A stretch of DNA of 64,000 nt, from the IMG/VR virus record IMGVR_UViG_3300023714_000001, one strand, 5' to 3'. Each line of letters opens with the position of its first letter. The stretch's first letter is position 1. The DNA comes from a virus (taxonomy: Duplodnaviria > Caudoviricetes). The position numbers were made by a program, and so were the translations under genes. Shown here piece after piece: positions 1 to 64,000 of the stretch. The notes under the pieces were generated by a model. The model was given only the letters and a program-made list of their open reading frames with translations. It searched no databases and was not told where the DNA came from.

Positions 1-75
1 GCAGATTACTTCGGCTACTTCATGCGGGGTGTTTTCTTCTTTGTATCCTTGAAGACTAATAACCTTATTCATTCA

Positions 76-384
76 TCAACACAATTCGCCTTCGGTGTTT
101 AACACACATTTGCTGTCAAAATAAATATCTACAGCTGTTGTGTAATACCCATTCTGCGCAGAATAGCATGGAACATAGAACATGCGGCCCTTATCTCCAA
201 AACGAAAACCATACTCACATTCTTCAAACTGAAGTTCTGAGTCATAGTCGTAATCACGAGCTAAGTCGTCCAGTTGTTTAAAATCCGCATAATTCCATTC
301 ACAGCAATCTTGCGCATGGTCGTAGGTAATAAGGCGGCCGTCATCAAATTCAATAAAGTCTTCTGTTATGGATACAATCTTCAA
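76..384 (-). CDS. hypothetical phage protein
   Basis: 102-aa acidic ORF (TTG start) with a GGGG purine tract upstream, in a tightly packed minus-strand operon. Confidence 0.7.
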   Translation of the reverse strand: MKIVSITEDFIEFDDGRLITYDHAQDCCEWNYADFKQLDDLARDYDYDSELQFEECEYGFRFGDKGRMFYVPCYSAQNGYYTTAVDIYFDSKCVLNTEGELC

Positions 385-407
385 GTAACTTTATCCCCTT
401 TTATACA

Positions 408-611
408 TTATCGGTTGGCATCAAATTCAATCTGGTCTACAATAGCATCACGGGGCACACCATAATGAGTCTTGTTAATACTAGGCTCATACAAGTCATA
501 CGTGTTGTCGTCCCTCACCTTGATAACCTTGCAGGGATAATAGCTATTTGACCAGTCTTCACAATTAGCCAGATAAGCATTGTCACCAATGCGTAAGCTT
601 CTTTTACTCAT
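408..611 (-). CDS. hypothetical protein
   Basis: 67-aa ORF, GGAG RBS. Confidence 0.6.
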   Translation of the reverse strand: MSKRSLRIGDNAYLANCEDWSNSYYPCKVIKVRDDNTYDLYEPSINKTHYGVPRDAIVDQIEFDANR

Positions 612-621
612 TCTTTCTCCA

Positions 622-870
622 TCATCGCTTTGCTTCTTCGTACAATTCAGCAGCGTTGTCTGCCATATATTTACTTACCTTTTCGTAAGCTATTGAGGTG
701 CTTTTCTCACCAAATCCTCTGAATTTAGTGCGGGCGGGATAACACTCAATTACCTCTCCGTCTTCAGTCGCTTCAACAACCAGTGCCCATCCAAAAATAT
801 GCAGGAATTGATTCACCAGAAGGAATAAGCCTGTTGCCCTAAATTCATTCCATGTCTTTTTCTTTATCAT
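622..870 (-). CDS. hypothetical phage protein
   Basis: ORF 622..915; MIKKKTW start at 870 follows an AGGTG RBS. Confidence 0.6.
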   Translation of the reverse strand: MIKKKTWNEFRATGLFLLVNQFLHIFGWALVVEATEDGEVIECYPARTKFRGFGEKSTSIAYEKVSKYMADNAAELYEEAKR

Positions 871-884
871 GTTCTTTTCACCTG

Positions 885-1442
885 CTAATATCTGATTTTC
901 TTGTAGGCCAGCCAATCAGTAGTGCCCATAACTAAGTTTGCCAAGCATTGTGCCGCGATACAATACTCTACGCCAATCTTCGTAAAGATTATCGCGATTA
1001 CGCTGCCGATAAGAGCCGCCGTCAAATTAACCGTTTTAGACAGGCTGTTCCATTTGGTCAATCTATCGCCTTCAATTTGGTGATTGATTGCATCGTTTAC
1101 CACCGTAAACCAGAGCGTTGATGACACAGCATTTAATACTGCTAAGCCGAGAAACCTAACTTCCGGTACAGATATACCTTCAAAACTGATAAGCGCGAAA
1201 CAGATAACATCTATTGCGATTATCCAGAGGAAATGATGTCTGTAGAAATCCTTAAGTTTATCTGACTGAATAGAAGCATTAACTCCTGCCGCCAAAGCCG
1301 TGGTTATGATATTGGCTGCCGCTAAAATGCTGGAACTTATTAAACTTATAAAATATACCTGGATGATTGGCGATGTCGCTGAATAAACAAAGTCTACGAC
1401 AGCGGTGCCACCAAGAAGATACGCTTTAACTGTTTTATTCAT
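885..1442 (-). CDS. multi-pass membrane protein (resembles half of an MFS-like fold)
   Basis: 185 aa with about six hydrophobic segments. Confidence 0.55.
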   Translation of the reverse strand: MNKTVKAYLLGGTAVVDFVYSATSPIIQVYFISLISSSILAAANIITTALAAGVNASIQSDKLKDFYRHHFLWIIAIDVICFALISFEGISVPEVRFLGLAVLNAVSSTLWFTVVNDAINHQIEGDRLTKWNSLSKTVNLTAALIGSVIAIIFTKIGVEYCIAAQCLANLVMGTTDWLAYKKIRY

Positions 1443-1678
1443 TAGAGTTTTGCTCCAATTTTTACCTTTGTTTCTTTTTCCAGAAAGCTAAGAATTTCTT
1501 TTGCTCTGGGGTAAATTATAGTACCATCATCCTGCCATTTGTAGCAGGGTGTTTTGCAATTAAGACAATCACTGGTAGCAGAGATATCAAATCCTTGAAG
1601 ACTCTTAAGCATATGTGCTAAGCATACCAGCTTCTTATGAGAAAAAGAATATTTTACCATAAATTTTCCTTTCCCCAT
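1442..1678 (-). CDS. hypothetical protein with CxxCxxxC
   Basis: 78-aa ORF whose stop overlaps the next start (TAATG). Confidence 0.5.
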   Translation of the reverse strand: MGKGKFMVKYSFSHKKLVCLAHMLKSLQGFDISATSDCLNCKTPCYKWQDDGTIIYPRAKEILSFLEKETKVKIGAKL

Positions 1679-1829
1679 ATCGGTTCATTGAGATAACTTA
1701 CCTTAAAATAAATCCGGCGCAAGCTTCCGGAGTTCCATACTGGAACGTAAGTTACCTCAATCAGCCGACATGGCTGATTTTGGCTTTTTCAATCAGCGTT
1801 TCTTCGAGACGTTAACCTCGTTGAAACGA

Positions 1830-2226
1830 TGGTGGAGCTGAGGAGAATTGAACTCCTGTCCAAAACACATCCACTTATAAGACGTTATCGCAATAGGCAT
1901 TTTTAAGAGCGCCATTCTCTAGGGTGTAACCAGCCGAACAACGATGCAATGGTCTACACCTCCACCACCTGCTTTTGAGAAAAACAGGAAAACATCCATT
2001 TATTTTCGTCAGTGGCTCCTGACGGTGCTGTGTTTATTTGAAACCTATCGCCCTGCTCACAGCTAGTGATACGATAGGGGCTAACTAATCTACCGTTAGG
2101 GCAGATTAGGCAGCGAGACGATATTCAGCTTCGTCAGTTGAATTTAGTGGTTAATGAGTTAGGCTTCATAACCATCGGCCTGCGAATCTTACGGCTTCAA
2201 TATCCTGTCGAAACCTTTACAGCCCC
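1830..2226 (-). ncRNA. ssrA: tmRNA; tag peptide (A)DEAEYRLAA*
   Basis: 5' GGGGCTGTAAAGGTTTCGAC, 3' T-arm GGAGTTCAATTCTCC plus CAGCTCCACCA with Ala acceptor G3.U pair; tag frame GAC GAA GCT GAA TAT CGT CTC GCT GCC TAA at 2135-2106. Confidence 0.95.
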
Positions 2227-2229
2227 ATA

Positions 2230-3870
2230 TGACCCTTTCGGGTCAGGTTATCAAACGCTTTTACTAGCAATGAAAGATGAAGTTGCCAGTGCAGGTTTTT
2301 TGGCGCCCGAACAACTATCATAAAGCGGCGCCATGCCTGTTTCGTAAGGTACAAGGCTTGTTGTTTCCCCGTGGGACTCACGGTAGTTGAACTCTTTTGG
2401 TCACTATCGGGCAGAACCTTTCCCATCACGCGCAGCCCTTCCACGGCAGTCATACACGCACTTATAACAAGCAGTTATGTGATTAATTTAGCGCCCGAAG
2501 TGTAGCAGCGCTATGTCGGATTGACCCATCCAAGCTTTGGCAAATGCCCGTCATCTGGGGTAAGCTTCATACCGATTTGAACGAGGACGTTTCCTCTGTC
2601 TTTGCTTACGAGGTCTAAAATCTTTGATGCCCGTCCTACTCTACAGCAGCATCATGCTCGCTCTACATGGCAAGGCTTTTTGTACATAGGTGATGGTAAG
2701 CTTCACCGATTTGAACGAGAGCGTCCTCTCTATCTTCGCTTACAAGGTCTGATAACAGCATGCTCCGCATTGCGCTATACGAAACAAGGTACTCCTTCCG
2801 CATTGTCGCGAATGAGCTATGATGCCCGAAAAGATAAGCAGCATCGGGAGAGCCTGAAAGGGATTAGCTTTCATGACCGGACTCTCGCTTATGAGATGTT
2901 TTCTTTTTGCGGCCACCGATGAACTTACTCACCCCGCAGGGGAGTCCTACATATATCGGTGTTTACCGGATTACTGCCTTGGCCACCGGTTTCCCTATCC
3001 TGTTTCGGACAGGTATCTTCTGCAGGTTTATCCTGAGAGGATGCACTCCCAGTTGCGGTCGTCCCGCAAATCTTGTCTGGTCGGCTTATTAGGTAGTGGC
3101 CAGCATCTACCGACAGTTTTTCGCCTTGACGGGCTAAATCGCCTTCGTGCCTGTTATCGTCCTTAAATTGATAGACCGTGTACTTTAGTCCATCCAGACG
3201 AAGGTAATCCAGGTACGCTTGACGCAACCTTGCTACCGTTTGACCGAGCTACCATTTGTACTTTATGGCGTTATCGGGACGGCCCAGGTTTCTGATAAAG
3301 GTCATCTCTTTAAGCTAGTTACAGCCAAGGGTAATGGAGCCCTATCCCGGTTTGACCCATCATGCCGGGCAAGGAATGCCTTCGCGTCGTTATTCTGAGT
3401 GCTAAAAACCGTGGCCTTTAGTTCTTACTTCCTCAGTAATTGTCCGCTAGCGAACGCTCCGATAAAGTTCATCTCTTCGGCTGTTGGCGCCGGGTAATCG
3501 GGACGCCTGCACACAGCAGTACGAACCCGAAAACACGGTTGGCCTATTCTGGTTACAGCCAGGGTTAATGGAGACCCTTTTATACGCTAGGTTAACCCAC
3601 CGCCTGCAGGAAAGCTTTCGTGTCGTGGATCACGCCCCTTCTTCGGGCAAAGCTGGCATGCTCCTACACATAGGGGCATCCAGTGTCCACGGTGACTCAA
3701 GCTGACTGTCTATTTATACGCATCCGCAGTCATTGATGCCCAATTCTTTGAACTTCGGGAAACATTTTGATGCCCGGCTCCCAGGGCAGCATCATGGATT
3801 TAACATCGCCTGTAAAGGTAGCGACCCTTTTACATTTCCGGCGCCCAATTACGCACGGTGGAGATTAGAT
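2230..3870 (-). ncRNA. 1.6-kb non-coding array of repeated small structured RNA modules
   Basis: No RBS-supported ORF; at least five motif families recur 2-5 times, one with covarying stems; lies between tRNA-like genes and tmRNA. Confidence 0.65.
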
Positions 3871-3873
3871 AAG

Positions 3874-3946
3874 TGCTCATTACAGGAATCGAACCTGTCC
3901 TTCCGCCGACCAAAATGGTCCACCGGTGTCTCCCAGACTATGAGCA
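3874..3946 (-). ncRNA. tRNA-like RNA without a canonical anticodon loop
   Basis: Acceptor TGCTCAT/ATGAGCA, minimal D arm GTCT-GGG-AGAC, T arm ACAGG-TTCGATT-CCTGT; anticodon arm replaced by GACCA-TTT-TGGTC. Confidence 0.65.
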
Positions 3947-3950
3947 TGAT

Positions 3951-4022
3951 ATCCCCAAGAAGGATTCGAACCTTCGCCGTAGGCCGTAGCCTTACGAGCC
4001 CTGCCGGAGGAGCTTTGGGGAT
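3951..4022 (-). ncRNA. tRNA-like RNA with a UACG tetraloop in place of the anticodon loop
   Basis: Acceptor TCCCCAA/TTGGGGA, D arm GCTC..GGGC, T arm GAAGG-TTCGAAT-CCTTC; middle arm GGC-TACG-GCC. Confidence 0.7.
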
Positions 4023-4034
4023 GTATGATATAGG

Positions 4035-4116
4035 GGAGGCAGGGAGGAGTCGAACCACCATCATAAGAAAGCCCCATTTGCTTTCCCGTCTGCTCTGCCG
4101 TTTGAGCTACTACCTC
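4035..4116 (-). ncRNA. tRNA-like RNA with an aberrant anticodon arm
   Basis: Acceptor GAGGTAG/CTGCCTC, D arm TAGCTCAAACGGCAGAGC, T loop TTCGACT; middle arm GGGAAAGC-AAATGGG-GCTTTCTT lacks the Y32-U33 signature. Confidence 0.65.
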
Positions 4117-4216
4117 ATTATAGGGGGGCGGCTTATTTTTACATCCTGTCGCCTTGGGATGGCTGCTCGTCTCAAACAGCTCAGCTACTCAGCATCGGTG
4201 TAGCCTCTCTCGTGCC

Positions 4217-4242
4217 GGGTTTTATAGACTTTTCCTTGTCTA
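4217..4242 (-). repeat. hairpin repeat TRGAC-AAGGAAAA-GTCTA-TAAAACCC, copy 1
   Basis: Near-identical to 5568-5593. Confidence 0.75.
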
Positions 4243-4254
4243 ATGTCCTAAAGG

Positions 4255-4575
4255 TTAGTAATAGATACAGCTATACATGCGGATAGGCTTTACAATTCTG
4301 CTATCTCCTTTTGGAAGAAATGTTACTTCCTTGCCGATAAAGCTTTTCTGCTTACTATCTTTCGTGTCTATTTGTATGTAGCCTGGCGCTTTCACATAGT
4401 CACAACAAAACATAAAGACTTCATCTTCAATCATTACTGCATCATATTTAATGGGGCTATCTTTAAGATCTATTTTGAGAATCATTAAGGTTGCATTTTG
4501 ATGAAGGCTACTAAAGCCATGTTCTTCTAAAATGTTGCATGTTTTATCGTTCATCTTTTGCCTCCTATTCTCCAA
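4255..4575 (-). CDS. hypothetical protein, possible immunity partner of the upstream toxin-like domain
   Basis: Overlaps the stop of 4565..5131; AT-rich. Confidence 0.45.
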   Translation of the reverse strand: MENRRQKMNDKTCNILEEHGFSSLHQNATLMILKIDLKDSPIKYDAVMIEDEVFMFCCDYVKAPGYIQIDTKDSKQKSFIGKEVTFLPKGDSRIVKPIRMYSCIYY

Positions 4576-5131
4576 ATTTATCTTTTAATTCCTTTTTATA
4601 GTCTGCTAAATTTGCCTTAGTCAGTTCGATTTCATTTTTAGGGATTTTGTACTTATCAGCTACGCTCAATAAATATTTCTGAGCATCTATTTCTCTTAAC
4701 AATCTTGTTTTGGGATCAAACGGATTGTCTCCAAATAGATTTTTCCTGTCTTGCTTAGCATGATACGTTTCCTCTAAAATGTCAGAAACAGTTGGGTTCT
4801 CCCTCAAAAGCATTAAATTCTCGCCGCCAACCATATAACTGGCATAAGCACCCTGATGTTCAAGAATCGCTTTTGCTTCCGCATCCATACGAATTTCGCC
4901 GCCGTTTCTTACAAAATCTTTTGTTAGCTTATGGTATGTTGGTTTATCAATAATTTCGAAACCATCATCCCTAACTCGACGCCGAAGCATTTGCAAGGCT
5001 TCTTCTGTGGGATTTATGATTTTTCGTGTCATTCCCATATTTAGTGGCGGGAACCTAAACAAATTTGACTGTTGGTTTACAGGTAAGGACGATTTTATTA
5101 AGGGCAACGCAAACGGATTGAATATTTTCAA
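4565..5131 (-). CDS. zincin-like metallopeptidase toxin-type domain protein
   Basis: PTVSDILEETYHAKQ (degenerate HExxH) followed by REIDAQ, reminiscent of polymorphic-toxin MPTase C-terminal domains. Confidence 0.45.
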   Translation of the reverse strand: MKIFNPFALPLIKSSLPVNQQSNLFRFPPLNMGMTRKIINPTEEALQMLRRRVRDDGFEIIDKPTYHKLTKDFVRNGGEIRMDAEAKAILEHQGAYASYMVGGENLMLLRENPTVSDILEETYHAKQDRKNLFGDNPFDPKTRLLREIDAQKYLLSVADKYKIPKNEIELTKANLADYKKELKDKFGE

Positions 5132-5399
5132 TTGTGTTTCCTCCCTTATTTTACCACAAAATCATTTCCTTGACACGTATGATACAATAGGTATTAGCTG
5201 AGAATATCGAAAAATGTTTGCCATCCTTCGCAAAACACTTATTTGCGCCCCGTAAGGAGCGTTCTCGTGGAGCGGCTTAACTCCGCGATACATGTAGGCT
5301 TGGTATGGGATAACAGTTCACAATCTTGAAAGAGACCTCGTGATCTGCCCGCCCGCCGAAGTTTTGTCTTGTTTATTCTATAGAAAGGACGGTACAACT

Positions 5400-5498
5400 A
5401 TGGAGTTGCATTTCATTTTGCGCCCGAAGATTCTTCGGGAACTTCGCTGGCTGATTGTCGTGCTTGTCGTGGCGATCGTTGTTGCGAAGCACTTCTAA
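5400..5498 (+). CDS. 32-aa hydrophobic peptide MELHFILRPKILRELRWLIVVLVVAIVVAKHF
   Basis: GAAAGGA RBS; single transmembrane helix; below the ORF-track size cut-off. Confidence 0.55.
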   Translation: MELHFILRPKILRELRWLIVVLVVAIVVAKHF

Positions 5499-5567
5499 TT
5501 CTTATAAGGATAAAACGATATTCCCGGCTATTTTTATATCTATTGTATTATACCTGTTAAGGAACAG

Positions 5568-5593
5568 GGGTTTTATAGACTTTTCCTTGTCCA
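5568..5593 (-). repeat. hairpin repeat TRGAC-AAGGAAAA-GTCTA-TAAAACCC, copy 2
   Basis: Near-identical to 4217-4242. Confidence 0.75.
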
Positions 5594-5929
5594 GTGACTG
5601 CATCCGAAGATGTGAAGTCATTGATTATCCAAAAGTTGTTTTGATAATCATCGGACCTTCTCCTTTCAAAAGAAGCAGGTGTTTTATCCGGCTTGTCCTC
5701 TAGGGCCGGATTATACCGTAATTCATTTTGCGTTTACGGTGTCCTCATTGGAGATTGCTGCCACAGGCCAAGTTTCTTTCAGGGCTCTCCGAGGCTTGCG
5801 ATGAATGACGTCAGTCTTCTTCGCATTCTTTATTCGCTGCATGGTTCTCTTGGCAACCAGCAGTCAGGTCACGCTATGCGGATGAGCAGTGTTTACGGCC
5901 CTGCTCTAGCCGGTCACATGGAGGGGGAT

Positions 5930-6586
5930 TTATTCCAAGCTGGTGAAATTAACAGCCGGAAATGCTTTTTGGCGCTTTTTAATCACCTGTTGCTGTTCGT
6001 CACTATAATAGGCGAGGCATTCTTCAGGAATACGGCCAACCACTTCATAGCTTCTCACAAAAGGCATTTCCAATAAGCCTACAAACGGATTTTTATCCTT
6101 CATGTCAGTTGAACCTTCATAAGAAGTGTCCAAAAGAATCCAGGTTTGTGCATCAGCATTAAGTTCGCTGGATAAAATCTTGCGCATTTCACGTTCCGTT
6201 GCGGCAAACGTAAATTCATCAATGAATGTTATTTTACGTCTTTTGTCAAAAGGTTCAGACGTGCAACCGCTACCATCTGGTCTTATGCTGATTTGCGGGT
6301 AAAGTGCTTCAAAGTTATCGCCGAGTGCTTTTTTGAAGGTCATTTTCATATATTTTGCATGGCTTCTATCTCCGCACTCAATAATGATATGGTCAGCCAT
6401 ATCCTTAAGCAAAATCTTCTTTACCGTATTAACGATAAAAGTAGATTTTCCGAAACGACGGTCTACATTGATTGCAGTTATGCCGCCGTCGCAAAGATGC
6501 GTAAACGGAATCCTATCGAACCAATCGCCAGCTTTATAGCTGCATATAATTTTCTTTTTAAGACAATTGTTCATGTTTTTCCTCAT
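5930..6586 (-). CDS. terminase-like P-loop ATPase (ATPase domain only)
   Basis: Walker A RRFGKST of the large-terminase type and Walker B FIDE; only 218 aa, so no nuclease domain. Confidence 0.55.
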   Translation of the reverse strand: MRKNMNNCLKKKIICSYKAGDWFDRIPFTHLCDGGITAINVDRRFGKSTFIVNTVKKILLKDMADHIIIECGDRSHAKYMKMTFKKALGDNFEALYPQISIRPDGSGCTSEPFDKRRKITFIDEFTFAATEREMRKILSSELNADAQTWILLDTSYEGSTDMKDKNPFVGLLEMPFVRSYEVVGRIPEECLAYYSDEQQQVIKKRQKAFPAVNFTSLE

Positions 6587-6685
6587 TTATTTTTCCAAAG
6601 CTAAGCAAGCAAAGAACGCTGCTAATGCTGCGTAGCCGTTATCCGTACAACACCAGACCACGACAGCGAGCATTAACGCTATCAT
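6587..6685 (-). CDS. 32-aa hydrophobic peptide
   Basis: MIALMLAVVVWCCTDNGYAALAAFFACLALEK; abuts the neighbouring ORFs. Confidence 0.4.
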   Translation of the reverse strand: MIALMLAVVVWCCTDNGYAALAAFFACLALEK

Positions 6686-6800
6686 CGTTTACCGGTCGAG
6701 CCTACGTAGCGGCCCATCAAATGGCCATTGCCAATCATAACATTGGTGTGTGCGCAACACTTAGCTTTCGGATAAAACAGCGCTTTTGCCTTTTTTAGTG

Positions 6801-7043
6801 TTAGAATAAGTCTTTACCATTTCCACCGAACCTCTCTAAAATAAAGTCGTATATAGTTCTGCCTAAGAAACCCGCGGCCGGACCTATGACAAAAATTACA
6901 ATAGCAATTACTGCCGCCGTTTCAAGGGAATGTTTTGCCATTACGACGAAGATTGTTGCCGTAAAAACTGCGCATGTCGCCATAATGTATGTGATATACT
7001 CATCGAGTAGAGTCAGTATATCATATTTAGAAAAATTAAACAT
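6801..7043 (-). CDS. small membrane protein
   Basis: 80 aa, two hydrophobic helices, TGATG coupling. Confidence 0.55.
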   Translation of the reverse strand: MFNFSKYDILTLLDEYITYIMATCAVFTATIFVVMAKHSLETAAVIAIVIFVIGPAAGFLGRTIYDFILERFGGNGKDLF

Positions 7044-7315
7044 CAGGCATGCACCAGCTCATCATCGTCATTATACTTCGGCGCGCTGAACTTTGCCAAC
7101 GCCCAAGCCTTAACATCATCAGCCTTACTCTGCATACGAGATACAAATCCGCTTGCCGTTTTCTTATGCAGTTCTTCGTTTTCCTGGTAGGGACGAATAA
7201 TATTCAGGCTGTTTTCCATGCCCGCCAGTTCTGGTACATAGAAACCATGTTTTTCTGCCTCGGATTTGAAGCTATAGAATTTTGAGGCAAGGTCATTCCA
7301 TTCAAGAGATGTCAA
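7043..7315 (-). CDS. hypothetical protein
   Basis: 90-aa ORF, TTG start with AGGAAGG RBS. Confidence 0.6.
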   Translation of the reverse strand: MTSLEWNDLASKFYSFKSEAEKHGFYVPELAGMENSLNIIRPYQENEELHKKTASGFVSRMQSKADDVKAWALAKFSAPKYNDDDELVHA

Positions 7316-7364
7316 TGTTTGTTACCTTCCTTTAATGTTTTTATAGTCGTGCTTTTTGTTTTTA

Positions 7365-7451
7365 TGGAGCCCCCGGTCAGATTCGAACTGACGTGTCCTT
7401 TTCGGAACCGGTTTACAAAACCGGTGCAATCGGCCGCTATGCGACAGGGGC
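7365..7451 (-). tRNA. tRNA-Thr(UGU) with a long variable arm
   Basis: GCCCCTG acceptor, anticodon arm CCGGT-TTTGTAA-ACCGG, variable arm TCC-GAAAA-GGA, encoded CCA. Confidence 0.8.
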
Positions 7452-7457
7452 ATAATA

Positions 7458-7533
7458 TGGAGCGGAAAACGAGACTCGAACTCGCGACATTCTGCTTGGA
7501 AGGCAGAAGCTCTACCAACTGAGCTATTTCCGC
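7458..7533 (-). tRNA. tRNA-Gly(UCC)
   Basis: Canonical 76-nt cloverleaf, loop CTTCCAA, GCG acceptor, U73, CCA. Confidence 0.95.
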
Positions 7534-7535
7534 AT

Positions 7536-7611
7536 TGGCTCCCCGAGCAGGACTCGAACCTGCGACATATGGATTAACAGTCCACCGTTCTACCGGCTGA
7601 ACTATCGGGGA
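7536..7611 (-). tRNA. tRNA-Asn(GUU)
   Basis: Canonical cloverleaf, loop CTGTTAA, G73, CCA. Confidence 0.95.
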
Positions 7612-7997
7612 AGAGTGTAGGCAGTTATGTCTTACCCAGGACCTATCCTATTTCCCTCCGGTAACTGACGGATTTTTGGTAACGGAGTGGCCGGATAGTG
7701 GCCGTTGCTTTTGTCGCCGACTGTCTGGGTCTAACAACAATATATCTAATCCCTTTACAGGGGATTATTCAGAGTTACTGCATTTGGTACAGAAAGGAGA
7801 AAAGATGATACCACGCTGCAGTGGGCGTTATCGTATATGTTTGGCCACTAACCAGACGTTAACCTGGTATTGGGCATAAGCGGGCGGCCGTCAATTTTAA
7901 TGTCCCTCGACCGCGAAGGACACCGCTTTCGCGGCACTACATGTAGTGTTTTGCCCGGACCGGTTGATCAGACCTGTTACCAGACAAATATTAGCTA

Positions 7998-8071
7998 AGC
8001 CAGTATCAGGACTCGAACCTGAGTCGCCGAGGTTACGTTTCGGTGCTCTATCCCCATTGAGCTATACCGGC
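7998..8071 (-). tRNA. degenerate tRNA (Thr-like body, aberrant anticodon loop)
   Basis: Acceptor, D and T arms intact; anticodon arm CCGA-AACGTAACC-TCGG lacks U33; no CCA. Confidence 0.6.
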
Positions 8072-8107
8072 ATAAATTGTAACCGCGCCGCTTGGGCGCA
8101 TTTTTAG

Positions 8108-8722
8108 TTGTGTTATTAACAAACACAAAACTACGGCAAAACATCAGGTTTCCCTGTACACAACTTGATGCTCTGCATTTATTCAGCCACGGAGAAGACA
8201 AGTCTGAGCAACGCGCCCGTCGACACGCGCTTCTTGCCTCTTTCTAGCTTCGAGAGGATTAAGACCTCCAACTTTCACCCGTCATTCAGAATTATAGATT
8301 GCTATAAAGCTACATACTTGATCTGTATCATTGCCTTGGGCTACTTATACGGCGACTGACAGTTATAGTCTCTTTTGAAGACATCACGGCAAAGTTCCAT
8401 CTTGATAAATACCTCGTGTACCTAAAGTTTATCACGCTTTAGTCTTTACTGGCGGCAGCGGAGCACACCACTTGTACTCATGCACTTATGAAACCCTGTC
8501 AGTTCCTGCTTTAACGCTCGGCATTGCATGCACATGACCTCAAGATACATGCGCTTACACTTTACACATCACCCTGTTCTTATTGCTAAGAAAGGACGTA
8601 CTCGCTGCAGGCATATCTACTGCAGTTTGTTAGTATCGATTACGGGGCCATTCTCGGACGCATGATATTGCGTTTTATAACCGAGGTATGCTTTGCCATA
8701 GTTTTCTGTTTGTTAATATTAA
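8108..8722 (-). ncRNA. large structured RNA, probably ROOL family
   Basis: About 600 nt non-coding between tRNAs, closed by a ~33-bp terminal helix (8112-8145 with 8688-8720); internal segments TCTGAATGACGGGTGAAAGTTGG and GCTCAGAC..GTGGCTGAATA match my recollection of ROOL; no covariance search run. Confidence 0.65.
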
Positions 8723-8724
8723 AT

Positions 8725-8800
8725 TGGCTCCCCAGGCAGGACTCGAACCTGCGACAAAACGGTTAACAGCCGTTTGCTCTACCAGCTGAGCTACTGGGGA
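8725..8800 (-). tRNA. tRNA-Asn(GUU), second copy
   Basis: Canonical cloverleaf, loop CTGTTAA, CCA. Confidence 0.95.
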
Positions 8801-9250
8801 ATTACGACGTCCGGCCTTTGTCGGGCGCCGTATGAAAGGAGTCATTATCATGAAAATATAGCCAAAAATTGGCTTGAGCCCTGTTCTTGGACTCGTTAGC
8901 GGGTAGAAGTACGTTTCGCGGTTGGGGTTCTGCGAAACGGAGGTGTTTGACTTCTACACACTAACCAGTCTAAGAACCGGCCGAATATGACCTTATAGGT
9001 TCATCGGTACAAAGAACAGGCTCAATGGGGGTGAACACGAAGACTGAAAAACTTCTCTTTGGTCTTTGCACCGACCAGCCTATAAAGACTGGTTTGAAAG
9101 GAGATTTGATACTTATGAGAGATTTGAAAATATGGTATAGGAGAAACTGTGGGGAGATTGTAGAAGCGCAAGAGGCGTCTTGCCCTTCTTGGATGTGATT
9201 GAAATGATTTATGTAGGAGATGTCTTATCGTCTTCCCTGACGATGATTTA

Positions 9251-9279
9251 ATTATACAGCTTCTTAAATAAAATGTCAA
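9251..9279 (-). promoter_or_regulatory. consensus sigma-A promoter at the head of the RNA-gene island
   Basis: TTGACA-17bp-TATAAT. Confidence 0.85.
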
Positions 9280-9315
9280 GAGAAAATATGTAAGAAGTTG
9301 AAAATTTTTTCCTTC

Positions 9316-9663
9316 TTACATATTTTCGGATAATCTGGGCTTTGAATACTTTTCCCAGATATACTCCAGCTCTTTTTGATAATCTCCGTTTGCCATACAG
9401 ACCCGTTCCTTTTCATACACCCTCGTTACCTTTTCGTTAAAGAGGTCTTCGTGCGTTGCTGTGATGCTTACATAATCGTTATCTCCTGTTGCCGGGTCAT
9501 ATCCTGGATGCCTATTGACTTTAAGAGTCACACGCCCGGTTGCTCCAAACCCATAAAATGTATAGCAGTCCCCTGCTTTTAAATCGCGATACGTTAATCC
9601 ATAAACGCGATTAACAGCAATATTGCGGCTGCGAACGAGGAGAGTTTCGTTAAAATATCGCAT
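9316..9663 (-). CDS. hypothetical protein
   Basis: MRYFNET start at 9663 after GGAG; the ORF-track extension runs through a regulatory hairpin. Confidence 0.6.
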   Translation of the reverse strand: MRYFNETLLVRSRNIAVNRVYGLTYRDLKAGDCYTFYGFGATGRVTLKVNRHPGYDPATGDNDYVSITATHEDLFNEKVTRVYEKERVCMANGDYQKELEYIWEKYSKPRLSENM

Positions 9664-9690
9664 AATGAGTACTCCATAGAAAAGACAAAG

Positions 9691-9719
9691 AAAACAAGAC
9701 AACTGCCCGCGAAGCGGGC
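9691..9719 (-). promoter_or_regulatory. hairpin + TTGTCTTGTTT box element (putative phage-RNAP promoter)
   Basis: Plus strand AAAACAAGACAA-CT-GCCCGC-GAA-GCGGGC; same architecture as seven copies at 45-51 kb. Confidence 0.6.
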
Positions 9720-9739
9720 GAAAAAATGATGAGAGGGAG

Positions 9740-10582
9740 TTACGCAGCATCGATGGCACTCTGCATGCGAGAGCGGAGATTGGATTGCTCTTTCTTGATG
9801 ATGCGATAGGTTGTTGATATAGAGGTATTGTATTTTTTAGCGAGGGCTCTTATAGAGTATTCTCCCGTATTGTAGTCGCTAAAAATCTCTGCGGCCTGAC
9901 TATGTGCTTCTGACACCTTGCGGGGGTAAGAAGCATTGTTAGTGTCAGATACAGTGTCATTCTTTTTAGGTTGAGTATTGTCCTGGATTACAGCCATACT
10001 GTTTTTCTTACGCTCAGAGCGGATAAATCCCATTTTCCCCAGAGCTTCTTCGGCATCCACAACTTTCTCCCCTGCTTCAATCAGGTTTGCAAGCGAATCG
10101 ATATTGTACTCGATTTCAGGTTTTAATGCGCTAGATAAAATTCCATTACGGAAAACAAACGGGCCGCGCGGATAATCCCCCTCAGCACCACTATCGATGA
10201 AAAATTCTTTATCTGCTACGACGCCTGCGGCCTCGCACTTCTTCCATAATGTAACGGGAACTTTTACTAATTCGCAGTCATTGCAGAGGATATCCTCAAG
10301 AGCATACCCTTCTTTTAATAAATCGTCTTTTGTTTTTGGGGTGTTGCTGCTTTTAGGCCAAAATAACATACTGTCCAGACCAAACTGAGCGCCAAGCCAC
10401 CTTGTCACGTCTGCCTTGTTAAGCATTACAGGTGCGAGATATTCCTCTGAAATATCATTTGCATCAAGATTGTCAGATTTGAGGTTATACATCCCCGTCG
10501 TTTCGTTATAAGCAGAAACGGTAAAAATGCGTCCATTGTTTACGCAATATACTTCGTCGCCCGGTTGATATACTATTTTCAT
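9740..10582 (-). CDS. protein with a C-terminal helix-turn-helix
   Basis: SIRALAKKYNTSISTTYRIIK HTH; ends IDAA. Confidence 0.65.
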   Translation of the reverse strand: MKIVYQPGDEVYCVNNGRIFTVSAYNETTGMYNLKSDNLDANDISEEYLAPVMLNKADVTRWLGAQFGLDSMLFWPKSSNTPKTKDDLLKEGYALEDILCNDCELVKVPVTLWKKCEAAGVVADKEFFIDSGAEGDYPRGPFVFRNGILSSALKPEIEYNIDSLANLIEAGEKVVDAEEALGKMGFIRSERKKNSMAVIQDNTQPKKNDTVSDTNNASYPRKVSEAHSQAAEIFSDYNTGEYSIRALAKKYNTSISTTYRIIKKEQSNLRSRMQSAIDAA

Positions 10583-10650
10583 TTAGGTCCTCCAAAAAAA
10601 ACTACTTAATTACTTCTTACACAAAAGTATAGTCCCTTCTTACTTTTAAG

Positions 10651-10812
10651 TCAAGACTTTTTCTTGGTGCCAAATATTGTTTGTAGAACCAATCTGCCGA
10701 TTTTTGCTTCCAGCCCCGTTTTTGATGTCGGAATGCCTGTTTTTCGGGCGAACTGTCGTTTAACATTTGTAATGCCAAGAAATGTTTTCCAGGAAAACCC
10801 ACCTTTATTCAT
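10651..10812 (-). CDS. small basic hypothetical protein
   Basis: MNKGGFSWKTFLGIT...; start overlaps the nrdG stop (ATGA). Confidence 0.6.
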   Translation of the reverse strand: MNKGGFSWKTFLGITNVKRQFARKTGIPTSKTGLEAKIGRLVLQTIFGTKKKS

Positions 10813-11312
10813 GCCGCCATTACTCCTTCCTCTGTCCACAAACTCCAGGTATCTCCCCGGCGCTTCCAGATACGCTGGTTACGACTGCCACGGAACTGCA
10901 GCGTAAGATCTTTCAGTTCTTCCATAAATTCGCCATCTACCAATACATCTATTTTATCCAACAACAACTTATGTGGGCCGAAACCATGCTGCATAAGCTG
11001 GTTTAGCGTAAATCCGGTATAACACCAGACATTGCCGCCCATCTCATGTACCTTATCAGCAAGTTCCATAAAGGCAAACGGCTGCATAAATGGTTCGCCA
11101 CCACTAAATGTCATGCCATCCAGTAATGGATTATTCTTATATTGTTCCAGAATTTCTTCTGTAGTTGTTATATAGCCGCCCGCACTATTCCACGTTGCGG
11201 GATTGTGACAGCCGTGACAATGATGTGGGCACCCCTGCCCGAACACGGTCATGCGGATGCCCTCACCGTCTACTACGGAATCATCCTGGATTCCTGCTAC
11301 TTTTATCTGCAA
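10809..11312 (-). CDS. nrdG: anaerobic ribonucleotide reductase activating protein (radical SAM)
   Basis: VDGEGIR, GCPHHCHGCHN (CxxxCxxC), TFSGGEP, FRGSRNQ. Confidence 0.92.
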   Translation of the reverse strand: MQIKVAGIQDDSVVDGEGIRMTVFGQGCPHHCHGCHNPATWNSAGGYITTTEEILEQYKNNPLLDGMTFSGGEPFMQPFAFMELADKVHEMGGNVWCYTGFTLNQLMQHGFGPHKLLLDKIDVLVDGEFMEELKDLTLQFRGSRNQRIWKRRGDTWSLWTEEGVMAA

Positions 11313-11606
11313 TTAAAAATCGTCCTCCTCTTCATTGCATTTGATTGGCTCTTCATCGTAGCCCTCAGCAATTTCTCTTGCATCTTTCCACAAATCGCGC
11401 AAAAAACACCATTCGCGCGAATTATTATATGGGTCAATAACCTCGTGCTCGTCAAATCTTGCAATGAGGCTTTCGTCTTGCAGCGGGAGTTTTATGATTT
11501 CGTCCGTGTCCCAGTCCTTTCTATAAATCCATCCATTATCCACCTTATATTTATAGCCATTGGCATAACTACAAGAAAGATAATTTTTGCCAACACAAAC
11601 GTCCAT
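11313..11606 (-). CDS. hypothetical acidic protein
   Basis: AGGAG RBS; 97 aa. Confidence 0.6.
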   Translation of the reverse strand: MDVCVGKNYLSCSYANGYKYKVDNGWIYRKDWDTDEIIKLPLQDESLIARFDEHEVIDPYNNSREWCFLRDLWKDAREIAEGYDEEPIKCNEEEDDF

Positions 11607-11805
11607 TTATCTCACGCTCCTCTTGTTAGAACTCGATTTCCCCGGCCCAAAGCGCGTTCAAAGCATCCTCTTTAGACGCGAACGCGTAGCGAGCTGGTTG
11701 CTCGCCGTATTTGTCTACGACGAGCATAAATAATCCGGCTGCGGAGTATTCGTAGCTGAACTCCGTAGCATTATTGGAAAACCAGTATTTCATGATACCC
11801 TCTCC

Positions 11806-12033
11806 TTACATTTCACGAACAATATAATCATCAAGGGGTTTGTCTTTATACACAAAAACTTCTTCATTCCAAAACACTTCATCTAAGTCTATCAGCTCTG
11901 ACGTTTCGAAAACACCATGGCCATCTGTCCAGACGAATTTGCCGTCTTGTTCGTAGCTATCCAGAATACCTTCGGAATCCGTCCAACGGTTTCCATTCCA
12001 AACTACTTCACATGCTTTTTTCATAGAAATCAC
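11806..12033 (-). CDS. hypothetical protein
   Basis: AAGGAG RBS. Confidence 0.6.
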   Translation of the reverse strand: MISMKKACEVVWNGNRWTDSEGILDSYEQDGKFVWTDGHGVFETSELIDLDEVFWNEEVFVYKDKPLDDYIVREM

Positions 12034-12154
12034 TCCTTTTTATCTGCCGCCTCAATTGCGGCTCGTCCCCACTAACGTGGGGCAAAGTCGTGATATCCCT
12101 ATTCAGCTTTGTTCAGCATCCCGTTTTTCTCGAAAATACCATCAGCCGAAATGT

Positions 12155-12445
12155 TTACTCCCCGACTTCTCCCCAAAGAGTCTCGTAATCGTCAACACTC
12201 ATGTGAACTTCAGCCCACGCTTTAGCTTCTTCTTCGGTGCAGGGCCTGATATACCCTTCGGAATAAGGTGTACGAGCGCCGCCAAACCGGTAAATAAAAT
12301 ATTCTCCGGTTTTCTTCCGATACAGCTTTGATTCTTCAAAGTCAAAGTCTGTACGGGCTAAAATATCTCCTCCAATATTGTTGTCATACCCCAGTTCTTT
12401 TGCCGTATCCGTATCATACTTTTTGCCGCCAATAATCTTTTTCAC
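12155..12445 (-). CDS. phage hypothetical protein (KKIIxGKKYDTxTA type)
   Basis: GTG start, AGGAGG RBS; N-terminus familiar from Bacillota phages. Confidence 0.7.
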   Translation of the reverse strand: MKKIIGGKKYDTDTAKELGYDNNIGGDILARTDFDFEESKLYRKKTGEYFIYRFGGARTPYSEGYIRPCTEEEAKAWAEVHMSVDDYETLWGEVGE

Positions 12446-12507
12446 GACTAACTCCTCCTTTTGTGCACTTCTTTAATCTATTCTAGTGTAACCTTTGGGA
12501 TTCCTGC

Positions 12508-12536
12508 TAGACAAGAAGAAAAATATTTGCTACTAT
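12508..12536 (+). promoter_or_regulatory. sigma-A promoter of the solitary-repeat sRNA
   Basis: TAGACA-17bp-TACTAT with extended -10 TG. Confidence 0.65.
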
Positions 12537-12561
12537 TAAGGCATCAACCATCACGGTTGTT

Positions 12562-12596
12562 GTCTCCCAGTATGAAGACTGGGAGTGGATTGAAAT
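12562..12596 (+). CRISPR. solitary type I-C-like CRISPR repeat unit (not an array)
   Basis: GTCTCCCAGTATGAAGACTGGGAGTGGATTGAAAT: GTC start, hairpin, GTGGATTGAAAT 3' end typical of I-C repeats; only one copy seen. Confidence 0.7.
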
Positions 12597-12627
12597 ATTT
12601 TCTTTTTTTATTACCTAACACGCAGCT

Positions 12628-12650
12628 GGCCGCCTTCGGGCGGCCTTTTG
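12628..12650 (+). terminator. intrinsic terminator
   Basis: GGCCGCC-TTCG-GGCGGCC-TTTT. Confidence 0.75.
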
Positions 12651-12759
12651 CGTTGCTCTGATTTTTTTCAGATTCTCTCAGGTTCTACCGTAAAGACATC
12701 ATTCAGAATCGCCTGTATGACAAAATAATGAGTTTGGCTATCCTTCCCATGAGAGTTTT

Positions 12760-13398
12760 TCAATCCATAGCGCCAAAATAATAGCTCTCATTCTCCACGG
12801 AATATTCTGCTCCAAATGCAATATCTTCCTGCCAGCAGCTAAACCAGCCGTCTTTCTTAAGCAGAGGCGTATATGCCTGCTTGAGTTTTATCATATCATC
12901 TTGCATACCTTTTCCATAATATGGCCAGATATCCATATAGATGGTATCGTAACGTTCTGCTGCGTGGGTAGCCGGATAATTGAATACGTCATCCTGTATG
13001 ATATGGACATGTGGCGCAGAGATATTCAATAGTTCGATTATCTGCTTGCCAATCAATTCGATGACATCCGACTCCTTTTCGATAATGCAGATGGATTTTA
13101 CGCTTGGATTTCGCTGTAACGCGAACGGTATCATGCCAAGTCCCAGGCCGCCAATTAAAACATCTCCATAGGCGTTTAGAATCTCTTGATTGCTTTCGCG
13201 TTCCATGGGCGTATCACTCATCATGAGTTGCCCATTTACACTGAGCACCATATATTCTTCGCCAATTTCCATATGGTCGTAGAATCTGGCTCGGAAATCA
13301 CATGCGTTAACCTTGTATTTTTCCAAACAAGCCTTGCCATAACAGGACGAGTTAAGGATATCAGCCATAACAGGAAAATTGTTTTTCCAACGAACCAT
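12760..13398 (-). CDS. SAM-dependent methyltransferase (spermidine-synthase-like fold)
   Basis: VLIGGLGLG motif I, IIEKE, YDTIYMDIW. Confidence 0.75.
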   Translation of the reverse strand: MVRWKNNFPVMADILNSSCYGKACLEKYKVNACDFRARFYDHMEIGEEYMVLSVNGQLMMSDTPMERESNQEILNAYGDVLIGGLGLGMIPFALQRNPSVKSICIIEKESDVIELIGKQIIELLNISAPHVHIIQDDVFNYPATHAAERYDTIYMDIWPYYGKGMQDDMIKLKQAYTPLLKKDGWFSCWQEDIAFGAEYSVENESYYFGAMD

Positions 13399-13432
13399 CT
13401 ACATCCCCCTTTCTAGCCTCTATTATAGCATT

Positions 13433-13933
13433 CTACTTGAGCCACGTAAAATCCTTTCCGTACTCTAGCCGCAGCGCATAGTCAGCTTCATAGTTGTCCG
13501 TTACAGGCCAGCCGTTGATGTACTCTAAACCATCACCTACATCCTGAACAGTTTCTTCGTCCATATCACTTAAGATATCAGCTACGGTAGCGATTTCAGT
13601 ATCATCAGCAGTATCTTTCTTGCCATCCAAAAGTTCGATGCGTTTTGCCCAAAGTTCTCGGATGTATGCATTGACATGTTGTAGTCCTTCTTCAGTCAGA
13701 ATAGGATTAGGGCTTGAATTCTCGCCATTATACCAACCCACGATACCAGTGCTACTAAGGTCCAACTTAAGCATGAGCGCTACTTCTACTTCTTTGAAGT
13801 TAGAGCTGGTTAATATAGATCTTGCTACATGCCAATTATCCTGTTCAGGCTTGCGATAAAGTGCGGTATATATTGCAAATGCTTTATCAATCGTATAAAG
13901 CCAGCCGCGCTTATCTCTATATATTTCAGCCAT
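13433..13933 (-). CDS. hypothetical protein
   Basis: 166-aa ORF abutting the upstream ORF. Confidence 0.6.
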   Translation of the reverse strand: MAEIYRDKRGWLYTIDKAFAIYTALYRKPEQDNWHVARSILTSSNFKEVEVALMLKLDLSSTGIVGWYNGENSSPNPILTEEGLQHVNAYIRELWAKRIELLDGKKDTADDTEIATVADILSDMDEETVQDVGDGLEYINGWPVTDNYEADYALRLEYGKDFTWLK

Positions 13934-14138
13934 TTACTCATCCTCCAGTGCATCGTTAATCTCATCCAGAGCATCGTCGGCTCCAAGAAGAGAAAAACCT
14001 CTGCCATCATCATCCTTTATCTTGATTTTCCTACCGTCATCCATTTTGCATTGGATAAGATAACCGTCCTGGATGCCGAGCCAGTCGTTGTTTTCGATTA
14101 TCTCTGCGTAGCATACATGCTGTGGATTGATGATTGTA

Positions 14139-14471
14139 TTACCGATTCTCACAGTCTTTGACCTCCAATACAGTAAATTCATCTGCATCGGGATTCAAAG
14201 CCAGCGTACTGCCGTTATCCCATTTGACATGGATTTGGCAGGCATCATCTACGAATTCAACCGTACCACATACACCTTTCATGCGACGGGCGGCTTCGTC
14301 TATCTTGCCCGTCGAATCAATGATGTCATACATATAATTACAACAGATGCGCCGGCCCAAAACACGTTTAGCCAATTGGGCCATCTCCAGTTTCTTCCTT
14401 AACTTGTTTACTTGATTTAAACTTTCTTTCGGAGGCCGAAGATAGGCCAACTGTTTTTCAAGTTCAGTCAT
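14139..14471 (-). CDS. DUF4314-like protein
   Basis: GTVEFVDDACQIHVKWDNGSTLAL. Confidence 0.7.
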   Translation of the reverse strand: MTELEKQLAYLRPPKESLNQVNKLRKKLEMAQLAKRVLGRRICCNYMYDIIDSTGKIDEAARRMKGVCGTVEFVDDACQIHVKWDNGSTLALNPDADEFTVLEVKDCENR

Positions 14472-14476
14472 ACAAC

Positions 14477-14920
14477 TCACTTCTTTCGATTCAGCTTGCC
14501 AATGCATTGCCAAGTGTTATAGCCTGACAGGCCGATCAAGGCATCGGTCTTAACCAACTGTTCTGGGTAGATTGCCAGGATATCAAAATCTTCATCATCC
14601 AGGATGACAAAAGTGTCTACATTCTCATCATAATTATGTGCAGTAAGCCATTCCTGGATTTCTTTTCCGCGCCGGCCGCTTTGTGGTGTCACATCCTCTA
14701 TGGCCATACCGTACTCAGCTAAACGCTGTTTAAGCAAGTCGCAAGTACCATGTTCATAACCGGCACGCCATGACGAGGATAAGATAATTTTCGCGCCGGT
14801 TTCATCTATGATTTTCTTCAAGAGCTCAAATGGCTTATCGCTTATGAGCTTTGTAGAGAACCAATCTGCAGCAGAGTTCATCACTCCATCAATATCAAGA
14901 AACAAATACTTCACTGTCAA
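14477..14920 (-). CDS. HAD-superfamily phosphatase (Swiss-Army-Knife RNA-repair type)
   Basis: FLDIDGV, IILSSSWR, FVILDD. Confidence 0.8.
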   Translation of the reverse strand: MTVKYLFLDIDGVMNSAADWFSTKLISDKPFELLKKIIDETGAKIILSSSWRAGYEHGTCDLLKQRLAEYGMAIEDVTPQSGRRGKEIQEWLTAHNYDENVDTFVILDDEDFDILAIYPEQLVKTDALIGLSGYNTWQCIGKLNRKK

Positions 14921-15095
14921 TTCCTTCCGTTTATGACCAGAATCTCATCGCCATAGGGATTACGGCCATGCTCAAAATGATAATCAAATGTGACTGCTGT
15001 TGAACCATTATCATCGATGACAATCATGACCTCTGCATCACCAATGGTGTTCTTCCATTTTTGAAGACTGTTAATGACTTCACCGATTTTCATAA

Positions 15096-15470
15096 TCATT
15101 CAACCTCGTTCCATTCGTCATCATATTTATCGTATTTCAGGCCGTCTGAAAACTGTTCGAGATATTCTTGAATACTATCTGCATCGTTAATAAGTGTCCT
15201 TATAGAATCTGGTACACCGTTCTTTCCTCTACTATTGACCCACATTTCAGCATGTTCATCCGGGTCGAAGCCTATGGCATATTCGCGGAAATTTTCCACA
15301 AAATCATTCCATGTACCGTCAAACCATACTGTAAATACGAAGTCCTCGCCGGCATCGCTGCAAAATTCCATTTCAGCATAGTATTGCTTATTTTGAAACC
15401 CAACGCTACAAATATTTATACTCTCATCAAGTTCTTCTTCAAGTACTACTTTGATTTTTTCTGCATTCAT
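15096..15470 (-). CDS. hypothetical acidic protein
   Basis: 124-aa ORF with ATGA overlaps. Confidence 0.65.
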   Translation of the reverse strand: MNAEKIKVVLEEELDESINICSVGFQNKQYYAEMEFCSDAGEDFVFTVWFDGTWNDFVENFREYAIGFDPDEHAEMWVNSRGKNGVPDSIRTLINDADSIQEYLEQFSDGLKYDKYDDEWNEVE

Positions 15471-15829
15471 ACGTTCACCTTATTCCCGTAGTAGTCAAAT
15501 ACAGTTACTTCACAGCCATGTTTTTTTGCCAGATTGATCATCGATTTTGTGCCACGGGACCTACCGTTCCAAAAAGCAATGAGCTTGTCGGCTATTTTAG
15601 CCATCTGCTCATTACGGATAGGCCCTGCTGCCCGCCCATAAGTTTTCCAGTCTGCCGGATAGAGTTCACACTCTAATCCATGTTTCTCTGCATAGAGTTC
15701 TCCAATATGGTCAGCACCAGAGGCATGGCCGGAGACAATAATATCTCCGGCTTTTACCAACGGTTCTAGGCAAATGAAAGCCATACCTGTATTGGTAAAG
15801 TCGCGGCCGCCCGCGATTACGACTCTCAT
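15467..15829 (-). CDS. SLOG/YspA-family (DUF2493) protein
   Basis: IAGGRDF, VSGHASGAD, GRAAGPIRN, SRGT. Confidence 0.85.
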   Translation of the reverse strand: MRVVIAGGRDFTNTGMAFICLEPLVKAGDIIVSGHASGADHIGELYAEKHGLECELYPADWKTYGRAAGPIRNEQMAKIADKLIAFWNGRSRGTKSMINLAKKHGCEVTVFDYYGNKVNV

Positions 15830-16168
15830 CTTACCGGCTCCTCCAAATGGCCAATACCTGCCTTCTTGGCCAGGTAATTGATTTCCTTATAATTAAGGTT
15901 CTGGTTAAAGCTGTAATCCACATTCACATGCAGCTTGGATACCGCAATCCCGTCAAAGCAATCCGCAAACACATCCGGGCCGTCTCCGCCCAAGACCAGC
16001 TTTTCCCAGATGCTTTCAAGAGTTTCTGTGCAGCCTTCTTTGATTGGGTACTCATCTTTGTGCAGCATCAGGAAGCGCACAAAATCCTCGTCATTATCTA
16101 CAAGCGCAACGATGTTGTTATCCGTTTTGCTCTTACCGTCCCTTACATCGTAAATCACATATACAATT

Positions 16169-16933
16169 TCACTCATAATTCCCAAACTCCTTCTTGAAGA
16201 TTTCGTATGTCGGTTTATCAATGACTGCCAGCACGATTTTCTTTACGCCGCGCCATGTAGTATTGTGAATGAGTCTTGCCACAATTTTCGGGTCCTGCTT
16301 AAACACGCCGCATCCCCATGCGCCGAGAATAAGTGTGTCCTTCTTTTTCAAAGAACAAATCTTGGACATGAACAGCATACGGTCATGCAGAACTTTGTAG
16401 TTTTCTTTTTCTGTGAAGTTGGTGTATCCTTTGACGATGATACTACGATTCGGGGCAGCGCAGGTAAGAATATCGGCTATGGCGTTTCTTTCGCCGTCAC
16501 TGAAATATACATCCGGCGTATAAAGGGCACGGTCTTTGTATAAGCCGCGATTCAGGTTCTTTTTGTTCCAGTCATAATAACTCTGGAATCGAGCCAAGAT
16601 GTTGTACAACCAGCTTTCATGGCACAGAGATTCTTCCTGCGCGCAGCTGCCGTTCAGGTATGCGCCGCCTGGGTTCTTATAAGACGCGAAATTCAGAGCA
16701 ATGCAGTTATTATGACCAAGCTCATAAATAGCATCCGTCGTAGACATCTGTGCCACTTCAAATTCTTCACAGATATCAGTAAATGGGTTGCCGATGACAC
16801 TCTGGTCGTCGCCGCCATATACGGTAGTGCTGACCAACGCATAGTTCATTGACGGCGTAAAGTTCGCTTCGAATTCCTCCGTGCGCCGTCTGGCACGTTC
16901 GGCATTTTGCTGCTTAGCTACCCAATAGTTCAA
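16169..16933 (-). CDS. bacterial-type poly(ADP-ribose) glycohydrolase (DUF2263/TIGR02452 macrodomain)
   Basis: LNFASYKNPGG..GSCAQEESL catalytic loop and ILGAWGCGVF. Confidence 0.85.
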   Translation of the reverse strand: MNYWVAKQQNAERARRRTEEFEANFTPSMNYALVSTTVYGGDDQSVIGNPFTDICEEFEVAQMSTTDAIYELGHNNCIALNFASYKNPGGAYLNGSCAQEESLCHESWLYNILARFQSYYDWNKKNLNRGLYKDRALYTPDVYFSDGERNAIADILTCAAPNRSIIVKGYTNFTEKENYKVLHDRMLFMSKICSLKKKDTLILGAWGCGVFKQDPKIVARLIHNTTWRGVKKIVLAVIDKPTYEIFKKEFGNYE

Positions 16934-17638
16934 TGTTTATTCCCCTTCCACAAAATCCTTTACCGTTTCGTAAAGCTGTTCAATCTTTTCTGTCGGCATA
17001 TCGTCTAACCGACTGCAGCCATTCTTGAGTAGAGCTTCCAAAGCTTTACGTGTCTTGAACACCAAAGACTGATGTTTTACATAGGTGTTAATCTCTGCCA
17101 CATTATCATCGTTAAATTCCAGTAGCACATCGCTGCTGGTATCATACCTTCGCTTGCCGTATCTCCGCCCTTGGCAGTCAAACCGCTTCCCATTATCAAA
17201 TGTAATGTCGCCGCGCTTTGCTGATACCGACTTGATTATATGCTGACTAAAAGCCCAATGGCTGCTATAACTGGAACGATAAGCCGAAATCAGTGTATCA
17301 CCCTTCTTGGCATGTTCAGTATCATATTTCTTTAAGTCATTAATATTGATGTCCAATCCTATTTCATTCCTTTTTTCTGGTTTCCAACCACCGCTTCGTA
17401 CCGGCATAAAACAACTCTTTTTCCATGATGAGAAGCCCATGAACGTCATAAGCGTCGCAATATTTGTCGCGTGCTTTTGCGAGCGGGCCGTCTTGGGGGA
17501 TAGATGCGGTGTCACACCATTTTTCGTATTCTTTCAGCGTTGCCGCCAATGTGTCATCATCCATACAAATGAACTGATTTTCAATTTTTGCCATAAAGCA
17601 TTTCCTCCAGCTTCTTAACGGTCAGAAATACACAAGTT

Positions 17639-17881
17639 TTAGCCCAGTTCATTCATCACTTCCATGATGAAATCTACCAAGCCTTTCTCGTCAAGGTCAA
17701 TAACGTCATCCGGGACATAAAAGAAAATCTTTTCGTCTACAACTTGCGCCTCGTCTGACACATAAAAGCCTTCAGCGTCCATGAGAGATTTCTCTAAACT
17801 TTCTACGCTAACAAGTCTTTCCCCAAAGTCAGGGACGTTCAACAGTTTAGTTGGATACTCCTTACCATTAAATTTAATCAT
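17639..17881 (-). CDS. hypothetical protein (paralog of 17956..18192)
   Basis: Both contain KEYPTKxLN and SDEAQxVxEKxFF. Confidence 0.65.
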   Translation of the reverse strand: MIKFNGKEYPTKLLNVPDFGERLVSVESLEKSLMDAEGFYVSDEAQVVDEKIFFYVPDDVIDLDEKGLVDFIMEVMNELG

Positions 17882-17955
17882 CTTATCACCACCAATTCTT
17901 TAATACTAAATCAGCCAATACTATTTTTTGTTCACAAGTCTTAGCCCGGTTCATT

Positions 17956-18192
17956 TCATTGTTTCTTCGATAATCTTATTAGACTTTCTCTATTACGATT
18001 AATAATGTCGTCCAGGACATGGAAGAAAGTCTTTTCATTTACAATTTGTGCTTCATCGGACGCAAAGTTTTCCGCGTTAGAAAGAGATTTCCTTAAACAT
18101 TCCACATTGATAGGCTTCTCTTCAAAACAGGGGATATTTAGCTGTTTAGTTGGATATTCTTTGCTATTATTAATCATTGCTATTACCACCAA
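17956..18192 (-). pseudogene. diverged, possibly decaying tandem copy of 17639..17881
   Basis: Similar sequence with short deletions and an altered C-terminus. Confidence 0.4.
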
Positions 18193-18207
18193 TTTCTTAA
18201 AACTAGG

Positions 18208-18552
18208 TTATTGTAGCAACGCTCCCATCATTCTAGGACAAATCAGTACTCCCGTGTCTTCAGCGCGGTCATGCAAAATAAGGCTCAATGTCAGCAGACC
18301 CTCTATTGTGATGTTCTCCGCCCTTTCGACGGCAATAATATCCGCTCTTTGCCCACGCAAAGCCATAGGCAATGTCCGCTTAATCGGAATACAACTAATC
18401 GTATGCCTTCCCGTGGGAAGGTCTATTTTGTCGCGAATACTCTCAAGGAGAACCAGCGCCCTGCTATGAGGGCGCATTATATTGAGTTCAGTCTGAACTT
18501 TCTCAATAAGTTCTTCCCGAGATACATTGTTAGGCACAGTTACAATTTTCAT
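18208..18552 (-). CDS. hypothetical protein (paralog of 19064..19420)
   Basis: Both contain NNVSREELIEKVQTEL and GVLICP. Confidence 0.6.
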   Translation of the reverse strand: MKIVTVPNNVSREELIEKVQTELNIMRPHSRALVLLESIRDKIDLPTGRHTISCIPIKRTLPMALRGQRADIIAVERAENITIEGLLTLSLILHDRAEDTGVLICPRMMGALLQ

Positions 18553-19063
18553 ATTTCCTCCAAACTTTATGAGCATAACCGGTTAACAATATCCGCGCAG
18601 CAATATAAGCTTTTCTGCGTTTCGTCTTCATATGAACATAAGAGGGTGGCCGATTGTGAGCTATCACTCGTCTTACGCCTATCATTAAAGCATATATGCC
18701 CATTTCTCCAACATGACAACTTCTTCTTTCGAGCTTTAAGATATCCAGTCTGGCGCGTGTTTTCCACGACTTTATCACTTAATCATACCTCACTTTGATA
18801 CATCAATAGGATACGGCATAGGCATCCAACAGGCTATCTCTCTTGGATAAACAGTGTCATTTTCCTGATTAAGCCACCATTCCTTTTTTGCCTGTGGATC
18901 TTCGTATAACTCATAGTTGTTGTAATCGTAGAAACCTATCTCAACAACCAAAGATTCTGGAAAATCTTTTGCATTCTTTTTCCTCGCAAAGAGAATTGGA
19001 TGCGTTTCATCAAGATTTAAGTCCATTGGCGAGACAGTAGATGGATTCCAAAGAATCTTTAAA

Positions 19064-19420
19064 TTATCCATTAAGCATTTCCTCCAGCTCTGCCGGACAT
19101 ATTAATACTCCACGATCATCTGCATGGTCATTCAATATGGCAAGCGCTATTGCTATGGCTTCTTTAGGGAGTCGATATGTTGTTTCAATTGCAATAACGT
19201 CTGCCATTGCGCCGCGTAAAGCCGCAGACAAGGTTTGTCCAATTCGTGCATACCGAATTATATGCCCATCTATTTGAACTGTTTTACTACCATAAGGAGT
19301 AGTTTTGCCATCGAGAAGAACCAGCGCCTTACTATGAGGGTGCATTGCGCCAAGTTCTGTCTGAACCTTTTCAATAAGTTCCTCCCGAGATACATTATTT
19401 GAAACAGTTATGATTTTCAT
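19064..19420 (-). CDS. hypothetical protein (paralog of 18208..18552)
   Basis: MKIITVSNNVSREEL start. Confidence 0.6.
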   Translation of the reverse strand: MKIITVSNNVSREELIEKVQTELGAMHPHSKALVLLDGKTTPYGSKTVQIDGHIIRYARIGQTLSAALRGAMADVIAIETTYRLPKEAIAIALAILNDHADDRGVLICPAELEEMLNG

Positions 19421-19920
19421 TTTACAGCACTTTCTCCTGAGCTTCTTATACTGCTTCCAGCTCATTTTCTTTATACCATTCATAGTCAATACCATGAATG
19501 AGCTTATAGCAATATGAATCACCATTTAAATCTAGAATACGGCTGTATACTTCGCCGACATAGCCGGTCGCTTTTACACGAGCCGGCTGGTCGACTTCAA
19601 ATTTTGGCTTATTATTTTCTTGTGACATCCTGGGCTCCTGTTCATGACCCACTTCTACATGATATACACAGCCCATACGTTATACGATTCCGGGTCTGAT
19701 ATTCTATCTTCCTCAGAATTGTAATAACAAGTATGAACCGAACAGTTGACGCATAATTCTTCCATGCGTTCTTCGATTTCATTTGCCATGGAAACTGCAA
19801 TTTCTTCGCTGTCGCAAAGTATCTCATCACATTCGCTGTCGAACTTAGCTGTAGGGTATTTAACTACAATATCCTTTATTTCATTTACCCACTCTTTTGT
19901 TGCGTACATGAAATTCCTCC

Positions 19921-21849
19921 TTATTTCAGCATGCTCTCCAGTTCTTCGGGGCTGATGAGCTTCGTTCCAAGTTCACGAGCCTTCTTGGCCTTAGTACTTT
20001 GGCTGTTAACATCAGAGATAACCAAGTAATCAGTTTTACTATTGACAGAGGAACCTTCTTTGCCGCTCGCTGCTTCGATTTTCTCGACGTAGTAGCTGCG
20101 CGGATGCTCCATCTTGCCGGTCAGCACGAATACTTTGCCAACAAATTCACCTGCAGGAGTTTCCTGCTTTTGATATGGTGCGATAGTAACATACTCCTTC
20201 AGAGCAAAGTATGCCTCAGCAAAATCTTCACTTACCAGAGTCTCTGACACTTTCGGTCCGATTCCCTTAATTGTCGTGAAATAATCTGGCTTGGTATCTC
20301 TGCATCGTATGGCCATAGAGATGAGGAAATCCATATCGCCTTTGTACTCATCTGCCAGTTTCTTGCCAACATCATTGCCAATGCCGGGAATACACATCGC
20401 TTTAATGAAGCGCGGTAATTCCACATTTTCACGAGCATTCTGGATAGCATCACAAAGCTTTTGAGCTGATTTTTCGGCAAAGCCTGGTAAATCTTTAACA
20501 GCCCAGATATCCATAGCAAAAATGATATTCTGCTTATACTTTCTGGCAACATCTGGCCATTTTTCTACAATCTTACGGGCGGTCTGAATAGACAAGCCAG
20601 GGATGTCTAGCACATCTTTTTGACCGAGAAATGCGATATTTTGAGCAATACGTTCAGTACAGTCAGGATTCGTGCAGAACTGCTGGCCGTTGACTTCTTC
20701 TAAAGGTTCACCACAAGACGGACATACATCAAGCGCAATGTCCTTATCGCCCGGTTCCAACACCTTACACACGAAAGGTATTATTTGGTTCCTCTTTTCT
20801 ACGAGCACGCGAGAATTAAGTTTGAGCCCGATTTCCTTAATCCAAGCGCTATTGTGCAGGGACACACGAGTTACAGTTGTACCGTCAATTTCAACTGGAT
20901 CTATGATTGCTACAGGGGTGGCTTTATTGCGGCCCATCTGCCAGATAACGTCTCGTACAATAGTTTCTTTTTGCTCCTGGAGGCTCTTCCAGGCCACGGC
21001 ATTTTTGGGATGATGCCCGGTATAGCCAAACTTGGTTAGACTATCCTTCTGGCAACTCTTAACGACAATGCCATCAATTGGATAAGTTCCAAGGCTAACG
21101 ATATCGTTGTAGACCTGCTCAATACCCTCGATAGTTTCTTCGATGGTATCATATGCAAATGAGTCTGTAACCTTAAAGAGTGTACTGTCTTCTATGTAAT
21201 GGCGAACCTGTTCCGGCGTCATATCTTGGCCGGGCAGGTCATATACTATATAACTGAGTAAGTCCAGATATGGACTACGGTCTTTGCGACGAAGCAAGCC
21301 GGCTGCAGCATTACGCATATTTTTCATTGGCTCTTCGCCATCAGCTTCTAAAGCCACATTCAGGCGCTCGAAATTTGCTGGCGTGATAAATACTTCGCCC
21401 CGGATAGGATACAGTGGCACACCGACCTTTGCACGTAAAAGTTCATAAGCGGTGATGAAGTTTGGTAGAATCTCACCTATCTCGCCACCCAGACCACGAG
21501 TAACGTATTTATATGAACGGTCAGACTGAGGATATGCAACCACAGTCAAACCATCATACTTTGGCTGAATTTCTACCGGCCAAAGTTTTTTAATCTGTGC
21601 CTTCAAGTCGTCTTCACTGTCTACACCCTTGGTCCATTTACCCAAAGAAGTGACCGGTGTAGGGTGCCGGAACTTTTCAAAGCCATCGGAAGCACTGCCG
21701 GGAACGTAATTTAAATCCTCTGCGCCGTACTGGTCAATATAGCTGCGGCGCAATTGGTCATACTCTGCATCAGACATGGACGGATTGTCCAAGTCATAGT
21801 ATTCGTGGTCAGCCTGTTTAATGGCTGCCAAATGTTCTTTTCTAGTCAT
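19921..21849 (-). CDS. ligA: NAD-dependent DNA ligase
   Basis: KYDG adenylation motif, RGEV, RNAAAG, IDGIVVK, Zn finger, HhH repeats, C-terminal BRCT; start placed at MTRKE. Confidence 0.95.
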   Translation of the reverse strand: MTRKEHLAAIKQADHEYYDLDNPSMSDAEYDQLRRSYIDQYGAEDLNYVPGSASDGFEKFRHPTPVTSLGKWTKGVDSEDDLKAQIKKLWPVEIQPKYDGLTVVAYPQSDRSYKYVTRGLGGEIGEILPNFITAYELLRAKVGVPLYPIRGEVFITPANFERLNVALEADGEEPMKNMRNAAAGLLRRKDRSPYLDLLSYIVYDLPGQDMTPEQVRHYIEDSTLFKVTDSFAYDTIEETIEGIEQVYNDIVSLGTYPIDGIVVKSCQKDSLTKFGYTGHHPKNAVAWKSLQEQKETIVRDVIWQMGRNKATPVAIIDPVEIDGTTVTRVSLHNSAWIKEIGLKLNSRVLVEKRNQIIPFVCKVLEPGDKDIALDVCPSCGEPLEEVNGQQFCTNPDCTERIAQNIAFLGQKDVLDIPGLSIQTARKIVEKWPDVARKYKQNIIFAMDIWAVKDLPGFAEKSAQKLCDAIQNARENVELPRFIKAMCIPGIGNDVGKKLADEYKGDMDFLISMAIRCRDTKPDYFTTIKGIGPKVSETLVSEDFAEAYFALKEYVTIAPYQKQETPAGEFVGKVFVLTGKMEHPRSYYVEKIEAASGKEGSSVNSKTDYLVISDVNSQSTKAKKARELGTKLISPEELESMLK

Positions 21850-22252
21850 ATTTCTATCCTCATCCATTGATAACGATATCCCAGCCGTCGCCATATTCGG
21901 ATTTATGAAGCTCAATTATACAGAATTCTGGGTCATAGTTTTCAGTGTCTTCAAGATCTTGCTGGGCATGCCACCATACTTCATCATCATCAAGCGGCCC
22001 GTCGCCATCTCCGCCGCTCAAGAGGTTTGCAAATCCCAAGACAGGCTTACCATTGTAGCCTTTTTCAATCCAATCAAAAGCTGTATCAGGGTCAAATCTA
22101 TGGCGAATTATGCCGTCATCGCAGCTAAGTAATGCTTCTATGCCGTCAAAACCCACGGATTCTCCCAATTCATTCATCTTTTTCTGAAAATCTTTTAATG
22201 CTGACATGTCAACACTCCTTTTAAAAAATTATGATCAGATGTTCTTCTCTGG

Positions 22253-22750
22253 TCATATCCTGCCATTCCCTTTTCTATTGTACGGTTTTATACCAAACAA
22301 AGCTCGAAGCGCATCCGTAAAGCGCATGCCTTCTTCTACAGTTTCTAAACCTTTTTCGCTCTCATAAGCATCTTTGATAATCTTTTCGTAATACTGCCGA
22401 TCATTCGTCTGGGGTGATTTGTGTTCTTCACAATGCACGCTTCCACCCGCGCTGATGTCGCCATGTACCTGGCCGCCGACATGTACGCTACCACCAGCAT
22501 TAATATCAATAGCGTCACCACTGATTCTAACACTGCCGCCAGCATCCACACAGTTTACGTTACCATTGACAGATACGGAACCGGTTGTTTCGATGTTACT
22601 TACACTGCCTTCAACATGGATGTCAATATTCTTACCTTCAACAAATTCACCATCAATGGTCTGGCCGTTGATTACCACATTATTGCCATTGACGGATATA
22701 CTTCCCGAGCCAGGGTAGTTAAACTCATGGCCATTAATTGTTACTTTCAT
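22253..22750 (-). CDS. beta-solenoid repeat protein
   Basis: Repeated (A)GGSVxVxG units. Confidence 0.55.
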   Translation of the reverse strand: MKVTINGHEFNYPGSGSISVNGNNVVINGQTIDGEFVEGKNIDIHVEGSVSNIETTGSVSVNGNVNCVDAGGSVRISGDAIDINAGGSVHVGGQVHGDISAGGSVHCEEHKSPQTNDRQYYEKIIKDAYESEKGLETVEEGMRFTDALRALFGIKPYNRKGNGRI

Positions 22751-23042
22751 ATGTACCCCTTAAAGATGATTAAGCCATTCTTTGACTTCCGGGCTAAAAT
22801 TCAGCCCATATTCAGCGCTTATTTCACCGGCAAGATCTCCGTTATTGCGCATTTCTTCATTTTTTCTGCATTTCGCATCAGCTTCTTCTCTGGTCTTGTA
22901 ACAACCACCCTGGTTTATTCGTATTCTGTCTTCAAGATTATTTTTGAATGTAAACTCGCAGACTTCCCAAGGTTTGCTGCAGTACTTCGCAATCGTAAAA
23001 TATGTCTCGCCAATTTTTGGTGAAAATTTGTCTTTCGTCATG

Positions 23043-23717
23043 TTATCCTCCAAACTTAAAAAAGCGTTTGATGTCATCTTTTAGCCTGTTCATGGCAACG
23101 GCACGGTGACTGATTTTGTTCTTTTCTTCAGGAGAAATATCAGCTGCCGTTTTCTTATAGTCGTATTCCTTCAGATAAAAGTGCTTATCGAAGGAGAATC
23201 CGTTTGTACCAGAAGCAGCGTCTTTGAACTTGCCATACAGGCTGCCTATATTCGGGAACTCATAATTGCAAGCTACGCCAATGCTTTTGGGGACAACAAG
23301 TGTTACGGCGCAATAGTACTCAGCGTCGGATTCTGACAAGCCATTAAGATGGAGCAATTCGATGAGCTTCTTGTTCTTGTCATCGTCAGTTGGGTTAGGA
23401 TTAGTCTCCGTGGCAGCAAAGCGATGGGAATACAAGCCAGGTGCTCCGTTTAGCTCACTGACCAGCAATCCAGAATCGTCAGCGATACAGGGAATACCTG
23501 ATAGCTTGGCATAGTAAGCAGCTTTGATTTTTGCGTTGCCGGCAAATGTTTCCGCATTTTCTTCCGGTTCCTCAGGCAGATTGTTGCCGAAGAAGTCTTT
23601 AATAGAGACAATTTCTACAGGAATGTCCGAGAACAATTCCCGAAGTTCGTGAACCTTGCCTTTGTTGGATGTTGCCAACATAATCTTGGGGATATTTATA
23701 CCTTTAAACTTAATCAT
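23043..23717 (-). CDS. rdgB: non-canonical purine NTP pyrophosphatase (Ham1/ITPase)
   Basis: ATSNKGK, NAKIKA, ADDSGL, GAPGLYS, KNKISHR. Confidence 0.9.
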   Translation of the reverse strand: MIKFKGINIPKIMLATSNKGKVHELRELFSDIPVEIVSIKDFFGNNLPEEPEENAETFAGNAKIKAAYYAKLSGIPCIADDSGLLVSELNGAPGLYSHRFAATETNPNPTDDDKNKKLIELLHLNGLSESDAEYYCAVTLVVPKSIGVACNYEFPNIGSLYGKFKDAASGTNGFSFDKHFYLKEYDYKKTAADISPEEKNKISHRAVAMNRLKDDIKRFFKFGG

Positions 23718-24507
23718 TATCCAAAATCCTCATCTTACTTCATACTCTCCCCATGAGAACTCATAGCCGTTACTGCAGTAGTAAGCACCATCTTCAAGAC
23801 ATTTTTCGTAAGTTCGGTCGCCACTGTCAGTGAACCAGCTATCAAATTTGGTTTTATCTTCTCGCCGCAACCGGATAAAGGCTGCCCGTGACAGTCCCAT
23901 ATCGCTGGCAATCATATCCTCTACTTCAGCCATCATCTTTTCTTCGCTGTCAAAAAGAAGCGTAAAAATGCCTTCATAATTGCTGTTATTAAATCCACTT
24001 ATGGCATATACTGACATTATTTGATTCCCCTTTCTTACAGCCATGTGCCTTTTTCATTGAAGCGTTTGTCGATATCTTCTGCACTCATTCTATCTTCGTA
24101 CAGGTCTTCGATATCGTCCGGATAGATGGAAAGACAGCCTTCAGATGTCAGCATAGTTGCCGCTTCTTCTAAGACCTTCTGCTTCCCCGTCTTTTCCTGC
24201 GGTACACGTTCTCCCGGCCTGACGACGAATCTTTGTAGTCTCTCACGAGCTTCCTGGCATCTTTTGACCATGCCTTCATATGGGTCTGGTTCATTCTCTT
24301 TGTAGATAGAAGCCACATAATCACAGTCTTCGATATTGCTGCGTGCATCGAACAAGCTTTGCTTGAAGTCATCTGGATTATAGTCATCAATTTGAAAAAG
24401 CCGCAGAGTATCTTCGATAGATTTGTCAGATGGGTATTCTTCAGCTCGTGCTTCAATGACGATTTCGCCTTCTCGGTCAGCGTTGTGGAGCCTAAAAATA
24501 TATCCCA

Positions 24508-24948
24508 CTATATCATATCCTTTCCCACAATGAACTCTCTGCCATTGATGCTTTTGACGGCATATTTTTCATGTTCAACGTATTCGAAGTCGATTACTTC
24601 CGGCGTCAGCTCTTCTTTGCTCATCCAGCCACCGCCATATGCGGACGGCAGATGTAAAACAAGGTTGCCCTTTGTGTCATAGTGAACAATGTCACCTTCA
24701 ACCAGAGAACCATCCGTATTCCCCTTGGTTACTACCAACAAAGGAAAATAGCCAATATCCGTTTTATCTTTCTCCCAGGGGTATTTCAGTATCTCACCGC
24801 AGTGCGGGCAGCGATTGAGCTTGTTCTCCGGGCACTCAATGCCATAGACGTGATACGACTCCCGGCTTTCATCACCACATACTGGACATATCCATGCCGG
24901 GTCGCCGCCTGGGGTTATTGCACCTTTGACTTCTTTCCAGTCTTTCAT
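24508..24948 (-). CDS. zinc-ribbon protein
   Basis: CPVCG..CPHCG. Confidence 0.6.
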   Translation of the reverse strand: MKDWKEVKGAITPGGDPAWICPVCGDESRESYHVYGIECPENKLNRCPHCGEILKYPWEKDKTDIGYFPLLVVTKGNTDGSLVEGDIVHYDTKGNLVLHLPSAYGGGWMSKEELTPEVIDFEYVEHEKYAVKSINGREFIVGKDMI

Positions 24949-25552
24949 ACAGTCTCCTCATTTTCTTTCAGAAGGCGTACAGATATGATACTGTTCTTCA
25001 CTTGCTCTTCATTCTCAAATTCAATATCCCGAAGCCGGCCGGTATAAATATTGAACATAATGAGGTGATAGCACGGGCCATCTTTTTCCTTAGCTGTTTC
25101 TAATAGCTCATCGATGCCAAAATCCATTAAGTCAAGCATGCTACAGCCTTCGGATTTGCCTTTGATATATTCTACGCGGCGATAAACTTCGGACTGGATG
25201 ATAACTTCGATAGTATATGGCCCGATTATGCCGCTGTCCATATCAACATAATCAGCCGTAAGCTTATCTTTATTATCAAGATATTCCTGTGAATAGCCGA
25301 TACAGAAAGTATCTTCATACCTTCTTTCTTCGCCGGTTTCAGTATCCATATACCTTGCAGTATGAGTAATCTTGTCGCACTTTGTACATACGCCGCACGG
25401 CCCGATAATTTTCGGCTTGCCCTTGCCGTCAATGGGAATATGCTTTATATGCCGGCCATAGGCATAGCCATAATCAACCTTGGCTGTCAAATTGTCCCCA
25501 CAGGGAAAAATGATTTCTTTTTTCATTGTGCTCTCCTTCTAAGCCAATCGAA

Positions 25553-26350
25553 TTACAATTCCACGAGGTCTTCCAGCCCGTACGGATTTATAATCAACTC
25601 GTCATCCTGCTTGAAATAAGCAAGAATATGCTCCTTTGCAACCTTGGCCCTTAAGATAAATCCTTTTTTGTTTTCTTCTTCGAAGCGCTCCTTATACCGC
25701 AGAGCCACTTCTTTATTATTTGTCCAGGAAAGACCGATACGCGCCCGGCCCGGACTTACACCGCGATATACTGTCAATACGTCGGGCAGGCTTTGATAAT
25801 GCTTCAGTTCTTCCTTGTCCATGATGCAGTCTTTTTCCGCGTGTCTGAAAAGCATCACAGATGTTTCCTGAGTAATGCGTTCGTCCTGATTTGGATTTCC
25901 TTCTATTATCCAGCTTTTCTTCAGCATTCTGCCGTAATCAGCATCCGACAAATGTGGACATACGCAGTAGAACCAAACCATCTTATGAGGTTGTTCGATT
26001 TTATCGAATATCTCATCCAGGGTACTGTCTTCCGCAATCTCGGTAGAACAAGCAAGAATATTGTTGAAAAGAAAATGTACGGTTGCATACCGGACCTTTT
26101 TCATATTCGTCTTTTCTTCTTCCTTCTCGAAACGGTACTTCTGTTTGGCCTCCGGATATTTATCATGGTCAACTTCGCTCATGAACATCTGAAGCGGGCG
26201 GACATAAATTCCGAAGGCTCCGTAAAGAGCCTGATAACAAACCATGCGTTCATCTGTTTCGGTATGAATCACAGGACAAGCGATGATTTTGTAATCGTTG
26301 TTCTTAAAATGATGCCAGATTTCCCCGGCCTTTGGTAATTCTCGCGACAT
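25553..26350 (-). CDS. DUF1653 domain fused to an unknown domain
   Basis: [32 protein letters not shown]. Confidence 0.75.
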
Positions 26351-26382
26351 TGTTATGCTGTATCCTTTCTTAATTTTATTCT

Positions 26383-27264
26383 TTATCGCATTATGAGTTG
26401 GTTTCCGCCCGCCAAAAACTTTTGCATTGCGGACATGATGATATCGCTGATTTCACCAGAGAATAATTTTGCGATGGTCCCTTTACTTTTTACGGCAGTC
26501 TTGATTTTGACTTCCTCTTCGTTTTTGCCAATTCGTAGAAGCAGATAGTCAAGGGCGTCATAGAATGTGCCGATTTCATCAATCATGCCGTTTTCTTTTG
26601 CAAATTCCGCAGAAAATGGGCGGCCATCAAACAATGTGCAAGCCTCTCCTTCTGGGGTTAACCGGCGATTTTTAACCACCTCGTCGATGAAGATTTTATG
26701 TGTCTCGGCCGCATGCTGATGCAAGAACTCAGATTCTTCCTCGCTGAGTTCGCGGAACGGATTCCCGATATCCTTCATTTTACCAGCCTTGACCGTGACA
26801 TAATGAACGCCGACCTTTTCGGAAAGTCCTTTGTAGTTCGGCAACATCATGATAACACCGATACTGCCGGTCATTGATGTTCTGTTGGCAAAGATATAGT
26901 CGCAGGCCGATGCAATCCAGTAACCACCAGAACAGCATACATCCGCAATGGATGCCACTACAGGAATCCCGGCCCGTCTCACTTTGCCAATCATCATGGC
27001 AACTTCTTCAGATGTACCGGTTGTGCCGCCCGGAGTATTGAGGCGGATAATTATGCCGCTAACTTCTTCCGGCCCCTCTATTTCGGCCTTATGTAAAAAG
27101 TCGATAACTTTCTGCATATCCGTAGCTTTACCGCCAAGCGAACTACCGGGTGTTGCAGAAATTTCACCAAAGATATCCAGCACATAGATTTTACTCTTAC
27201 CAAAACTCATTATTTTCAAGCCTTTCTCGTAAAGATTATTACATTTAATTGCCTTTGTCTCCAA
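26383..27264 (-). CDS. sppA: S49 peptidase (SppA family)
   Basis: [27 protein letters not shown]. Confidence 0.88.
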
Positions 27265-28200
27265 GCCCTAAGATGACTGCTTCCTCTTCCTTATCTCCTT
27301 CGCGAAGGCAAACGAATCTGCCAAAAGCAGAATAAAAACTATCTTTTGCCAGTGCCTTATCCAGCTCCACCAATTTTGTTGGCGTTTTACCGAGGATATT
27401 GTCTTCGAGTTCTCCGATAACGGAGATATACACGCTCGTACAGCAAGGAAATTCCTTCCCGCCCCGAACCAGAGTGCTTTCCCTTGCTTTCGGAAAATTG
27501 ACGAAATAACTGATATTGCCGTCAGTACCAGTCAAAGGGTGGGCGTCCATAATATTTTCTACTTTGGCTTTTACCTTCTTAATCTCTTCTTTAGAGAAGA
27601 TATACGGGAACGTTCTGACCCGAATCATTCCCGATATCGTTACGTGCTTTTTGTGTTCCATCAGACGCCCCCTACCTTTCAACAATACTCTTTCAAGTCT
27701 GCCAAATACCTTCTCCGGTAACGTATCCCGACACATCGTAAAAAATCAATGATGCGTGAACCACCAGAAAACAAATCCGATACAGAAAATAAGCAACAGA
27801 ACAGGTGCAAGACATCCATCGGCTTTCTCCTGATCCTGTTTTACCCAGTCCTGTGCATCTTCATTGCCAAACAGTGCCATGATATTGACGAAGATAAAGA
27901 ATATGATTAAGACACCTATACCTCCGATAATCATTCGAATCACCTCCCTGTCCTATTTTACAATATCCTGCGCCTAGCCGCAATATTATGCAGCTATCGA
28001 ATCATTGCGGAGTTGTTCTCGCTCTCGATTCTTCTCAGCTTCCCTGTGTCTTCTTGCGACACAGCGCATCTCTTCTATTCTTGCTTCACAGCGCTGAAGT
28101 TTTCTTCCTTGTACAACAATATACATGGAAAGACATACAACTAAAAGAATCAAACAAATATTGAGCATAACCTCAAACTGAAGTACATTGTCGGTAATCA

Positions 28201-29145
28201 TCAAGCTACTCTCCTCCGATTTTTGTTTGTCAAATCCCACGCTTCATCGACCAAACCATAGCATCTATCGATACTATAGCTGTAGCTCGTTGCCGGATAA
28301 ATACGGAAAATCTTATCATACGGCAGCATAACTGGTTTTTCTAGCTCGATTTCGAGCGGGCCGCCGCCACCATTCCAGCTATCATAAAGTCCACACATGG
28401 TCATGGTCGGGATGTAAATATCCTTTTTATTCTGGACAATATCGATAAGCTGGCCGAGCGTAAAAGTCTTTAAAAAGACCAACGCCGGCATATGACTTGG
28501 CATATTCGCCAGTTCCTGAAATACACTGTTTAAGAAGCCATCTTTACGGAATGTTGAACTGTCTGTTTGTGTACACAGGAACTTGAGGAATTCTTCCTTG
28601 CTGTACCCTTGGGTTTCTGCCAGCCAAAGCAGTGACGCTTTTTCGGTTTCCTCAAAAATGTCATCCGGGTCATCAATCCATTCCGTTCTGCCATTATAAT
28701 GCGGGTACATGGCGTTACTGACAAAATCATAGTCGCTATCTCCCGTGTCCACGTAAATATCCACGCGTACGCGCTGCTGGAGAAAATGCTCGGTGGGATA
28801 AATGACATCGAGATTATCTCGAACGCATTCCTTAATATCATCCAGGTCTTCATCTGCCAATGCAGGAATCTCTTCCATGGCGTTTTTAGCAATCTCTTCA
28901 TACTCAACGCCATCATAGAGGCCGTACGCATAATACATCTTTTCATTAAAGGCTGTTCTTGGGTCTTCGTCTTCCAGAATCTCACGAATTGTGCTATCCT
29001 GCAGACAATCGTTATAATCTGCATACAATTCGTAGCTATGCGGATATTTAAGCTTTAGCCAATTTTTAATCAGCCCTTCTGCAACCATTCCATTTGTTTG
29101 CTGCATTTTGTTTCCCTCCTGCCCTGGGTTAGAGCCCTGCTCCAA
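28201..29145 (-). CDS. hypothetical acidic protein
   Basis: 314-aa ORF. Confidence 0.65.
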   Translation of the reverse strand: MEQGSNPGQEGNKMQQTNGMVAEGLIKNWLKLKYPHSYELYADYNDCLQDSTIREILEDEDPRTAFNEKMYYAYGLYDGVEYEEIAKNAMEEIPALADEDLDDIKECVRDNLDVIYPTEHFLQQRVRVDIYVDTGDSDYDFVSNAMYPHYNGRTEWIDDPDDIFEETEKASLLWLAETQGYSKEEFLKFLCTQTDSSTFRKDGFLNSVFQELANMPSHMPALVFLKTFTLGQLIDIVQNKKDIYIPTMTMCGLYDSWNGGGGPLEIELEKPVMLPYDKIFRIYPATSYSYSIDRCYGLVDEAWDLTNKNRRRVA

Positions 29146-29904
29146 TTAATATATTCAACGCGATTCGGATTGCTCTTTTCAAAATCATCTCGGTGCATAT
29201 TAATATGCCCGATAACCCGAATGGAGGCATGTTGCCGATCATGCTGCCGTGCTTCATCGGCAACTTTTTGGTTCGTGATAAAATGACAGAGCGGCCATGT
29301 GCTGAGGTTGTACTTTGCATAGCTTACCTTGCCACTCTTACTTACCTTGACAAGGCTATGGTCTCCTCCAAGCCAGTTTTTGTCTCCTGGCGAACGGGTT
29401 ACAATCCAATATCCATTGTGGCGCTGAAAATATGCGCCCAAGACTTCCACAATATCGCCTGTTACAATTTCTCTGCCGTTTACATCGATCATGCTGCTGT
29501 CTCCTGATTATTTTCACTTTTAATATTATAGAGCATAGTCAGTTCAGTATTAAATTTTTCATCTATAAACTTGGTTTCTTCGTTACCGTACTGGTAAATC
29601 AGTTGGTTATCCAATTCAATGAAAACCACTCGGCAGGCTGTGTGACGAAGGCTGCTATTAAAAGTCATGCCATATTGCATGAATGCCGGGTCACCATTTT
29701 TATCCACAATCGTTTCGCTGTATTCCGGTGTAATATGGAAGCCGCGCATATTGACCATCAGGTTAAACTTTTCTTTGTTCATTTGACGGGTGTACAGCTT
29801 AAATTCTCCACCATCATACGGACGTTCCATTGTTCTTACTACATACTTCATCTAGATCAACTTCCTTTCTTTTTTTTCACCCCCTACAAAAACATTCGTT
29901 GGGG

Positions 29905-30618
29905 TTACGCTGCTTTTCTTTTGCGGCCTGTTAAGCCGCTTGTTTTTGACAGTTCCTTATATTTCTGCAGAAGCTCTGCGTATTTGCGTTTCCATTCCTT
30001 GCGCGCCCAGTCTTCGGAACCCACCTTACACTGGAGTCGGCAGATTTCTGATTTGGCAGCCTCCAGCTCTTTTTTTAAGCTTCTTACGCTGCTTTTAGAT
30101 ATCTTTTCTTTGAGTTGGTTAACTTCCTTGACCCGTTCAATGAGTTTATTCGCATTGCTGCGGAAATTTTTATCCATTGTGTTGTAGGACTGCTGGAGTT
30201 TCGCATGCTTGATTTGCAGCTCACCCAGTGCCCTCTGTGCTACTTCCAGTCGCTTCTGAAGATTGTTATTGGCTTCAATAACTCTGGTCTTAGAATCATT
30301 TCTTTGCTCAAGATCCCTGATGCGCGCCCACAATTCTTCAGTCTCTACACTGCTCATGCTTACCATAGTGTCAAAAATGGCAAGCACTTGTTGTGCTTCC
30401 GAGCCCAGCTCTCCGATTTCAGAATTGAGCTCGGTCATTTGGCTAAGAATATATTGGCTTTTCTCTTCCGTGTTTCTTATCTGGCCGGCAACCGTTGCCG
30501 CCCGCCTAACGCAGTTGCTAAGCTTATGTTTCTTTTCCCCAAAACATTCGCTGTAAACCGCACCAACTGCGGCAGTTATCAATGCTATGGCCTCATTCCT
30601 AGTGATTTCTTTCTTCAT
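29905..30618 (-). CDS. coiled-coil protein
   Basis: Heptad-rich E/K/L/Q composition; ends RKAA. Confidence 0.65.
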   Translation of the reverse strand: MKKEITRNEAIALITAAVGAVYSECFGEKKHKLSNCVRRAATVAGQIRNTEEKSQYILSQMTELNSEIGELGSEAQQVLAIFDTMVSMSSVETEELWARIRDLEQRNDSKTRVIEANNNLQKRLEVAQRALGELQIKHAKLQQSYNTMDKNFRSNANKLIERVKEVNQLKEKISKSSVRSLKKELEAAKSEICRLQCKVGSEDWARKEWKRKYAELLQKYKELSKTSGLTGRKRKAA

Positions 30619-30869
30619 GATAGAAATTCCTTTCCTTTTTTAGCTTATGCCTGCCATTCTCTACCATCGCTATATCCCATGTCCTTCCGGATTTTGCTAA
30701 TATAGTTCTGGACTTCGTGATATGTTTTGCGGTCTTCCTGTTGCTTCTTTCGCTTTTCTCTCTTCTGAATATGAGATATAGGCTGTATACGATACGTTAG
30801 CCTCTTTAATCCACTCAATACGTCTAACATGTGTTTTCCTTTCTTAAATTGTATCTGATTTTTTAATTT

Positions 30870-31433
30870 TTATACATGATGCTTTTCCAAAAACTCACGA
30901 ACCTTATGTTCTGCGTCTTCACTGATGGTCTTGACATACATATTGCAGAACGTCATGGCGTGCCATTTCAATTCATTTGCCAGCTGCGTCTGCATGGATG
31001 TACCAATAATCAGTAAGCATACATGATTGTCTGATGTCCCGACATTAGCATGTAAGAGGTTGTAAGCTTCATCACAACAATGAACATTTTCGCCGTAAAG
31101 AACGATGTTATCTTCGGCGGCAGAACCGTGGAGTTCATAAACTACTTTACTCCCGGCTTTCTGGTGCAGGCCATCAACATTCATGGTAATGATGGGGACA
31201 TTATATTCAGCAAGAGCAAGATGTGCATCGTTCGGTTCCTTGTCTCTCACGGAGGCTTTGAGCGCTTCCATAGCAGCCTTGAACTTTTCCGGCTCTGACT
31301 TCTTATAGTCAACGGTGAGCTTCTGCTTCAGACCGTCGACTTCCTCGAATGTGGGGATACCGGATGCTTTACTACAGCCTGCTCCCGTCAGGGCAACGAA
31401 GTGGTCAAACTTGAGTTTGGATTCATCAAACAT
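30870..31433 (-). CDS. compact Sir2-family NAD-dependent protein
   Basis: LTGAGCSKASGIPTF, ITMNVDGLHQKAG, ELHGS, IIGTS; the Zn-binding insert is missing. Confidence 0.85.
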   Translation of the reverse strand: MFDESKLKFDHFVALTGAGCSKASGIPTFEEVDGLKQKLTVDYKKSEPEKFKAAMEALKASVRDKEPNDAHLALAEYNVPIITMNVDGLHQKAGSKVVYELHGSAAEDNIVLYGENVHCCDEAYNLLHANVGTSDNHVCLLIIGTSMQTQLANELKWHAMTFCNMYVKTISEDAEHKVREFLEKHHV

Positions 31434-31457
31434 TTTGATTTCCTTTCTATAGCTTCT

Positions 31458-31904
31458 TTAATTTTTATTTTTTCTGTGGCGCCAGTAGCGCTTTTCGCAA
31501 ATCTTGCTGCAGAACTTTCTTCTGCGGTCTACTTTGCTAGTAATCGTAACCGGTGTATGGCACTGCGCGCACAAAAATTCACGCACAACTTCACCATCTT
31601 CGCCTTCACACAGGTACTTATTCCGGTAGTAAAATGTTGCGCTGCGGGGCTTCTTAATTAAAATGTCAATTTCTCTCCACTTGAACTTACGCTTGCGCAA
31701 ATCCTTTATTTTAAGAACCAACTGACGCAGCTCATTAGTCCTTCTATCTGTAGTAGCCTCATGCCGTTTAGCCATATTTCGGGCTCTATTCCGTTGTCGA
31801 TACAGGCGTGCAGCTGTTTTCTTACGCCGCTCCTGCTCTTTGTCTTTTTGCTCTTTTTTTATGCTCCAGTAAATGGAGGGAGTCGTAATCTTCCAATTAG
31901 CCAA
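31458..31904 (-). CDS. basic HTH plus zinc-finger protein
   Basis: CAQC..KFCSKIC. Confidence 0.55.
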   Translation of the reverse strand: MANWKITTPSIYWSIKKEQKDKEQERRKKTAARLYRQRNRARNMAKRHEATTDRRTNELRQLVLKIKDLRKRKFKWREIDILIKKPRSATFYYRNKYLCEGEDGEVVREFLCAQCHTPVTITSKVDRRRKFCSKICEKRYWRHRKNKN

Positions 31905-31955
31905 GGCGTTAACCTTTCTTTTTAGCTTACTTCTTACATGTTTTGCGGTAACTAC

Positions 31956-32312
31956 TTACTTCTTCTTCCAGTAGTATACCACAATTTCTTCGCCGGCGCC
32001 AACCATTATCTGACCATGTTCCTTCTTGCGGTCACACAACCATGGGTTGACTTCCAGAATTCCTTCCTTGAATTCCTCGTGAGCTCTTTCACCATAGGTG
32101 TTTTTGGCGAGATAGTAGTCCACGATATCATCAAGCGATTCTGCTTTTAAGGAATCAGCTTTATAGGTTTCCATACAGTAGATGTAGTCCGTCTTTGTGC
32201 TCGCAACCGTACCGGGCATTTCTGCGTGTGTCACGACTTGGCCTGCGCTCGCTACGCTCGCGCTCATAATGCCGGCAGCCATAAGTGAAGCAATAATTTT
32301 CTTTTTCAACAA
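31956..32312 (-). CDS. secreted protein, possible LysM-like domain
   Basis: Signal peptide ending ASA; ESLDDIV..ILEVNP..GEEIVV. Confidence 0.5.
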   Translation of the reverse strand: MLKKKIIASLMAAGIMSASVASAGQVVTHAEMPGTVASTKTDYIYCMETYKADSLKAESLDDIVDYYLAKNTYGERAHEEFKEGILEVNPWLCDRKKEHGQIMVGAGEEIVVYYWKKK

Positions 32313-34987
32313 AAACCCTCCTTTCTTACGCTACTTTAGCGTCTCGCTGTTCTGTTTCCTTAAGCAGCTTTTCATACTTTTCTTTCCAGTGTTTACGGTA
32401 TCTATCCTGGACAGCCAGCTTTTTTCTAAGGTCGCCGTTTTTGCGGTACATATCTGTCCAGCTAAGGTCGCGTTCTGTCATTTTCTGTCGCAGATCTTTA
32501 TTCTCTGCTTTTAATCGCTCAATTTCTTTCTTCGCTGCTTCATACTTGTCATCGGAATCTGGATTGTTGTCGCCATTAATAGAGTCTCCATCAGACAGCT
32601 TTTTGCCGATAAAGTTGTACATACCGATGCAGTCAATAGCAAAGCCTTCTTTTGCTACCATATCCTCAAGGAGGTGGAGGATTTTTGTCTCGGTTTCGAC
32701 GGCTTCCTTATTTTCTTCAGCCGAGCACTTTCCACTTTCAAGATTGCGAACGATTGTGCCATATGTTGCTTTAAGCTGCCAAAGCTCATTTACCTTGCCG
32801 CTTAACATGTTATAATTGTGGCGGCGGGCGGCCACTTCCCCAATTCCCTTCGCTGTTTCGATAGTGTCTTTTTTATCCATTGCAACTCGTCCTTTCTTAC
32901 GCAGTCTTTTTATCGTCAATATTGTATGCTTTTACCACTTCTTGTCCTACCCGATAATTAATGAAAGCCGGATATATCAGTATAGTGTCAATACACTCCC
33001 TGATGATTTCTTCGCTTACGCCGGTGCCATCTTCACCATCTCTCAGAAGCCCTTCTTCAGCTCGCAGCGACTTCATTTTGAGCTCGCCAATAATCCTAAA
33101 GGCCTTAACCGCTTCATATGCATCGATCGCGCTTACGCCGCTATCTTTTAACAGCGCAGCAATCTTAGCCGGCGCCAATTCTGTATTCCGGCTATGTTCT
33201 TCTATCCACTTACTGATAGTTTCGTTCATTTTCATTTTCCTTTCTTATTCATACCGTCAGTTCATGGGCGTTTATTTTATGCGCTCAATCAGTTTGCCGT
33301 TTTGGATAACAACTTTGCTTGTCAATTCATACTCTACGATTTCTTCCAGCTCAAATTTGACTTTCGGAAACTTTTTACTAATGGCCGGCGCAATATCTTC
33401 ATTGCAAATATAATTTCCCCACCAGTTAAGTTCCGTGCCATCGTCACTATATTTAACCTGTTCCATACCCAGACAATCCGCTACGTGCATATCCCAAGGG
33501 CGGGAATAAGTAACGTAAGCGTCCGGCACATCATCTTTGACCGGCTCAGCTACCGAAAATCCTTTGCTAAGGAATTCTTCTTTGTCTTTCAGAAAAGCTT
33601 TTACGCGGTAACCTTTCTTAATCTCCTCATCGTAGTTTACGCCGAGTTCACGAAGGTCAATAACTTCCTCCAGTATTCTACTTGTCACTTCTCCGTCACG
33701 GTTGTAACGGAACACTTCATGCGGGCGGACAAGGCTTCCCAGTAAATCCTTAATCGTTATATCTCCGTCTGCCACTTTGATTCTCTGCATAACAAAAACG
33801 CTCATTGTTACTCCTCACTTTCTTAAATCAGTTTGTAACAACTCTCCAAACTGCCGGTACTTCTCAAGATCCTTTTAAGAGTACCACTTATGAACTCTAT
33901 CGTAAGCATCAGCTACTTCTTTGCAACCTGCGTCCACAAGAAACTCCGCGATAATCTCATCTGCTTCTTCATGGGCAGTTTCGATGTCAGGACTGTTCTG
34001 ACAGGCTTCCAACATCTTAATTGCTTCTTCCTCGTTCATGTTCTCGCCCCTCCTACTTTTCATCTGCTTCTTCAGGTGATGAAACTCAGTATTCAGGAGT
34101 GCAGCCGGGAAAAGCCGCTCTCTCTGAACGGTCTATGTCATAATGCCACAGGCCATTCTTGAATACCATCTTTTTAATCTTGACGTCTGTCAACTCTCCA
34201 CACCAATAAGGCGTGCAGAATTCCACTTGTCCAGATTCGGGATTAAATATCCCGTTTGCCGTCGGGCAGGAGAAGTACTCCGCCCAATCTCCATCTTGAG
34301 GATTTTCCACCAGGATTTCCTTCGGATGAAACATATGGTCGATTCCATACTTGTTGACCTGTTCGATTAAATCGAGCGGGTCGATAGTGAAAATAGTTCC
34401 CTTGCTATTTGTCAGTTTCATATTTATTACCTCCTAATTTTTCAACCGGCAAGATGGCAACTCAACATTTCATAGGTATCAATATCTTATGCCGTTACTA
34501 TATCTGCAGCAATTTTATCACAGACTTCGCAGATTTCTTCTTCGGAAGCATCACTCATATTGCCGGGGTCATAGTCGCACACCAGTTCAATACTTTTAAG
34601 AGATTCAGCATCAACACCTTTGCGCGCTAATCTCTTGAGCCAGTAATCCCGCCGAGCAATCTGGACGTCTTCAATCACTCCCCAGTACACGCAGGCGTTG
34701 TAATCCGTATATACTGAAGCGTAGCGGCCCAATAAAAATCTAATCTTATTCATCTTTAACAACCCTTCTTCTTACTCAAAGCCGTATATACTTTGGTACA
34801 TTTACAGGGTGTTCCTATTCCAAGGAACGGGAAGCAGCCAGTTATTCTCCTGCGTCCATATATTTTACGCAGCGCGCCCGCGGGCGGCTTCTTCCCCTGC
34901 AGACAGTACGAAGCTTTCATTATCTTCTTAGTCTCAACACTCGCGATTATCATGATTCAACTTTCCTTTCTGCTATCCTCATGAGTT

Positions 34988-35845
34988 TCACTTTGCCAGT
35001 TTATAGCAGCTCTCCAAAGAATCGGCGCCGCCAATGAATCCCGTTGCGTGAACGAATATTCCATCCGTAATACCGGCAGCGGCATTAAGTTCTTTATTCC
35101 TAAGACCCTTATACTTCAGTTCATGGTTAAGTTTAAAAGAGCCAATCTTATTCACGCCCTGGATACGATATCCACCATTCTTCATTGGGAACGTAAAGAA
35201 CTTGACTTCTTTTTCTGGGAACCGGTCATTCCACTGCTGACACTCCTTAACGCCATGAGACATATAATGCGGGAAGTTGGCAATACCATCTTCTCCCATC
35301 GCCTTGAATGCTTTAACACATTCCTCATGTTCAGGGGCAGACTTCTTTGCATCATTCAGCATAGAAGCAAAAATATTTGTTGCTATTTCGACAGCAAGCC
35401 GGAACTGCCATATCTGACATATGTCATCGCTAATATCTTCGCTGTTAAGCCAGTGAACAAAACTAAACGGGCTCGGTACACCATCAAAGTCCTGGCCATT
35501 GTCCCTTGCCTGCAGGTCATATAAACCATTGAACAGCAAGACATTTAACTCTTCCTGCGCAAGCTTGCCGTCTTTTACTGCCTGCTTCAGTACCTTGCCT
35601 AAAGCAGACAGATAAATACCGTTGTTATACTGCCAGTCACGGGCAGCACCATGATGGTCAAACTGACCACCGCCAATGTCAATAAGCGTATAACCTTCCT
35701 GACGGGCTTTTTCAATAGCCTCTTCATCACGAGCAGGGATACGGATGACGCTTTTAGGTTCGCCATATAAAACATTGATGACCGCATTGGCGGTTACTTC
35801 GTCCGGATGAATAACGCTATCATGTACAGCTACTTTCTCAAACAT
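34988..35845 (-). CDS. MYG1/UPF0160 DHH-type hydrolase
   Basis: HxxxxHPDE, DIGGGQFDHH, FVHATGFIGG. Confidence 0.8.
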   Translation of the reverse strand: MFEKVAVHDSVIHPDEVTANAVINVLYGEPKSVIRIPARDEEAIEKARQEGYTLIDIGGGQFDHHGAARDWQYNNGIYLSALGKVLKQAVKDGKLAQEELNVLLFNGLYDLQARDNGQDFDGVPSPFSFVHWLNSEDISDDICQIWQFRLAVEIATNIFASMLNDAKKSAPEHEECVKAFKAMGEDGIANFPHYMSHGVKECQQWNDRFPEKEVKFFTFPMKNGGYRIQGVNKIGSFKLNHELKYKGLRNKELNAAAGITDGIFVHATGFIGGADSLESCYKLAK

Positions 35846-36829
35846 AATATATCAATCTCCTTTTCTTACTTACACACATACAGTTAGTTATCTGTCTCGA
35901 TAAGCAACGGTTTTGATCTTACTGTGATGTAACACCAGCACCAACTGCTGTACCGGAACTTAAAACTATCGCCAGACCATTTCGGCGGCTCATTTTCATA
36001 ATGCCCGCTGCAGCATTTCCATACGTTATCGATAATTTTCTTTACTGTCTTATCTTCTACACTATCAATATGATGGCTAGAGATAAAGTTCTGTCTCGTA
36101 AAGTGGTCATTTTTTGGCGCCTCTGTATTATGCCATCTGAACACAACTGTAACCAGGTACTTAGCATTTTTGTTGTAGTTGTCTTCATTGATGTAACTCA
36201 GCTGATGCCGATGGGATTCACTGAGCCGGTAAAATGAGTCTTCGTACTCTACCATGTGCCCGATATAACATACCTGTTCTTTATCAGACAGCCTTGAGAA
36301 CTCTTCCAGAAATACGTCCGCATTAGCAAGTACACGAAATGGCATTTCTTCACAGACATGCCAAATTACGCCTTGGAACTCTTCCCGCCAGTTATCTTTA
36401 ACCAGCTGATAGAAGAGCTGCTTCCTCGTCATCTTCTCCGGCGCGTCTTTGCTGTTATCTTTTTCCGCGCGCTGCTTTTTGTATACGAATGGTTCAAACT
36501 CAACCCAGGCTGTATCCAAACAGCTTGAATCTCTTACACACTTAATTTTATAGCTGTCAGGAATATTATCCTCATTCCTCATGACACCTTCAACATCTTT
36601 GTTGGGGTCGCATTTTGCTAACTCACGTATCAGTTCATATACTTTCATGGTCTTATCCCTTCATACGCTTACATAACTCATTCTCTGTTTAAGGTCGCGG
36701 AAAATTCTTTTCAGCTTGTCATTTTCCTCCTGCAGCTCATCACATCTGCGCAGCTTGCAGTATATTTTGAAGGCCTCATTGCCTGACAAGGTAATTTCTT
36801 TAGCACTGGCCATACAATCTTGTAGCTCA

Positions 36830-37684
36830 TCAATTTTTCGCGCATTCATCTGTCTTACACCCTCTCAATTCCCTCATTGCTTTCGGCAGCAGACCGTATA
36901 CTCCATTCTCATACTTCTCTGCTTTTTGCAGAGCATGTTCGAGATATTCCCGCTTTACATGTCTTTTCTGACGGATACTGTTGTAATGACTACCAAACTG
37001 TACACGTATCAGATAATCGGCGCGCAGCTCTTTATCGTTCTTCACATCGTTTTCGTCACCATTAAAGAAGCTCTTATAGACAACAATACATGGATTTTCC
37101 TGTACAACGCCAAAAATACTCTTCTCCTGCAGCTCCTTCAAATCTCTAAGCGTTACATAGTCACGACGAACATTGGCAAAGGTACTACCGGAGCATTCTC
37201 CATGCTCCTTTTCATACTGCTCAGCATAGAATAACTTATCAGCCAGTGCCTGCGCCGGCAATGCAATATTCAATTCAAGTGCCTTACTGTTTATAGCAAC
37301 AGCAGCGGGATACACTTTGTCGTCCTCCAGATTAAACAGCTTATCGGTCAACTCTTTGTAGTTTTCAGTAAAGCTCTTCCAATGCTCGTATTTATTCATA
37401 ACCATGTTATGTACTGCTGTGTCTAATGTTAACAAACAGTTTAACATTTCTACATGACGCATGCCGGCTCCGTTCTCACATGATTCGCAGCTGTCTACTG
37501 CCTCATAGAACAGTATAGTTCTAAGCTCCATATACTTTTCAATATCTACGGACGTTTGGCTTCTTACGCTGTCTTTTATGAAGCTGTTTACTACCGCGCG
37601 CCAATAATCCTCATCGGCTGTTAAGAAGCTCTTACCATGAAACTTAACTTCGTTGTATTCTTTTTCCAGTTTATATATATCCAT
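36830..37684 (-). CDS. hypothetical protein
   Basis: 284-aa ORF, AAGGAG RBS. Confidence 0.65.
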   Translation of the reverse strand: MDIYKLEKEYNEVKFHGKSFLTADEDYWRAVVNSFIKDSVRSQTSVDIEKYMELRTILFYEAVDSCESCENGAGMRHVEMLNCLLTLDTAVHNMVMNKYEHWKSFTENYKELTDKLFNLEDDKVYPAAVAINSKALELNIALPAQALADKLFYAEQYEKEHGECSGSTFANVRRDYVTLRDLKELQEKSIFGVVQENPCIVVYKSFFNGDENDVKNDKELRADYLIRVQFGSHYNSIRQKRHVKREYLEHALQKAEKYENGVYGLLPKAMRELRGCKTDECAKN

Positions 37685-38420
37685 TTTTCTTTTTACTCCT
37701 TCTGTTAAATATCCGAAATATTCAGACTATATCCTAATATTTCGCGCGTATTATGTTAATACCAGATACTCCTATACTTCTCGTATTCCTTTTCGCGCAA
37801 TTCTTTTTTCATCTCCAACTTCTTTGCAAATTCTTTATAAGCTTGATTTCTCTCATAAACCCTACATATGTTCAGATACTCTCTATCTGGATTATGCCTA
37901 TACATATGATTAGGATGATTGCGCGCGAAAGTATCCTCTACGCGAATATTAAGCTCATTCAATTGTTCTTGTAGGGTGTTATACTTCTTAACAGTAGTCT
38001 CCTTTACAGACTTTTCCCTACATTTTTGTACGACAAAGGCTTCGAATGAATCAATCGTACTCTTAGTGATAGGATAGTTGTAGTAACGTATACAGGCGTC
38101 AAACATGGCCTTTATAAGAATATCCTCTTCTTCTGTTGCAAAAATCCTTCCGCCGGGCGCGGCAACATACTCCGGACAACATCTCCCCTTAAGTCCACAG
38201 GAGATAAAGTCAATCTTTACCGGAGCATTAGGGAAAGGATGTATGATATCCTTGGACTCTTTCTTAGGCGCAGCCTTATCTTCTTTCGGATTTTCTTCTA
38301 CACCTAATATCATCTTCAATATACCGGTCAACATATATCTGCCTTACACCTCACTTGTGGCTATTCTCTTCTTCACTGCTAAGATAAATGAAAGAATACC
38401 TTCTTACTTACTTCTTACAC

Positions 38421-38452
38421 ATAATATACACGTTAAAACCCCTCATTGTCAA
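38421..38452 (-). promoter_or_regulatory. sigma-A promoter heading the accessory operon
   Basis: TTGACA-18bp-TATATT upstream of 37756..38334. Confidence 0.55.
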
Positions 38453-39582
38453 GAAGGGTGTGTACAAAATTCTATAGAGCTTGTAATTAAGGAAAAATAT
38501 TTTCTGGTCTTAACGTGCTTTCCTTGTCTCTGGGCTACGCCCTATAGGGTTCCAACCTTGTATTTGTGGGCGGAGCAGCGTTGTATGTGCGTGGGGAGAG
38601 CTACTGCCTTGCGGAGCGACGCGTTTGTACATGTGCGCGATATGCGGCTCTATATGGCTTCATGTAGCTCTATGTAGCTTTGTATTTGTGGGGCGAGCCA
38701 GGTACAACTCCTAACATAAGGTAAAAAATTACCTATTTTGCAAAAACGAAGCCGGTTTTACTTTACGATTTTGCACACCTCGCATGTCATATGCGCAAGA
38801 AAGGCGCATAATCTCGTGTGAAAAGCGTGTACAACACGGCTTCCCAAATTGGCCGTTTTAAGCCATCTGTGAGCGTTTTCTTATCTTCGACGCCGTTTCG
38901 GAAAATTTTCTCTTCAAATGCACTGGAGAGGCCTTTTGAGGCCACTGAGGAGCATTTTTGAAGTCGTTTTCTCAGAGCTGTTTTTAGCTCTTCCTTTTCC
39001 TTTCTCTTCCCTTCTTACTTGCGTCTCATATAAGCATATCACTCATATATTGGCTTAGGGTTTTTGGTATGCCTCTCCGCAAATATATCTGTATATTTGA
39101 CCCTGGAGTACCACATCTCGTACTGCAGAATTTTGCAAAAGTGTAAACCTGCTTTGGGAAAAGTGTTATTTTCCTCTAGGTGGTAAATAAATAATTTTCC
39201 CTGACTTTGGCCTCCTGTATTATAGTTACAATACTATTGTATTTATACAGTATACCTAGTTTACACTCTTGAAAAATTGTGCGCTTCGCGCTGTGGGCTT
39301 TCCCCATGTTTATGCTTTAAGGGGAATACTCCTGCATGGGTATGTCAGGCATAAATAAGCTGCGCTCATAAGGTCTAAGTGATCTTATACAACTTATAGG
39401 GGATAATATATACGCTATTTTAAGGAGACCTGAATGGTCCCGTAAAATTTTGGCGCGCATATATGTTTGCCGGCTCGCTTACGCTCGCCGGCTTTTTGTA
39501 TCGTATATGGGCCTTTATTTACACATTATGTATTTCCCGTATGGGGATACGAGAAAATAATTTGCGGCCTTATACGTGCATT

Positions 39583-41595
39583 TTACGCGGCGAATTTTTT
39601 AACCATACCGTTCTTGTTGGCAATGATGTGTCTCCTCCTGCCGGGGAACTGTATGTACTCAAATCTCCAGTCTCCTTTTGCCTTATGGTTATAAGCTCTT
39701 TTATAAGTCTCTACCTTTAGTATCTTATGGATATGACATACTATATAGTTATTTAACTTAATCTGAGCTTTAACTGTTAAGAAGATACATGGACGAATAT
39801 CGCCGCGGACGGATACAGTCGGTTTGACTATGATATAGTCATCTTTGTATCCTGGGATAACGGTAAGCATTATGCCGCAGCCATATTTTAAGATGTCTGC
39901 TACCAGTGAATAATTTGGCTTACCTGTTTTGATGGTATAGAAACCATGTTTCTCTGCAGCCGCTTTCAGGGTTATACAGCCAGTGATATCCGGTTCACTG
40001 TTATTTGCAGGCAGATTATTATCCGTGGCAGTCAAGGCCGGCGTAGTATTTGCGTCTTTGATGGCTGTAGTAATATTGCGCCCGAGCTGGTTAATCATCT
40101 TACTGATGAGGTTTGTATTCTGGGCAGACTGTTCTACAGCTGTGCTGATTCTTGATACGAGCTCACCATTCTTATCTATGCGCTCAGTCATCATTTGTAC
40201 GAGCTGAGCCATAAGCTGCGTATTTTGTGCAGCAATCTGTGAGTTTTGCATAACCAGATGACCAAACTGCTTCATTGCCTCAGAGTTTTGTACAATGACC
40301 TGCTGTATGTCTGCCGCAACTTGCGGGGACATATACGCTCCGGTTTTGCGAATCTGTTTTAAGATTGCCTTAACCTGCTTCTTGAATTGCTTGGCGATTG
40401 GTTTGCGGGACTGCATTAAGACTTCATACAGACCGTCCTCGGTGAGGAACCATGACTCTTGCACTCCACCAGGGGTCGGAACAATCTTCCGAACCTTTTC
40501 TTCCTCCTCAACCGTATTCAACATTTTGTGTACGGAAGATCTGTCGTACTTAATCATCTCAGCCACGTCCTTGGCCAGGAACAATGGTTCTTCTGCCGTG
40601 CCATACACGGTAAAGTTTCTACCAAGCACTTCCTGCTCGGTTACAATCTGTAATTCTGCGCTCATAGGTTTAGCGCTCTCTCCCTCTGCCTCTCCTTCAG
40701 TTTTCTCTTGTGGAGTGATATTCTTTTCGGGCGGCAGCTCGTCCAGCCATTCCATATCGTCATTGCTGCCAACCACCGCACAACCGAACCAGTCGGGGAG
40801 CTTTTCTTGAACCTGTACTTTTGTATCCGGGATGACAATAGGTTTAGGAGACTCTCCCACTGCGGTGGAGTTCATGTCGTCAATCATCTTGTTGAGGCTT
40901 TCTCTAATATCCTTATCCATGCGCTCGCGATAAGTATCAGAATTAATAATCTTCTGAACGGCGTCCAGAGTCACAAGCCACTGCTTGCGTATCTTACTCT
41001 TGTTACCAAATGTCTCTATGATATTGACTTTTATCTTTTCATCGGCGCCGAGGTTTTTGGCCAGTCTGCTGCCGTCATATCCTCCCCACGAACGTTTTAC
41101 AAAATTTAGCCATGCGCATAAATCTGTGGCTTTGACCAGCAAATTTTGCATACCTGCGTCGTAGAGATGATAATTCTGTCCGCCGATTTGAAAATCTGTC
41201 AAAATTTTGACCCTTTCGCCGTGGGCGGTAAAAATTTGCTCCGGTTCTGCAGCGGGTAAATTCTGTGCCGGAATTTTGTCTTTGGATTTGCCTTTGCTAT
41301 TTTTACTCAACATCTTACACACCTCTGTCTTAATGTTGTCACGCTCTTTATCAAGAGACGCGTACGTCAGTATGGCCAGAAAACCTTTTTCTTCCATAAG
41401 GTAATGGCCTTCGGCTTTTTGGAATAATGCTCTTTCGTAAGGATCAAACTTACACAGAGCCTCAATAAACTCAAAGAGTTCTGCATGCTTGATTTTATAC
41501 AGCCTAGCTATCTCTTTGCTGGAGATAAGCTTTTTGTCTGCTACGTGGACGATGTCTATACTATCCATGACATAATCTTCCTTTCTGACTGTCAT
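39583..41595 (-). CDS. multi-domain antirepressor-like protein (Rha-like N-terminus, BRO-N)
   Basis: ISSKEIA; EEPLFLAKDVA..FLTEDGLYEVLMQSRKPIAKQFK; ends KFAA. Confidence 0.8.
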   Translation of the reverse strand: MTVRKEDYVMDSIDIVHVADKKLISSKEIARLYKIKHAELFEFIEALCKFDPYERALFQKAEGHYLMEEKGFLAILTYASLDKERDNIKTEVCKMLSKNSKGKSKDKIPAQNLPAAEPEQIFTAHGERVKILTDFQIGGQNYHLYDAGMQNLLVKATDLCAWLNFVKRSWGGYDGSRLAKNLGADEKIKVNIIETFGNKSKIRKQWLVTLDAVQKIINSDTYRERMDKDIRESLNKMIDDMNSTAVGESPKPIVIPDTKVQVQEKLPDWFGCAVVGSNDDMEWLDELPPEKNITPQEKTEGEAEGESAKPMSAELQIVTEQEVLGRNFTVYGTAEEPLFLAKDVAEMIKYDRSSVHKMLNTVEEEEKVRKIVPTPGGVQESWFLTEDGLYEVLMQSRKPIAKQFKKQVKAILKQIRKTGAYMSPQVAADIQQVIVQNSEAMKQFGHLVMQNSQIAAQNTQLMAQLVQMMTERIDKNGELVSRISTAVEQSAQNTNLISKMINQLGRNITTAIKDANTTPALTATDNNLPANNSEPDITGCITLKAAAEKHGFYTIKTGKPNYSLVADILKYGCGIMLTVIPGYKDDYIIVKPTVSVRGDIRPCIFLTVKAQIKLNNYIVCHIHKILKVETYKRAYNHKAKGDWRFEYIQFPGRRRHIIANKNGMVKKFAA

Positions 41596-42977
41596 TTACC
41601 TGACGCGGCTTGAGTTATGCGGGCTCGCTTACGCTCGCCCGCTAAATTATACCGTTCTCTATATGTACATTCATTCATATATTTCTTTTTATCCTAATAG
41701 CTCTATATACACTTTTATTTCTTACACACACATAATGAGTATGTGTGCTGCATATATAATAAAGAGGATTAGGAGATATGAAAGAATATGTGATAGGGAA
41801 AGAGAGATAGAGTATACGGTCTATCTCTCTGTTGGTGGATATGAGATATACACATAAAGAACAGTACAATTTGCGCGCCGGAGGACGCGCGTGGTTATTT
41901 CCATGCGGAGAAGATGTAAGAACTCTTTGCGGGCGGAGATATAGAACTCGCCCTTTTAAGTAAAGAGGTAATCTTACAAAAAGATATCAACTTTTTGTCT
42001 CTAATAGACTATATAAGTGATATCTTTCCGCATGAGTGTTTGCCGGGGCTCACTTCGTTCGCCCCTTAATAGGGGCATGACTTAATATATACATTCTTTT
42101 GTCTTTCTATGTATATATTTCGTTCTGCCCTTCGGGTAGGTCGTATACTATTTTTTACAATGTCTGTAAAAGTTAGTATACTTTTTAAATATTTGTTTTC
42201 TTTTTTCATATGCTCGCTACGCTCGCATATATAAACAAGCTCTGTTCTTTTTGCTTGTTTGATTAGTTGTTTGGGGATTAATATTGTTTGATGTGCTCGC
42301 TCGCTTCGCTCGCTCGCACTAACAAAATATGAGCTTTTGATTTTTTCTTGTTCATCTGTCAGGCAGTTTCTTATTTGTCTGCGCTCACAAGGTCTGACCG
42401 AACAAGTATATCAATCCGCGCTCATAAGGTTGGGCTGAAGGCCTGGAGCCTATATACGGGGTGGTGCCTTAATATCTCCCGTGGTGCAGTTCTGCGGGCG
42501 GGCGATGATAAGTCCCAACCGGGATGTGTGCAGACACTTAACAGTCTGTTTAACTAAAAAGTGTCTTAGAGGTCTTTCTTCTTGTCTCTTTTGGGTGGGG
42601 AAGGGGCCGGCAACCATATCCGTTTTGGTATTTGTGACATAAGCTATTGTTCTGGGATAGGTTAGTGTTCTGGATAATCTGTATAGCTTTTCTAAATATG
42701 TCACAACAACCATGGTGCTTATCTCACTCCTTTCATGAGTACGAATTTCTGCGGCAGGATTACTTACGAGCGCGAAGTTTTCGTTGCTCCTCTTTGAGCC
42801 TTTGGATTTCGCGCTGGTCTTTCTCTATCTCTATTTCGATAATCTGGTTCACTTCGGAACCTATCTCGAACAGAGCGTATAGCAGTGCAAGAATAACAGT
42901 ATCCTCCTTCGGGTCATTTTAAGTATGCGTAAAAAAACAATCCGCCCGCGAAATTGCGGACGGACGTTTTTTGTAAA

Positions 42978-43799
42978 TCAGGCACACGTTGTCCAGTCGG
43001 ACTTGGTGCCGCCTTTGGAGCCAAAGAGCAGGCCGCCAATATCGGAGCCCAGACCTTTCACTTCATTCCAGGCGTCCCGAACGTCCTTATTGCGGGAAAG
43101 TTCACGGGCGGCGGCTCTGCCGTTGCGGATAGTCGTAGCAAGCGTTGCGGCGCCAACCGAAACAGCGGCAGTCGCAACAACCCTGCCTGTGGTCATACCG
43201 GCATTTACGACAGCCCCTGCCGTCGGTGCAAGGGCGCCATTCAGCGCGTAATCAGCAACGTCCGTTGCGAACGTGGTGACGGCTTTAGCAACTGCCTGCG
43301 TGCGGTCTGACCAGAGCTTGATGTTTGCCTTGCGCTGGATAAGCTGTAAATCCTCGGCGTTAACACCAGAGAGGATAACTGTTTTTCCAGCGTTGCTGGT
43401 TTCGTAGCTGTCTTCATAACCAAGGCTGTCCAGCAAGTCCAACAGGTTGTTGGCTTCCTGACGGCTCTCAAAGGTTTTGGAGAACCTCTCCTGCACTACC
43501 TCGCCGGTTTCACTGTCGATGGTTACCTGTGTTTCTTTCTGTTCACTCATTTTGATTTCCTCCTGTACATTTTTTGCAACTTCCTGTGCAAATTCATCAG
43601 CAATCTGGTCGACGCTTTTTACTTCTTTTGGCGCCGGCTCTGCTTCTTCCGCCTCTCTGGGCGGTGGTGTGACATCGATGGGGTCTTGCTTTTTCTCCTG
43701 TTTTCCTTCAGGCGTAAGCAATGTATCGATGGTATCATTCAGGAAGCTGAGGATAGGGTCAGCCCCCTGAGTGTTTTTTGTATCTTTTTGCGTTTCCAT
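42978..43799 (-). CDS. hypothetical protein, acidic N-terminus and Ala/Gly-rich hydrophobic C-terminus
   Basis: 273 aa, AGGAGG RBS. Confidence 0.7.
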   Translation of the reverse strand: METQKDTKNTQGADPILSFLNDTIDTLLTPEGKQEKKQDPIDVTPPPREAEEAEPAPKEVKSVDQIADEFAQEVAKNVQEEIKMSEQKETQVTIDSETGEVVQERFSKTFESRQEANNLLDLLDSLGYEDSYETSNAGKTVILSGVNAEDLQLIQRKANIKLWSDRTQAVAKAVTTFATDVADYALNGALAPTAGAVVNAGMTTGRVVATAAVSVGAATLATTIRNGRAAARELSRNKDVRDAWNEVKGLGSDIGGLLFGSKGGTKSDWTTCA

Positions 43800-44201
43800 T
43801 AAAATCCCTCCTCAAGGGGCAACCGACTATCAAGCGGCAACCGGCATAACTGCGTCTTCGATAAGGTGGTAGTCATAGCTGACCTCTACTTTGTACAGCG
43901 AACGAAGCTTAAACCGGCTGTCTGCGCATGGAGTGCGGAGCAAATTGATTACGTCGCGGCTGATAAGGCCGTATTTATCCAGACAGGTCTGGGGGATTTT
44001 GGCGGAGATATTTACCCAGCCATTGGCGAGGTTCTTAGTGAGACTCCAATTTACTTTGGAATTTGCACGGTTGGATTTCGGGAATACGATATGTTTCGGG
44101 CATACTTTGTTCATAATCATTTTGGTTTCCGTCCTTTCTTGACGATAAAAACAAACTGGGCCATCAACTGCTGACAGCCCAGTCTTTTTACATGTATTTG
44201 C

Positions 44202-45140
44202 TTATGCGGCAAAATCGATGTCATCTACAGCTTCTTCAGCCGGAGCGTCGATGCCTGCACCTTCGTTCACAATGGCTTCACTGCGGTCCGTGTTGTCCTT
44301 GATGATAATCGTCTTGTTGACGATGGACAACAGGTCACGGGCGGTTTCCTGCTCGGAGCCTTCTTTGATTTCACGGCCAACAACCAAAGAACCATTGGCT
44401 TTTACCAGTTTGTGCTTGCCATTGAGCTTGAAGCCGGAAGCAAGGCTGATGCGATAATTGCGCCCCTTAAAGGTCGTGGACGCAAAACCTTTACTGAAGG
44501 TCAGCTCCATGTTTTCCATATCCAGCGGCAGATTGCTGTACTTCAGCTCCCAGCCAAAGATGGCGTTGTGACCCATCACACGGATGGACTTAAACTTTTC
44601 GGGCGCCGCCTTCAGGTCGAGGAATACACCTTTCGCATAGGCAATGTAGCTGTTGCCATACTTGCTGGCATTGGTCGGGCTGGAAATGTGCTCAACTTCT
44701 TTTGCCGTGAGCACTTCGTTGGAACCCTTGCTAATGCGGTTGAGCATGCCGGAGATGCGGCGAGCCTCAAAGTCATTGACATAAAGAATTAAATGGTCTT
44801 TGCCATACTCTGCGGCCTTGTGGAGAGCCTGACGTACACCGTTCAGCGTTGCAACGGGCGCGGTCATAACTTCGCCCGTCTTCTTGTTTACGGCCTTGGC
44901 TACAACAGCGGGCTCAACGATTTCCTGGGCAATATCGCCGGCAACCAGACCGACGTATCCGCGGGAACTTACAACACTCATGATAACCGTGTTGTTCTTG
45001 AGCTCTTCTTCGCGTTTTGCGCGGGCTTTTTCCGTCAGCACATTGGTTGCCTCCATCTGCTTATCGAGGTTTGCCATCAATGCTTCGCGGCGGGATACCT
45101 TGTTTGCTTCTGCCTTAATCATTTCGTTTACGTTTGCCAT
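44202..45140 (-). CDS. hypothetical protein
   Basis: MANVNEM start after AAGGAG; ends DDIDFAA. Confidence 0.7.
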   Translation of the reverse strand: MANVNEMIKAEANKVSRREALMANLDKQMEATNVLTEKARAKREEELKNNTVIMSVVSSRGYVGLVAGDIAQEIVEPAVVAKAVNKKTGEVMTAPVATLNGVRQALHKAAEYGKDHLILYVNDFEARRISGMLNRISKGSNEVLTAKEVEHISSPTNASKYGNSYIAYAKGVFLDLKAAPEKFKSIRVMGHNAIFGWELKYSNLPLDMENMELTFSKGFASTTFKGRNYRISLASGFKLNGKHKLVKANGSLVVGREIKEGSEQETARDLLSIVNKTIIIKDNTDRSEAIVNEGAGIDAPAEEAVDDIDFAA

Positions 45141-45337
45141 AAATAAAACACTCCTTTTTCTTATCCCGCTTTTTATCAGCATTTCGCTTCAGCGGGCTAC
45201 AAATGAACATTTCTGGACTACTGTCCGTTTTCTGGGGTTACGACGGTGAAAGGATAAAATCAGCTTAGCCCTGCTTACAGGAGACAGACGTAAGTTAGTT
45301 ATATAATCTGTATGTATGCGGGCGGAAAAATCCTCTC

Positions 45338-45370
45338 AAAATAAACAAGACAATCGTCTGCGAAGCAGAC
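45338..45370 (-). promoter_or_regulatory. hairpin + box element
   Basis: Plus strand AAAATAAACAAGACAA-TC-GTCTGC-GAA-GCAGAC. Confidence 0.65.
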
Positions 45371-45864
45371 AAGAGTTCTGTTCTTGGAAAGGGGATTTTT
45401 ACTTTGGGATTCAAGCCTTTCATAGCGCGCCGAAAAATGTAGGAGGCAACAAACATTCTTCGACGTACTATGAGGGGCTCAAAGCTCCTCTTTTTGCCAA
45501 GGTGGGGGTTTATGCGGCGGCCTCTGCCTCTTTGTCCACAAGATGCAGTAAGTCACCATAGGTGGTATGGGCGGTGAAGAAAATGGTCTCGCCGGCCTCG
45601 CTTTTAAGGCGGGCGGCTGTTACGACGTTTCCTTCAAGGGTGTCCCTGCGGATAATGTCAAGTTCACTGCCGCCACTTACGATATGGAAGCTATCGCAAA
45701 GAGTGGTCAGCCTCTTGGCCGGCAAGAACCGGTAGTAGCTTTCAGGGAATATGCTTTCCAGGTCATTCTGAAATACCATATGTCATTTCCTTTCTTTGAT
45801 AAAAAAATAGGCCCCTGACGCATAGGGGAAGCCCATAGGGGGTTGGGGAGCGTCAGGAGCCCAT

Positions 45865-45894
45865 AAAAACAAAGCAATATCGCCCGAAGGGCGA
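45865..45894 (-). promoter_or_regulatory. hairpin + variant box element
   Basis: Plus strand AAAAACAAAGCAA-TA-TCGCCC-GAA-GGGCGA. Confidence 0.55.
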
Positions 45895-46382
45895 AGTGGA
45901 ATTTGGACGAAGACGGCACTATCCAGACAAGAGGATAATTACTTGCGGCGTCTCCAGCCAAATATCGGTTATGCCGCTATTTTATACTCGGCATACTTTT
46001 CTTCCGCAAGGCGGTCATAGTCCCTGCGGGTCATCTTCCGCTTGGCGCGGTCACGAAGCATTCTTGCTTCGCGGCCTTCGCTGTAGATGCGGTTATGTTT
46101 ACGGATTTTTTCTGTGTTTGCATTTGTATTGAACATGATTAGCAACCTGCCTTTCTTAACGAATGTTTCTTGCGACGGCGTAGAATACAACCGCGCCGGT
46201 TGCAATCACGTCTACTGCCTGTTCTGCTACGGCCTTGGCTCCACCGACAAATTTCTGCCGGCAGGCCAAAACCTTCTCGTCACTTACTGCCTTGTCGTCT
46301 CCTAAATACCATTTGATAAATCTTTTCATATATATTCAGTCCCTTCATTTTCTAAAAATCAACAGCAAGCGACGCAAGTTTT

Positions 46383-46790
46383 TTACGCGGCTTCTTTGTC
46401 GATTACCGGCTCGGTAGTAAAACTGCCGTACGGTTTAATGTGTTCGTCTTTGACCGGAGTGCGGTACTTCTTGCATACTGTATCAAGCTCACCCTCCAGG
46501 ATGTTTACCGTGCTCTTGCAGAGTTCGAACAGACTCTTGCCAACGCCGATTACGTTCTTGATGAGACCAGCGTTGCGGCTGAAGATACCCAGCACATCGC
46601 AAAAGAAATTGTCGTTGCTGGCAATGGTGACAATAGCCTCGCCATCTACATGGTTCACGCTGAAGCGAATGGGGCCATCTACTTCATACTGGTCTTCACG
46701 GGCAAAGGTCTGGCCGAAGGATTCCATCAGCTTCTTTACGGCGAGCATTTCTTTAGCGTTAAAATACATTTTCATTTCCATGGTGTTCAT
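46383..46790 (-). CDS. hypothetical protein
   Basis: 135 aa, AAGGAG RBS; ends KEAA. Confidence 0.7.
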   Translation of the reverse strand: MNTMEMKMYFNAKEMLAVKKLMESFGQTFAREDQYEVDGPIRFSVNHVDGEAIVTIASNDNFFCDVLGIFSRNAGLIKNVIGVGKSLFELCKSTVNILEGELDTVCKKYRTPVKDEHIKPYGSFTTEPVIDKEAA

Positions 46791-46832
46791 TCTCCTTTTC
46801 CAAAACTACACAAATATTTTCGGGCAAAAAAA

Positions 46833-46982
46833 TTAAGCCGCTTTGCGGGCGGCTTTTTCTTCCAGCGTATTTGATTTTTGTGTCTTACGAGCTACAAGCT
46901 CCAAGGCTTTTCTGATTGCCTCAGCTCTTTCAAACCGTGTTCTCTGGTCGCCCCATTCAATCGAGATGTACGTCTTTTTCAT
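46833..46982 (-). CDS. 49-aa protein ending RKAA
   Basis: GAAAGGAG RBS; below the ORF-track size cut-off. Confidence 0.6.
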   Translation of the reverse strand: MKKTYISIEWGDQRTRFERAEAIRKALELVARKTQKSNTLEEKAARKAA

Positions 46983-47023
46983 GATAAACGCTCCTTTCAC
47001 AATGCGTCCAAAAAAATCATCTC

Positions 47024-47056
47024 AAAATAAACAAGACAATATCGCCCGGAGGGCGA
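47024..47056 (-). promoter_or_regulatory. hairpin + box element
   Basis: Plus strand AAAATAAACAAGACAA-TA-TCGCCC-GGA-GGGCGA. Confidence 0.65.
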
Positions 47057-48900
47057 AACGGCAGTCAGTGGGTATATCTCTTTCTGTTGTTGCGGGACTC
47101 TTTCTTGGGAAAGTAGGTTTCCTGAATACTTTCCCAAATGGCCGACAGAATTACCCAGCCAATGAGAATGACAAAATACAAGATACCTGCAAGAAAGAGT
47201 AAAACTATCCAGACTTCCATTTTTCAATTCCTCCTAAATCACGATGCGCGGCGTATAATGGCCGGGCGATGGATACGGTCAAAGATTGCATTGACAGCCA
47301 TGCGGGCGGCCTGCTGAACACTGTCGCACCCTACAGCTTTGCCATTAGCAAATACCGTGAATGGTTTGCCCTGCGGCTTATCTTCCTCATCGAAGTCCGA
47401 CACAATCTTGCCGTCTTTCATCAGCCAGCTATAAGCTGTTTCTCCGGTAAGTTTGTCCCTGTACTTCGTAGTGCAACCATGTCGCGATACTATCTCCCAG
47501 CGGTCAAAGGAGCCGGGAAGATAATGATGGATAACCAGCTCGTAGGCAAGCGTAGCAAACTTGCCGTAGGTTACGTCCCAAACAGGAATTATCATAACAT
47601 TATTACGGACGATTTTCAATGCATACTTTTTCATGGCATATCTCCCTTTCTATTTTACGCTACACCATTTTTCTCTGAATAAATGGGCTCTCCACTCCAC
47701 GTTTTCCAAAGATATGGATATTCCTCGCGGATTCTGGACATAGGCAGACTGATATGCCGGAAGTCTTTTTGGCGAACTCCCTTGTAGGCATACCATACAG
47801 TATGGTTAATACCGAAGTATTCCAGTAACCTGCTCACCTTTTCTGCCGTGCAAAGCGACATGTCTACACTGGCATACTCGCGGAGCCAGCCACTAAATTC
47901 CCTTGCCTCAAAGCTTATGGCAAGACTGCCCACTTCGGTTTCTGTAATATCGTTTCCTGCAAACATGGGTGCGCTGCATTCACTCATCACCATATTACAT
48001 ACTTCCAAAGCAAGCTCGGTGGAGCAGAGCCCTGTCATCGAGCCACGCTCTTCATTGAGCTTATTTCTTAATTCGTCTTTTGTCATTGTTTGTGCTCCTT
48101 TATTTTTTTGCACTGGCCGAGGGCCTTTTTTACCAGTTCTTCTTTGGTCACGCCTTCCTGATAAGGGAACACTCCCCTCCAACTGGCGGCGTAGTTTATA
48201 CAGTTCGGCTCTTCCTCGCGCTCCATAGGATGCACATCTTCTGCCGTTGCAAACACATATGGTCTTGAAAGCGAACCATCTTCTGCTTCCCAGATAGACA
48301 CGCAAATGTTTTGCGGCTGGAAGTTTTCACTTTCTGCAACCTCATGCTCTATAATGTGTAAACATGGTTTGTTTGACAGCACGGCATTAAAAGCATTTGC
48401 TTTTGCCACGAACACTTCTGCGTCCTTGCGGGCGGCAAATACCTGTTCGATATTCACTTCAGGAGTTCCGTCATAGTATATTTCAGATTCCACAACATAG
48501 ATAGTCATAGCTACTCTTCCTTTCTGTTATAGAGAAAAACAAACCTTCTCAAAAGCATGATAAAAAGAAAACACCGGGCAAACCACAAAATCAGCTTGCC
48601 CGGAGAAGAAAAATATCATGACTTTGAGAAGGCCCCAAACAATATGTTTGGGAACCTCCCCTTTTGTTTTTTACTATAGGAGGGAGCAACCCCTTGCCTT
48701 AGGACTGCTCACACATGACACCAGAATATTATTGAGTTCTAATATCTGATATCATCTGTGAGAAGCCATAACGACCTCTCCTGGTTTTGTGCAAGTGTCG
48801 AGAATGCTGGAACATTCTTCCTGTGCACATAACCGTTCCATCTGTAAGTGTCGGAAGCATTCCAGTACTTCTCCTACACGTCAGGAACAATCTCTCATAA

Positions 48901-48929
48901 AAAACAAGACAACCGTTCGCGGAGCGAAC
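48901..48929 (-). promoter_or_regulatory. hairpin + box element
   Basis: Plus strand AAAACAAGACAA-CC-GTTCGC-GGA-GCGAAC. Confidence 0.65.
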
Positions 48930-49272
48930 AGCTGTCTTTAACTCAGAAACCTCGATGTCAATCCAACTGATATGCTGTGCCGTATCCATAGAAGACGATA
49001 TTGAACATACCGTCGAATAGGCTGGGGTCAATGCGATAACCTTCCCACGACTCCGTTATGTTATCCTGGAAAGACTCGGTCTTAAGGTCAAAACCGAAGT
49101 ATTGTTTTGCGTTGCTGTCGTTGGGGTCGATACAGGAGCTCCATTCATTGCCGCCATCTTCCTCCTCGACAATATATCCGATTTTATCAACGCCAATCTC
49201 TCTAATCTTCTTGTTAAGCTCTTTTACGTCAAACATTTTAGTCTCCTCCTGCAGAAAACAAAAAACATATTC

Positions 49273-49308
49273 AAAATAAACAAGACAACCTATCGCCCGG
49301 AGGGCGAT
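49273..49308 (-). promoter_or_regulatory. hairpin + box element
   Basis: Plus strand AAAATAAACAAGACAA-CCT-ATCGCCC-GGA-GGGCGAT. Confidence 0.65.
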
Positions 49309-49935
49309 GAGGCACTAACTGGATGGCTCAATGTAAACGAGCGCAACAAAAGCCGCCCGCAATATCTTATGCGGCAACTTTCTCAATGGCACAATTCTTT
49401 ACCGCACCAGCGATGATGCGGCACTTGTTTGCAGGTGAAGATGCAAGATACTCGGCAAGGTCAAACTGGGTAACAACTTTGTACTTGCGCTTCGATGCCG
49501 TAGTAAATACAGCCCCGGCGCTCAGAACAGATTCACTATCCAGTTGGGGTTTCATTCCCTCCTCGGCCGAAGGCCCCGTTGCCACCTTGGGCACCTCGAC
49601 GACATCTGCCTTTACCATGGCCATGGCTACCTGCTGAGGGGTAACGCCCTTAACATTTTGGGCGCGCATTTTCCTTCCGTCTACCCACTCTGCTTTTAAC
49701 AGACTAAGTACACCAGAAGTAATACACCCTCTTATAGCTAAGGGCACTACAAATGCCTCAGAATTAGCCATGGCATTATGCAGCATTAATGCACACAATC
49801 CAAACAGAGCTTTTCTTTCATGTGCAGTCATTTTATTAAGTAACATATTTATACACATCTCCCTTTTTAAGCAATAAAAAATAAGCCCCAGCCATACAGA
49901 CTGGAGCTTACATGTTATTTTTAGTTATTCGTAAG

Positions 49936-49963
49936 AAACAAGACAATCGTCTGCGGAGCAGAC
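49936..49963 (-). promoter_or_regulatory. hairpin + box element
   Basis: Plus strand AAACAAGACAA-TC-GTCTGC-GGA-GCAGAC. Confidence 0.65.
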
Positions 49964-49997
49964 AATGGTAGTAGCCATATCACAACGGACGCATATT

Positions 49998-50222
49998 TTA
50001 CGCCGCGTAATCCATGACAATATTGCTGTCTATTGTCTTTTTAGCTTCTTCAATAAGAGCCTTTACCCGCTTCAACACAGGAGACTTATACCATACTTCT
50101 CCACACTGTGGGCATACTGCTCCAGGAACATTCTTTATAGATATCAGATAACCATTATAATGCGCATAGTATACAGTGAGCTTATCACCATTTATGCTGC
50201 CGCCGCAAGTTGCACAAGTCAT
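49998..50222 (-). CDS. YgiT/MqsA-type zinc-finger protein (putative antitoxin)
   Basis: CATCGG..IKNVPGAVCPQCGE; ends DYAA. Confidence 0.8.
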   Translation of the reverse strand: MTCATCGGSINGDKLTVYYAHYNGYLISIKNVPGAVCPQCGEVWYKSPVLKRVKALIEEAKKTIDSNIVMDYAA

Positions 50223-50223
50223 G

Positions 50224-50547
50224 TTATTTCCTCCTCGTCTTAAAGTCATCTTCCCATTTGTCGCTGCTGGGAATATATGCCGTTATAAGCGATATTTCAT
50301 CATTGTCACCATCTAACCCAACAACCACATGGATAGGGCGCCCATTCATATGTATATAAAACATCAGACATGATGGCAGTGGCGTACTCCATGGACGTTC
50401 CTCTATAACTTCACCATACAATATGGTTTGTTCTACTTCGTCTATGGTTATATTTCTCTCGTCCAGTCGTTCACTGGCGTGGCGAGAAATCCTTACGCCA
50501 TATTGAAGACACAGCTTTCTTATTTTTGATATGTTCACAACTCTCAC
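50224..50547 (-). CDS. DUF4258-family protein (putative type II toxin)
   Basis: SRHASERLDERNI..GEVIE..RPIHVV..ITAYIP..W; directly upstream of the YgiT-type gene. Confidence 0.8.
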   Translation of the reverse strand: MRVVNISKIRKLCLQYGVRISRHASERLDERNITIDEVEQTILYGEVIEERPWSTPLPSCLMFYIHMNGRPIHVVVGLDGDNDEISLITAYIPSSDKWEDDFKTRRK

Positions 50548-50582
50548 CTACTCTAATTATAACAGAGAGAAACAAAGTTCTC

Positions 50583-50614
50583 AAGATAAACAAGACAATG
50601 CCTGCGAAGCAGGC
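50583..50614 (-). promoter_or_regulatory. hairpin + box element
   Basis: Plus strand AAGATAAACAAGACAA-T-GCCTGC-GAA-GCAGGC; no credible minus-strand gene within about 1 kb upstream. Confidence 0.65.
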
Positions 50615-51011
50615 TCGGAGGAAGACATGGTGTAACCCCATACTCCCTCCTGACCGGCTCGATGTGGCAGCGAAAAGACGCCACTTTCCGGCGGTCATCG
50701 CCGGATATCGAAGAAGACAAGTGTATCGAGCCCCTGCCGTATCTGGCGGCCAGGAGCCTGACCAGATACCGCGCATGAAGCCCGAAGGGCGGCTTCGGCG
50801 AGCGAGCAATGTCTCGGACACACGCCATCTCTTTTTGCCCGAAGACAAGATGCAGACCACACCTTTGTTGGTGCGATACCGTTGCGGGCGGCGTGGGACC
50901 GAGACGAGCGAAGCGAGCCGAAGGCCTTTATTCTTATGCTTTATTTTATTGACTTTATCAACTTTATATGTTATACTATATGTAAATAAATGAGTTAGGA
51001 GTGGATGCACG

Positions 51012-51257
51012 ATGATATGTTTAACCGATTCTGAATACGAGGTAGTTAAGCCACTGGGACGGCGGCTTCATTCATTGGTTGCCCACTCCGGCTTAAATGC
51101 AGCAGACATTCGCAGTCAACGCCCAGATATTGTTGCAATGGAAAAGGACCTGAACAATATACTGGGGCCAATAACCGGGCGCAGCTACGATATCATCGAA
51201 TGGTTTACCTATACAACCCCTGGAAGAACCGAGCTGAATAAACTACTCAATTCTTAA
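51012..51257 (+). CDS. hypothetical protein
   Basis: AGGAG RBS, upstream TTGACT..TACTAT promoter-like sequence; counter-oriented. Confidence 0.6.
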   Translation: MICLTDSEYEVVKPLGRRLHSLVAHSGLNAADIRSQRPDIVAMEKDLNNILGPITGRSYDIIEWFTYTTPGRTELNKLLNS

Positions 51258-51320
51258 TCAGGTTCCATGCTTCGTCACACATATCCTTAAATTACAATCA
51301 AGAGAAAAGAAGGGGTAGCT

Positions 51321-51578
51321 ATGAAGTTAACTGATGCACAGCGCGGGGCAATCACCTCAGCAGTAACTGATTATATTGATTATTGTGTAAATGAAGATAC
51401 GGATTCACTGGATATCAAGGACAGCAAACTGTCTTCATTGGCGAGCGGTCAACTCTACAACGTCCTTTGCTTGATATATAATACTGGTGCTCCTGATCAG
51501 ACTATCCAGAATAAGCTGGATAGTAAAGACTGGGGCGCTCCAGAGGAAGTAATTCAATTTATCGAGCTTACTTTATGA
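51321..51578 (+). CDS. hypothetical protein
   Basis: AAGGGG RBS. Confidence 0.6.
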   Translation: MKLTDAQRGAITSAVTDYIDYCVNEDTDSLDIKDSKLSSLASGQLYNVLCLIYNTGAPDQTIQNKLDSKDWGAPEEVIQFIELTL

Positions 51579-52115
51579 TTACCAGCCGCGGCTATTAACA
51601 TCCCAAACAGACATCATAATACCCACCAACTCTTCGCGCTCTTCGAAAGCACGAATAATGGTGGCCTCACTAAAGACACAGGATAATACGGAGTGCATCG
51701 TCTCCATACCATTCTGTGTCTTTTTACTGTCTGCGTGACCTGGCGCAGCAGGATAGGTTCGTGCGGTTACATAACGCGAATCATTATCTGCAATATCCGA
51801 AGATGCATCCCGATCGAACTTTAAGTTTATCCGTACATATCTTGCAGAGTCATTTGTCATAATTTTAAAATCTGTTCCTTCAAACAAGTCTTCTCTCCAA
51901 TCAATATCTACTTTCATAAACAGCCCGGTTACTGAGCGAAAATACCCCAGCATCCATGCCATAACCACTTCCATGTATTTCCCGGCAGGAAAGTCCGTGT
52001 TGCTTAGCCCTTCCAATCTGAAATCGGAAAACATCTTCTTGGACAAGCCGGCCTTAAAAGCCTTTCTTTTAAACACCATTAATTCTTTTGCGTTGTTAAT
52101 ATCTTTCTGAGTCAT
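51579..52115 (-). CDS. hypothetical protein, possible PD-(D/E)xK-like fold
   Basis: EDLFEGTDF..VRINLK. Confidence 0.45.
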   Translation of the reverse strand: MTQKDINNAKELMVFKRKAFKAGLSKKMFSDFRLEGLSNTDFPAGKYMEVVMAWMLGYFRSVTGLFMKVDIDWREDLFEGTDFKIMTNDSARYVRINLKFDRDASSDIADNDSRYVTARTYPAAPGHADSKKTQNGMETMHSVLSCVFSEATIIRAFEEREELVGIMMSVWDVNSRGW

Positions 52116-52484
52116 GTCTCATTCCTCCTATACAAAAAACAAAAAAGACAGACTATTTTTGTGCCGTCTGTCAGGGCAAAAAATAATTAAGCGGCTTCCT
52201 GCATGCGACGCTTGGTGTAAGCACCGCGGATTGCACAGGCTACTGCGAACATGGGATGGCTTATCGGCAGGTCTGCTGCAACATAAGTGTTGCCATCCTT
52301 GAGACTCTTCATGGTTGTGTCGCAAAAAGCCTCAAAAGAAAAGAGGCAGGTTTTATTGCCCGCCTCATCTTCAAGATAACCTTCACGGTCACCAGTGAAT
52401 ACCACATAACGCTTAATAGAAAGTCCGTTATAACTTACATTTGCCTCGATTCTCATGACAATTTCCTCCTAAATAAACAAAAAC

Positions 52485-53756
52485 TTATGCAGCCATATCT
52501 TTCCAGTCGAGCTTTGTACACTCGCCATCTAAGATATGCACCTTGCTTTCCGCCCGCGTTACAGCCGTATAGAGCCAGCGGGCATTGGTAAGCTGTTCGT
52601 TGTACAGCTTGGATGTACCGGTGATATATACTTCCTCCCACTGGCTACCCTGACTCTTATGAGCTGTAATAGCATAGCCATAGGTGCAGATGGTTACAGT
52701 CGGGGAAAGCATCGGGCGCCCACACAAATCCACAAAATCTCTTTTATAGCCATCACGCCAATAGCGAAGGCCGGCGAGATTCTGTGGTGCGATGGAAGCG
52801 CCATTATAGTTAGGTACAAGAATCAAGTGGTGCACCTCACCATCTTCTTTGTACCGATAAAACTCTGCCACAATAGGCAGTGCTTTCTCCCGATTGGGCA
52901 CACGGATAAACAGCTTATCCTTACCCAGGAGCTCAATATTTTCAGGCACCTTCATGGTTTCTCCGTTACGCAGAAAAGCGCCATTGGATATGCCCATGAT
53001 TGGTTCACCTGTCTGCAGAGTCTTTCCGTCAAAGCCGAGTGCTTTACGGACACCCTGGTTGAAGCGAATGCGCGCCTCATTCTTCCAGGTAACCATGGTG
53101 ATATCCTTACCTGCTTTTAGTTTGGCGAGGTAATCATTCCACAGTACCGGCTTACTCTCAACCGATACGTCACCATGGGTAGAGGTTGGGGAGAATGCCG
53201 TCTTTTTCTGGCGCAAAGCTGTTGCCCAATCCAGGATAGCGCTGCCATCACCCTGACGCATTACCTGTGTCAACACAGACTTATATTCATTGTCGAACAC
53301 TGTACGACTATACTTGCCGACAGGTGGGAGCTGGAACGGGTCTCCCATATAAAAGATCTTGCTTTCCTTCTTGGTGGCAAACTCCTCAAGGTCGTCCAAT
53401 AGTTTGTCAGACAACATGGATGCCTCGTCGCAAATGATGAGCAGCCGCTTATCATCGTCATCTTTAGTGGCGGCCTTCTTAATGAAGTTACCGTAACGGT
53501 CAACGGTGTACAGGAGCTTATGTACGGTCATAGCTCCTTTGTTTCCTTTGCGGCGCAACACTTCTGCCGCCTTGTTTGTTGGCGCGATAAACACCACGCG
53601 GTACTTATCTTTCTTGGCAATAAGTGCAATCTCACCTGCCAACGTAGTCTTACCTGTACCAGCATAACCCATAAGTGTCCATGCCAGTACATCGCCTTTA
53701 ATAAGCTGGGCTTCGATATTCGTTAACGCTTCTTTCTGCTGTTTATTCCATTCCAT
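52485..53756 (-). CDS. Dda/RecD-like SF1B helicase
   Basis: GYAGTGKT, APTNKAA, DEASM, GDPFQLPPV, YAITAHKSQGS, YTAVTRA; ends DMAA. Confidence 0.92.
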   Translation of the reverse strand: MEWNKQQKEALTNIEAQLIKGDVLAWTLMGYAGTGKTTLAGEIALIAKKDKYRVVFIAPTNKAAEVLRRKGNKGAMTVHKLLYTVDRYGNFIKKAATKDDDDKRLLIICDEASMLSDKLLDDLEEFATKKESKIFYMGDPFQLPPVGKYSRTVFDNEYKSVLTQVMRQGDGSAILDWATALRQKKTAFSPTSTHGDVSVESKPVLWNDYLAKLKAGKDITMVTWKNEARIRFNQGVRKALGFDGKTLQTGEPIMGISNGAFLRNGETMKVPENIELLGKDKLFIRVPNREKALPIVAEFYRYKEDGEVHHLILVPNYNGASIAPQNLAGLRYWRDGYKRDFVDLCGRPMLSPTVTICTYGYAITAHKSQGSQWEEVYITGTSKLYNEQLTNARWLYTAVTRAESKVHILDGECTKLDWKDMAA

Positions 53757-53865
53757 ACTATTTCCTCCTAACAGTTGAAGTTACCCGAAGAAAATGATAT
53801 AATCTGAGTAACCAAGGAAGTCCGGAGCGCACAACTCCATCATCCTCCCTTGGGGCAAAACTTAA

Positions 53866-53967
53866 TTACCTAAGAAGCTCTATGAGCCACTGGATAATTA
53901 TGAGTCTAGCCATTACTGATGTTGCGACGAGTGCAATGACTGCCAACAACAGGAGTAACTTACTCAT
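53866..53967 (-). CDS. 33-aa hydrophobic peptide
   Basis: MSKLLLLLAVIALVATSVMARLIIIQWLIELLR; AGGAGG RBS; convergent promoter at 53775-53803. Confidence 0.55.
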   Translation of the reverse strand: MSKLLLLLAVIALVATSVMARLIIIQWLIELLR

Positions 53968-54049
53968 ACCATTACCTCCTTTGGTTTATAGAGTTTTCTT
54001 TTGGTGTTTCAACCGCCCAGTTTTACGTCATATGGCAGGACAGTGCAGT

Positions 54050-55918
54050 TTACTTTTCCGCATCGACAACTACAACAATGCCATCATAGCCTTCAAGATG
54101 CTCAGCAACCGGCTTAACACCAGTAGCTTCTTTTACCATCTTGTCATAACCCTTCTCGAGTTTGATACGGAGTTCATTGGTGAGCCATTCCGGTACATCG
54201 CTGGTATAAATGGTCATCAGCTTCTCACTATTAAGCGTCATCTGCATATAGTCCGTGGTTACAACTTTCGTCGTAGCCTTAACTGTATGCGGGCGGAGCT
54301 GAATCTGCATACCAACGACGTCTTTTGTGGACACTTTAGCTGCGCGGGCAGCACAAGTATCGAGCATCGTGCCTTCGCCATCCATCTGGTCATCCTTGTC
54401 AAACAGGATGCAGAAAGACTTGAGCGTAAAGCCCTGGTCAGCACGCATACCCATACCGCAAGTATGAGAAGACAGGCGGGTGGCTGCATCAACAAGCATC
54501 GTACCCGTTACCTTCTCGCCCTCACGGATGGCAAATTCACCATGAGTGGCACTATAGAAGATTTTATTGAATTTCTCAATATTCTCTTCCGTGGATGCAT
54601 CGAAGAACATCATTGTGTCCTGACGCTTCTGAGAGGTAGAATAGATATTGCATCTATCTGCATCAAGCGTCATAATTATATCTTCCTGCTTAACCCACTC
54701 TTTCTTGATGGCCACAACTTCATGCTCCTGCATGCGGTATGCCGGATCGTATCCGCTTAAGAGAGCGTAGCAATTACGCAGTTCAACGAGCACAGATACG
54801 CCATCACCATAAACAGGGACATATTCATCCTTGTCCATATCGTGGGTAACACCAATATTCTTGGTGATGTAAATCTTGCCTCCTTCCTCTAATCCATCAA
54901 TCTTTCCAAGAAGGTAACGCAAGCAACGAGCTGCCTTCTCTTGGATTTTCTTGCCGGACGTCTCATCTGCCCGAACAAGATCAGAAAAGTCAACCGTAGC
55001 TACTTTATCCGTAGCAAGACGTTCACCAGAGAACTGGTTACGGCCAATAGAGTTACCAAGAACAACACCTTTCTTGGCATACGGAGCCGTGAATGCAGTC
55101 ACTGGAGCCGCCGTAATATCGACCACGCACTGGCAGCCAATATTATTGTTGGCCTGTACAAAAGTCAGGCTCTGCATCTGTACAGTAGCCATGCCTTTAT
55201 CAGCCTTCTTCATAAGGGTTCTACGGACTTTATTGTCCAGCTTGTGGCTGCCATGTTTCAGGATAGAGCCAAGCTGAGTGCGAAGACTCGGCTTTTCAGC
55301 AGCCTGAAGGATAACAGCACGATAGTTGCCTTCAACTACCTTCTTAGAAATCCCCTTACGGCCGAGAATCTCATCCAGTTCGGACAAATCCTTAATGTCC
55401 GTCTTGTGAGCGACAATCTTGGCAGCGTATACCGCACCAATGCCGTTAAGCTTCATGAGCTCAGAGACAACACCGCAATTAATGTTGATTTCCTTCTGTT
55501 CAGAAGCTGCCGCTACTTTGAGTACAATGCCGAGCTTCTTACGCTCGACAAGGCTCATAATACGGTCACGGGAGATACCGGCTGCCACCATATCGAGCGG
55601 CGTACGGAATTTCTTTGCCTGTTTATCTTTCCAATAACGGCAAAGACGATTCACCTCACGGTGCGTAAACACCGAGCACAGAACCATCGGGCTCTGTTCA
55701 TTGATATTAACCATTGGGCGGCCAGTACGAATGTACCAGTTATGGCTGAGAACCTTCACGGATTCCCAGGAAATACCAATGTTTGCCAGTGCTTTGAACG
55801 TAGTAGCACTTACACCACGTTCACTGCAGAACGCAAAGATTTTCTCAGCGTCCTTATGGCAAATACCTGCCAGTTCCAGTTCAGAAACGGATGCAAACAG
55901 TAAATTTTCTCTAGTCAT
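54050..55918 (-). CDS. HhH (ComEA-like) repeats fused to the first-barrel half of a two-barrel RNA polymerase
   Basis: ININCGVVSELMKLNGIGAVYAAKIV HhH; C-terminal QMDGEG..GMQIQLRPHTVKA resembles the DGxG..QxR..K motifs of YonO/QDE-1 polymerases; start MTREN after GAGGAGG. Confidence 0.6.
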   Translation of the reverse strand: MTRENLLFASVSELELAGICHKDAEKIFAFCSERGVSATTFKALANIGISWESVKVLSHNWYIRTGRPMVNINEQSPMVLCSVFTHREVNRLCRYWKDKQAKKFRTPLDMVAAGISRDRIMSLVERKKLGIVLKVAAASEQKEININCGVVSELMKLNGIGAVYAAKIVAHKTDIKDLSELDEILGRKGISKKVVEGNYRAVILQAAEKPSLRTQLGSILKHGSHKLDNKVRRTLMKKADKGMATVQMQSLTFVQANNNIGCQCVVDITAAPVTAFTAPYAKKGVVLGNSIGRNQFSGERLATDKVATVDFSDLVRADETSGKKIQEKAARCLRYLLGKIDGLEEGGKIYITKNIGVTHDMDKDEYVPVYGDGVSVLVELRNCYALLSGYDPAYRMQEHEVVAIKKEWVKQEDIIMTLDADRCNIYSTSQKRQDTMMFFDASTEENIEKFNKIFYSATHGEFAIREGEKVTGTMLVDAATRLSSHTCGMGMRADQGFTLKSFCILFDKDDQMDGEGTMLDTCAARAAKVSTKDVVGMQIQLRPHTVKATTKVVTTDYMQMTLNSEKLMTIYTSDVPEWLTNELRIKLEKGYDKMVKEATGVKPVAEHLEGYDGIVVVVDAEK

Positions 55919-56012
55919 GATAAAATCCTCCTCGGGCTCGACGGCCCTTTTCTCTAAAAAAACAAAATTTGACAGACTATTTATCGAGCGCCGCCTGTCA
56001 GGGCGCAGAAAA

Positions 56013-59000
56013 TTAAAAGTCGATATCAACATCGATGGTTTCCGTGCCATCAAAGATAAGAGCAGAGGATTCCTTAACGGATTCTTCCGGCAGAGCATCA
56101 TATTCTGCATTCTTCTGTTCCACTTCTGTCAGCACAACAACGGCACGATTGCAATTGCTGTCTGCATAAACAACGGAAACTGCACCGTTCAAACCTTCAT
56201 AGAAAGAGCGAACAGTAGCATCGTAGCTGTACTGATCACGATTCTTACGGACGTATGTATCTACATCCATATCAATCGTCAGAGCCTGGCTACGAACAGC
56301 AGCCTCCTTATTGTAATGCTTGCCACCCTTGCTGCCCTTTACATAAAGGCTGCCAAGAACTTCAGTACCTTCTCTCATGCCAAGGCGGGTATACTTACCG
56401 TCCTTAACATTTGAAAGAAGAATACGATGACCAACTTTAGAAGACATGGCATCAACGATAGCTTTGTTAATAGCAACTTGCTCGTCATTAATAATCCACT
56501 GTTCTTCTGCGGTTTCACCATCCCATTCCGGATTCGGCATCCAAACAGATTTAAGGTCAAGCTCAAATGCTACCTGGGTACGATCCACTTCGGGGATGCT
56601 GATAAAGTCCGTCATTGGGCGGACAATTGCCGGGGAGTCATCACGCATAGCAATCTGATACATGCCATCCAGAACATTTAAAGACACATAAAGGTCTTCA
56701 ATTTTCTTCATTTTGGCTGTATAGACTTCGCCTTCTTTTACGATAATGTTCTGCCCCTCAGTCAGAGACTTCAGAGCTTCTACATTATTGTAACGAGCAT
56801 TAATGAACTCCACGGCTTCATTATTGTCACTCATCTGAATAGCAGCATAAGCCGTCTCCTCTTTGAGAAGCTTGCTCATATTGCTGCCTGCAGAAGTCGT
56901 GATGTCTTCGCCTCCTGCAAGATAACCAACGAGGTCGTCAGGAGAGACCTTGCTGTTATCACGAGCCACCATCCAACGAATGGTATTGGAGATAGCGTCG
57001 AAAGCATCGTCATACTTCTCGTGCAGAGCTTTGCGGATTGCATCACTCTTAGAGTTGCTGACGTCGCCATACTCATCGGCATTTGCGGCAAGCATTGCTT
57101 TGCGGTCTTCACGATAGACTGTATTGATTGCGCCACCCATGCTGATTGCTACCTGCAGGCGGTTTTCAATACGCTGGTCTGCAATGTGCATGATGGCTAC
57201 GTCGTAAGCATTTTCACGACGAGCCTTATACTCTGCAGAATTAACTGCTGCTTTGTAGCGGGCAATTAATTCATTGAGCTTTTCCATGGACTTTTCAATT
57301 GCATACCGGCGATAGCTGGCGAAGAAGTCGTTGAACACAACAACCTTACGATCGTTCTGCCCCTTTCCTTCTGCCGGCCAGAAAAGCTGAATTGGTTCTT
57401 CAGCCATTACACCGCGGAAGCCTTCACGGCTGATTTCATTGCCGTTCATGTCAAGGAGAATAACTTTTTCGTCCTTACGGAGCAGGTCATCTTCCTTGAG
57501 TTCTGTTTTAACATTAGCTTCCGGGTCTTTATGGAATGCTGCCCAGTCGATAACGAAACGCGCACCGAACTTCAGCGGCGTAACCGTCATCGTTGCCTTA
57601 AGAATGGCTACAAAGTCCGTATAAACCTTGTAGAACTTCTTTTCAGCATCTATAGTGCATTCCTGAGTGTGACGAATAAGAACGTCAAAGTCCTTGATGA
57701 TTTCGAGTAGCGTATTCCACTGCTCTTCTGTTGTACCTTCAAAGCGAGTCATATGAACCGCTTTCTCAAATGCATGATAGGCATCAAGAGTTTCGCCGTT
57801 CTCATAGGTCTTTGGAGCCGTGCTTGCGGTTTCGCGGCCGTATTCATCTTCGCCCCAAGTAAGCGGGGTATGATACTTGCCGTCGCCAGCATCAGCTTCC
57901 GTACCTGCTTCCCATACTGTAGAGAAGCAGGAGATATAGAGTGCTTTTACCTCATCACTCCAATCGATAGCACAAAGCCCCTGAATAAGGACACGGCCAG
58001 CGTTAGTCACAGGACCAACCTTCTCATTATGATTCTGGTTGATCATGTGGAAATTGGTGGAGTACATGCCACCGTCAATTTCGTAACGCTCGCCCTTTTC
58101 TTCAGGCTTAGTCGGTACGATATCAACAGCCAGCGGTTTAAAACCATACCCCATAAGGAACCAGGGGATATCCTTCTGGCCTGCACGATGCAGAATTACA
58201 GAAGTCTTATCCCCATCACGGTCCGAACCGGCCAGCACGCTGCCGATAGCTGCCAGGTCAGCAGGCATCTCGATAATACCTTCCTTGATATTGGCATACT
58301 GTTCAGCAGCGCAGATGGCCTCCTCTTCCGTGAGGTAGCCACGCTCAACGAGGTCCATCAGAGCTTCCTCGATTTCCTCGTCATCCATAAAATGAACGAG
58401 TACGGTTTCGCGGGTGCCAACAGACGGATACTTCATGAGCGCACCGTAACGATCTTCTCTGGCGGCATTGATACCGTCAAAGAAGCGAGTAGCACGAGGA
58501 TCGACAACATTCATGACGTTGCCATTGATACCCGTAACGCCAACTTTCAGTGCTTCTTCAACACCGAAACGGCTCTTAATGAGCTCATACACCGGGTCAA
58601 TCGAAATCATGCTTGTGTGGCCGTCAAGATGATAACGGTCGAGCTGAACATGATTGGAGAGCGTACGGGCGATGTCGTTTGTGGCACCCTTAATGAGCTG
58701 CGGCCACATGTTGAGCGCACCGCTGTTCATACCCATTAAGAGCGAAGAAGTATAACCAGCATCAACTTCTTCAAAGCCACGATAACCATCGCGGCAACGG
58801 CCATCGAGGTCAGACACCTCGTCCACCGTATGGTCGATAGCAGTTTTGATGACTTCATCCAGGTCGCTAAGCACCTGTTCTGCATCGGCGCCATTTTTAA
58901 TAGCGTCGTTTGCGCAGCGGAACAACTTCATCCACATCTGTGCGGATGAGTACACGTTCTTATCTTCATCCTCTGCATGAGGAATCATAAGAACATTCAT

Positions 59001-59228
59001 TCCGGTTGGTACAGTGACATCAAAGATGTCTTTCCAGAAATTACGGTCACCCACAATTTCCGGCAGTTCAATACCGTTAGCAATGGCTTTAAAAGCATTG
59101 CCTTTTACGTTAGCTGCTGCATTAACATGTATAGCTTTTTCTGCAGCTTTTGCTTTTTCTTCGGCATTGATTTTCTCAACAATAGCCTTACGATCAACGG
59201 TTACGTTTGCGATAGTCTGAGTCTTCAT
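56013..59228 (-). CDS. two-barrel RNA polymerase catalytic half (YonO/QDE-1-like)
   Basis: LAGSDRDGDK (DxDGD) preceded by LMKYPS (K/RxP); 1071 aa from MKTQ after AGGAGG. Confidence 0.72.
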   Translation of the reverse strand: MKTQTIANVTVDRKAIVEKINAEEKAKAAEKAIHVNAAANVKGNAFKAIANGIELPEIVGDRNFWKDIFDVTVPTGMNVLMIPHAEDEDKNVYSSAQMWMKLFRCANDAIKNGADAEQVLSDLDEVIKTAIDHTVDEVSDLDGRCRDGYRGFEEVDAGYTSSLLMGMNSGALNMWPQLIKGATNDIARTLSNHVQLDRYHLDGHTSMISIDPVYELIKSRFGVEEALKVGVTGINGNVMNVVDPRATRFFDGINAAREDRYGALMKYPSVGTRETVLVHFMDDEEIEEALMDLVERGYLTEEEAICAAEQYANIKEGIIEMPADLAAIGSVLAGSDRDGDKTSVILHRAGQKDIPWFLMGYGFKPLAVDIVPTKPEEKGERYEIDGGMYSTNFHMINQNHNEKVGPVTNAGRVLIQGLCAIDWSDEVKALYISCFSTVWEAGTEADAGDGKYHTPLTWGEDEYGRETASTAPKTYENGETLDAYHAFEKAVHMTRFEGTTEEQWNTLLEIIKDFDVLIRHTQECTIDAEKKFYKVYTDFVAILKATMTVTPLKFGARFVIDWAAFHKDPEANVKTELKEDDLLRKDEKVILLDMNGNEISREGFRGVMAEEPIQLFWPAEGKGQNDRKVVVFNDFFASYRRYAIEKSMEKLNELIARYKAAVNSAEYKARRENAYDVAIMHIADQRIENRLQVAISMGGAINTVYREDRKAMLAANADEYGDVSNSKSDAIRKALHEKYDDAFDAISNTIRWMVARDNSKVSPDDLVGYLAGGEDITTSAGSNMSKLLKEETAYAAIQMSDNNEAVEFINARYNNVEALKSLTEGQNIIVKEGEVYTAKMKKIEDLYVSLNVLDGMYQIAMRDDSPAIVRPMTDFISIPEVDRTQVAFELDLKSVWMPNPEWDGETAEEQWIINDEQVAINKAIVDAMSSKVGHRILLSNVKDGKYTRLGMREGTEVLGSLYVKGSKGGKHYNKEAAVRSQALTIDMDVDTYVRKNRDQYSYDATVRSFYEGLNGAVSVVYADSNCNRAVVVLTEVEQKNAEYDALPEESVKESSALIFDGTETIDVDIDF

Positions 59229-59319
59229 GATATTTTTCCTCCTTTGTGGCTCGACGGCCACTCTGCAAAAAAAACAAAAATTGCCCAGTTTAAGGTCGTG
59301 TGGCAGGACCAAAACAAAA

Positions 59320-59850
59320 TTAAAACGGCAAATCTCCCCATTCCGTGATGGGGTTGAGGTCAAATACTTCGGCCTCTATATTCTCATCTATATCTCTGTG
59401 GGAAACATAGGAGTCTTCCCCCATACCGTAGCAGTTATAAGCGAACTCCTTAACCTTATCTTTGGGATAAGTTTCCAGGAGCTTTACCAGGAGCATTGTG
59501 GAAATAACGTGTTCCTCCACTAAGAGGTCAGCGCCATCAACAAAGTCTGCAGCGCCAATTTCCTCCTGCATACGGCCAAACAGCTTTAGTGCCGCATCAC
59601 CCTCTGCACGCTCGGCTTCCTCCAGAAGCCCAACGGTGTTGTTGAACTCCAGAGTAACATCCTCGTCCGGCTCATCGCCGAACGGGTTGGTGAAGCAGGC
59701 CTTATCCTTGCCTACCACCAAGAACCTGCCCTTTTCATAGGCGCCCTTCCCGCCAAACATAAGTGCTCCATTCGGAAGTACTTCATAATGAGCAAATGCT
59801 TCACCAAGCAGGATAACAACAGCGGCCTTAATAAGATTCAGTTTCTTCAT
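59320..59850 (-). CDS. acidic hypothetical protein ending WGDLPF
   Basis: 176 aa; leader GCTGTCCTATCGGCATATACGGGGAGAAGGAG overlaps the RBS. Confidence 0.7.
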   Translation of the reverse strand: MKKLNLIKAAVVILLGEAFAHYEVLPNGALMFGGKGAYEKGRFLVVGKDKACFTNPFGDEPDEDVTLEFNNTVGLLEEAERAEGDAALKLFGRMQEEIGAADFVDGADLLVEEHVISTMLLVKLLETYPKDKVKEFAYNCYGMGEDSYVSHRDIDENIEAEVFDLNPITEWGDLPF

Positions 59851-59890
59851 GATAAATTCTCCTTCTCCCCGTATATGCCGATAGGACAGC

Positions 59891-59920
59891 TTGACATAAA
59901 TTAATAATTAGGAGTATAAT
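59891..59920 (+). promoter_or_regulatory. antisense sigma-A promoter
   Basis: TTGACA-18bp-TATAAT followed by a long hairpin (59924-59971), convergent on 59977..60120. Confidence 0.7.
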
Positions 59921-59976
59921 TTAGCCAATAGGAAACGAGCAGTGTTGCAGCACCACCCGTTCCTACTGGGTTTACG

Positions 59977-60120
59977 TTATCGAACCGTCACTTTAAGGTG
60001 GATTCCTTTCCATCCTAGACTAAGCTCTAGTTCGACACGCTTACCCTTGGCTGACAAGTGGCGAATATTCATCCATGAAATAGCCACTATTATCAGCACG
60101 AGGCTAACGGCCAGGAGCAT
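59977..60120 (-). CDS. 47-aa membrane peptide (type I toxin-like)
   Basis: MLLAVSLVLIIVAISWMNIRHLSAKGKRVELELSLGWKGIHLKVTVR; GAAAGGAG RBS. Confidence 0.55.
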   Translation of the reverse strand: MLLAVSLVLIIVAISWMNIRHLSAKGKRVELELSLGWKGIHLKVTVR

Positions 60121-60968
60121 ACACTCAACTCCTTTCTGACCTCAGCTTCGCAGTATTTTTATAGCGCCCCTCTGGCGCTATATGTGGTTAGTTGTTTCTC
60201 AACGCCTCCTCTCTGCGGCTTTTAATGATGTTCATGCGGAGCTTAGCTCTCCGCTTATGCCCGGCTTGATACCAGTCCCAAGCCTTAAAGCTCAGGATGG
60301 CAATGGCAGCAATGGAGCTGAACTCCAAAACCATCAAGACAGTAGCACCAACGGCGGTCTGAGAAATAACATTTACAAACTGGAACATAATGTTCCTCCT
60401 TTCTGGGGCCTCCAACGCCCCAATCAAATTAATATCTGTGCTGGTATGAGCACATTATGAAGCCCCCGAATCAATTAAAGTTCAGGGGCTTTTAATATGT
60501 TCATATCAATATTCATAACGGCCAAGCAGTCTCCACTCTTCGTTTTCGGAACGGCGGTAATACCACTCCGCTACATGGCAGGCACGTAGATACTTGCGAC
60601 ACACCTTCCAACCATTCTTGCGATACTGCCATGCTTTGCCAGTTAAATACATGTCCGACATAATATCTCCTCCTCTTTCTCGTGCAAAATCCAGACCCTC
60701 CCTGGGCTAATATGCCAGGTTCAGGATCCTCACCAAAATACTAGGTACTCCCGGAAATTTTTCACAAAATCCGTTCCCCTATAGGAAAATTTGACATTAT
60801 CAACTATCTGTCAAAATCGCCGCCCGCCCCATAAGGCCATAAGCCTTCCTGTCGTGGACACCGACAAAATGATTGCCGGCCTGCATGTTTGCTTGCTTAA
60901 TTATGCGTTCAGATGTATAATAAGGAGTAAGAATAAAATGGTTATTTGCACAAAAGGAGGCGTTTGAC

Positions 60969-61388
60969 ATGGGTGTTGATTGGGGAGAATATTATGGCAC
61001 CGAAGACCCAAACGAAATGAGCGCCATGATTGACAAGGGCGGGATGACCACGCATATTGGCCGGAAAACTAAAAAGAAGACATATTCCACTGAAGAGGCC
61101 GCTGCAATTGGTTGCGTAGAAGCCATCGCAGAATTGGACAAAAAGAATTCGAACGCCAAGATAACTGAAAGGAATCGCCTTGCCTTTCACGCCTCCTTTC
61201 CTATAATGACAATGATTGACGCTGTGCGCGATATTGAGCATGAAATCTCATACGAGGAACGACAAGCTCTGGAAGACGAAATAATCGAAGCAGTATATCA
61301 ACACAATAAGCACATGGAAGATATTCTTAACAGGTGCAAAGAAATCAAACGTAAGGCTAAAATACTGGATAGTAAACTTCCGTTTTAA
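60969..61388 (+). CDS. hypothetical protein ending DSKLPF
   Basis: AAGGAGG RBS; TTGCTT..TATAAT upstream; first gene after the strand switch. Confidence 0.7.
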   Translation: MGVDWGEYYGTEDPNEMSAMIDKGGMTTHIGRKTKKKTYSTEEAAAIGCVEAIAELDKKNSNAKITERNRLAFHASFPIMTMIDAVRDIEHEISYEERQALEDEIIEAVYQHNKHMEDILNRCKEIKRKAKILDSKLPF

Positions 61389-61706
61389 ATAAGCACAATA
61401 TAAAAAGACAGACACTTCCAAGACTACCAATCAGAGACATCTTGAAACTGCCTGTCTTTTTATATATCGCACACGCTTTGCCTGTCTATTAATTTTCAGA
61501 ATATTCCATCTTTATTCTGTGCACTGCGGGCGGCAATGATAAATGATTAATCTTCAGCAATCTGCCTGCTATAAACAATATAAATCATAACAAAAGCAAA
61601 ATAAAATAATATCAGAACCTCTGTTGTTTCCGCTACCCTATTGTGTAATATCGGCCATAGAGAAGGAAAATCAAATACAACTACACAAAGGGGTAAAGTT
61701 ACAGAA

Positions 61707-62420
61707 ATGAAAAACTCAACCACCAAACAGTTCGGCGACAAACAAGAATTCAGCTTAAAAGACGTTCGTGAGCGCGACGATATGTACAACCGTTTCGACG
61801 CAAAACAGCGCACATATTTCCATGCAATCAAGGAACATGTGTTTACGTTCTGCGAGGCCACCACTGGTAGCGGCAAGACCACAGTATCCATCGCGGCAGC
61901 ATTAGATTTACTAGCAAACGGCGAAGCCGACCGAATTGTCTATGTGCGCACTCCTGATGACCGAAGTCTTCGTCTTGGATTCCAGCCGGGGACGCTCGAA
62001 GAAAAATGCGTAATTTATTGGGGCCCTCTTTGCGATGCACTATTAGCACTGGGTATTACACCAGACATGGCAGCTCAAATGGTTAATCTTGGGCTTCTGG
62101 TAGAAACCACGGACATTTCTTTGCGGGGTGTTAATTTTAGTCGAGCTGTAGTTGTATTTGACGAAATCCAGAATGCGGATGTGGAAACCATGCGCACTGT
62201 ATTTACCCGCTGTCACGAAAATTGTCATATTGTAGCCACCGGCGACCGTAAACAGCACGACAATAAAAAAATTGACGACGAGTTCTATGAGTACTGTATG
62301 TTCCTCGCCGAATCCGCGATGGGTAACAAATGCGAACTCACCCACAATTATCGCGGCGCCTTCAGCCGGCTGGCCGAAAGTTATGTCGCTCGTAAAGACA
62401 GAATTAAACAGGCCGCGTAA
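61707..62420 (+). CDS. phoH: PhoH-family ATPase
   Basis: TGSGKT, LGFQPGTLEEK, LRGVNF, DEIQN, TR, GDRKQHD; ends KQAA. Confidence 0.9.
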   Translation: MKNSTTKQFGDKQEFSLKDVRERDDMYNRFDAKQRTYFHAIKEHVFTFCEATTGSGKTTVSIAAALDLLANGEADRIVYVRTPDDRSLRLGFQPGTLEEKCVIYWGPLCDALLALGITPDMAAQMVNLGLLVETTDISLRGVNFSRAVVVFDEIQNADVETMRTVFTRCHENCHIVATGDRKQHDNKKIDDEFYEYCMFLAESAMGNKCELTHNYRGAFSRLAESYVARKDRIKQAA

Positions 62421-63138
62421 AAATCATCCCAACCCGCCCGCTATTTTTCTAACAGACGGTCTTCCATTATACCCCTCTAAAACGCAAAATATGAGGGGTG
62501 TTTTATTTTTGACGGCACTTTACCAGTTAAACACCTTTTCGTCGCGCTACGTTAAATCTATGGGGCCTATAGAGAAGATTTCAGGTAAAGTTCTGAATGC
62601 AGACAAGCGGCGCGGGCCGGATCTAAAAATTTTAGAGCTTAAGGATCTTGTGCGTGTATCTTTCCTATAGAGAAGAACAATAATAAAGTATTATGATTAA
62701 CCTTCAACATAAGAACGTAAGAAGAACATTGTAGGTAGGTTATATATGGGACATATAGATATATACCACGGACAATATCTTACTGCAAACATGATAGTAT
62801 CTGTTATATAGGGATACATTGTATTTGCGGTAGGTAAGAAGACGATAGCTCTATAGGGGACAATATGTAAGAAGTCACCATTATGGACAGTTTTTGTAGG
62901 GGCACATTGTTGCGCATGAGGACGTAGAACATCTTTCGGCGGCACGGGGCCGGGCATAGAAGCTGCTGACAGGGGAAGTTGAGGGGGCGGCGACCCCCTC
63001 AGTTGCTGCTCTAATAGCAGCGGCTTTAATAGCATTTAAGAAGTTCTCATTGACATGTACGAGCAGGTCAGAGTAAAATAGACAATACAAAAAGCCCCGC
63101 ACCGGCAAAACCGTGCGAGGCTCAGGAGGAATTAAATA

Positions 63139-64000
63139 TTGAAAATCAGAGTAAAACAATTGGCGCATAAATTCGTACAAGCTGGCGCCAAATCTCACCC
63201 CTTCACTCGCCACTATTACCGCGATAACAGCGATAAAAACATTTTGGCGAAGTACAGGGAAAAACATAATAACACGGAAATCTACGAAAATTTGTACACA
63301 ATGACCGTGGAAGATGACGCCAGCAAAGATGCGAAATCCATCTGGCAGGCAAATAAAGAACAGGCCGTTCTTACCGGAGACTTTGTTGTTGACCTAGACC
63401 TGCACGGCGCCGGCGACAAACCGGAAGCCTACGATGCTGTTCGCAATGATACCATTGGCGTTGTAAAACGTTTATGTCAGCTACTTCACATCACTGAAAA
63501 CCAGATGAAGATATACTGGAGCGGCGGCAAGGGATTCCATGTTGTAGTCCCGTATGCAGGATTGCTATCAGCAAAGAATCTAAACAAAGGATATCGCAGA
63601 CTGGCACAATGGCTTAATCGCTACTACAAGACGATTGATCTGACATTGTACGATGAACAGCGAGTCTGTCGCATTCCCAACTCTATCCACGGTAAGACAG
63701 GGATGTATTGCGTTCGTGTATCCTGGGAACAGCTTCAGAGTATGGATCTGATACAAATGATGCAATGGGCCTTTAACCCCCGTCCAGATGAGGACGTCTT
63801 CTTAAACGAAAGTCACGTAAGAAGTGTGTTTGGTTCAAATTTAGAACGGCTCTCAGGCCTTATACTACGCGGGTTGAAGGGTAGTAGGAAAACTAAAAAG
63901 AAACAACCCCGTACAATAACCGTAGAAGAGAGAAGGGGTGTTTTTCAGAGTATTTTCAGATTCAAACAACCTGGTGTGATTTCCGAGTCTGCCGTAAAAA
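63139..64000 (+). CDS. archaeo-eukaryotic primase (AEP/PrimPol), runs off the window
   Basis: TTG start after AGGAGG; FVVDLD (DxD), WSGGKGFHV, IDLTLYD..RVCRIPNS; not in the ORF track because there is no stop in the window. Confidence 0.85.
   Translation, partial: MKIRVKQLAHKFVQAGAKSHPFTRHYYRDNSDKNILAKYREKHNNTEIYENLYTMTVEDDASKDAKSIWQANKEQAVLTGDFVVDLDLHGAGDKPEAYDAVRNDTIGVVKRLCQLLHITENQMKIYWSGGKGFHVVVPYAGLLSAKNLNKGYRRLAQWLNRYYKTIDLTLYDEQRVCRIPNSIHGKTGMYCVRVSWEQLQSMDLIQMMQWAFNPRPDEDVFLNESHVRSVFGSNLERLSGLILRGLKGSRKTKKKQPRTITVEERRGVFQSIFRFKQPGVISESAVK

Follow-up and report, generated by a model that had tools for sequence, protein, structure and literature searches.

A solitary type I-C CRISPR repeat behind its own promoter in a phage genome raises the question of whether the RNA made from it only occupies the Cas proteins of a host or also directs them to a target. 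The locus studied here lies in a 64,000-nt stretch of viral DNA (hereafter the window), which corresponds to bases 3911–67910 of a 211,158-bp record. An initial annotation had described it as a candidate RNA anti-CRISPR that would either titrate Cascade or direct it to AT-rich DNA, for instance a cas promoter.

Cas-regulating RNAs (CreR) have been described at type I and V-A loci (bioRxiv 10.1101/2023.03.10.532045; Shmakov et al., 10.1101/2023.03.03.530964). Their viral, crRNA-like counterparts, the RNA anti-CRISPRs that repress Cas or CreT (Cracr), were shown experimentally for types V-A, I-E and I-F, and type I-C candidates were listed (bioRxiv 10.1101/2024.10.29.618823). The same work describes the mechanism and the viral build, which consists of a single repeat (psiR), a guide-like segment (psiS) and a rho-independent terminator, for I-C as well; CracrVA1 is an example with a single psiR, and I-C Cracr arrays are reported for Neisseria sicca loci. 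RacrIC1, from a Bifidobacterium prophage, is a solitary I-C repeat that acts as a decoy (Camara-Wilpert et al. 2023, PMC10651486), and Liu et al. part Racrs from Cracrs by the target-matching spacer (bioRxiv 10.1101/2024.10.29.618823).

Genomic context of the unit

The carrier is a linear IMG/VR virus record of 211,158 bp with an estimated completeness of 90% and 43.7% G+C, in which ARAGORN found 14 tRNA genes, one of them a suppressor, and a tmRNA. The suppressor tRNA (G000:C1:2575-2667), about 1.2 kb ahead of the window start, has the anticodon UUA and reads UAA, which hints at stop-codon reassignment or read-through in part of the phage genome. The features of the window used below are as follows.

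1830–2226: tmRNA, tag DEAEYRLAA (ARAGORN)
12155–12445, minus strand: 96-aa gene of no known function; a MKKIIGGKxYDTDTAKE... family in several viral contigs
12508–12653, plus strand: the whole unit (promoter, leader hairpin, one I-C repeat, 31-nt psiS, terminator)
12508–12536, plus strand: promoter TAGACA-17-TACTAT, sigma-70-type, −35 box at 12508–12513 and −10 box at 12531–12536 with TG ahead of it (promoter scan)
12545–12559, plus strand: leader hairpin CAACC-ATCAC-GGTTG (fold)
12562–12596, plus strand: psiR, single type I-C repeat GTCTCCCAGTATGAAGACTGGGAGTGGATTGAAAT, 35 nt, made of GT, an 8-bp stem, a 6-nt loop and an 11-nt handle
12564–12571 with 12578–12585, plus strand: psiR stem, 8 bp
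12586–12596, plus strand: handle TGGATTGAAAT, 11 nt
12597–12627, plus strand: psiS, 31-nt guide-like segment ATTTTCTTTTTTTATTACC, seed at 12597–12615
12628–12634 with 12639–12645, plus strand: inner stem of the terminator, GGCCGCC-TTCG-GGCGGCC, then TTTT (U-run; terminator scan)
12620–12625 with 12648–12653, plus strand: outer stem, which lengthens the terminator (fold); whole element 12620–12653

The genes around the unit are all on the minus strand and encode a Mor-like HTH protein, an NrdG-like radical-SAM activase, several small ORFs, a methyltransferase and a HAD-domain protein. The unit occupies a 314-bp gap between the 96-aa ORF on one side and the methyltransferase gene (12760–13398; no relatives in IMG/VR) on the other. 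Since it lies on the plus strand between two minus-strand genes, it is counter-oriented, as the initial annotation had stated. That annotation had also reported the absence of cas genes. This holds for Cas5d and Cas7, which matched nothing anywhere in the 211-kb record; the search for Csd1 (Cas8c) was likewise silent in the record, but as it also matched none of the control genomes its silence is uninformative. By the Cas5d and Cas7 searches the unit is encoded on the virus outside any CRISPR-cas locus, as Cracrs are. A CreR stands inside a CRISPR-cas locus beside the promoter that it represses, and the phage locus contains neither cas genes nor the target site described below.

Structure of the RNA unit

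Transcription is predicted to start near 12543. The RNA from 12543 to 12655 folds with −43.7 kcal/mol (z = −5.5), and none of 200 shuffled sequences folded equally well. In this fold, the handle and the first 23 nt of psiS are single-stranded, and the terminator has the position that a normal crRNA gives to its 3' repeat hairpin. In type I-C systems, Cas5c cuts at the base of the repeat hairpin, which places the expected cut between 12585 and 12586; this cleavage would remove the leader hairpin. The elements that the initial annotation had read from the sequence (the promoter, a leader hairpin, placed there at 12540–12564, the 31-nt segment at 12597–12627 and a UUCG terminator hairpin) all stand at the positions given there.

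The claim of a single repeat also proved correct, for the window and for the whole phage. The repeat occurs once in the window at up to 3 mismatches (0/100 shuffled sequences match), and the 12-nt handle motif occurs once in the 211,158-bp record, where two other GATTGAAAY sites have no adjacent hairpin. An array or mini-array has at least two repeats flanking a spacer; here a single repeat is found in 211 kb, with a terminator hairpin in place of the 3' repeat. Two small metatranscriptome libraries (runs X3 and X4) yielded contigs that span the unit and have ends at 12506–12529; these lack strand and transcript-end information, possibly come from DNA or antisense mRNA, and so do not prove a transcript.

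A homologous unit and its target in the Selenomonas ruminantium type I-C locus

A metagenome scan with the handle and the shared start of psiS led to a contig (L146) carrying a third unit, besides those of the phage and of plasmid pSRC4 (see below). Behind its promoter (TAGACA-17-TATTCT) come a degenerate hairpin, then CGGATTGAAAT, then 31 nt of psiS and a terminator, and the unit sits between the Cas3 gene and the start of the Cas5c gene (Pfam, TIGR01876). The same Cas3 protein is encoded on a 52-kb chromosomal contig (L147, GCA_002373045.1) with the order ATP synthase operon, PBECR4 nuclease, cas3, unit, cas5c, cas8c, cas7, 32 repeats GTCGCTCCCTTCACGGGGAGCGTGGATTGAAAT, cas4, cas1, cas2, in which the unit is counter-oriented between cas3 and cas5c. 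The NCBI name for this Cas3 and for the neighbouring AtpD is Selenomonas ruminantium. A second contig matched by the scan (L145) was rejected as a chance match with no hairpin ahead of its handle-like motif.

On the strand of the host unit, 33 nt upstream of the cas5c ATG, lies a target consisting of TTC, the I-C PAM, followed by ATTTTATTTTTATATTA. The host psiS matches it at positions 1–17 except 6 and 12. The promoter on the cas strand, TTGAAA-17-TATAAT, has 11 of 12 consensus matches and abuts the divergent promoter of the unit, and the target begins 2 nt past its −10 box. A degenerate form of the target, TTCAYTTTNTTTTTNTATTA, has a single match in this 2.5-Mb genome, which is the cas5c-promoter site. 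In 200 other genomes of the family the same pattern has two matches (reversed control, 0), both in intergenic AT-rich DNA where neither a repeat-like unit nor a cas context is visible. Only one species-representative genome, together with metagenome contigs of the same locus, contained the exact target, and the 200 other family genomes lack it, which counts against reading the phage unit as a Cracr.

These searches bear on whether the phage RNA might send the Cascade of the host not to the cas5c promoter but to some non-cas host gene or the promoter of a CreT-like toxin. Cracrs of type I-F that silence CreT toxins exist, and the two further matches in other Selenomonadaceae genomes would offer such sites. 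However, in the genome with the homologous CreR the cas5c-promoter site is the sole match, the stretch from the unit to cas5c contains no small ORF resembling a toxin, and the other two matches are not beside any repeat-like unit. We consider redirection of this kind highly improbable.

One close relative differs at this site. In genome G114 (L171, G114:C13, upstream of 159697), Cas5c is 98% identical to that of the S. ruminantium locus, cas3 runs straight into cas5c, and the locus has no CreR-like unit, internal promoter or target site. The regulatory module is thus polymorphic among close relatives.

Comparison of the phage guide with the host guide and target

In an alignment, the phage and host units have in common the TAGACA −35 box, the 17-nt spacing, much of the promoter and the handle. 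Their psiS segments are identical at 15 of the first 17 nt, differing at positions 6 and 12, and are unrelated from position 18 on. Liu et al. require at least 9 PAM-proximal psiS nucleotides in common with a host CreR or CreA for a Cracr, and the phage unit exceeds this number. When the pSRC4 guide is included, the three segments agree over positions 1–17 except at 2, 6 and 12 and are again unrelated from 18.

The phage psiS pairs with the S. ruminantium site at positions 1–5, 7–11, 13–17 and 19, giving 16 bp next to the TTC PAM; within positions 1–19 the only mismatches are at 6 (12602), 12 (12608) and 18 (12614), and the distal part is unrelated to the target. All pairing positions within 1–17 are occupied (15/15), and none of 20,000 shuffled sequences reached the observed seed. 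In type I guides, every sixth base is flipped out by Cascade. The natural variation among the guides reads almost like a mutagenesis experiment in which the pairing positions are fixed and every sixth position is free. The psiS of a Cracr is partially complementary to a cas (or creT) promoter flanked by the cognate PAM, and the phage psiS agrees with this. The next-closest locus (genome G180) agrees with the phage psiS at 13/15 positions and other loci match poorly, while the pSRC4 guide agrees at 14/15 with both the S. ruminantium-clade genome G001 and G180. The phage itself contains no PAM-flanked psiS target, since the sole match of the 17-nt pattern is the unit, with AAT at the PAM position. 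The proposal in the initial annotation of a guide to an AT-rich target such as a cas promoter is therefore supported at the sequence level, and the PAM-adjacent match near host cas genes that it suggested looking for is this site ahead of cas5c.

The same comparison weighs against a pure decoy of the Racr type, in which the repeat would soak up Cas5c and Cas7 in aberrant complexes and the 31 nt would carry no targeting information. Solitary I-C repeat units on phages are known, RacrIC1 inhibits I-C interference (PMC10651486), and the phage psiR is a strong canonical hairpin with its handle. The Cracr model, too, includes competition for Cas proteins, so this effect may co-exist with targeting. 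However, a decoy needs neither a seed that equals the host CreR seed wherever pairing occurs and varies at 2, 6, 12 and 18 only, nor a match to a TTC-flanked cas promoter site, nor the conservation of psiS in relatives whose psiR stem changes. A decoy without targeting is therefore unlikely.

The distal part of psiS is relevant to another possibility, namely that the unit is a single-spacer interference guide against competing mobile elements, or for superinfection exclusion, with a full-length protospacer elsewhere. Viral mini-arrays against other viruses are documented (cited in 10.1101/2023.03.03.530964). The distal psiS, on the other hand, has no match in IMG/VR, GenBank phages, PLSDB plasmids or the phage itself, and in the homologous units conservation ends with the first 17 nt, followed by complete divergence. 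We therefore give this possibility very little weight.

CreR-type modules in Selenomonadales

A close Cas5c was found in 30 of the 262 genomes of the order, and 29 loci were examined. Nine of them contain, ahead of cas5c, a counter-oriented unit made of a hairpin, GGATTGAAAT, 25–31 nt and a terminator. For every one of these units (9/9), the best seed match of its own psiS is a TTC site 28–37 nt upstream of the cas5c start, with contiguous seeds of 8–17 positions (shuffle frequency ≤0.0005). Inside these seeds, agreement at positions 6, 12 and 18 is seen in only 5 of 20 cases, the number expected at random; the other seed positions agree by construction. Agreement at the random level is expected if the flipped-out bases do not pair. 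The self-targeting layout and the sixth-position signature together identify the nine units as I-C CreR-type autoregulators. All host CreR-like units end in a strong hairpin about 25–31 nt past the handle, and their psiR hairpin stems diverge freely from the array repeats of the same genomes.

Relatives of the unit on mobile elements

Plasmid pSRC4 of S. ruminantium TAM6421 (NC_017069.1), which IMG/VR classifies as viral, carries a unit of like build with a leader hairpin, a short psiR GTCAGGCTTCGGCCTG, the handle TGGATTGAAAC, 33 nt and a terminator. The leader hairpins are analogous and differ in sequence (CCGCC-GAATA-GGCGG on pSRC4; CGCC-GAACA-GGCG in the phage relative of run X5), and the host chromosomal units have none. 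In related phages from sheep metagenome and gut metagenome contigs, 12577–12654 is nearly unchanged. For the relative in run X5, there are 3 differences in the 78 nt of 12577–12654, against 18 differences and 5 indels in 116 nt of one flank and 28 differences in 199 nt of the other, so that the flanks are 14–20% different. The upper psiR stem of the phage relatives is changed with the hairpin kept, and their leader hairpin also differs. For the relatives in runs X5 and X6, a single psiS change is listed, at position 18 (12614). GenBank phages and PLSDB, searched with the unit by BLAST, returned terminator-like noise only.

These relatives help to judge whether the unit is a passively acquired fragment of the host cas3-cas5c intergenic region with no function in the phage. 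Its promoter, handle and seed evidently come from a CreR unit of the host type, which speaks for this reading. However, the RNA gene alone is present, without the adjacent target and cas5c promoter; neither its promoter nor its terminator is damaged, and the host copy has a less canonical psiR. Diverged relatives also retain the unit, with compensatory hairpin changes, and it occurs on a second mobile element, pSRC4. Passive carriage is accordingly very unlikely.

A homologue of the 96-aa protein with 64% identity is encoded next to the crRNA-like unit on pSRC4 too (L122 981-1274). The protein has no match in Pfam, PHROG or PDB sequences. Its AF2 model (pLDDT 88.5) has six strands and two helices and gave no Foldseek match in the PDB. 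The protein is a possible anti-defence candidate and a possible partner of the unit. AcrIF24 cooperates with I-F Cracrs. We regard as speculative, and rather improbable, the further idea that the RNA gene and the 96-aa gene form a mobile two-part anti-CRISPR cassette common to the jumbo phage and the phage-plasmid-like pSRC4, with the protein as a new, cooperating I-C Acr. If this were true, the loss of the CreR-promoter module in G114 would represent a counter-move of the host.

Another viral record (IMGVR_UViG_3300045988_027597; L130 11990-12224) contains an array with the I-C repeat of S. ruminantium in at least 4 identical copies, and its second spacer starts with ATTTTGTTTTT, the first 11 nt of the host CreR seed. 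This could be a Cracr-type array or a host fragment.

Repeat type and host of the phage

The psiR hairpin and handle belong to a defined subtype, I-C, as in Cracrs: an 8-bp hairpin is followed by TGGATTGAAAT. Rfam gave a weak CRISPR-DR9 match for psiR, below the gathering threshold (19.9 bits, E 0.33), and a scan for the exact repeat with a free loop found nothing in IMG/VR or in 185,579 species genomes, so psiR is not a copy of any array repeat scanned. The frame GTCTCC..GGAGTGGATTGAAAT is common to I-C arrays of Ruminococcus, Oscillospiraceae, Lachnospiraceae and other Clostridia, from which the inner stem of psiR departs by compensatory changes. In contrast, all Selenomonadales arrays compared are of the form GTCGC..GCG, against GTCTCC..GGGAG in the phage stem, which counts against the Cracr reading. 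Since the stem is of the Clostridia-array kind, processing by a Selenomonas Cas5c is an assumption, and it is plausible only because the hairpins of host CreRs also diverge freely from their own array repeats. The acceptance of a GTCTCC-type stem by Selenomonas Cas5c is the main uncertainty of the Cracr reading.

The initial annotation expected the repeat to suggest the host. By the repeat, the host would be sought among Clostridia, whereas the target, tRNA and tmRNA point to Selenomonas. The phage tRNA-Asn (window 7536–7612, 77 nt) shares 99% identity with tRNA genes of G001 and its closest relatives in the S. ruminantium clade and 85–94% with those of other Selenomonadales. The phage tmRNA is 75–78% identical to those of the S. 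ruminantium clade, and the comparison of tRNA and tmRNA with 61 Oscillospirales genomes gave nothing at E ≤ 1e-22. These similarities, which are independent of the unit, point to a Selenomonas host. The phage was found in animal faeces, and its relatives in sheep gut samples.

Clostridia were rejected as the target host, with the exact target in 0/49 genomes that have the GTCTCC-frame arrays and, at one mismatch, 10 matches against 10 for the reversed control. Four copies of CTC+ATTTTCTTTTTTTATTA in R. flavefaciens FD-1 (G214; L163, L166, L168, L169) are identical to the phage seed over 17 nt; these are probably a coincidence because the PAM is non-canonical and the copies lie inside a repeated element with no cas context. 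The 670 Selenomonadales I-C spacers had no match to the phage beyond chance-level partials, and 1,529 Clostridia I-C spacers and the 31 spacers of G001 had chance-level partial matches only. The results for the Selenomonadales and Clostridia sets count against the Cracr reading.

Solitary I-C repeats followed by 31–43 nt and a strong terminator were also seen in Bifidobacterium aerophilum (L025 7412-7520) and in a Ruminiclostridium MAG (L027, minus strand, ~7246-7130), and both units are built like the phage unit. In a Lachnospiraceae MAG (L080 2500-2860), a solitary I-C repeat directly follows an array with a different 36-nt repeat, GTTTGAGAGTCTTGTTAATTTCATAGGGTCTTAAGC; it was rejected as a CreR-like case, its context being unlike a cas promoter.

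Discussion

The homology to the S. ruminantium CreR and the match to the cas5c promoter make the phage unit best read as a viral CreR mimic. We estimate a probability of about three in four that it is a Cracr-type RNA anti-CRISPR and not a mere decoy, judging from sequence comparison. The unit most likely makes the CRISPR machinery of the host shut itself off.

We infer that the unit is transcribed, processed by Cas5c and used to bind DNA without cleavage, and that the resulting repression benefits the phage. A transcript of about 110 nt would be made from the phage promoter, and host Cas5c would cut it at the 3' base of the psiR hairpin, yielding an RNA with the handle UGGAUUGAAAU, the 31-nt psiS and the terminator hairpin, the last as a substitute for the 3' repeat hairpin. 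Host Cas5c, Cas8c and Cas7 would assemble on this RNA, and the complex would read the TTC PAM and form a 16-bp seed-proximal R-loop just past the −10 box of the cas5c-cas8c-cas7 promoter. As pairing would end after position 19, Cas3 would stay unlicensed and the complex would sit on the promoter as a repressor. Repression would stop new Cascade synthesis, and the RNA would also compete with genuine crRNAs for Cas proteins. Since repression leaves the Cascade already present, the benefit in a lytic cycle is uncertain, which counts against the Cracr reading.

The homology between the phage and host promoters makes it most likely that the unit was captured from an S. ruminantium-type locus and then streamlined. 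In this process the target and the cas5c promoter would have been lost, the hairpin strengthened and the leader hairpin added.

Like known Cracrs, the phage unit is viral, lies outside a cas locus and combines a single psiR with a short psiS and a rho-independent terminator; the seed is a copy of that in a host CreR and matches a PAM-flanked cas promoter with partial complementarity only. It differs in being a single-repeat I-C unit, whereas the I-C cases named in the text of bioRxiv 10.1101/2024.10.29.618823 are two-spacer arrays. It also differs in its 211-kb carrier phage and its extra 5' leader hairpin. Selenomonas, the predicted target host, is not mentioned in the main text of that paper. 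With the S. ruminantium cas3-cas5c unit, the phage unit has in common the promoter, handle and seed, and the repression logic that we propose is the same; unlike this CreR, it has neither a target nor cas genes beside it, would work in trans to benefit the phage, and has a more canonical psiR.

The name Racr, under which the initial annotation had placed the unit, fits in part. As in Racrs, a solitary I-C repeat stands behind its own promoter in an intergenic region of a mobile element and would compete for Cas proteins. However, Racrs by definition have no target-matching spacer, and the phage psiS carries a conserved seed that matches both the host CreR and its promoter target, so repeat mimicry alone does not describe the unit. 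No known acr gene lies beside the phage unit, which is a further difference, and the unit is not among the entries of the SRU table of PMC10651486 in the part that was available. 'Cracr' is the more apt name because the spacer-like part is under guide-like constraint.

The principle is already published, and the phage unit is a clean new example and not a new principle; its value thus lies in being well resolved. What it adds is the promoter homology together with the sixth-position signature, the jumbo-phage carrier and the Selenomonadales survey of CreRs and cas5c promoters. The seed match also serves to predict the host of this uncultured 211-kb phage. In the host order, a CreR-type module ahead of cas5c is now documented in about one-third of the I-C loci examined, and the concrete set of promoter, PAM and guide can be used for testing I-C autoregulation and its hijacking. 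With this unit, the silencing of cas genes by RNA would reach a jumbo phage that infects Selenomonas of rumen and gut, as well as a single-repeat I-C format.

Follow-up and report, generated by a model that had tools for sequence, protein, structure and literature searches.

The proteins encoded by a 211-kb rumen phage genome end in Ala-Ala far more often than composition predicts, and this ending is restricted to non-structural genes. Nineteen of the 226 called genes end this way (20 with the ORF at 45510–45779), compared to 1.5 expected from the internal Ala-Ala dipeptide frequency (binomial P = 3e-15). We consider it probable that the ending, extended to [Ala/Val/Thr]-Ala-COOH, is a genomically encoded ssrA-like degron (ClpX C-motif 1) that would give the proteins carrying it short lifetimes.

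Occurrence, placement and genomic distribution of the ending

Genes were called with our own simple codon-usage caller, whose 226 genes do not include the ORF at 45510–45779; a related phage has an ortholog of it, 56% identical and ending KVAA, and we therefore take this ORF to be a real gene. Within the 64,000-nt stretch analysed here (the window), the 17 ORFs that a first-pass annotation had listed as ending in Ala-Ala were all confirmed at their stop positions, and 11 of them do fall among the approximately 22 genes of the interval 39583–53756. The conserved enzymes named among them (an NrdG-like activase, an SF1 helicase and PhoH) are likewise present, and the phage tmRNA tag was correctly read as ending LAA. 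The relevant features are as follows, with orthologs referring to G001, an approximately 70% identical relative.

1830..2226, minus strand: phage tmRNA gene, tag DEAEYRLAA (G001 tag DEVEYRLAA)
9740..10582, minus strand: 280-aa protein with Mor/HTH-like C-terminal domain, IDAA (ortholog 36% identical, IDAA)
10809..11312, minus strand: 167-aa NrdG-like radical-SAM activase, VMAA (ortholog GVA)
27986..28201, minus strand: 71-aa ORFan, SIAA (ortholog EAAA, last 16–18 residues unaligned)
28201..29106, minus strand: 301-aa protein, RRVA (ortholog 88% identical, RLAA)
29489..29851, minus strand: 120-aa ORFan, ETAA (ortholog EAAA)
29905..30618, minus strand: 237-aa ORFan, RKAA (ortholog 60% identical, YVA)
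32326..32880, minus strand: 184-aa protein, KVA
32897..33235, minus strand: 112-aa protein, KTA
34487..34753, minus strand: 88-aa protein, VTA
39583..41595, minus strand: 670-aa protein with central Bro-N/KilAC-like domain, KFAA (without G001 ortholog)
43830..44120, minus strand: 96-aa ORFan, PVAA (ortholog 81% identical, PIAA)
44202..45140, minus strand: 312-aa ORFan, DFAA (ortholog 68% identical, DFAA)
45510..45779, minus strand: 89-aa ORF, EAAA (ortholog as given above)
45969..46136, minus strand: 55-aa ORFan, KIAA (ortholog KIAA, both Ala codons changed, GCGGCA to GCCGCG)
46383..46781, minus strand: 132-aa ORFan, KEAA (ortholog 49% identical, NKAA; preceding eight residues 0/8 identical, both Ala codons different)
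46833..46982, minus strand: 49-aa ORFan, RKAA (ortholog RKAA)
47655..48086, minus strand: 143-aa ORFan, GVA (ortholog 83% identical, SVA)
49367..49846, minus strand: 159-aa ORFan, KVAA (ortholog 88% identical, KIAA)
49998..50222, minus strand: 74-aa MqsA-antitoxin-like zinc-ribbon protein, DYAA (without G001 ortholog)
52187..52456, minus strand: 89-aa ORFan, QEAA (ortholog 50% identical, KTA)
52485..53756, minus strand: 423-aa SF1 (Dda/RecD-like) helicase, DMAA
61707..62420, plus strand: 237-aa PhoH-like ATPase, KQAA
63139..64000, continuing to genome position 69043, plus strand: 664-aa AEP-type primase, CQAA, an 18th Ala-Ala gene that runs off the window

The Ala codons of these endings lie within the ORFs, immediately before the stop codons. 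Tags added by tmRNA, as products of trans-translation, were considered and ruled out as their source, the codons being gene-encoded; the phage does, separately, write LAA tags of its own through its tmRNA. Ala-Ala occurs 19 times at the exact C-terminus, whereas the nine offsets before it have counts of 0–3 each, with G001 behaving likewise. Such strict terminal placement fits a signal that needs a free carboxylate. Val-Ala termini are also enriched, 6.6-fold (seven observed, 1.1 expected), so that with a tally of 19–20 AA, seven VA and three TA, [Ala/Val/Thr]-Ala-COOH describes the motif better than Ala-Ala does. It is found on ~13–19% of non-structural proteins, and Ala-Ala by itself on about one in eight. 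The residue at position −3, which is Leu in ssrA, is L, I, V, M, F or Y in 10 of the 19 Ala-Ala tails (background 32%) and K, E, Q, D, T or N in the others.

Comparison with structural genes, which the first-pass annotation had proposed as a check, gave a clear split: Ala-Ala termini occur in 0 of 75 genes of the structural arm and 19 of 151 elsewhere (Fisher P = 5e-4), and [AVT]A termini in 0 of 75 and 29 of 151 respectively (P = 4e-6). The same division in G001 yielded 0 of 67 structural genes and 15 of 85 elsewhere. Ala-Ala tails extend well beyond the single class of promoter-like elements found at 45.3–50.6 kb, and they reach the replication module in the other arm of the genome, on DnaE, RecJ and further proteins. 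The initial proposal of programmed turnover of early proteins is borne out as regards an enrichment at the protein level that is conserved and confined to non-structural genes, but, with tails on that replication module too, the tagged genes may not all be early.

Conservation between relatives and the level of selection

In G001, Ala-Ala is kept in 13 of 16 orthologs, the remaining three ending VA, VA and TA. Both positions draw on all four Ala codons, in roughly equal measure, and between orthologs 11 of 26 codons differ synonymously. Moreover, the ending is retained where the preceding eight residues share no identity or where tails cannot be aligned, and both phages have lineage-specific genes that end in Ala-Ala. 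These codon and ortholog data indicate that enrichment and selection act on the protein and not on the DNA, and they contradict a nucleotide-level reading, in which GCNGCN-stop would serve as termination context, in translational coupling, as a terminator stem or as a downstream RBS. Such a feature could draw on the ATGA stop/start overlap, which forces the last codon to end in A (GCATGA is seen in 2 of 19), but it would not account for the interchange of AA with VA and TA, for the lack of terminal enrichment of GC-rich Gly, Pro and Arg codons, or for the use of both TAA and TGA stops with varied downstream sequence. GCNGCN precedes only 0.54% of non-gene stop triplets, which gives the DNA-level background. 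Nor would a gene-calling or Ala-rich artefact be expected to produce the pattern, since the 9.2% Ala content of the interval predicts <1% Ala-Ala termini, and for the majority of the tailed genes there is a Pfam domain or a conserved ortholog. We therefore regard a nucleotide-level or artefactual origin as very improbable.

That the Ala-Ala tail is an addition, a point for which the first-pass annotation had proposed homolog alignment, holds most directly for PhoH. Here, 11 extra residues follow the conserved ...LAESY end in the closest relatives only and were absent from the 59 PhoH homologs examined, so the tail has been added. Distant homologs of the other two enzymes also lack the ending. 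Helicase relatives with at least 72% identity end in AA or IA (IAA in G001, 72% identical), whereas in those at or below 63% the tail is absent, and none of 150 diverse NrdG homologs examined has an AA or VA end. The best helicase match among isolated phages is 31% identical, and the phage has no cultured relative. In the AlphaFold model, the PhoH tail (residues 229–236) forms a short terminal helix with pLDDT ~86 and is not disordered, so that it may be less accessible to an unfoldase; the hypervariability of several ORFan tails between orthologs suggests that these have little structure.

Likely host and probable recognition by ClpXP

The likely host is Selenomonas, an assignment made through one host-like gene, a phage NAD-salvage gene 83–87% identical to Selenomonas genes. 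Three Selenomonas genomes contain a clpP–clpX operon, and their ClpX has the GYVG and RKH loops and matches PDB 6sfw with E = 2e-193 and E. coli ClpX chains with 1e-145. The tmRNA tags of Selenomonas end LAA or YAA. Among sampled host genes, 2 of 941 (0.2%) end in Ala-Ala compared to ~10.7 expected from the internal frequency, an approximately fivefold depletion; thus, the equal frequency in the host that the first-pass annotation had put forward as evidence against its own reading was not found. With expectations taken from the product of residue frequencies, the most depleted host xA endings among those with an expectation >5 were AA, VA and LA (plus GA and DA), at 0.15–0.24 of expectation.

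The phage selects an ending that Selenomonas avoids, and the Ala-Ala proteins are therefore probably built for destruction by ClpXP. Once translation is complete, Selenomonas ClpX would capture the tagged protein in its axial pore by the free Ala-Ala carboxy-terminus, unfold it and feed it to ClpP. The tag is carried by small early ORFans, by regulators and by NrdG, PhoH, helicase, primase and DnaE. Proteins of takeover, replication and nucleotide metabolism would therefore be short-lived, with lifetimes programmed by their sequence and probably graded by what precedes Ala-Ala, while virion proteins, which need to last, would be spared by carrying no [A/V/T]-Ala ending. Degradation may serve temporal shut-off, limit toxicity or allow recycling. 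An unstable replicative polymerase, primase and helicase would, however, seem costly.

In an unbiased E. coli screen for C-terminal degrons, 91% of the 100 strongest had a terminal Ala-Ala; these degrons were ClpXP-dependent, and the top single tag ended LVA (PMC10862746). In the same screen, 39% of Ala-Ala-ending tags were weak, poor upstream residues leading to tag failure (PMC10862746). Because of these weak tags, and with only 10 of the 19 phage tails hydrophobic at −3, some of the latter are possibly weak or inactive. These specificity data come from E. coli, and the likely host belongs to the Negativicutes. Two natural ClpXP degrons, the CmdA (AA) and Mycobacterium tuberculosis HigA1 (VA) termini, are lost on Asp-Asp substitution (bioRxiv 10.1101/2024.02.24.581848).

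The selected [A/V/T]-Ala terminus and its avoidance by the host do not by themselves identify the reader. It might be another host AAA+ protease (ClpCP/ClpEP, ClpAP, Lon or FtsH), an adaptor or a phage factor, and the outcome might be degradation, remodelling or localisation. In some bacteria, ssrA tags are handled by further proteases. Phage genes may also be missing from view, because the record is ~90% complete and a 334-kb contig carries a 98%-identical helicase. Nonetheless, we think a reader other than ClpXP unlikely, given the ClpXP dependence of the strong AA/VA degrons in E. coli, a canonical host ClpXP with ssrA-recognition loops, and a phage record in which no ClpP, SspB, AAA, AAA_2 or S41 protease domain was found.

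Less likely still, abundant Ala-Ala-tailed early proteins could act as decoys that saturate host ClpXP, sparing other phage proteins or blocking ClpXP-dependent defences such as toxin–antitoxin activation. An anti-phage toxin–antitoxin–chaperone system does depend on ClpXP degradation of an Ala-Ala-tailed antitoxin (bioRxiv 10.1101/2024.02.24.581848), many of the Ala-Ala-tailed genes are small ORFans expressed from a tightly packed array in which promoter-like elements recur, and close interaction of the phage with this pathway can be surmised because its own tmRNA writes LAA tags. Yet one abundant substrate would suffice for saturation, and conserved tags on helicase, primase, DnaE, NrdG and PhoH would be unneeded and costly, although the sequence does not separate decoys from simple programmed turnover, and the two could operate together.

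Relation to known degrons and implications for phage biology

The phage proteins resemble the ssrA tag, CmdA and HigA1 in that AA or VA occupies the last two positions and presents a free carboxylate. The tmRNA tags of both host and phage share such an ending (LAA or YAA); AA and VA, interchangeable in experiments on those systems, also replace each other among phage orthologs. The phage endings differ in being gene-encoded and carried by ~20–30 unrelated proteins rather than by single regulators, in having a hydrophobic −3 residue in only about half of the tails, and in being known here from genes alone. In mycobacteriophage BPs, a built-in C-terminal ssrA-like tag directs proteolysis of the repressor gp33(136) and sets the developmental outcome (PMC4557955). 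This integration-dependent immunity shares with our phage a phage-encoded ssrA-like C-terminal tag, but in BPs it concerns one regulator of a temperate phage, with the tag removed by integration, whereas in the 211-kb phage it spans enzymes and ORFans module-wide with no sign of tag removal. Single tagged phage proteins are known, and our literature search found no paper on module-wide ssrA-like tails.

Accounts of phage gene expression usually turn on the timing of transcription, and to our knowledge the removal of phage early proteins has been little studied beyond a few model cases. We tentatively raise the possibility, which we hold to be less probable than the degron itself, of a general module-wide code in which the last two residues set lifetime, [A/V/T]-Ala-COOH marking proteins of takeover, regulation and replication to be cleared by the quality-control protease of the host, to a degree tuned by the upstream residues, with the virion exempt. 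If so, proteolysis would be built into the infection programme as a further layer, with a conserved destruction tag on about a tenth of the genes, essential replication enzymes included, and ClpXP capacity during infection may be managed jointly by the phage tmRNA and the tagged-protein load. Terminal dipeptides could then predict, from sequence alone, the temporal class of an unknown phage gene and the half-life of its product, and provide a marker of non-structural or short-lived proteins among ORFans. The mirror-image avoidance of these endings by the host would be a readout of destabilising endings in each bacterium, which suggests avoided host C-termini as a simple route to host degron rules.

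Proteins ending in Ala-Ala across the phage genome

The 64-kb window spans bases 3911–67910 of a 211,158-bp virus record whose genes run leftward to ~64 kb of the genome and rightward thereafter. A nearest-neighbour DNA search of cultured phages gave no match, and at the protein level their best match to the window's helicase is only 31% identical. The record is rated ~90% complete; since a 334,475-bp contig encodes a helicase 98% identical to the window's, much of the phage's sequence may be missing from the record, or a sister phage with a larger genome may exist. Five tRNAs are encoded in the window together with a tmRNA, whose tag (DEAEYRLAA) does end in LAA, as the first-pass annotation had noted.

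With a self-trained, simple codon-usage caller and greedy removal of overlaps, 226 genes were called, covering 88% of the 211-kb genome. Ala-Ala (AA) is by far the most frequent terminal dipeptide, being present in 19/226 genes (followed by VA in 7, and GE and KK in 6 each) against the 1.5 to be expected at an internal AA frequency of 0.67% (binomial P = 3e-15). The enrichment first noticed in the window thus holds in the count over the genome as a whole; all 17 ORFs originally listed as ending in AA do so, and 11 of them lie among the ~22 genes of the interval 39583–53756. One of the 17, ORF 45510–45779, was not called by our caller, and its ortholog in a related phage is 56% identical and ends KVAA. 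An artefact of composition or gene calling is ruled out by the expected counts, by the background at non-gene stop triplets (n = 18,862), only 0.54% of which are immediately preceded by GCNGCN, and by the offset profile, with 19 AA at the final two residues versus 0–3 at each of the nine preceding offsets. The enrichment is thus real and strong.

Several of the AA-tailed genes lie downstream of a conserved box (ATAAACAAGACAA, + strand) that adjoins a short, GC-rich hairpin; the two are found between genes, immediately upstream of leftward ones. The box with its hairpin looks like a promoter or terminator–promoter class of its own. It occurs in 6–7 copies, all at 45.3–50.6 kb of the window, as follows.

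Copies of the box and hairpin (window positions)
45316–45372, box and hairpin
45867–45895, box and hairpin
47002–47058, box and hairpin
48875–48931, box and hairpin
49260–49307, box and hairpin
49933–49965, box and hairpin
50561–50599, box and hairpin

Box copies with 0–1 mismatch are nearly confined to this same segment, with one in reverse orientation at window position 5364. A link of the AA tails to this one promoter class is ruled out, because they spread far beyond its range, over 9.7–64 kb of the window and over the replication module at 176–192 kb of the genome.

Carriers of the tail

Proteins with an assigned domain that bear AA or a related ending are listed below, and include the conserved enzymes (NrdG, helicase and PhoH) that the first-pass annotation had singled out, now with Pfam support. 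The remaining AA-tailed proteins are small ORFans with no Pfam match and, for the ten compared with PHROGs, no match there either.

Proteins with assigned domains and their C-terminal residues
NrdG-like activase, ends VMAA, Pfam support
SF1 helicase, ends DMAA, Pfam support
PhoH, ends KQAA, Pfam support
AEP primase, ends CQAA, Pfam support
Mor/HTH-like regulator, ends IDAA, Pfam support
MqsA-like protein, ends DYAA, Pfam support
Bro-N protein, ends KFAA, Pfam support
DnaE, C-terminal part, other genome arm, ends FNAA
KilAC protein, other genome arm, ends ELAA
RecJ, other genome arm, ends RTA
DUF1064 protein, other genome arm, ends KSA

The structural arm of the genome (69.2–175.9 kb) is devoid of such endings, with AA, VA or TA on 0/75 genes, whereas outside it AA occurs on 19/151 and any of the three on 29/151 (Fisher P = 5e-4 and 4e-6 respectively). 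The same split is found among orthologs in the related phage contig G001 (0/67 versus 15/85).

The similarity of the MqsA-like protein (74 aa) to the MqsA antitoxin is limited to the latter's N-terminal zinc ribbon (E = 4e-7). A 41-aa ORF lies directly upstream of its gene, the pair occupying window 49998–50349, and G001 has no counterpart of the protein, which may act as a labile antitoxin or serve in anti-defence. The DnaE gene (genome 186595–189223; locus L019:11595–14223) is split by a LAGLIDADG endonuclease gene; its first ORF departs from an uninterrupted relative ~5 codons before the stop and ends KKVA, as does the endonuclease. In G001, DnaE is split at different points, with run-on ends (GLI and ALG) that are not degron-like.

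Homologs, orthologs and selection on the peptide

Alignment of homologs shows the AA tail to be an addition to conserved proteins. Among 120 helicase homologs, those at least 72% identical (G001 included) end in AA or IA, those at 56–63% identity end in SVM, DKM, ALV, SIL or AAL, and AA occurs in one of the more distant ones. PhoH homologs stop at or shortly past a conserved ...RGKFSRLAESY; the PhoH of the window phage and of a 93%-identical relative has an extra basic tail ending KQAA, and the AA ending is absent from the remaining 59 homologs. For NrdG, AA or VA was found on 0/150 diverse representatives. AlphaFold models the PhoH tail as a helix.

The same gene block is present on three IMG/VR contigs at protein identities of roughly 50–90%, of which G001 (235,547 bp) was compared over its full length; the same caller finds AA on 18 of its 299 genes. 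In 13 of 16 reciprocal-best orthologs of AA-tailed genes AA is kept, the others ending in VA, VA and TA, and one VA-ending gene of the window phage has an AA-ending ortholog; for comparison, 60/105 other orthologs with alignments reaching the end have the same terminal dipeptide. Three ortholog pairs end in AA in both phages though their preceding eight residues are 0–1/8 identical or the tails cannot be aligned. AA is also found on genes lacking a G001 counterpart (a 670-aa Bro-like protein, the MqsA-like protein and the primase) and on genes for 58-aa and 742-aa proteins present in G001 but not in the window phage. The terminal Ala codons are diverse (GCG 12, GCA 10, GCT 8, GCC 8), are followed by both TAA and TGA, and differ synonymously at 11/26 conserved positions. 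Codon diversity, synonymous changes and the interchange of AA, VA and TA rule out a nucleotide motif or termination context, and show that selection operates on the peptide.

Beyond these relatives, the nearest outgroup fragment (L168, IMG/VR; 63% helicase identity) has 6/21 genes ending in Ala but only 1/21 in AA. A survey of 69 diverse phage loci that surround helicase homologs shows a general but weak AA excess (22/1330 non-redundant genes, 1.65%, versus 7.4 expected). One of these loci, an unrelated GC-rich (65%) phage fragment, L198 (IMGVR_UViG_3300001380_000243), has AA on 4/23 called genes where 0.3 would be expected (P = 2e-4, uncorrected for the 69 loci), and other phage lineages may share the trait. 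Four low-GC viral loci with helicase relatives (L170, L172, L173 and L215) yielded just 1–5 genes per 11–21 kb under the standard code, which suggests stop-codon reassignment in these phages.

The likely host and the putative degrons

A phage NAD-salvage gene points to Selenomonas as the likely host: its best matches, at 83–87% identity, are in Selenomonas ruminantium, S. caprae and Selenomonas sp. WCT3, and the next-best, from Lachnospiraceae, are at only ~70%. In three Selenomonas genomes clpP lies immediately upstream of clpX, whose product matches solved ClpX structures (E = 2e-193) and has the GYVG and RKH loop motifs; the Selenomonas tmRNA tags are ANEDYALAA and DEFDYAYAA. An equal AA frequency in the likely host, which had been named as speaking against degrons, was not observed: in ~1 Mb from two of the three genomes, AA ends 2 of the 941 genes called versus ~10.7 expected from internal dipeptides (P = 1.5e-3; phage versus host, Fisher P = 2e-12). 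With multiplied residue frequencies as the baseline, Ala-terminated host proteins have AA, VA and LA at 0.15–0.24 of expectation and EA, KA and QA at 2.4–2.7 times; the corresponding phage values are 14.8 times for AA and 6.6 times for VA. The phage therefore favours exactly the endings that its likely host avoids.

When C-terminal pentapeptides were screened without bias in E. coli, 91% of the top 100 degrons ended in Ala-Ala, and these strong degrons depended on ClpXP. The top tag ended in LVA, residues further upstream altered tag strength, and 39% of AA tags were weak (PMC10862746). CmdA (AA) and M. tuberculosis HigA1 (VA), whose endings resemble those of the window phage's proteins, carry natural ClpXP degrons that are lost with Asp-Asp (10.1101/2024.02.24.581848). 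A phage-encoded protease or adaptor was rejected: searches of the possibly incomplete record for ClpP, SspB, AAA, AAA_2 and S41 domains were negative. Given the published AA and VA degrons, the best-supported reading, which we consider fairly probable, is that the AA tails would act as built-in ssrA-like degrons and that host ClpXP would read them. We found no publication in which a phage has AA tails module-wide; what is new in these putative degrons is the use of a known degron type throughout a module.

Follow-up and report, generated by a model that had tools for sequence, protein, structure and literature searches.

Hairpin-plus-box elements at early cassette junctions of an uncultured phage as candidate N4-type promoters

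Single-chain two-barrel RNA polymerases, a group that includes YonO, QDE-1 and the crAss-like phage virion enzyme, occur widely in phages and are kin to the eukaryotic RNAi polymerases, and we know of no account of how they find their start sites. In the window analysed here, a stretch of 64,000 nucleotides from an uncultured 211-kb phage, a two-barrel enzyme has as its neighbours a series of small hairpins, each accompanied by a conserved box, which a first-pass annotation had likened to the promoters of the N4 virion RNA polymerase. We ask what these elements are and what might read them.

The phage has seven exact copies and one decayed copy of a hairpin with the box AAACAAGACAA, all on the plus strand and between minus-strand genes. 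The exact box occurs eight times in the window, compared to an expected 2.1 (up to one mismatch), and none of 100 shuffles reached eight; seven of these occurrences are on the plus strand (9692, 45343, 47029, 48902, 49278, 49936 and 50588), and one is on the minus strand (5364), while the rest of the 211-kb genome contains no further exact copy. On the plus strand, every box is followed, after 1-3 nt, by a perfect stem of 6-7 bp, whose closing C-G pair bounds a GAA or GGA loop. Genome-wide, eight perfect 6-bp C-GRA-G hairpins read on the plus strand and none in the opposite sense, compared to means of 0.40 and 0.17, respectively, in Markov simulations, and all eight carry the box. The family is strand-specific and far above chance, and the original observation is confirmed. 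It should be noted that the loci reported earlier were right, although their starts were placed up to 5 nt too low, and that the stems and their perfect pairing were found as listed. The minus-strand occurrence (5364..5374; TTGTCTTGTTT on the plus strand) has no hairpin. It exists and precedes an ORF, as previously described (25 nt ahead of a 32-aa hydrophobic ORF), but the orthologous site in the related genome G001 has no box. Because an 11-mer arising once by chance in 422 kb of sequence, both strands counted, would be no surprise (about 0.1), this copy was given no weight; it was dropped from the family, and is probably a chance match.

Taken in the mRNA sense, on the minus strand, the array is headed by element 1 (50581..50614), with the hairpin 50614-50600 (GCCTGC ttc GCAGGC), a 1-nt spacer, the box 50598-50588 and an invariant G at 50582. 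It is preceded by opposite-strand ORFs and by a conserved non-coding stretch of ~400 nt; this copy had been described as having no nearby upstream gene, and the nearest co-directional gene indeed ends at 51579, ~965 nt upstream, with opposite-strand ORFs between. Element 2 (49929..49963; hairpin 49963-49949, GTCTGC tcc GCAGAC; box 49946-49936) lies 34 nt past the stop of an MqsA-like gene and 77 nt ahead of the ATG at 49858, and both the element and its cassette are missing in G001 and L045. Element 3 (49271..49308) has a 7-bp hairpin (49308-49292, ATCGCCC tcc GGGCGAT), a 3-nt spacer and the box 49288-49278, and the ATG at 49236 comes 41 nt later. Element 4 (48895..48929; hairpin 48929-48915, GTTCGC tcc GCGAAC; box 48912-48902) is directly followed by a conserved structured leader RNA and then by the gene at 48508. 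Element 5 (47022..47056; hairpin 47056-47042, TCGCCC tcc GGGCGA; box 47039-47029) has an upstream stop 8 nt before it and the next start 28-46 nt after it; its G001 ortholog, which has a ttc loop, differs on both sides of the stem in a compensatory manner (TCGCGC/GCGCGA). At element 6 (45863..45894), the hairpin reported earlier is present (45894-45880, TCGCCC ttc GGGCGA), but the box, which had been counted as a regular copy, is decayed (CAAAGCAATA at the 45865 locus, listed for the element as TTGCTTTGTTT); it is decayed in the present genome, L043 and L045, and intact in the G001 ortholog. Element 7 (45336..45370; hairpin 45370-45356, GTCTGC ttc GCAGAC; box 45353-45343) is followed by a gene for a 326-aa protein (45182-44202), which ends at a canonical terminator (44185-44153). 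Element 8 (9685..9719; hairpin 9719-9705, GCCCGC ttc GCGGGC; box 9702-9692) has the stop of a 280-aa HTH/Mor-like gene 20 nt upstream and, 28 nt downstream, the ATG (9663) of a conserved 115-aa gene, and is syntenic across G001, G002 and G003.

The 11-nt box is invariant in all 20 unique copies from three diverged lineages, as well as at an extra locus in G003, and in three related phage lineages it extends to TTGTCTTGTTTNYYWTG (mRNA sense). Conservation runs to an invariant G at box position +17, more than 20 nt past the stem, a reach that exceeds what an intrinsic terminator needs. All 66 stem pair cells are Watson-Crick, with two-sided changes at five of the six pairs and no one-sided (G.U) changes, and this covariation pattern was matched by none of 500 shuffles. 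G.U pairs are plentiful in neighbouring structured RNA and in canonical terminators, whereas there are none in the stems of the elements. The loop is TYC in all copies, the clpP copy of G003 included, and thus G-R-A on the template strand. Both the sequence and the structure of the element are apparently under selection.

The elements separate small gene cassettes, and are found between every one to four genes of the co-directional array. The hairpin starts 8-34 nt past the upstream stop codon in five copies, the next gene starts 28-90 nt past the box in five copies, and the genes downstream of elements have no space for another promoter. No conserved sigma70-type -10 element was found at the family copies; a good -35/-10 pair accompanies the 50588 copy only, and is not kept in G001. 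There are no family copies at late operon ends, and no element is found ahead of the polymerase operon itself. The cassettes vary by lineage (MqsA-like versus HicB-like; those of L045 differ too), and both indels between G000 and G001 end exactly at elements. Whatever the mechanism, the elements mark junctions where early anti-defence-like cassettes (MqsA-like, HicB-like) swap between related phages.

The elements are most likely start signals of one of the unusual RNA polymerases that the phage itself encodes, because their hairpin core matches the hairpin promoters of N4; in the more specific form of N4-type promoters at early cassette junctions, perhaps doubling as insulators, we give this reading roughly even credence. 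The N4 likeness was borne out by comparison to the N4 genome, in the GC-TYC-GC heptamer, the 5-7 bp stems, the T-rich spacer and a G located 11-14 nt from the loop centre. Read from that genome, P1 is GTTGC ttc GCAAC TTAT G, P2 is AAGAAGC tcc GCTTCTT TT G, and P3 is AAGCTGC tcc GCAGCTT TT G; all three have the G at offset 11 from the loop centre, and lie just past an upstream stop and 13-52 nt before a start codon. The published account of N4 names as determinants a loop of 3 nt whose central base is a purine, a heptamer rich in GC and centred at -11, and stem bases that may vary (PMC4496689); in LUZ7, transcription starts at a G located 13-14 nt from the centre of the hairpin (PMC9163698). 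Like the elements, N4 P1-P3 and the early promoters of LUZ7 and LIT1 have a template hairpin with a variable stem of 5-7 bp and a G-R-A loop closed by C-G. The sense heptamer GC-TYC-GC of N4 is identical at five of the eight loci here (GC-GRA-GC on the template), whereas in the other three stems the -8 equivalent is C (CC-GRA-GG), where N4 has G. The elements also lie just past an upstream stop and shortly before small early genes, as in N4, and their first conserved G, a candidate start, is 11, 12 or 14 nt from the loop centre. That element 1 follows opposite-strand genes also counts for a promoter, as does the leader RNA directly behind element 4. The variable hairpin-to-box distance, the C at the -8 equivalent in three stems and the absence of an element ahead of the polymerase operon count against it. 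The earlier case for promoters is supported in part, by the N4 likeness, the placement before genes and the two-barrel neighbour, but the argument from the box-only copy falls, as that copy is not conserved.

In the mechanism that we propose, the perfect 6-7 bp inverted repeat would be extruded or exposed as single strands, and a C-GRA-G mini-hairpin of great stability would form on the template (plus) strand. This hairpin and the invariant A-rich template box would be recognised jointly by an RNA polymerase encoded by the phage, or by its cofactor. RNA would then start at one of two Gs, either the first in the box, which lies 11-14 nt from the loop centre (N4 and LUZ7 start likewise), or the invariant one 17 nt into the box. 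The same element may serve as a weak terminator or insulator of the upstream cassette, because its mRNA sense reads as a GC hairpin with a T-rich tract behind it; in this dual role, it would resemble the composite PeSLs of T4-type phages.

The reader of such promoters is perhaps the split QDE-1/RDR-type polymerase encoded just upstream, or a putative virion polymerase. The large piece of the split enzyme (1116 aa; 56013..59363, minus strand) carries the invariant motifs AGSDxDGD and KYPxMGTRE, the former being invariant over 28 homologs; the second piece (54050..56110, minus strand) has HhH repeats, and its equivalent is fused N-terminally in one chain in distant homologs. The neighbouring enzyme had been called two-barrel, and the structure model of the 56013-59363 protein (pLDDT 74, pTM 0.73) agrees, being that of a QDE-1/RDR-type polymerase (Z 13-15). 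Its fold matches RDR2 (Z 14.8, 449 aligned, rmsd 5.8) and QDE-1 (Z 13.7, 449 aligned, rmsd 4.4), and also phi14:2 gp66 (Z 9.5) and beta' barrels (Z about 7); the top Foldseek matches are all QDE-1 or RDR2, with an E of only 1.7e-3. It is known that gp66 and QDE-1 favour single-stranded DNA templates, and that the early transcripts of phi14:2 gp66 have no common motif upstream (bioRxiv 10.1101/2020.03.07.982082). We hold it possible, and only tentatively, that the elements are promoters read as template mini-hairpins by a two-barrel polymerase of the QDE-1/RDR/gp66 type, either the neighbouring split enzyme or a virion enzyme. The co-occurrence of motif and polymerase, suggested earlier as a check, does not extend to distant homologs of the enzyme: four contigs whose two-barrel polymerases are such homologs have no copy of the motif, and neither does Moorella phage MTATph1. 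To our knowledge, the reading of such hairpins has been demonstrated for T7-like polymerases and for no other enzyme class. In the search for a T7-like polymerase, three giant ORFs gave no PDB, Pfam or PHROG match to gp50, and a Pfam RNA_pol search of the genome gave no match, but its controls gave none either, so that a very diverged homolog may be present. The reader may also be a host factor, and the neighbouring enzyme is only one of the candidates.

The elements could instead be terminators only, with an RNA hairpin and U-rich box ending each cassette for the host polymerase or for a phage enzyme that stops at a specific sequence, and read-through feeding the downstream genes. We consider this unlikely. 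Intrinsic (Rho-independent) terminators likewise have a GC-rich hairpin and a T-rich tract on the coding strand near an upstream stop, a terminator scan flags the elements, and the RNA hairpins with 6-bp stems have energies of about -10 to -12 kcal/mol. In addition, the 9692 copy (element 8) closes a one-gene unit with its own sigma70-type promoter, and the box of copy 48902 pairs with upstream sequence, giving a 15-bp stem followed by GTTTTTT. However, the T-tail of the elements is weak and interrupted, and mostly stands 1-3 non-T bases off the stem (copies 47029 and 45870, with TA spacers, are exceptions): its scores range from 0.63 to 2.5 (median about 1.1), compared to 0.88 +/- 0.81 for random sequence, whereas those of the canonical terminators of this genome are mostly 2.4-4.5. 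Such long-T-run terminators are used in the same region and look different from the elements, with their invariant tail sequence and fixed triloop. Intrinsic termination needs neither an invariant 11-nt box nor conservation to +17, and leaves the TYC-only loop and the G.U-free stems unexplained; late operon ends, moreover, have no copy of the family. A run of seven terminators that leave no room for a promoter behind them would shut off the distal cassettes. Finally, the genuine N4 promoters are just as terminator-like in the sense orientation.

T7 early genes have RNase III sites between them, and the elements might, in parallel, be sites of RNA processing or stability, at which a sequence-specific endoribonuclease of phage or host cuts a polycistronic early transcript in the box and leaves protective 3' hairpins. 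Their spacing along the co-directional array and the conserved single-stranded U-rich box adjoining a stable hairpin would suit this, and a protein reading the RNA loop could account for the fixed UYC sequence. We nevertheless regard processing as improbable: the stems are free of G.U pairs although nearby RNA structures use many, the region upstream of element 1 yielded no promoter for a long precursor, the window yielded no dedicated RNase, and the match to the N4 DNA-hairpin heptamer would be a coincidence. Least probable, and very much so, is a non-transcriptional DNA element, a site of cassette-exchange recombination or a signal for single-strand replication initiation (priming), which would fit the indels bounded by elements and the perfect inverted repeats with a stable template mini-hairpin suited to recognition of single-stranded DNA, whereas the array has no recombinase or integrase associated with it, the same indels arise wherever repeated regulatory signals of any kind recombine by homology, as for PeSLs (PMC4122927), strict gene co-orientation and placement shortly before start codons point to gene expression, and priming sites would not crowd into 5 kb.

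If the elements are indeed promoters, hairpin promoters would be no peculiarity of N4-like phages, but a solution open more generally to polymerases that lack a sigma factor and need DNA melted beforehand. If, furthermore, a two-barrel enzyme reads them, the N4 hairpin-promoter mechanism would have been convergently re-invented by an unrelated polymerase class, and the elements would be the first defined promoter type for the QDE-1/RDR/gp66 class. The family provides a candidate signal that is short and sharply defined (a hairpin of 15-17 nt and a 17-nt box) and has natural variants, and the adjoining two-piece polymerase is clonable; therefore, the question is directly testable in vitro.

Among the known systems, phage AR9 provides a precedent, in that its late promoters are recognised on the template strand by a two-barrel polymerase, a multisubunit enzyme acting without a sigma factor (PMC5449584). 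These promoters are hairpin-free and dependent on uracil in DNA, and the enzyme is a five-subunit beta/beta'-like assembly. The PeSLs of T4-type phages resemble the elements in that a stem-loop with a conserved signal recurs in a hyperplastic early region, between its small non-essential ORFs (PMC2839356, PMC4122927), and indels between close relatives end at the motifs, as do both G000/G001 indels. PeSLs combine a terminator with an early promoter; the latter, however, is of the sigma70 type and read by the host polymerase, whereas the elements have no conserved -10 element, and their hairpins have a fixed loop and strictly Watson-Crick stems.

A parallel in layout is Bacillus phage 0305phi8-36, where 13 hairpins that covary, with a T-rich box, lie downstream of an RdRP-like polymerase gene (Hardies et al. 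2007, PMC2147016); the authors put these 21-bp motifs forward as candidate phage-specific promoters. This phage is distant kin of the present one (28% identity in the baseplate hub). Its RdRP/QDE-1-like polymerase gene is likewise followed by small monocistronic genes on the same strand, and each junction has a hairpin with a covarying outer stem and then a T-rich box ending in GT. The differences are that its core, CGTTCGCACG, has a 6-nt loop, compared to the TYC triloop here (no TYC-triloop hairpins were found in the scanned 84 kb of its right arm), and that its motif also precedes the polymerase gene, which no element does here; the two polymerases gave no match at the tblastn level.

N4 itself differs from the present phage in further respects. 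Its hairpins are read by gp50, the virion RNA polymerase of this member of the Schitoviridae, which is a T7-like enzyme of one subunit, whereas only the QDE-1/RDR two-barrel type was recognised here. The N4 template has only AAAA and +1C after the hairpin, compared to the invariant 17-nt box of the elements. The N4 ruler is fixed, whereas the hairpin-to-box spacing of the elements varies by 3 nt (a spacer of 1-3 nt, a stem of 6 or 7 bp). Lastly, N4 has three promoters of this kind, compared to the seven to eight copies that serve here as cassette junctions.

The genome has exactly eight exact copies of AAACAAGACAA, all of them within the window. Of these, seven lie on the plus strand (9692, 45343, 47029, 48902, 49278, 49936 and 50588), and 1-3 nt past each there is a perfect GC-rich stem of 6-7 bp that carries a C-G-closed loop, GAA or GGA; an eighth hairpin of this kind, at 45880-45894, adjoins a decayed box. 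Read in the mRNA (minus-strand) sense, the order is a C-TYC-G triloop hairpin, a mostly purine spacer of 1-3 nt, TTGTCTTGTTT, and then N-Y-Y-W-T-G-A, and the elements are placed between small co-directional genes. Across the whole genome there are eight perfect C-GRA-G hairpins in the orientation of the elements and none in the opposite one, compared to 0.4 and 0.17 in simulations. The hairpin and box elements described in the first-pass annotation are borne out and strengthened, with seven intact copies and one with a decayed box. The box-only copy reported there at 5364 does exist in inverted form, but it is probably a chance match, and the orthologous site in a relative is without the box; a trans-acting antisense RNA from this copy was ruled out, since the box is not conserved in that relative (G001). 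A strongly hydrophobic 32-aa ORF (MELHFILRPKILRELRWLIVVLVVAIVVAKHF) with a Shine-Dalgarno site, at 5400-5498 on the plus strand, looks like a small membrane peptide or a type I toxin. The sole match in Rfam was sub-threshold (VrrA, E 0.94), and in the viral contigs scanned for the box and loop, the matches listed were almost all single and apparently due to chance.

A small number of large metagenomic contigs encode close relatives (81-94% identity) of the neighbouring proteins, and we compared three lineages: the source genome (G000) with L043, G001 with L037, and L045. The elements are at syntenic sites across the three lineages; all 20 of the 20 unique copies have the same box, with flanks diverged to ~70-80% identity, and conservation runs on as far as box position 17, which is always G. 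Pairing in the stems covaries: Watson-Crick pairs fill all 66 of the 66 pair cells, five of the six pairs change on both sides, there are zero one-sided changes, and none of 500 shuffles equalled the observed covariation. For example, one ortholog pair differs by a compensatory double change (TCGCCC/GGGCGA versus TCGCGC/GCGCGA). Alternation of the loop is confined to ttc/tcc. An additional copy, with a 7-bp stem, a TTC triloop and the same box, was found in another related genome, G003 (IMGVR_UViG_3300023714_000002); it lies in an arm that the source genome does not share, and a clpP-clpX pair follows 115 nt downstream of it. A second TTC-triloop hairpin lies 3 nt upstream of this element. It should be noted that G003 has the polymerase and the cassette region in common with G001, and that its 74000-93000 arm (gyrB, thyX, clpP-clpX, Bro-N) has no detectable homology in the source genome, which indicates either a mosaic relative or a chimera of assembly.

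The genome is a single viral contig of 211,158 bp with 43.7% G+C, of which the window covers bases 3911-67910. The genes around the elements are on the minus strand, where ORFs score higher for codons and are preceded, near the elements, by GGAGG-type ribosome-binding sites; plus-strand genes in 45-51 kb were ruled out on the strength of Shine-Dalgarno sites and codon scores. The genetic code is the standard one, and recoded stop codons were rejected, since alternative codes give no meaningful ORF lengthening. A giant structural protein of 2919 aa resembles, at 28-33% identity, the baseplate-hub/'endolysin' family of Moorella phage MTATph1 and of the Bacillus phage 0305phi8-36 group, and canonical TTGACA-N17-TATAAT promoters are also present in the genome; judged by this match and these promoters, the phage is a Firmicute-type jumbo myovirus and not a crAss-like phage. 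A Bacteroidetes-type -7 motif gave no fit, and the strong Shine-Dalgarno sites and the TTGACA/TATAAT promoters point to a Firmicute-like host. Searches of isolated phages found no close relative, whether by blastn with the region or by tblastn with the polymerase and with a 3081-aa ORF.

Other signals of the genome were also recorded. The TTGACA-N17-TATAAT promoters bear one to three copies of an operator-like repeat, (T)GTAAGAAG(T), in the same orientation as the genes (window sites 9270-9330, 10612-10660, 31929-31940, 38410-38460, 62831-62875 and 65168; genome-relative sites 168923-168956 and 171903-171952), and look like a class of host-polymerase promoters controlled by a repressor or activator of the phage. 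The motif TTATNNAAAACTCGGAGG represents a third class; it takes in the ribosome-binding site and occurs singly or in divergent clusters before structural genes (outside the window, in window-relative coordinates, at 66701, 67547, 101480-101810, 119385 and 151420-151775); it is a candidate late promoter. Downstream of the 9692 copy, the phage encodes five tRNAs and a tmRNA (tag DEAEYRLAA), at 1830-2226 and 7365-8800 on the minus strand.

The distances from the upstream stop codon to the hairpin and from the box to the next start are 34 and 77 nt for the copy at 49936, 58 and 41 nt for 49278, 8 and 28-46 nt for 47029, 74 and 90 nt for 45870 (the decayed box), 139 and 160 nt for 45343, and 20 and 28 nt for 9692. 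The 280-aa protein encoded upstream of this last copy (9740-10582, minus strand) ends in a C-terminal HTH that weakly matches Mor-activator/resolvase-HTH entries, which makes it a candidate regulator of transcription; its gene has its own operator-bearing promoter. At 48902 the stop codon is 28 nt from the hairpin and the next start ~390 nt from the box, with a structured RNA intervening. This conserved RNA (48530-48900, minus strand), ahead of the gene at 48508, has 89 predicted pairs, 12 of which change in a compensatory way between lineages, and may serve as a leader with a regulatory role or else be a non-coding RNA, since a terminator-like hairpin (48603-48574) is nested within its 19-bp long-range stem; in G000 and L043, its 5' part also holds a possible ORF of ~48 aa. 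At 50588, ~965 nt separate the upstream stop from the hairpin, with opposite-strand ORFs intervening, and 338 nt separate the box from the ATG at 50249; a weak GTG is found at 50547, 40 nt past the box. One or two small plus-strand genes (51012-51257, 51321-51578) break the minus-strand arm upstream of this copy, and a good plus-strand promoter lies near these opposite-strand genes, at 50949-50977.

Both indels between G000 and G001 in the array run from just past one box to just past the next: one, from 50580 to ~49930, bears an MqsA-like gene, and the other, from 49270 to 48792, bears a 92-aa gene; L045 has a HicB-like gene instead. The products resemble the MqsA antitoxin (49998-50249, minus strand; E 6e-7) and the HicB antitoxin (9903-10142 in L045), and these cassette genes are possible anti-defence genes. 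The same indel behaviour is seen in PeSLs, composite terminator/promoter motifs of T4-type phages (PMC4122927), and by this analogy the element may also insulate the upstream cassette.

With roughly even confidence, we regard the elements as phage-specific N4-type hairpin promoters that sit at cassette junctions and may combine promoter activity with a weak stop function; we infer that transcription would start at the elements, from an extruded hairpin. The elements were also flagged by a terminator scan, several hairpins are close behind stop codons, and the 9692 copy closes a one-gene unit with its own sigma70-type promoter, which would agree with terminators only, a reading that we consider doubtful. 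Several points speak against a terminator-only role. The T-tail scores of the elements are near random (0.63-2.5 versus 0.88 +/- 0.81), as most positions immediately past the stem hold a base other than T, whereas the canonical terminators of the genome, six of them on the same strand and in the same region, mostly score 2.4-4.5. Intrinsic termination needs neither an exact 11-nt tail nor conservation 20 nt past the stem; moreover, the loop is fixed and the stems are without G.U pairs, in contrast to ~17% in the structured RNA adjoining the 48902 copy. Five downstream genes start 28-90 nt past the box without a conserved sigma70 -10, and seven terminators in a chain would leave downstream genes unexpressed. 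Finally, the first element of the array, at 50588, comes after opposite-strand genes and a ~400-nt non-coding stretch (50615-51011) that is 92-94% identical to relatives, versus ~75% for the adjoining genes. That the elements are RNA processing sites is improbable, and some other DNA-level role is very improbable. A sigma70 reading of the box, with TTGAGA or TTGTCT as the -35, was rejected because a matching -10 occurs in one copy only and is not retained in the ortholog; a nut-like boxA/boxB reading on the plus strand was rejected as well, since it would run antisense to all genes.

A hairpin promoter raises the question of the polymerase. No T7-like polymerase was detected in a Pfam search of the genome, in which the controls were silent too, and searching PDB, Pfam and PHROGs with the giant ORFs turned up nothing that matched N4 gp50. 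A protein of 1116 aa (56013-59363, minus strand) is encoded 5 kb upstream and has 37 distant homologs, with AGSDxDGD and KYPxMGTRE invariant. Pfam, PHROGs, and PDB sequence and profile searches were without result, and it was identified by fold comparison only. Its AlphaFold model (pLDDT 74, pTM 0.73) matches RDR2 (Z 14.8, 449 residues, rmsd 5.8), QDE-1 (Z 13.7, 449 residues, rmsd 4.4) and phi14:2 gp66 (Z 9.5), followed by cellular beta' barrels (Z ~7), with a Foldseek E-value of only 1.7e-3. By these fold matches, the protein is predicted to be the catalytic piece of a two-barrel polymerase, in agreement with the two-barrel neighbour proposed initially. Two genes encode the polymerase (54050-59363, minus strand): the one for the catalytic (DxDGD) piece comes first, and the HhH gene lies downstream of it. 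Every distant homolog (1200-2200 aa) is instead a fusion with the HhH-containing part on the N-terminal side of the catalytic part, so the gene order in the source genome is permuted. Both gp66 and QDE-1 favour single-stranded DNA, and a promoter motif for gp66 could not be found (bioRxiv 10.1101/2020.03.07.982082). Initiation at an extruded hairpin by the two-barrel enzyme, as candidate reader, would be mechanistically plausible. The motif was not found in L047, L048, L049 and L166, short contigs that encode distant homologs of the polymerase with only 26-38% identity.

We read the three known virion-polymerase promoters of N4 directly from the N4 genome, in the sense orientation: P1 is GTTGC ttc GCAAC TTAT G, P2 is AAGAAGC tcc GCTTCTT TT G, and P3 is AAGCTGC tcc GCAGCTT TT G. 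Their GC-TYC-GC heptamer is that of five of the eight loci here, their spacer is T-rich, and the distance from the loop centre to the G is 11 nt, compared to 11, 12 or 14 nt in our elements. P2 and P3 are 18-76 nt past the upstream stop codon, and all three are 13-52 nt ahead of a start codon; thus, real N4 promoters look as terminator-like as the elements here. The published N4 determinants comprise a loop of three bases, the middle one a purine, within a GC-rich heptamer that is centred at -11, together with an A-tract ruler and stem bases that vary (PMC4496689), and LUZ7 transcripts start at a G located 13-14 nt from the centre of the hairpin (PMC9163698); these features appear to be present, or nearly so, in the elements. 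Unlike N4, the elements have a box that is both long and invariant and a spacing variable by 3 nt, and in three stems the -8 equivalent is C in place of G. The motif was matched only at control level in Moorella phage MTATph1, and no TYC hairpins were found in 84 kb of the right arm of 0305phi8-36. In the latter phage, small monocistronic genes follow the RdRP-like polymerase gene orf99 on the same strand, and 13 junctions have a hairpin, whose outer stem covaries and surrounds CGTTCGCACG, then a T-rich box ending GT(A). In our view, these correspond to the 21-bp 'phage-specific promoter candidates' of Hardies et al., who call the copy after orf81 a terminator (PMC2147016); thus, the ambiguity between promoter and terminator is also present in the literature. 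Although the sequences differ, the architecture and the genomic layout of these junctions are common to the elements described here.

Follow-up and report, generated by a model that had tools for sequence, protein, structure and literature searches.

All cellular RNA polymerases belong to the two-barrel polymerases. Among the single-chain members, RDR2 of Arabidopsis and maize, QDE-1 of Neurospora and the family PF05183 share a domain order that is predicted to recur at the locus described here, namely slab, auxiliary helix, barrel 1, neck, barrel 2, bridge helix and head. Phages also encode two-barrel enzymes: YonO of the Bacillus prophage SPbeta is an RdRP-like, host-independent single-chain DNA-dependent RNA polymerase (RNAP), which makes it a likely functional precedent (PMC5467207), and gp66 of the crAss-like phage phi14:2 (PDB 6VR4) is a QDE-1-related two-barrel RNAP. 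In the RNAPs of the jumbo phages phiKZ and AR9 and in archaeal and cyanobacterial split subunits, the core is spread over several polypeptides whose genes are not always collinear, according to two accounts (PMC7824862, PMC7598289); in beta/beta'-type split RNAPs each barrel is kept within one subunit, as stated in the former (PMC7824862). The passage from a single chain to barrels on separate subunits has so far been discussed only as a scenario (e.g. PMC1750930).

A large uncultured phage with a 211-kb genome encodes two adjacent minus-strand genes, here termed A and B, within the stretch of 64,000 nucleotides that was analysed (the window; Table 1). Gene A is separated from gene B by a 94-nt spacer, and each has its own ATG and Shine-Dalgarno (SD) site, GGAGG in both cases. 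A preliminary description of the window had reported both open reading frames, with KYP and GSDRDGD in the upstream gene and DGEG..QIQLRPHTVKA in the downstream gene. The open reading frame list and translations bear this out, the motifs being K266-Y-P268 and G334-S-D336-R-D338-G-D340 in A and D513-G-E-G516 and Q538-I-Q540-L-R542-P-H-T-V-K547-A in B, so that the DxDGD barrel lies on the upstream gene and the barrel-1 residues lie on the downstream gene, as had been stated. We regard it as likely that A and B are two halves of one heterodimeric RNA polymerase of the cellular-RdRP/QDE-1/YonO type, which arose once via duplication and complementary deletions.

Table 1. Coordinates of the gene pair, its upstream elements and the parts of the two products (positions in the window).
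Feature	Position	Strand	Description
Upstream element of gene A	59229..59325	-	TTTTAA, putative hairpin, TTTTGTTTTTTT, GGCCGTCGAGCC putative hairpin, SD
Gene A, C-half subunit	56013..59228	-	1071 aa (open reading frame and translation); leader, predicted end of barrel 1, neck helices, DxDxD-bearing barrel 2, bridge-helix-like pair, head, unassigned beta-rich C-terminus
Leader of A, residues 1-55	59064..59228	-	Without counterpart in fused relatives; pLDDT < 55
A residues 56-95	58944..59063	-	Strand, invariant K66 and nearly invariant N78
K266-Y-P268 motif, barrel 2	58425..58433	-	K266 and P268 invariant
Metal-binding loop D336-R-D338-G-D340	58209..58223	-	Invariant in family
Upstream element of gene B	55919..56012	-	Paralogous copy of the element of gene A
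Gene B, N-half subunit	54050..55918	-	622 aa (open reading frame and translation); HhH modules, slab-like domain, auxiliary helix, predicted first strands of barrel 1, family-specific insertion
ComEA-like (HhH)2 domain, residues 141-204	55307..55498	-	Pfam HHH_3; ComEA 8dss
Slab-like domain, residues 241-470	54509..55198	-	Aligned to RDR2 slab region from residue 370 on
Auxiliary helix R481 and barrel-1 strands, residues 481-553	54260..54478	-	D513-G514, Q540, R542 and K547 invariant
Family-specific insertion, residues 554-622	54053..54259	-	Ends at the split point; absent from RDR2 alignments

An HMMER scan of 1.84 billion proteins identified 34 relatives with both parts, all of them single chains in which the B-like part directly precedes the A-like part, with the junction at B ~617-620 and A ~50-57. 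Since this is the only order found among the relatives, the pair is a split enzyme with swapped gene order, its halves standing opposite to every fused relative found, in keeping with the reversal proposed earlier. Searches with A alone gave 37 matches, the full-length non-split ones being 1197-2164 aa long with A 50-890 corresponding to their C-terminal part, and the best E-values against fused relatives were 1e-118 for A and 3e-48 for B. In an alignment of about 37-40 family members no variation occurs at D513, G514, Q540, R542 or K547 of B, or at K266, P268, D336, D338 or D340 of A; the motifs are not due to chance. K66 of A is invariant as well. Two phage-like contigs, L005 and L014, carry the fused gene as a single open reading frame, the latter contig being the source of a distant member that was the one addition from a pattern scan of IMG/VR. 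A word-based protein search returned near-identical split forms only, a pattern scan of prokaryote genomes (one per species) returned no relatives, and tblastn against GenBank phages was negative with A, with B and with the divergent member P0040. In the phylogenetic tree the split forms make up one clade (support 100), nested in a clade of eight rows (support 100) of fused, HhH-bearing members; on this sequence tree the split form is a single derived clade inside the fused family, and the layout would have arisen once.

The ComEA-like HhH repeats reported for B were recovered both as a Pfam HHH_3 match at residues 141-196 (E 7e-9) and as a structural match to ComEA 8dss (Z 8.2, rmsd 1.7 Å, 61 residues), and ESM Atlas feature and shape searches with B returned HhH proteins only. 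HhH/ComEA-type domains bind DNA. HHH_3 is also present in at least seven fused relatives, including all five of the nearest ones tested; the domain is thus older than the split, and the earlier view that the N-half had gained it is not supported.

Sequence comparisons with named polymerase families were negative. The Pfam RdRP family PF05183 matched neither A nor B at E <= 1, nothing in the genome at E <= 10 and none of 32 fused relatives at E <= 0.001, PHROGs and Pfam provided no polymerase family for A, B or the family profile, and PDB sequence searches with the same three queries were empty. An hhalign comparison of the family profile with YonO, the best alignment of which covers the DGxG region, was not significant (E 0.25); the order of the motifs is common to both. 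As there is no sequence profile link to a named polymerase family, the assignment rests on predicted structure and motif grammar. The proposed kinship with QDE-1, RDR and YonO was supported by the structural matches of A and B and by their BFVD neighbours; QDE-1 matched A and B, gp66 matched A, and the profile comparison with YonO was not significant.

The AF2 model of A (pLDDT 78) was matched by VIA to RDR2 (7w84) with Z 17.3 over 439 residues, A 65-799 corresponding to RDR2 604-1108, as well as to QDE-1 (Z about 13), phi14:2 gp66 (Z 9.9, 366 residues) and beta' subunits (Z about 7), and A aligns with all four across the barrel that carries the DxDxD metal loop. The loop residues D336, D338 and D340 are the counterpart of D1007, D1009 and D1011 of QDE-1 (PMC9508822). 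Helices 388-398 and 404-414 of A flank the invariant N401 and G405 and are likened by description to the two-helix bridge with hinge glycine of RDR2. The model of B (AF2 pLDDT 70), in which the pLDDT profile marks a disordered insert at 341-404 inside the slab-like domain, was matched by VIA to RDR2 (B 241-560 to 370-600) with Z 6-7.3, values of 6-7 lying in the middling range of the tool's own scale, and to QDE-1 (B 241-561 to 486-755) with Z 4.5-4.8. The RDR2 match of B is collinear with and adjacent to that of A. Invariant D513, Q540, R542 and K547 would provide the basic and acidic residues that a second barrel sends into the cleft, and the spacing of 27 from D to Q and the QxRxxxxK pattern are identical in QDE-1 (D709, Q736, R738, K743; PMC9508822). 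Foldseek alone gave E 6e-3 for A and no clear match for B, and the second look with VIA was needed; the best BFVD matches were phage RdRP-like proteins.

Because B and A match RDR2 and QDE-1 collinearly, the cut probably falls in the family-specific insertion inside barrel 1, as alignment ranges and predicted contacts suggest; the earlier placement of the cut inside this barrel is probably right on the predicted models. The insertion is conserved in fused relatives up to B ~617-620, and the break would lie in a loop of ~12 residues at its end. The A+B complex was predicted with a score of 0.67 (runs 0.77, 0.67 and 0.60) against 0.00 for the best control, a mark that 58 of 80 solved complexes attained, as did 2 of 110 mismatched pairs, with the caveat that halves of a split gene can pass because they resemble single-chain structures already solved. 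At least 62% of contacts are common to the runs, and the partners have pLDDT of at least 64. The most confident contacts join A 56-61 to the barrel-1 strands B 500-505 and 516-519, and A 336-339 and A 53-83 also touch the barrel of B, putting the key residues of the two barrels in contact, so the prediction yields the composite active site expected of the pair in the preliminary description.

In the proposed enzyme, B would supply the HhH modules for DNA binding, the slab-like domain, the auxiliary helix with R481 and the first barrel-1 strands, its D513, Q540, R542 and K547 binding the RNA 3' end, NTP phosphates and metal B. A would contribute the strand with K66 docking on barrel 1, the neck, barrel 2 with D336/D338/D340, the bridge-helix-like helix pair and the head, and on the predicted models its residues 56-95 would either finish barrel 1 or add to it from the second chain. 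With the parts of the active site spread over A and B, the site would form only upon chain association, and because the enzyme is cut into two genes in reverse order, its catalytic centre probably must be rebuilt from two proteins. The fuller reading, a catalytic double-psi beta-barrel built in trans, in which duplication and complementary deletions turned a single chain into two subunits with reversed genes and readable traces and barrel 1 is finished by a strand of the other subunit, is one that we favour only slightly.

A whole barrel 1 within B, closed by strands 567-571 and 613-617, with the N-terminal strand of A as an extra edge and the cut between modules, appears to us rather unlikely. 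The model of B does contain six strands between residues 501 and 617, A 40-95 is of low confidence when A is folded alone, and the QDE-1 alignments of A start inconsistently, at points from 655 to 765. In five RDR2 entries, however, B 558-560 corresponds to RDR2 595-600 and A 65-81 follows directly at 604-622, whereas B 563-622 has no RDR2 counterpart. The invariant K66 of A also sits where QDE-1 has the barrel-1 residue K767, and the strongest predicted inter-chain contacts are strand-to-strand contacts with the barrel-1 strands.

Judging from the precedents of YonO, phi14:2 gp66 and P23-45 and from the genome content, the split enzyme would transcribe phage genes, probably of the middle or late class, from DNA and independently of the host. 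The surroundings are of the replication type: the pair lies in a minus-strand block with a ligase and, directly downstream, a Dda-like helicase, and the phage's own DnaG-like primase is close by. Alternatively, the same split enzyme might, like QDE-1 and RDR2, use RNA or single-stranded DNA as its template, with a task in priming, double-stranded RNA formation, replication or defence. This option, which we judge improbable, draws on the replication genes around the pair, on best structural matches that are RNA-dependent enzymes, and on Q540/R542 as a variant of the barrel-1 lysines typical of RNAi-related RdRPs (PMC9508822). The phage nevertheless has a primase of its own, and apart from the pair no non-virion RNAP and no sigma factor could be recognised: a search of the 211-kb genome for Rpb1/Rpb2 domains (PF00623, PF00562) at E <= 10 found none, with 14 of 14 control genomes matched, and sigma-70 region 2 was not found in the genome. 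The affinity of HhH/ComEA-type domains for DNA likewise speaks against this option, as do YonO and gp66, members of the same structural class that are DNA-dependent transcriptases (PMC5467207; 6vr4). An hhalign comparison of the family with a 3080-aa open reading frame gave no match.

Both halves are under purifying selection, with dN/dS of 0.10 for A, 0.08 for B and 0.105 for the leader of A. At least 12 independently assembled contigs, and also L002-L004, carry a 1089-aa gene, a 622-aa gene and the helicase in this order, and split-form relatives are 81-94% identical. It is very improbable that a polymerase gene was rearranged and is now decaying or inactive, or that the pair was produced by misassembly. 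A rearranged order and a non-homologous leader could in principle stem from a disruptive rearrangement, but against this stand the constraint, the recurrence of the layout, the intact catalytic residues and the strong SD sites on both genes. Hardly credible is a single circularly permuted chain joined by programmed frameshifting or protein splicing: in the window the frame of B stays open over the 70 codons that precede its ATG, overlapping the end of A, but it is closed by a stop 10 codons upstream in L002, L018 and L019, and B has its own SD and ATG. Frameshift fusion was discarded since relatives do not conserve the open frame upstream of B, and splicing because neither translation shows intein-like termini; the two barrels are thus encoded by two open reading frames with no conserved read-through frame.

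The two genes also share upstream DNA. Their ~95-nt upstream elements are 71% identical in alignment (local score 23, against 7.7 +/- 1.3 and at most 13 for shuffles), the 211-kb genome has no further copy of either of two 12-mers, one of them T-rich, that these sites share, and the element is kept in the relative L002. RNA folding of the upstream regions was not unusually stable (z -1.4 to +0.4), and the claim made here is therefore limited to the common sequence, the hairpins remaining putative; a sigma-70 promoter and terminator consensus scan was at background level. The leader peptides are weakly similar (A 27-51 and B 22-46, shuffle p about 0.001-0.002), and the DNA of the leaders, compared over the first 171 coding nucleotides, gave no significant similarity (74 of 1000 shuffles scored as high). 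The unique upstream element and the weak leader likeness common to both genes point to an origin by duplication plus deletions, in which the gene, or only its 5' end (promoter, UTR and first ~50 codons), would have been duplicated and complementary deletions would have followed; the leader of A is probably what remains of the N-terminus of the ancestor. Each half would have kept a copy of one putative control element, so that A and B are probably regulated together.

No polymerase with this layout is described in the literature searched, in agreement with the preliminary description, a literature whose incomplete coverage does not amount to proof of absence. The family was missed by Pfam, PHROGs, GenBank phages and one-per-species prokaryote genomes. 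With close fused and split relatives and traces of the rearrangement, it opens the transition from fused to split to study within one family, and the split pair is a natural two-piece system for the contribution of each barrel. A barrel assembled in trans, if true, would be a snapshot of the change from single-chain to multisubunit polymerases, and a host-independent transcriptase would add to the known ways in which large phages run their own gene expression.

The fused members (P0010-P0043) are genuinely homologous to A and B alike and share their invariant residues, and the nearest also carry HHH_3; unlike the split pair they form one chain, N-half then C-half, without the leader of A. Compared with the jumbo-phage split RNAPs, the pair has no detectable Rpb1/Rpb2 domains and its cut probably runs through barrel 1. 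In contrast to gp66, a virion protein of 2180 aa encoded in the structural block, the pair consists of 1071 and 622 aa encoded among early/replication genes, and is neither a giant virion protein nor part of a structural gene block. YonO follows the same motif grammar, with DGCG249, R266xxxxK271, RSP at ~492 in the place of K266-Y-P268 of A, and DNDGDK535, but is a single chain of 839 aa that lacks an HhH domain and has a D-to-R spacing of 17 versus 29 in the pair. RDR2 and QDE-1, the best structural matches, have the pattern D..27..QxRxxxxK and GSDxDGD in common with the pair; they are eukaryotic single chains, whereas the phage enzyme consists of two chains in swapped gene order without a Pfam RdRP match and carries extra HhH modules and an insertion of roughly 60 residues in barrel 1.

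Two adjacent genes of the window, gene A upstream and gene B downstream, encode the C-terminal and N-terminal halves, respectively, of what is predicted to be a heterodimeric two-barrel RNA polymerase. The window, bases 3911-67910 of an IMG/VR virus record of 211 kb whose estimated completeness is 90%, contains a tRNA cluster and long runs of small minus-strand genes, and giant plus-strand ORFs of 2231, 3080 and 2904 amino acids (aa) are located further along the genome. Genes A and B are separated by a 94-nt spacer, and no second copy of either half was identified in the genome. For 70 codons ahead of its ATG the gene B frame has no stop, so that it overlaps the end of gene A. Relatives carry a stop in this frame 10 codons before the ATG, so the opening is attributed to chance and a frameshift site at the junction was rejected. 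The same minus-strand block also encodes a DNA ligase and a Bro-N protein, and the tmRNA encoded elsewhere in the window specifies the tag DEAEYRLAA.

Features of the polymerase locus and of the surrounding genome (window positions unless stated otherwise)
Feature	Coordinates	Strand	Remarks
Gene A	59228-56013	minus	1071 aa; GGAGG box before ATG
Gene B	55918-54050	minus	622 aa; GGAGG box before ATG
Upstream element, gene A copy	59229-59325	minus	~95 nt
Upstream element, gene B copy	55919-56012	minus	~95 nt
Open frame ahead of gene B	55919-56110	minus	
Dda-like SF1 helicase	52485-53756	minus	directly downstream of gene B
DnaG-type Zn-ribbon primase	63301-64000, on to genome 69043	plus	start of plus-strand block, just past divergent junction
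NAD-dependent DNA ligase (HhH and BRCT domains); 670-aa Bro-N protein	19921-21915; 39583-41595	minus	
tmRNA and five tRNA genes (Thr, Gly, Asn x2, Tyr)	1830-2226 and 7365-8800	minus	phage-borne
3080-aa ORF	G000:C1:114004-123246 (whole record) = L007:105-9347	plus	outside the window, in block of giant genes

The motifs attributed to both proteins in the preliminary description are present, namely K266-Y-P268 and G-S-D336-R-D338-G-D340 in A, and D513-G-E-G and Q540-L-R542-P-H-T-V-K547 in B. Invariant columns of the family comprise R481, D513, G514, Q540, R542 and K547 in B and include K66, K266, P268, D336, D338 and D340 in A. In the cellular RNA-dependent RNA polymerase (RdRP) QDE-1, the first double-psi beta-barrel (residues 680/690-782/792) provides D709, Q736, R738, K743 and K767, R671 sits on an auxiliary helix, and the second barrel provides D1007, D1009 and D1011 (PMC9508822, PMC1750930). 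QDE-1 and B share exactly the D-to-Q spacing of 27 and the QxRxxxxK pattern. Of the likeness to the phage polymerase YonO that had been invoked, the motif order (in the YonO sequence from SPbeta) was the same as in the split family, but profile similarity was not significant (E 0.25).

Assignment to the two-barrel polymerases was supported by AlphaFold2 models built with family alignments (pLDDT 78 for A and 70 for B). For A, the top Foldseek rows were all QDE-1 and RDR2, a second cellular RdRP (E about 6e-3), and its best matches in BFVD were phage RdRP-like proteins. Structural re-alignment (VIA) matched A 65-799 to residues 604-1108 of maize RDR2 (7w84; Z 17.3, 439 residues, rmsd 5.5), followed by Arabidopsis RDR2 (Z 14), QDE-1 (Z about 13), phage phi14:2 gp66 (Z 9.9) and a long tail of beta'/Rpb1 subunits (Z about 7). 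B aligned to RDR2 (Z 6-7.3, about 200 residues, B 241-560 to 370-600) and QDE-1 (Z 4.5-4.8, B 241-561 to 486-755), scores that are middling alone but collinear with and adjoining the A match on the same targets.

No polymerase match for A or B was found in Pfam, PHROGs, PDB sequences or GenBank phages. A was run by HMMER against 1.84 billion representative proteins in an exhaustive scan that yielded 37 matches. Leaving aside a near-identical split form, those of full length are single chains of greater length (1197-2164 aa), in which A ~50-890 corresponds to the C-terminal part and B, run against the same proteins, to the N-terminal part. The B-like part always lies immediately ahead of the A-like part: in P0011, residues 438-976 match B 74-617 and 987-1806 match A 57-890, and residue 411 of P0016 matches both B 619 and A 51. 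The IMG/VR locus L014 and 34 relatives all show this order, and on phage-like contigs the fused gene is one ORF. As had been proposed, the window pair is thus a split of the fused protein with its parts encoded in reverse order.

Across five RDR2 entries, the B alignment ends at B 558-560 (RDR2 595-600), while A starts at 65, 67, 74, 67 and 81 (RDR2 604, 609, 615, 608 and 622, a constant offset), which in these models marks B 559-622 together with A 1-64 as an insertion relative to RDR2. In the fused chains, the stretch between the conserved 'GYD(A/G)(V/I)' strand (B 611-617) and 'GDLNxxKD' (A 59-66) is only some 12 residues long, and sequence comparison places the break in this loop. A would supply the last third of barrel 1 around the invariant K66, where QDE-1 has K767. 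Compared with a best value of 0.00 among three controls, complex prediction with A 40-800 and B 405-622 on purpose-built alignments scored 0.67 (runs 0.77, 0.67 and 0.60). Of solved complexes, 58 of 80 attained that mark, as did 2 of 110 mismatched pairs, although split-gene halves can pass this test via likeness to solved single-chain structures. The runs shared at least 62% of contacts, with partner pLDDT of at least 64. The most confident contacts join A 56-61 to the first barrel-1 hairpin (B 500-505 and 516-519), and further contacts with B come from the catalytic loop of A (336-339) and its segment 374-397. Binding of A to B is therein supported by modelling, and the alignment ranges and predicted contacts make it probable that the cut lies inside barrel 1, as previously suggested.

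B contains the ComEA-like HhH domain reported earlier (Pfam HHH_3, E 7e-9; ComEA 8dss, Z 8.2, rmsd 1.7 A). The idea that the N-half of the split form gained it did not hold, since HHH_3 is already present in the fused P0010, P0011 and P0014 and in five of 32 other fused members scanned, indicating that the domain is older than the split and is a subclade marker. In its place, a MYG1-type exonuclease domain (E 5e-31) occurs in one fused member, so the N-terminal additions differ between family members.

In a quick IQ-TREE phylogeny of the A-like region, the three split forms constitute one clade (SH-aLRT support 100) within a clade of eight (support 100) that includes the fused P0010-P0014, inside the wider fused family; the simplest reading is a single derived event. 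The arrangement of a 1089-aa gene, a 622-aa gene and then the helicase was also seen in three IMG/VR genomes and on 12 independently assembled contigs (ENA and JGI), and an assembly artefact was therefore rejected. Between the window and the split relative L002, dN/dS was 0.10 for A, 0.08 for B and 0.105 for the leader of A (residues 1-55).

The 100-nt stretches preceding genes A and B are, judged by their alignment, paralogous (71% identity; local score 23 versus 7.7 +/- 1.3 in shuffles, maximum 13). Both copies start with TTTTAA, which provides the stop codon of the ORF before it; then come a hairpin, TTTTGTTTTTTT, GGCCGTCGAGCC within a small hairpin whose loop is CGTCGA, and the Shine-Dalgarno sequence. 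Each of the two 12-mers occurs at these two sites only across the 211 kb. Pairing of the CGTCGA hairpin is kept via different stems (GTGGC/GCCAC versus GGGC/GCCC, with a G-U pair in L002), and the element is retained in L002; folding predictions for the upstream regions showed no exceptional energy. The element may be a promoter or 5'-UTR control site coupling expression of both halves. The A leader has no counterpart in fused relatives and bears a weak resemblance to the beginning of B (40% identity between A 27-51 and B 22-46; six pairings gave shuffle p values of about 0.001-0.002). Together, the paralogous upstream DNA and the leader resemblance fit a duplication followed by complementary losses: the ancestral gene, or its 5' end with the control region, would have been duplicated, whereupon the first copy lost its N-half and the second its C-half, an order and number of steps that we infer.

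The enzyme would most likely serve DNA-templated transcription of phage genes independently of the host enzyme, a role that is moderately favoured because no beta/beta' domains or sigma factor were found in the genome, because it bears DNA-binding HhH modules, and because phage enzymes of this structural class that have been characterised (YonO, gp66 and the P23-45 enzymes) are transcriptases (YonO: PMC5467207). An RNA- or ssDNA-templated role, which appears unlikely, would instead suit the RdRP-type Q/R residues and the location among replication genes; a priming role is weakened by the phage's own primase. Aside from the putative transcriptase formed by A and B, the 3080-aa ORF contains a DKDGD motif (AGQNGDKDGD at residue 2480) and has an Atlas feature match of 0.85 to a viral cluster of the Pfam RdRP family PF05183, with no PHROG match and no profile similarity to the split family; as a possible second, virion-type two-barrel polymerase it is only a lead. 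Furthermore, the motif RGTAATRTNYG occurs 13 times (about 4 in shuffles) genome-wide, on the plus strand at 81-192 kb of the record, with several copies 30-300 nt ahead of late-gene starts, and is a candidate phage promoter, possibly a target of one phage polymerase.

Pfam, PHROGs, GenBank phages and one-per-species prokaryote genomes all lack the split/fused family, and in the literature, incompletely covered, no account was found in which a QDE-1/YonO-type enzyme is split into two parts, whether with swapped order or with a divided barrel. Added DNA-binding domains have precedent in YonO-like enzymes (bioRxiv 10.1101/842583). Split polymerase subunits and non-collinear genes are likewise known from jumbo phages (PMC7824862), but those enzymes keep each barrel whole, whereas structural models place the cut of the pair described here, with fair probability, inside barrel 1.
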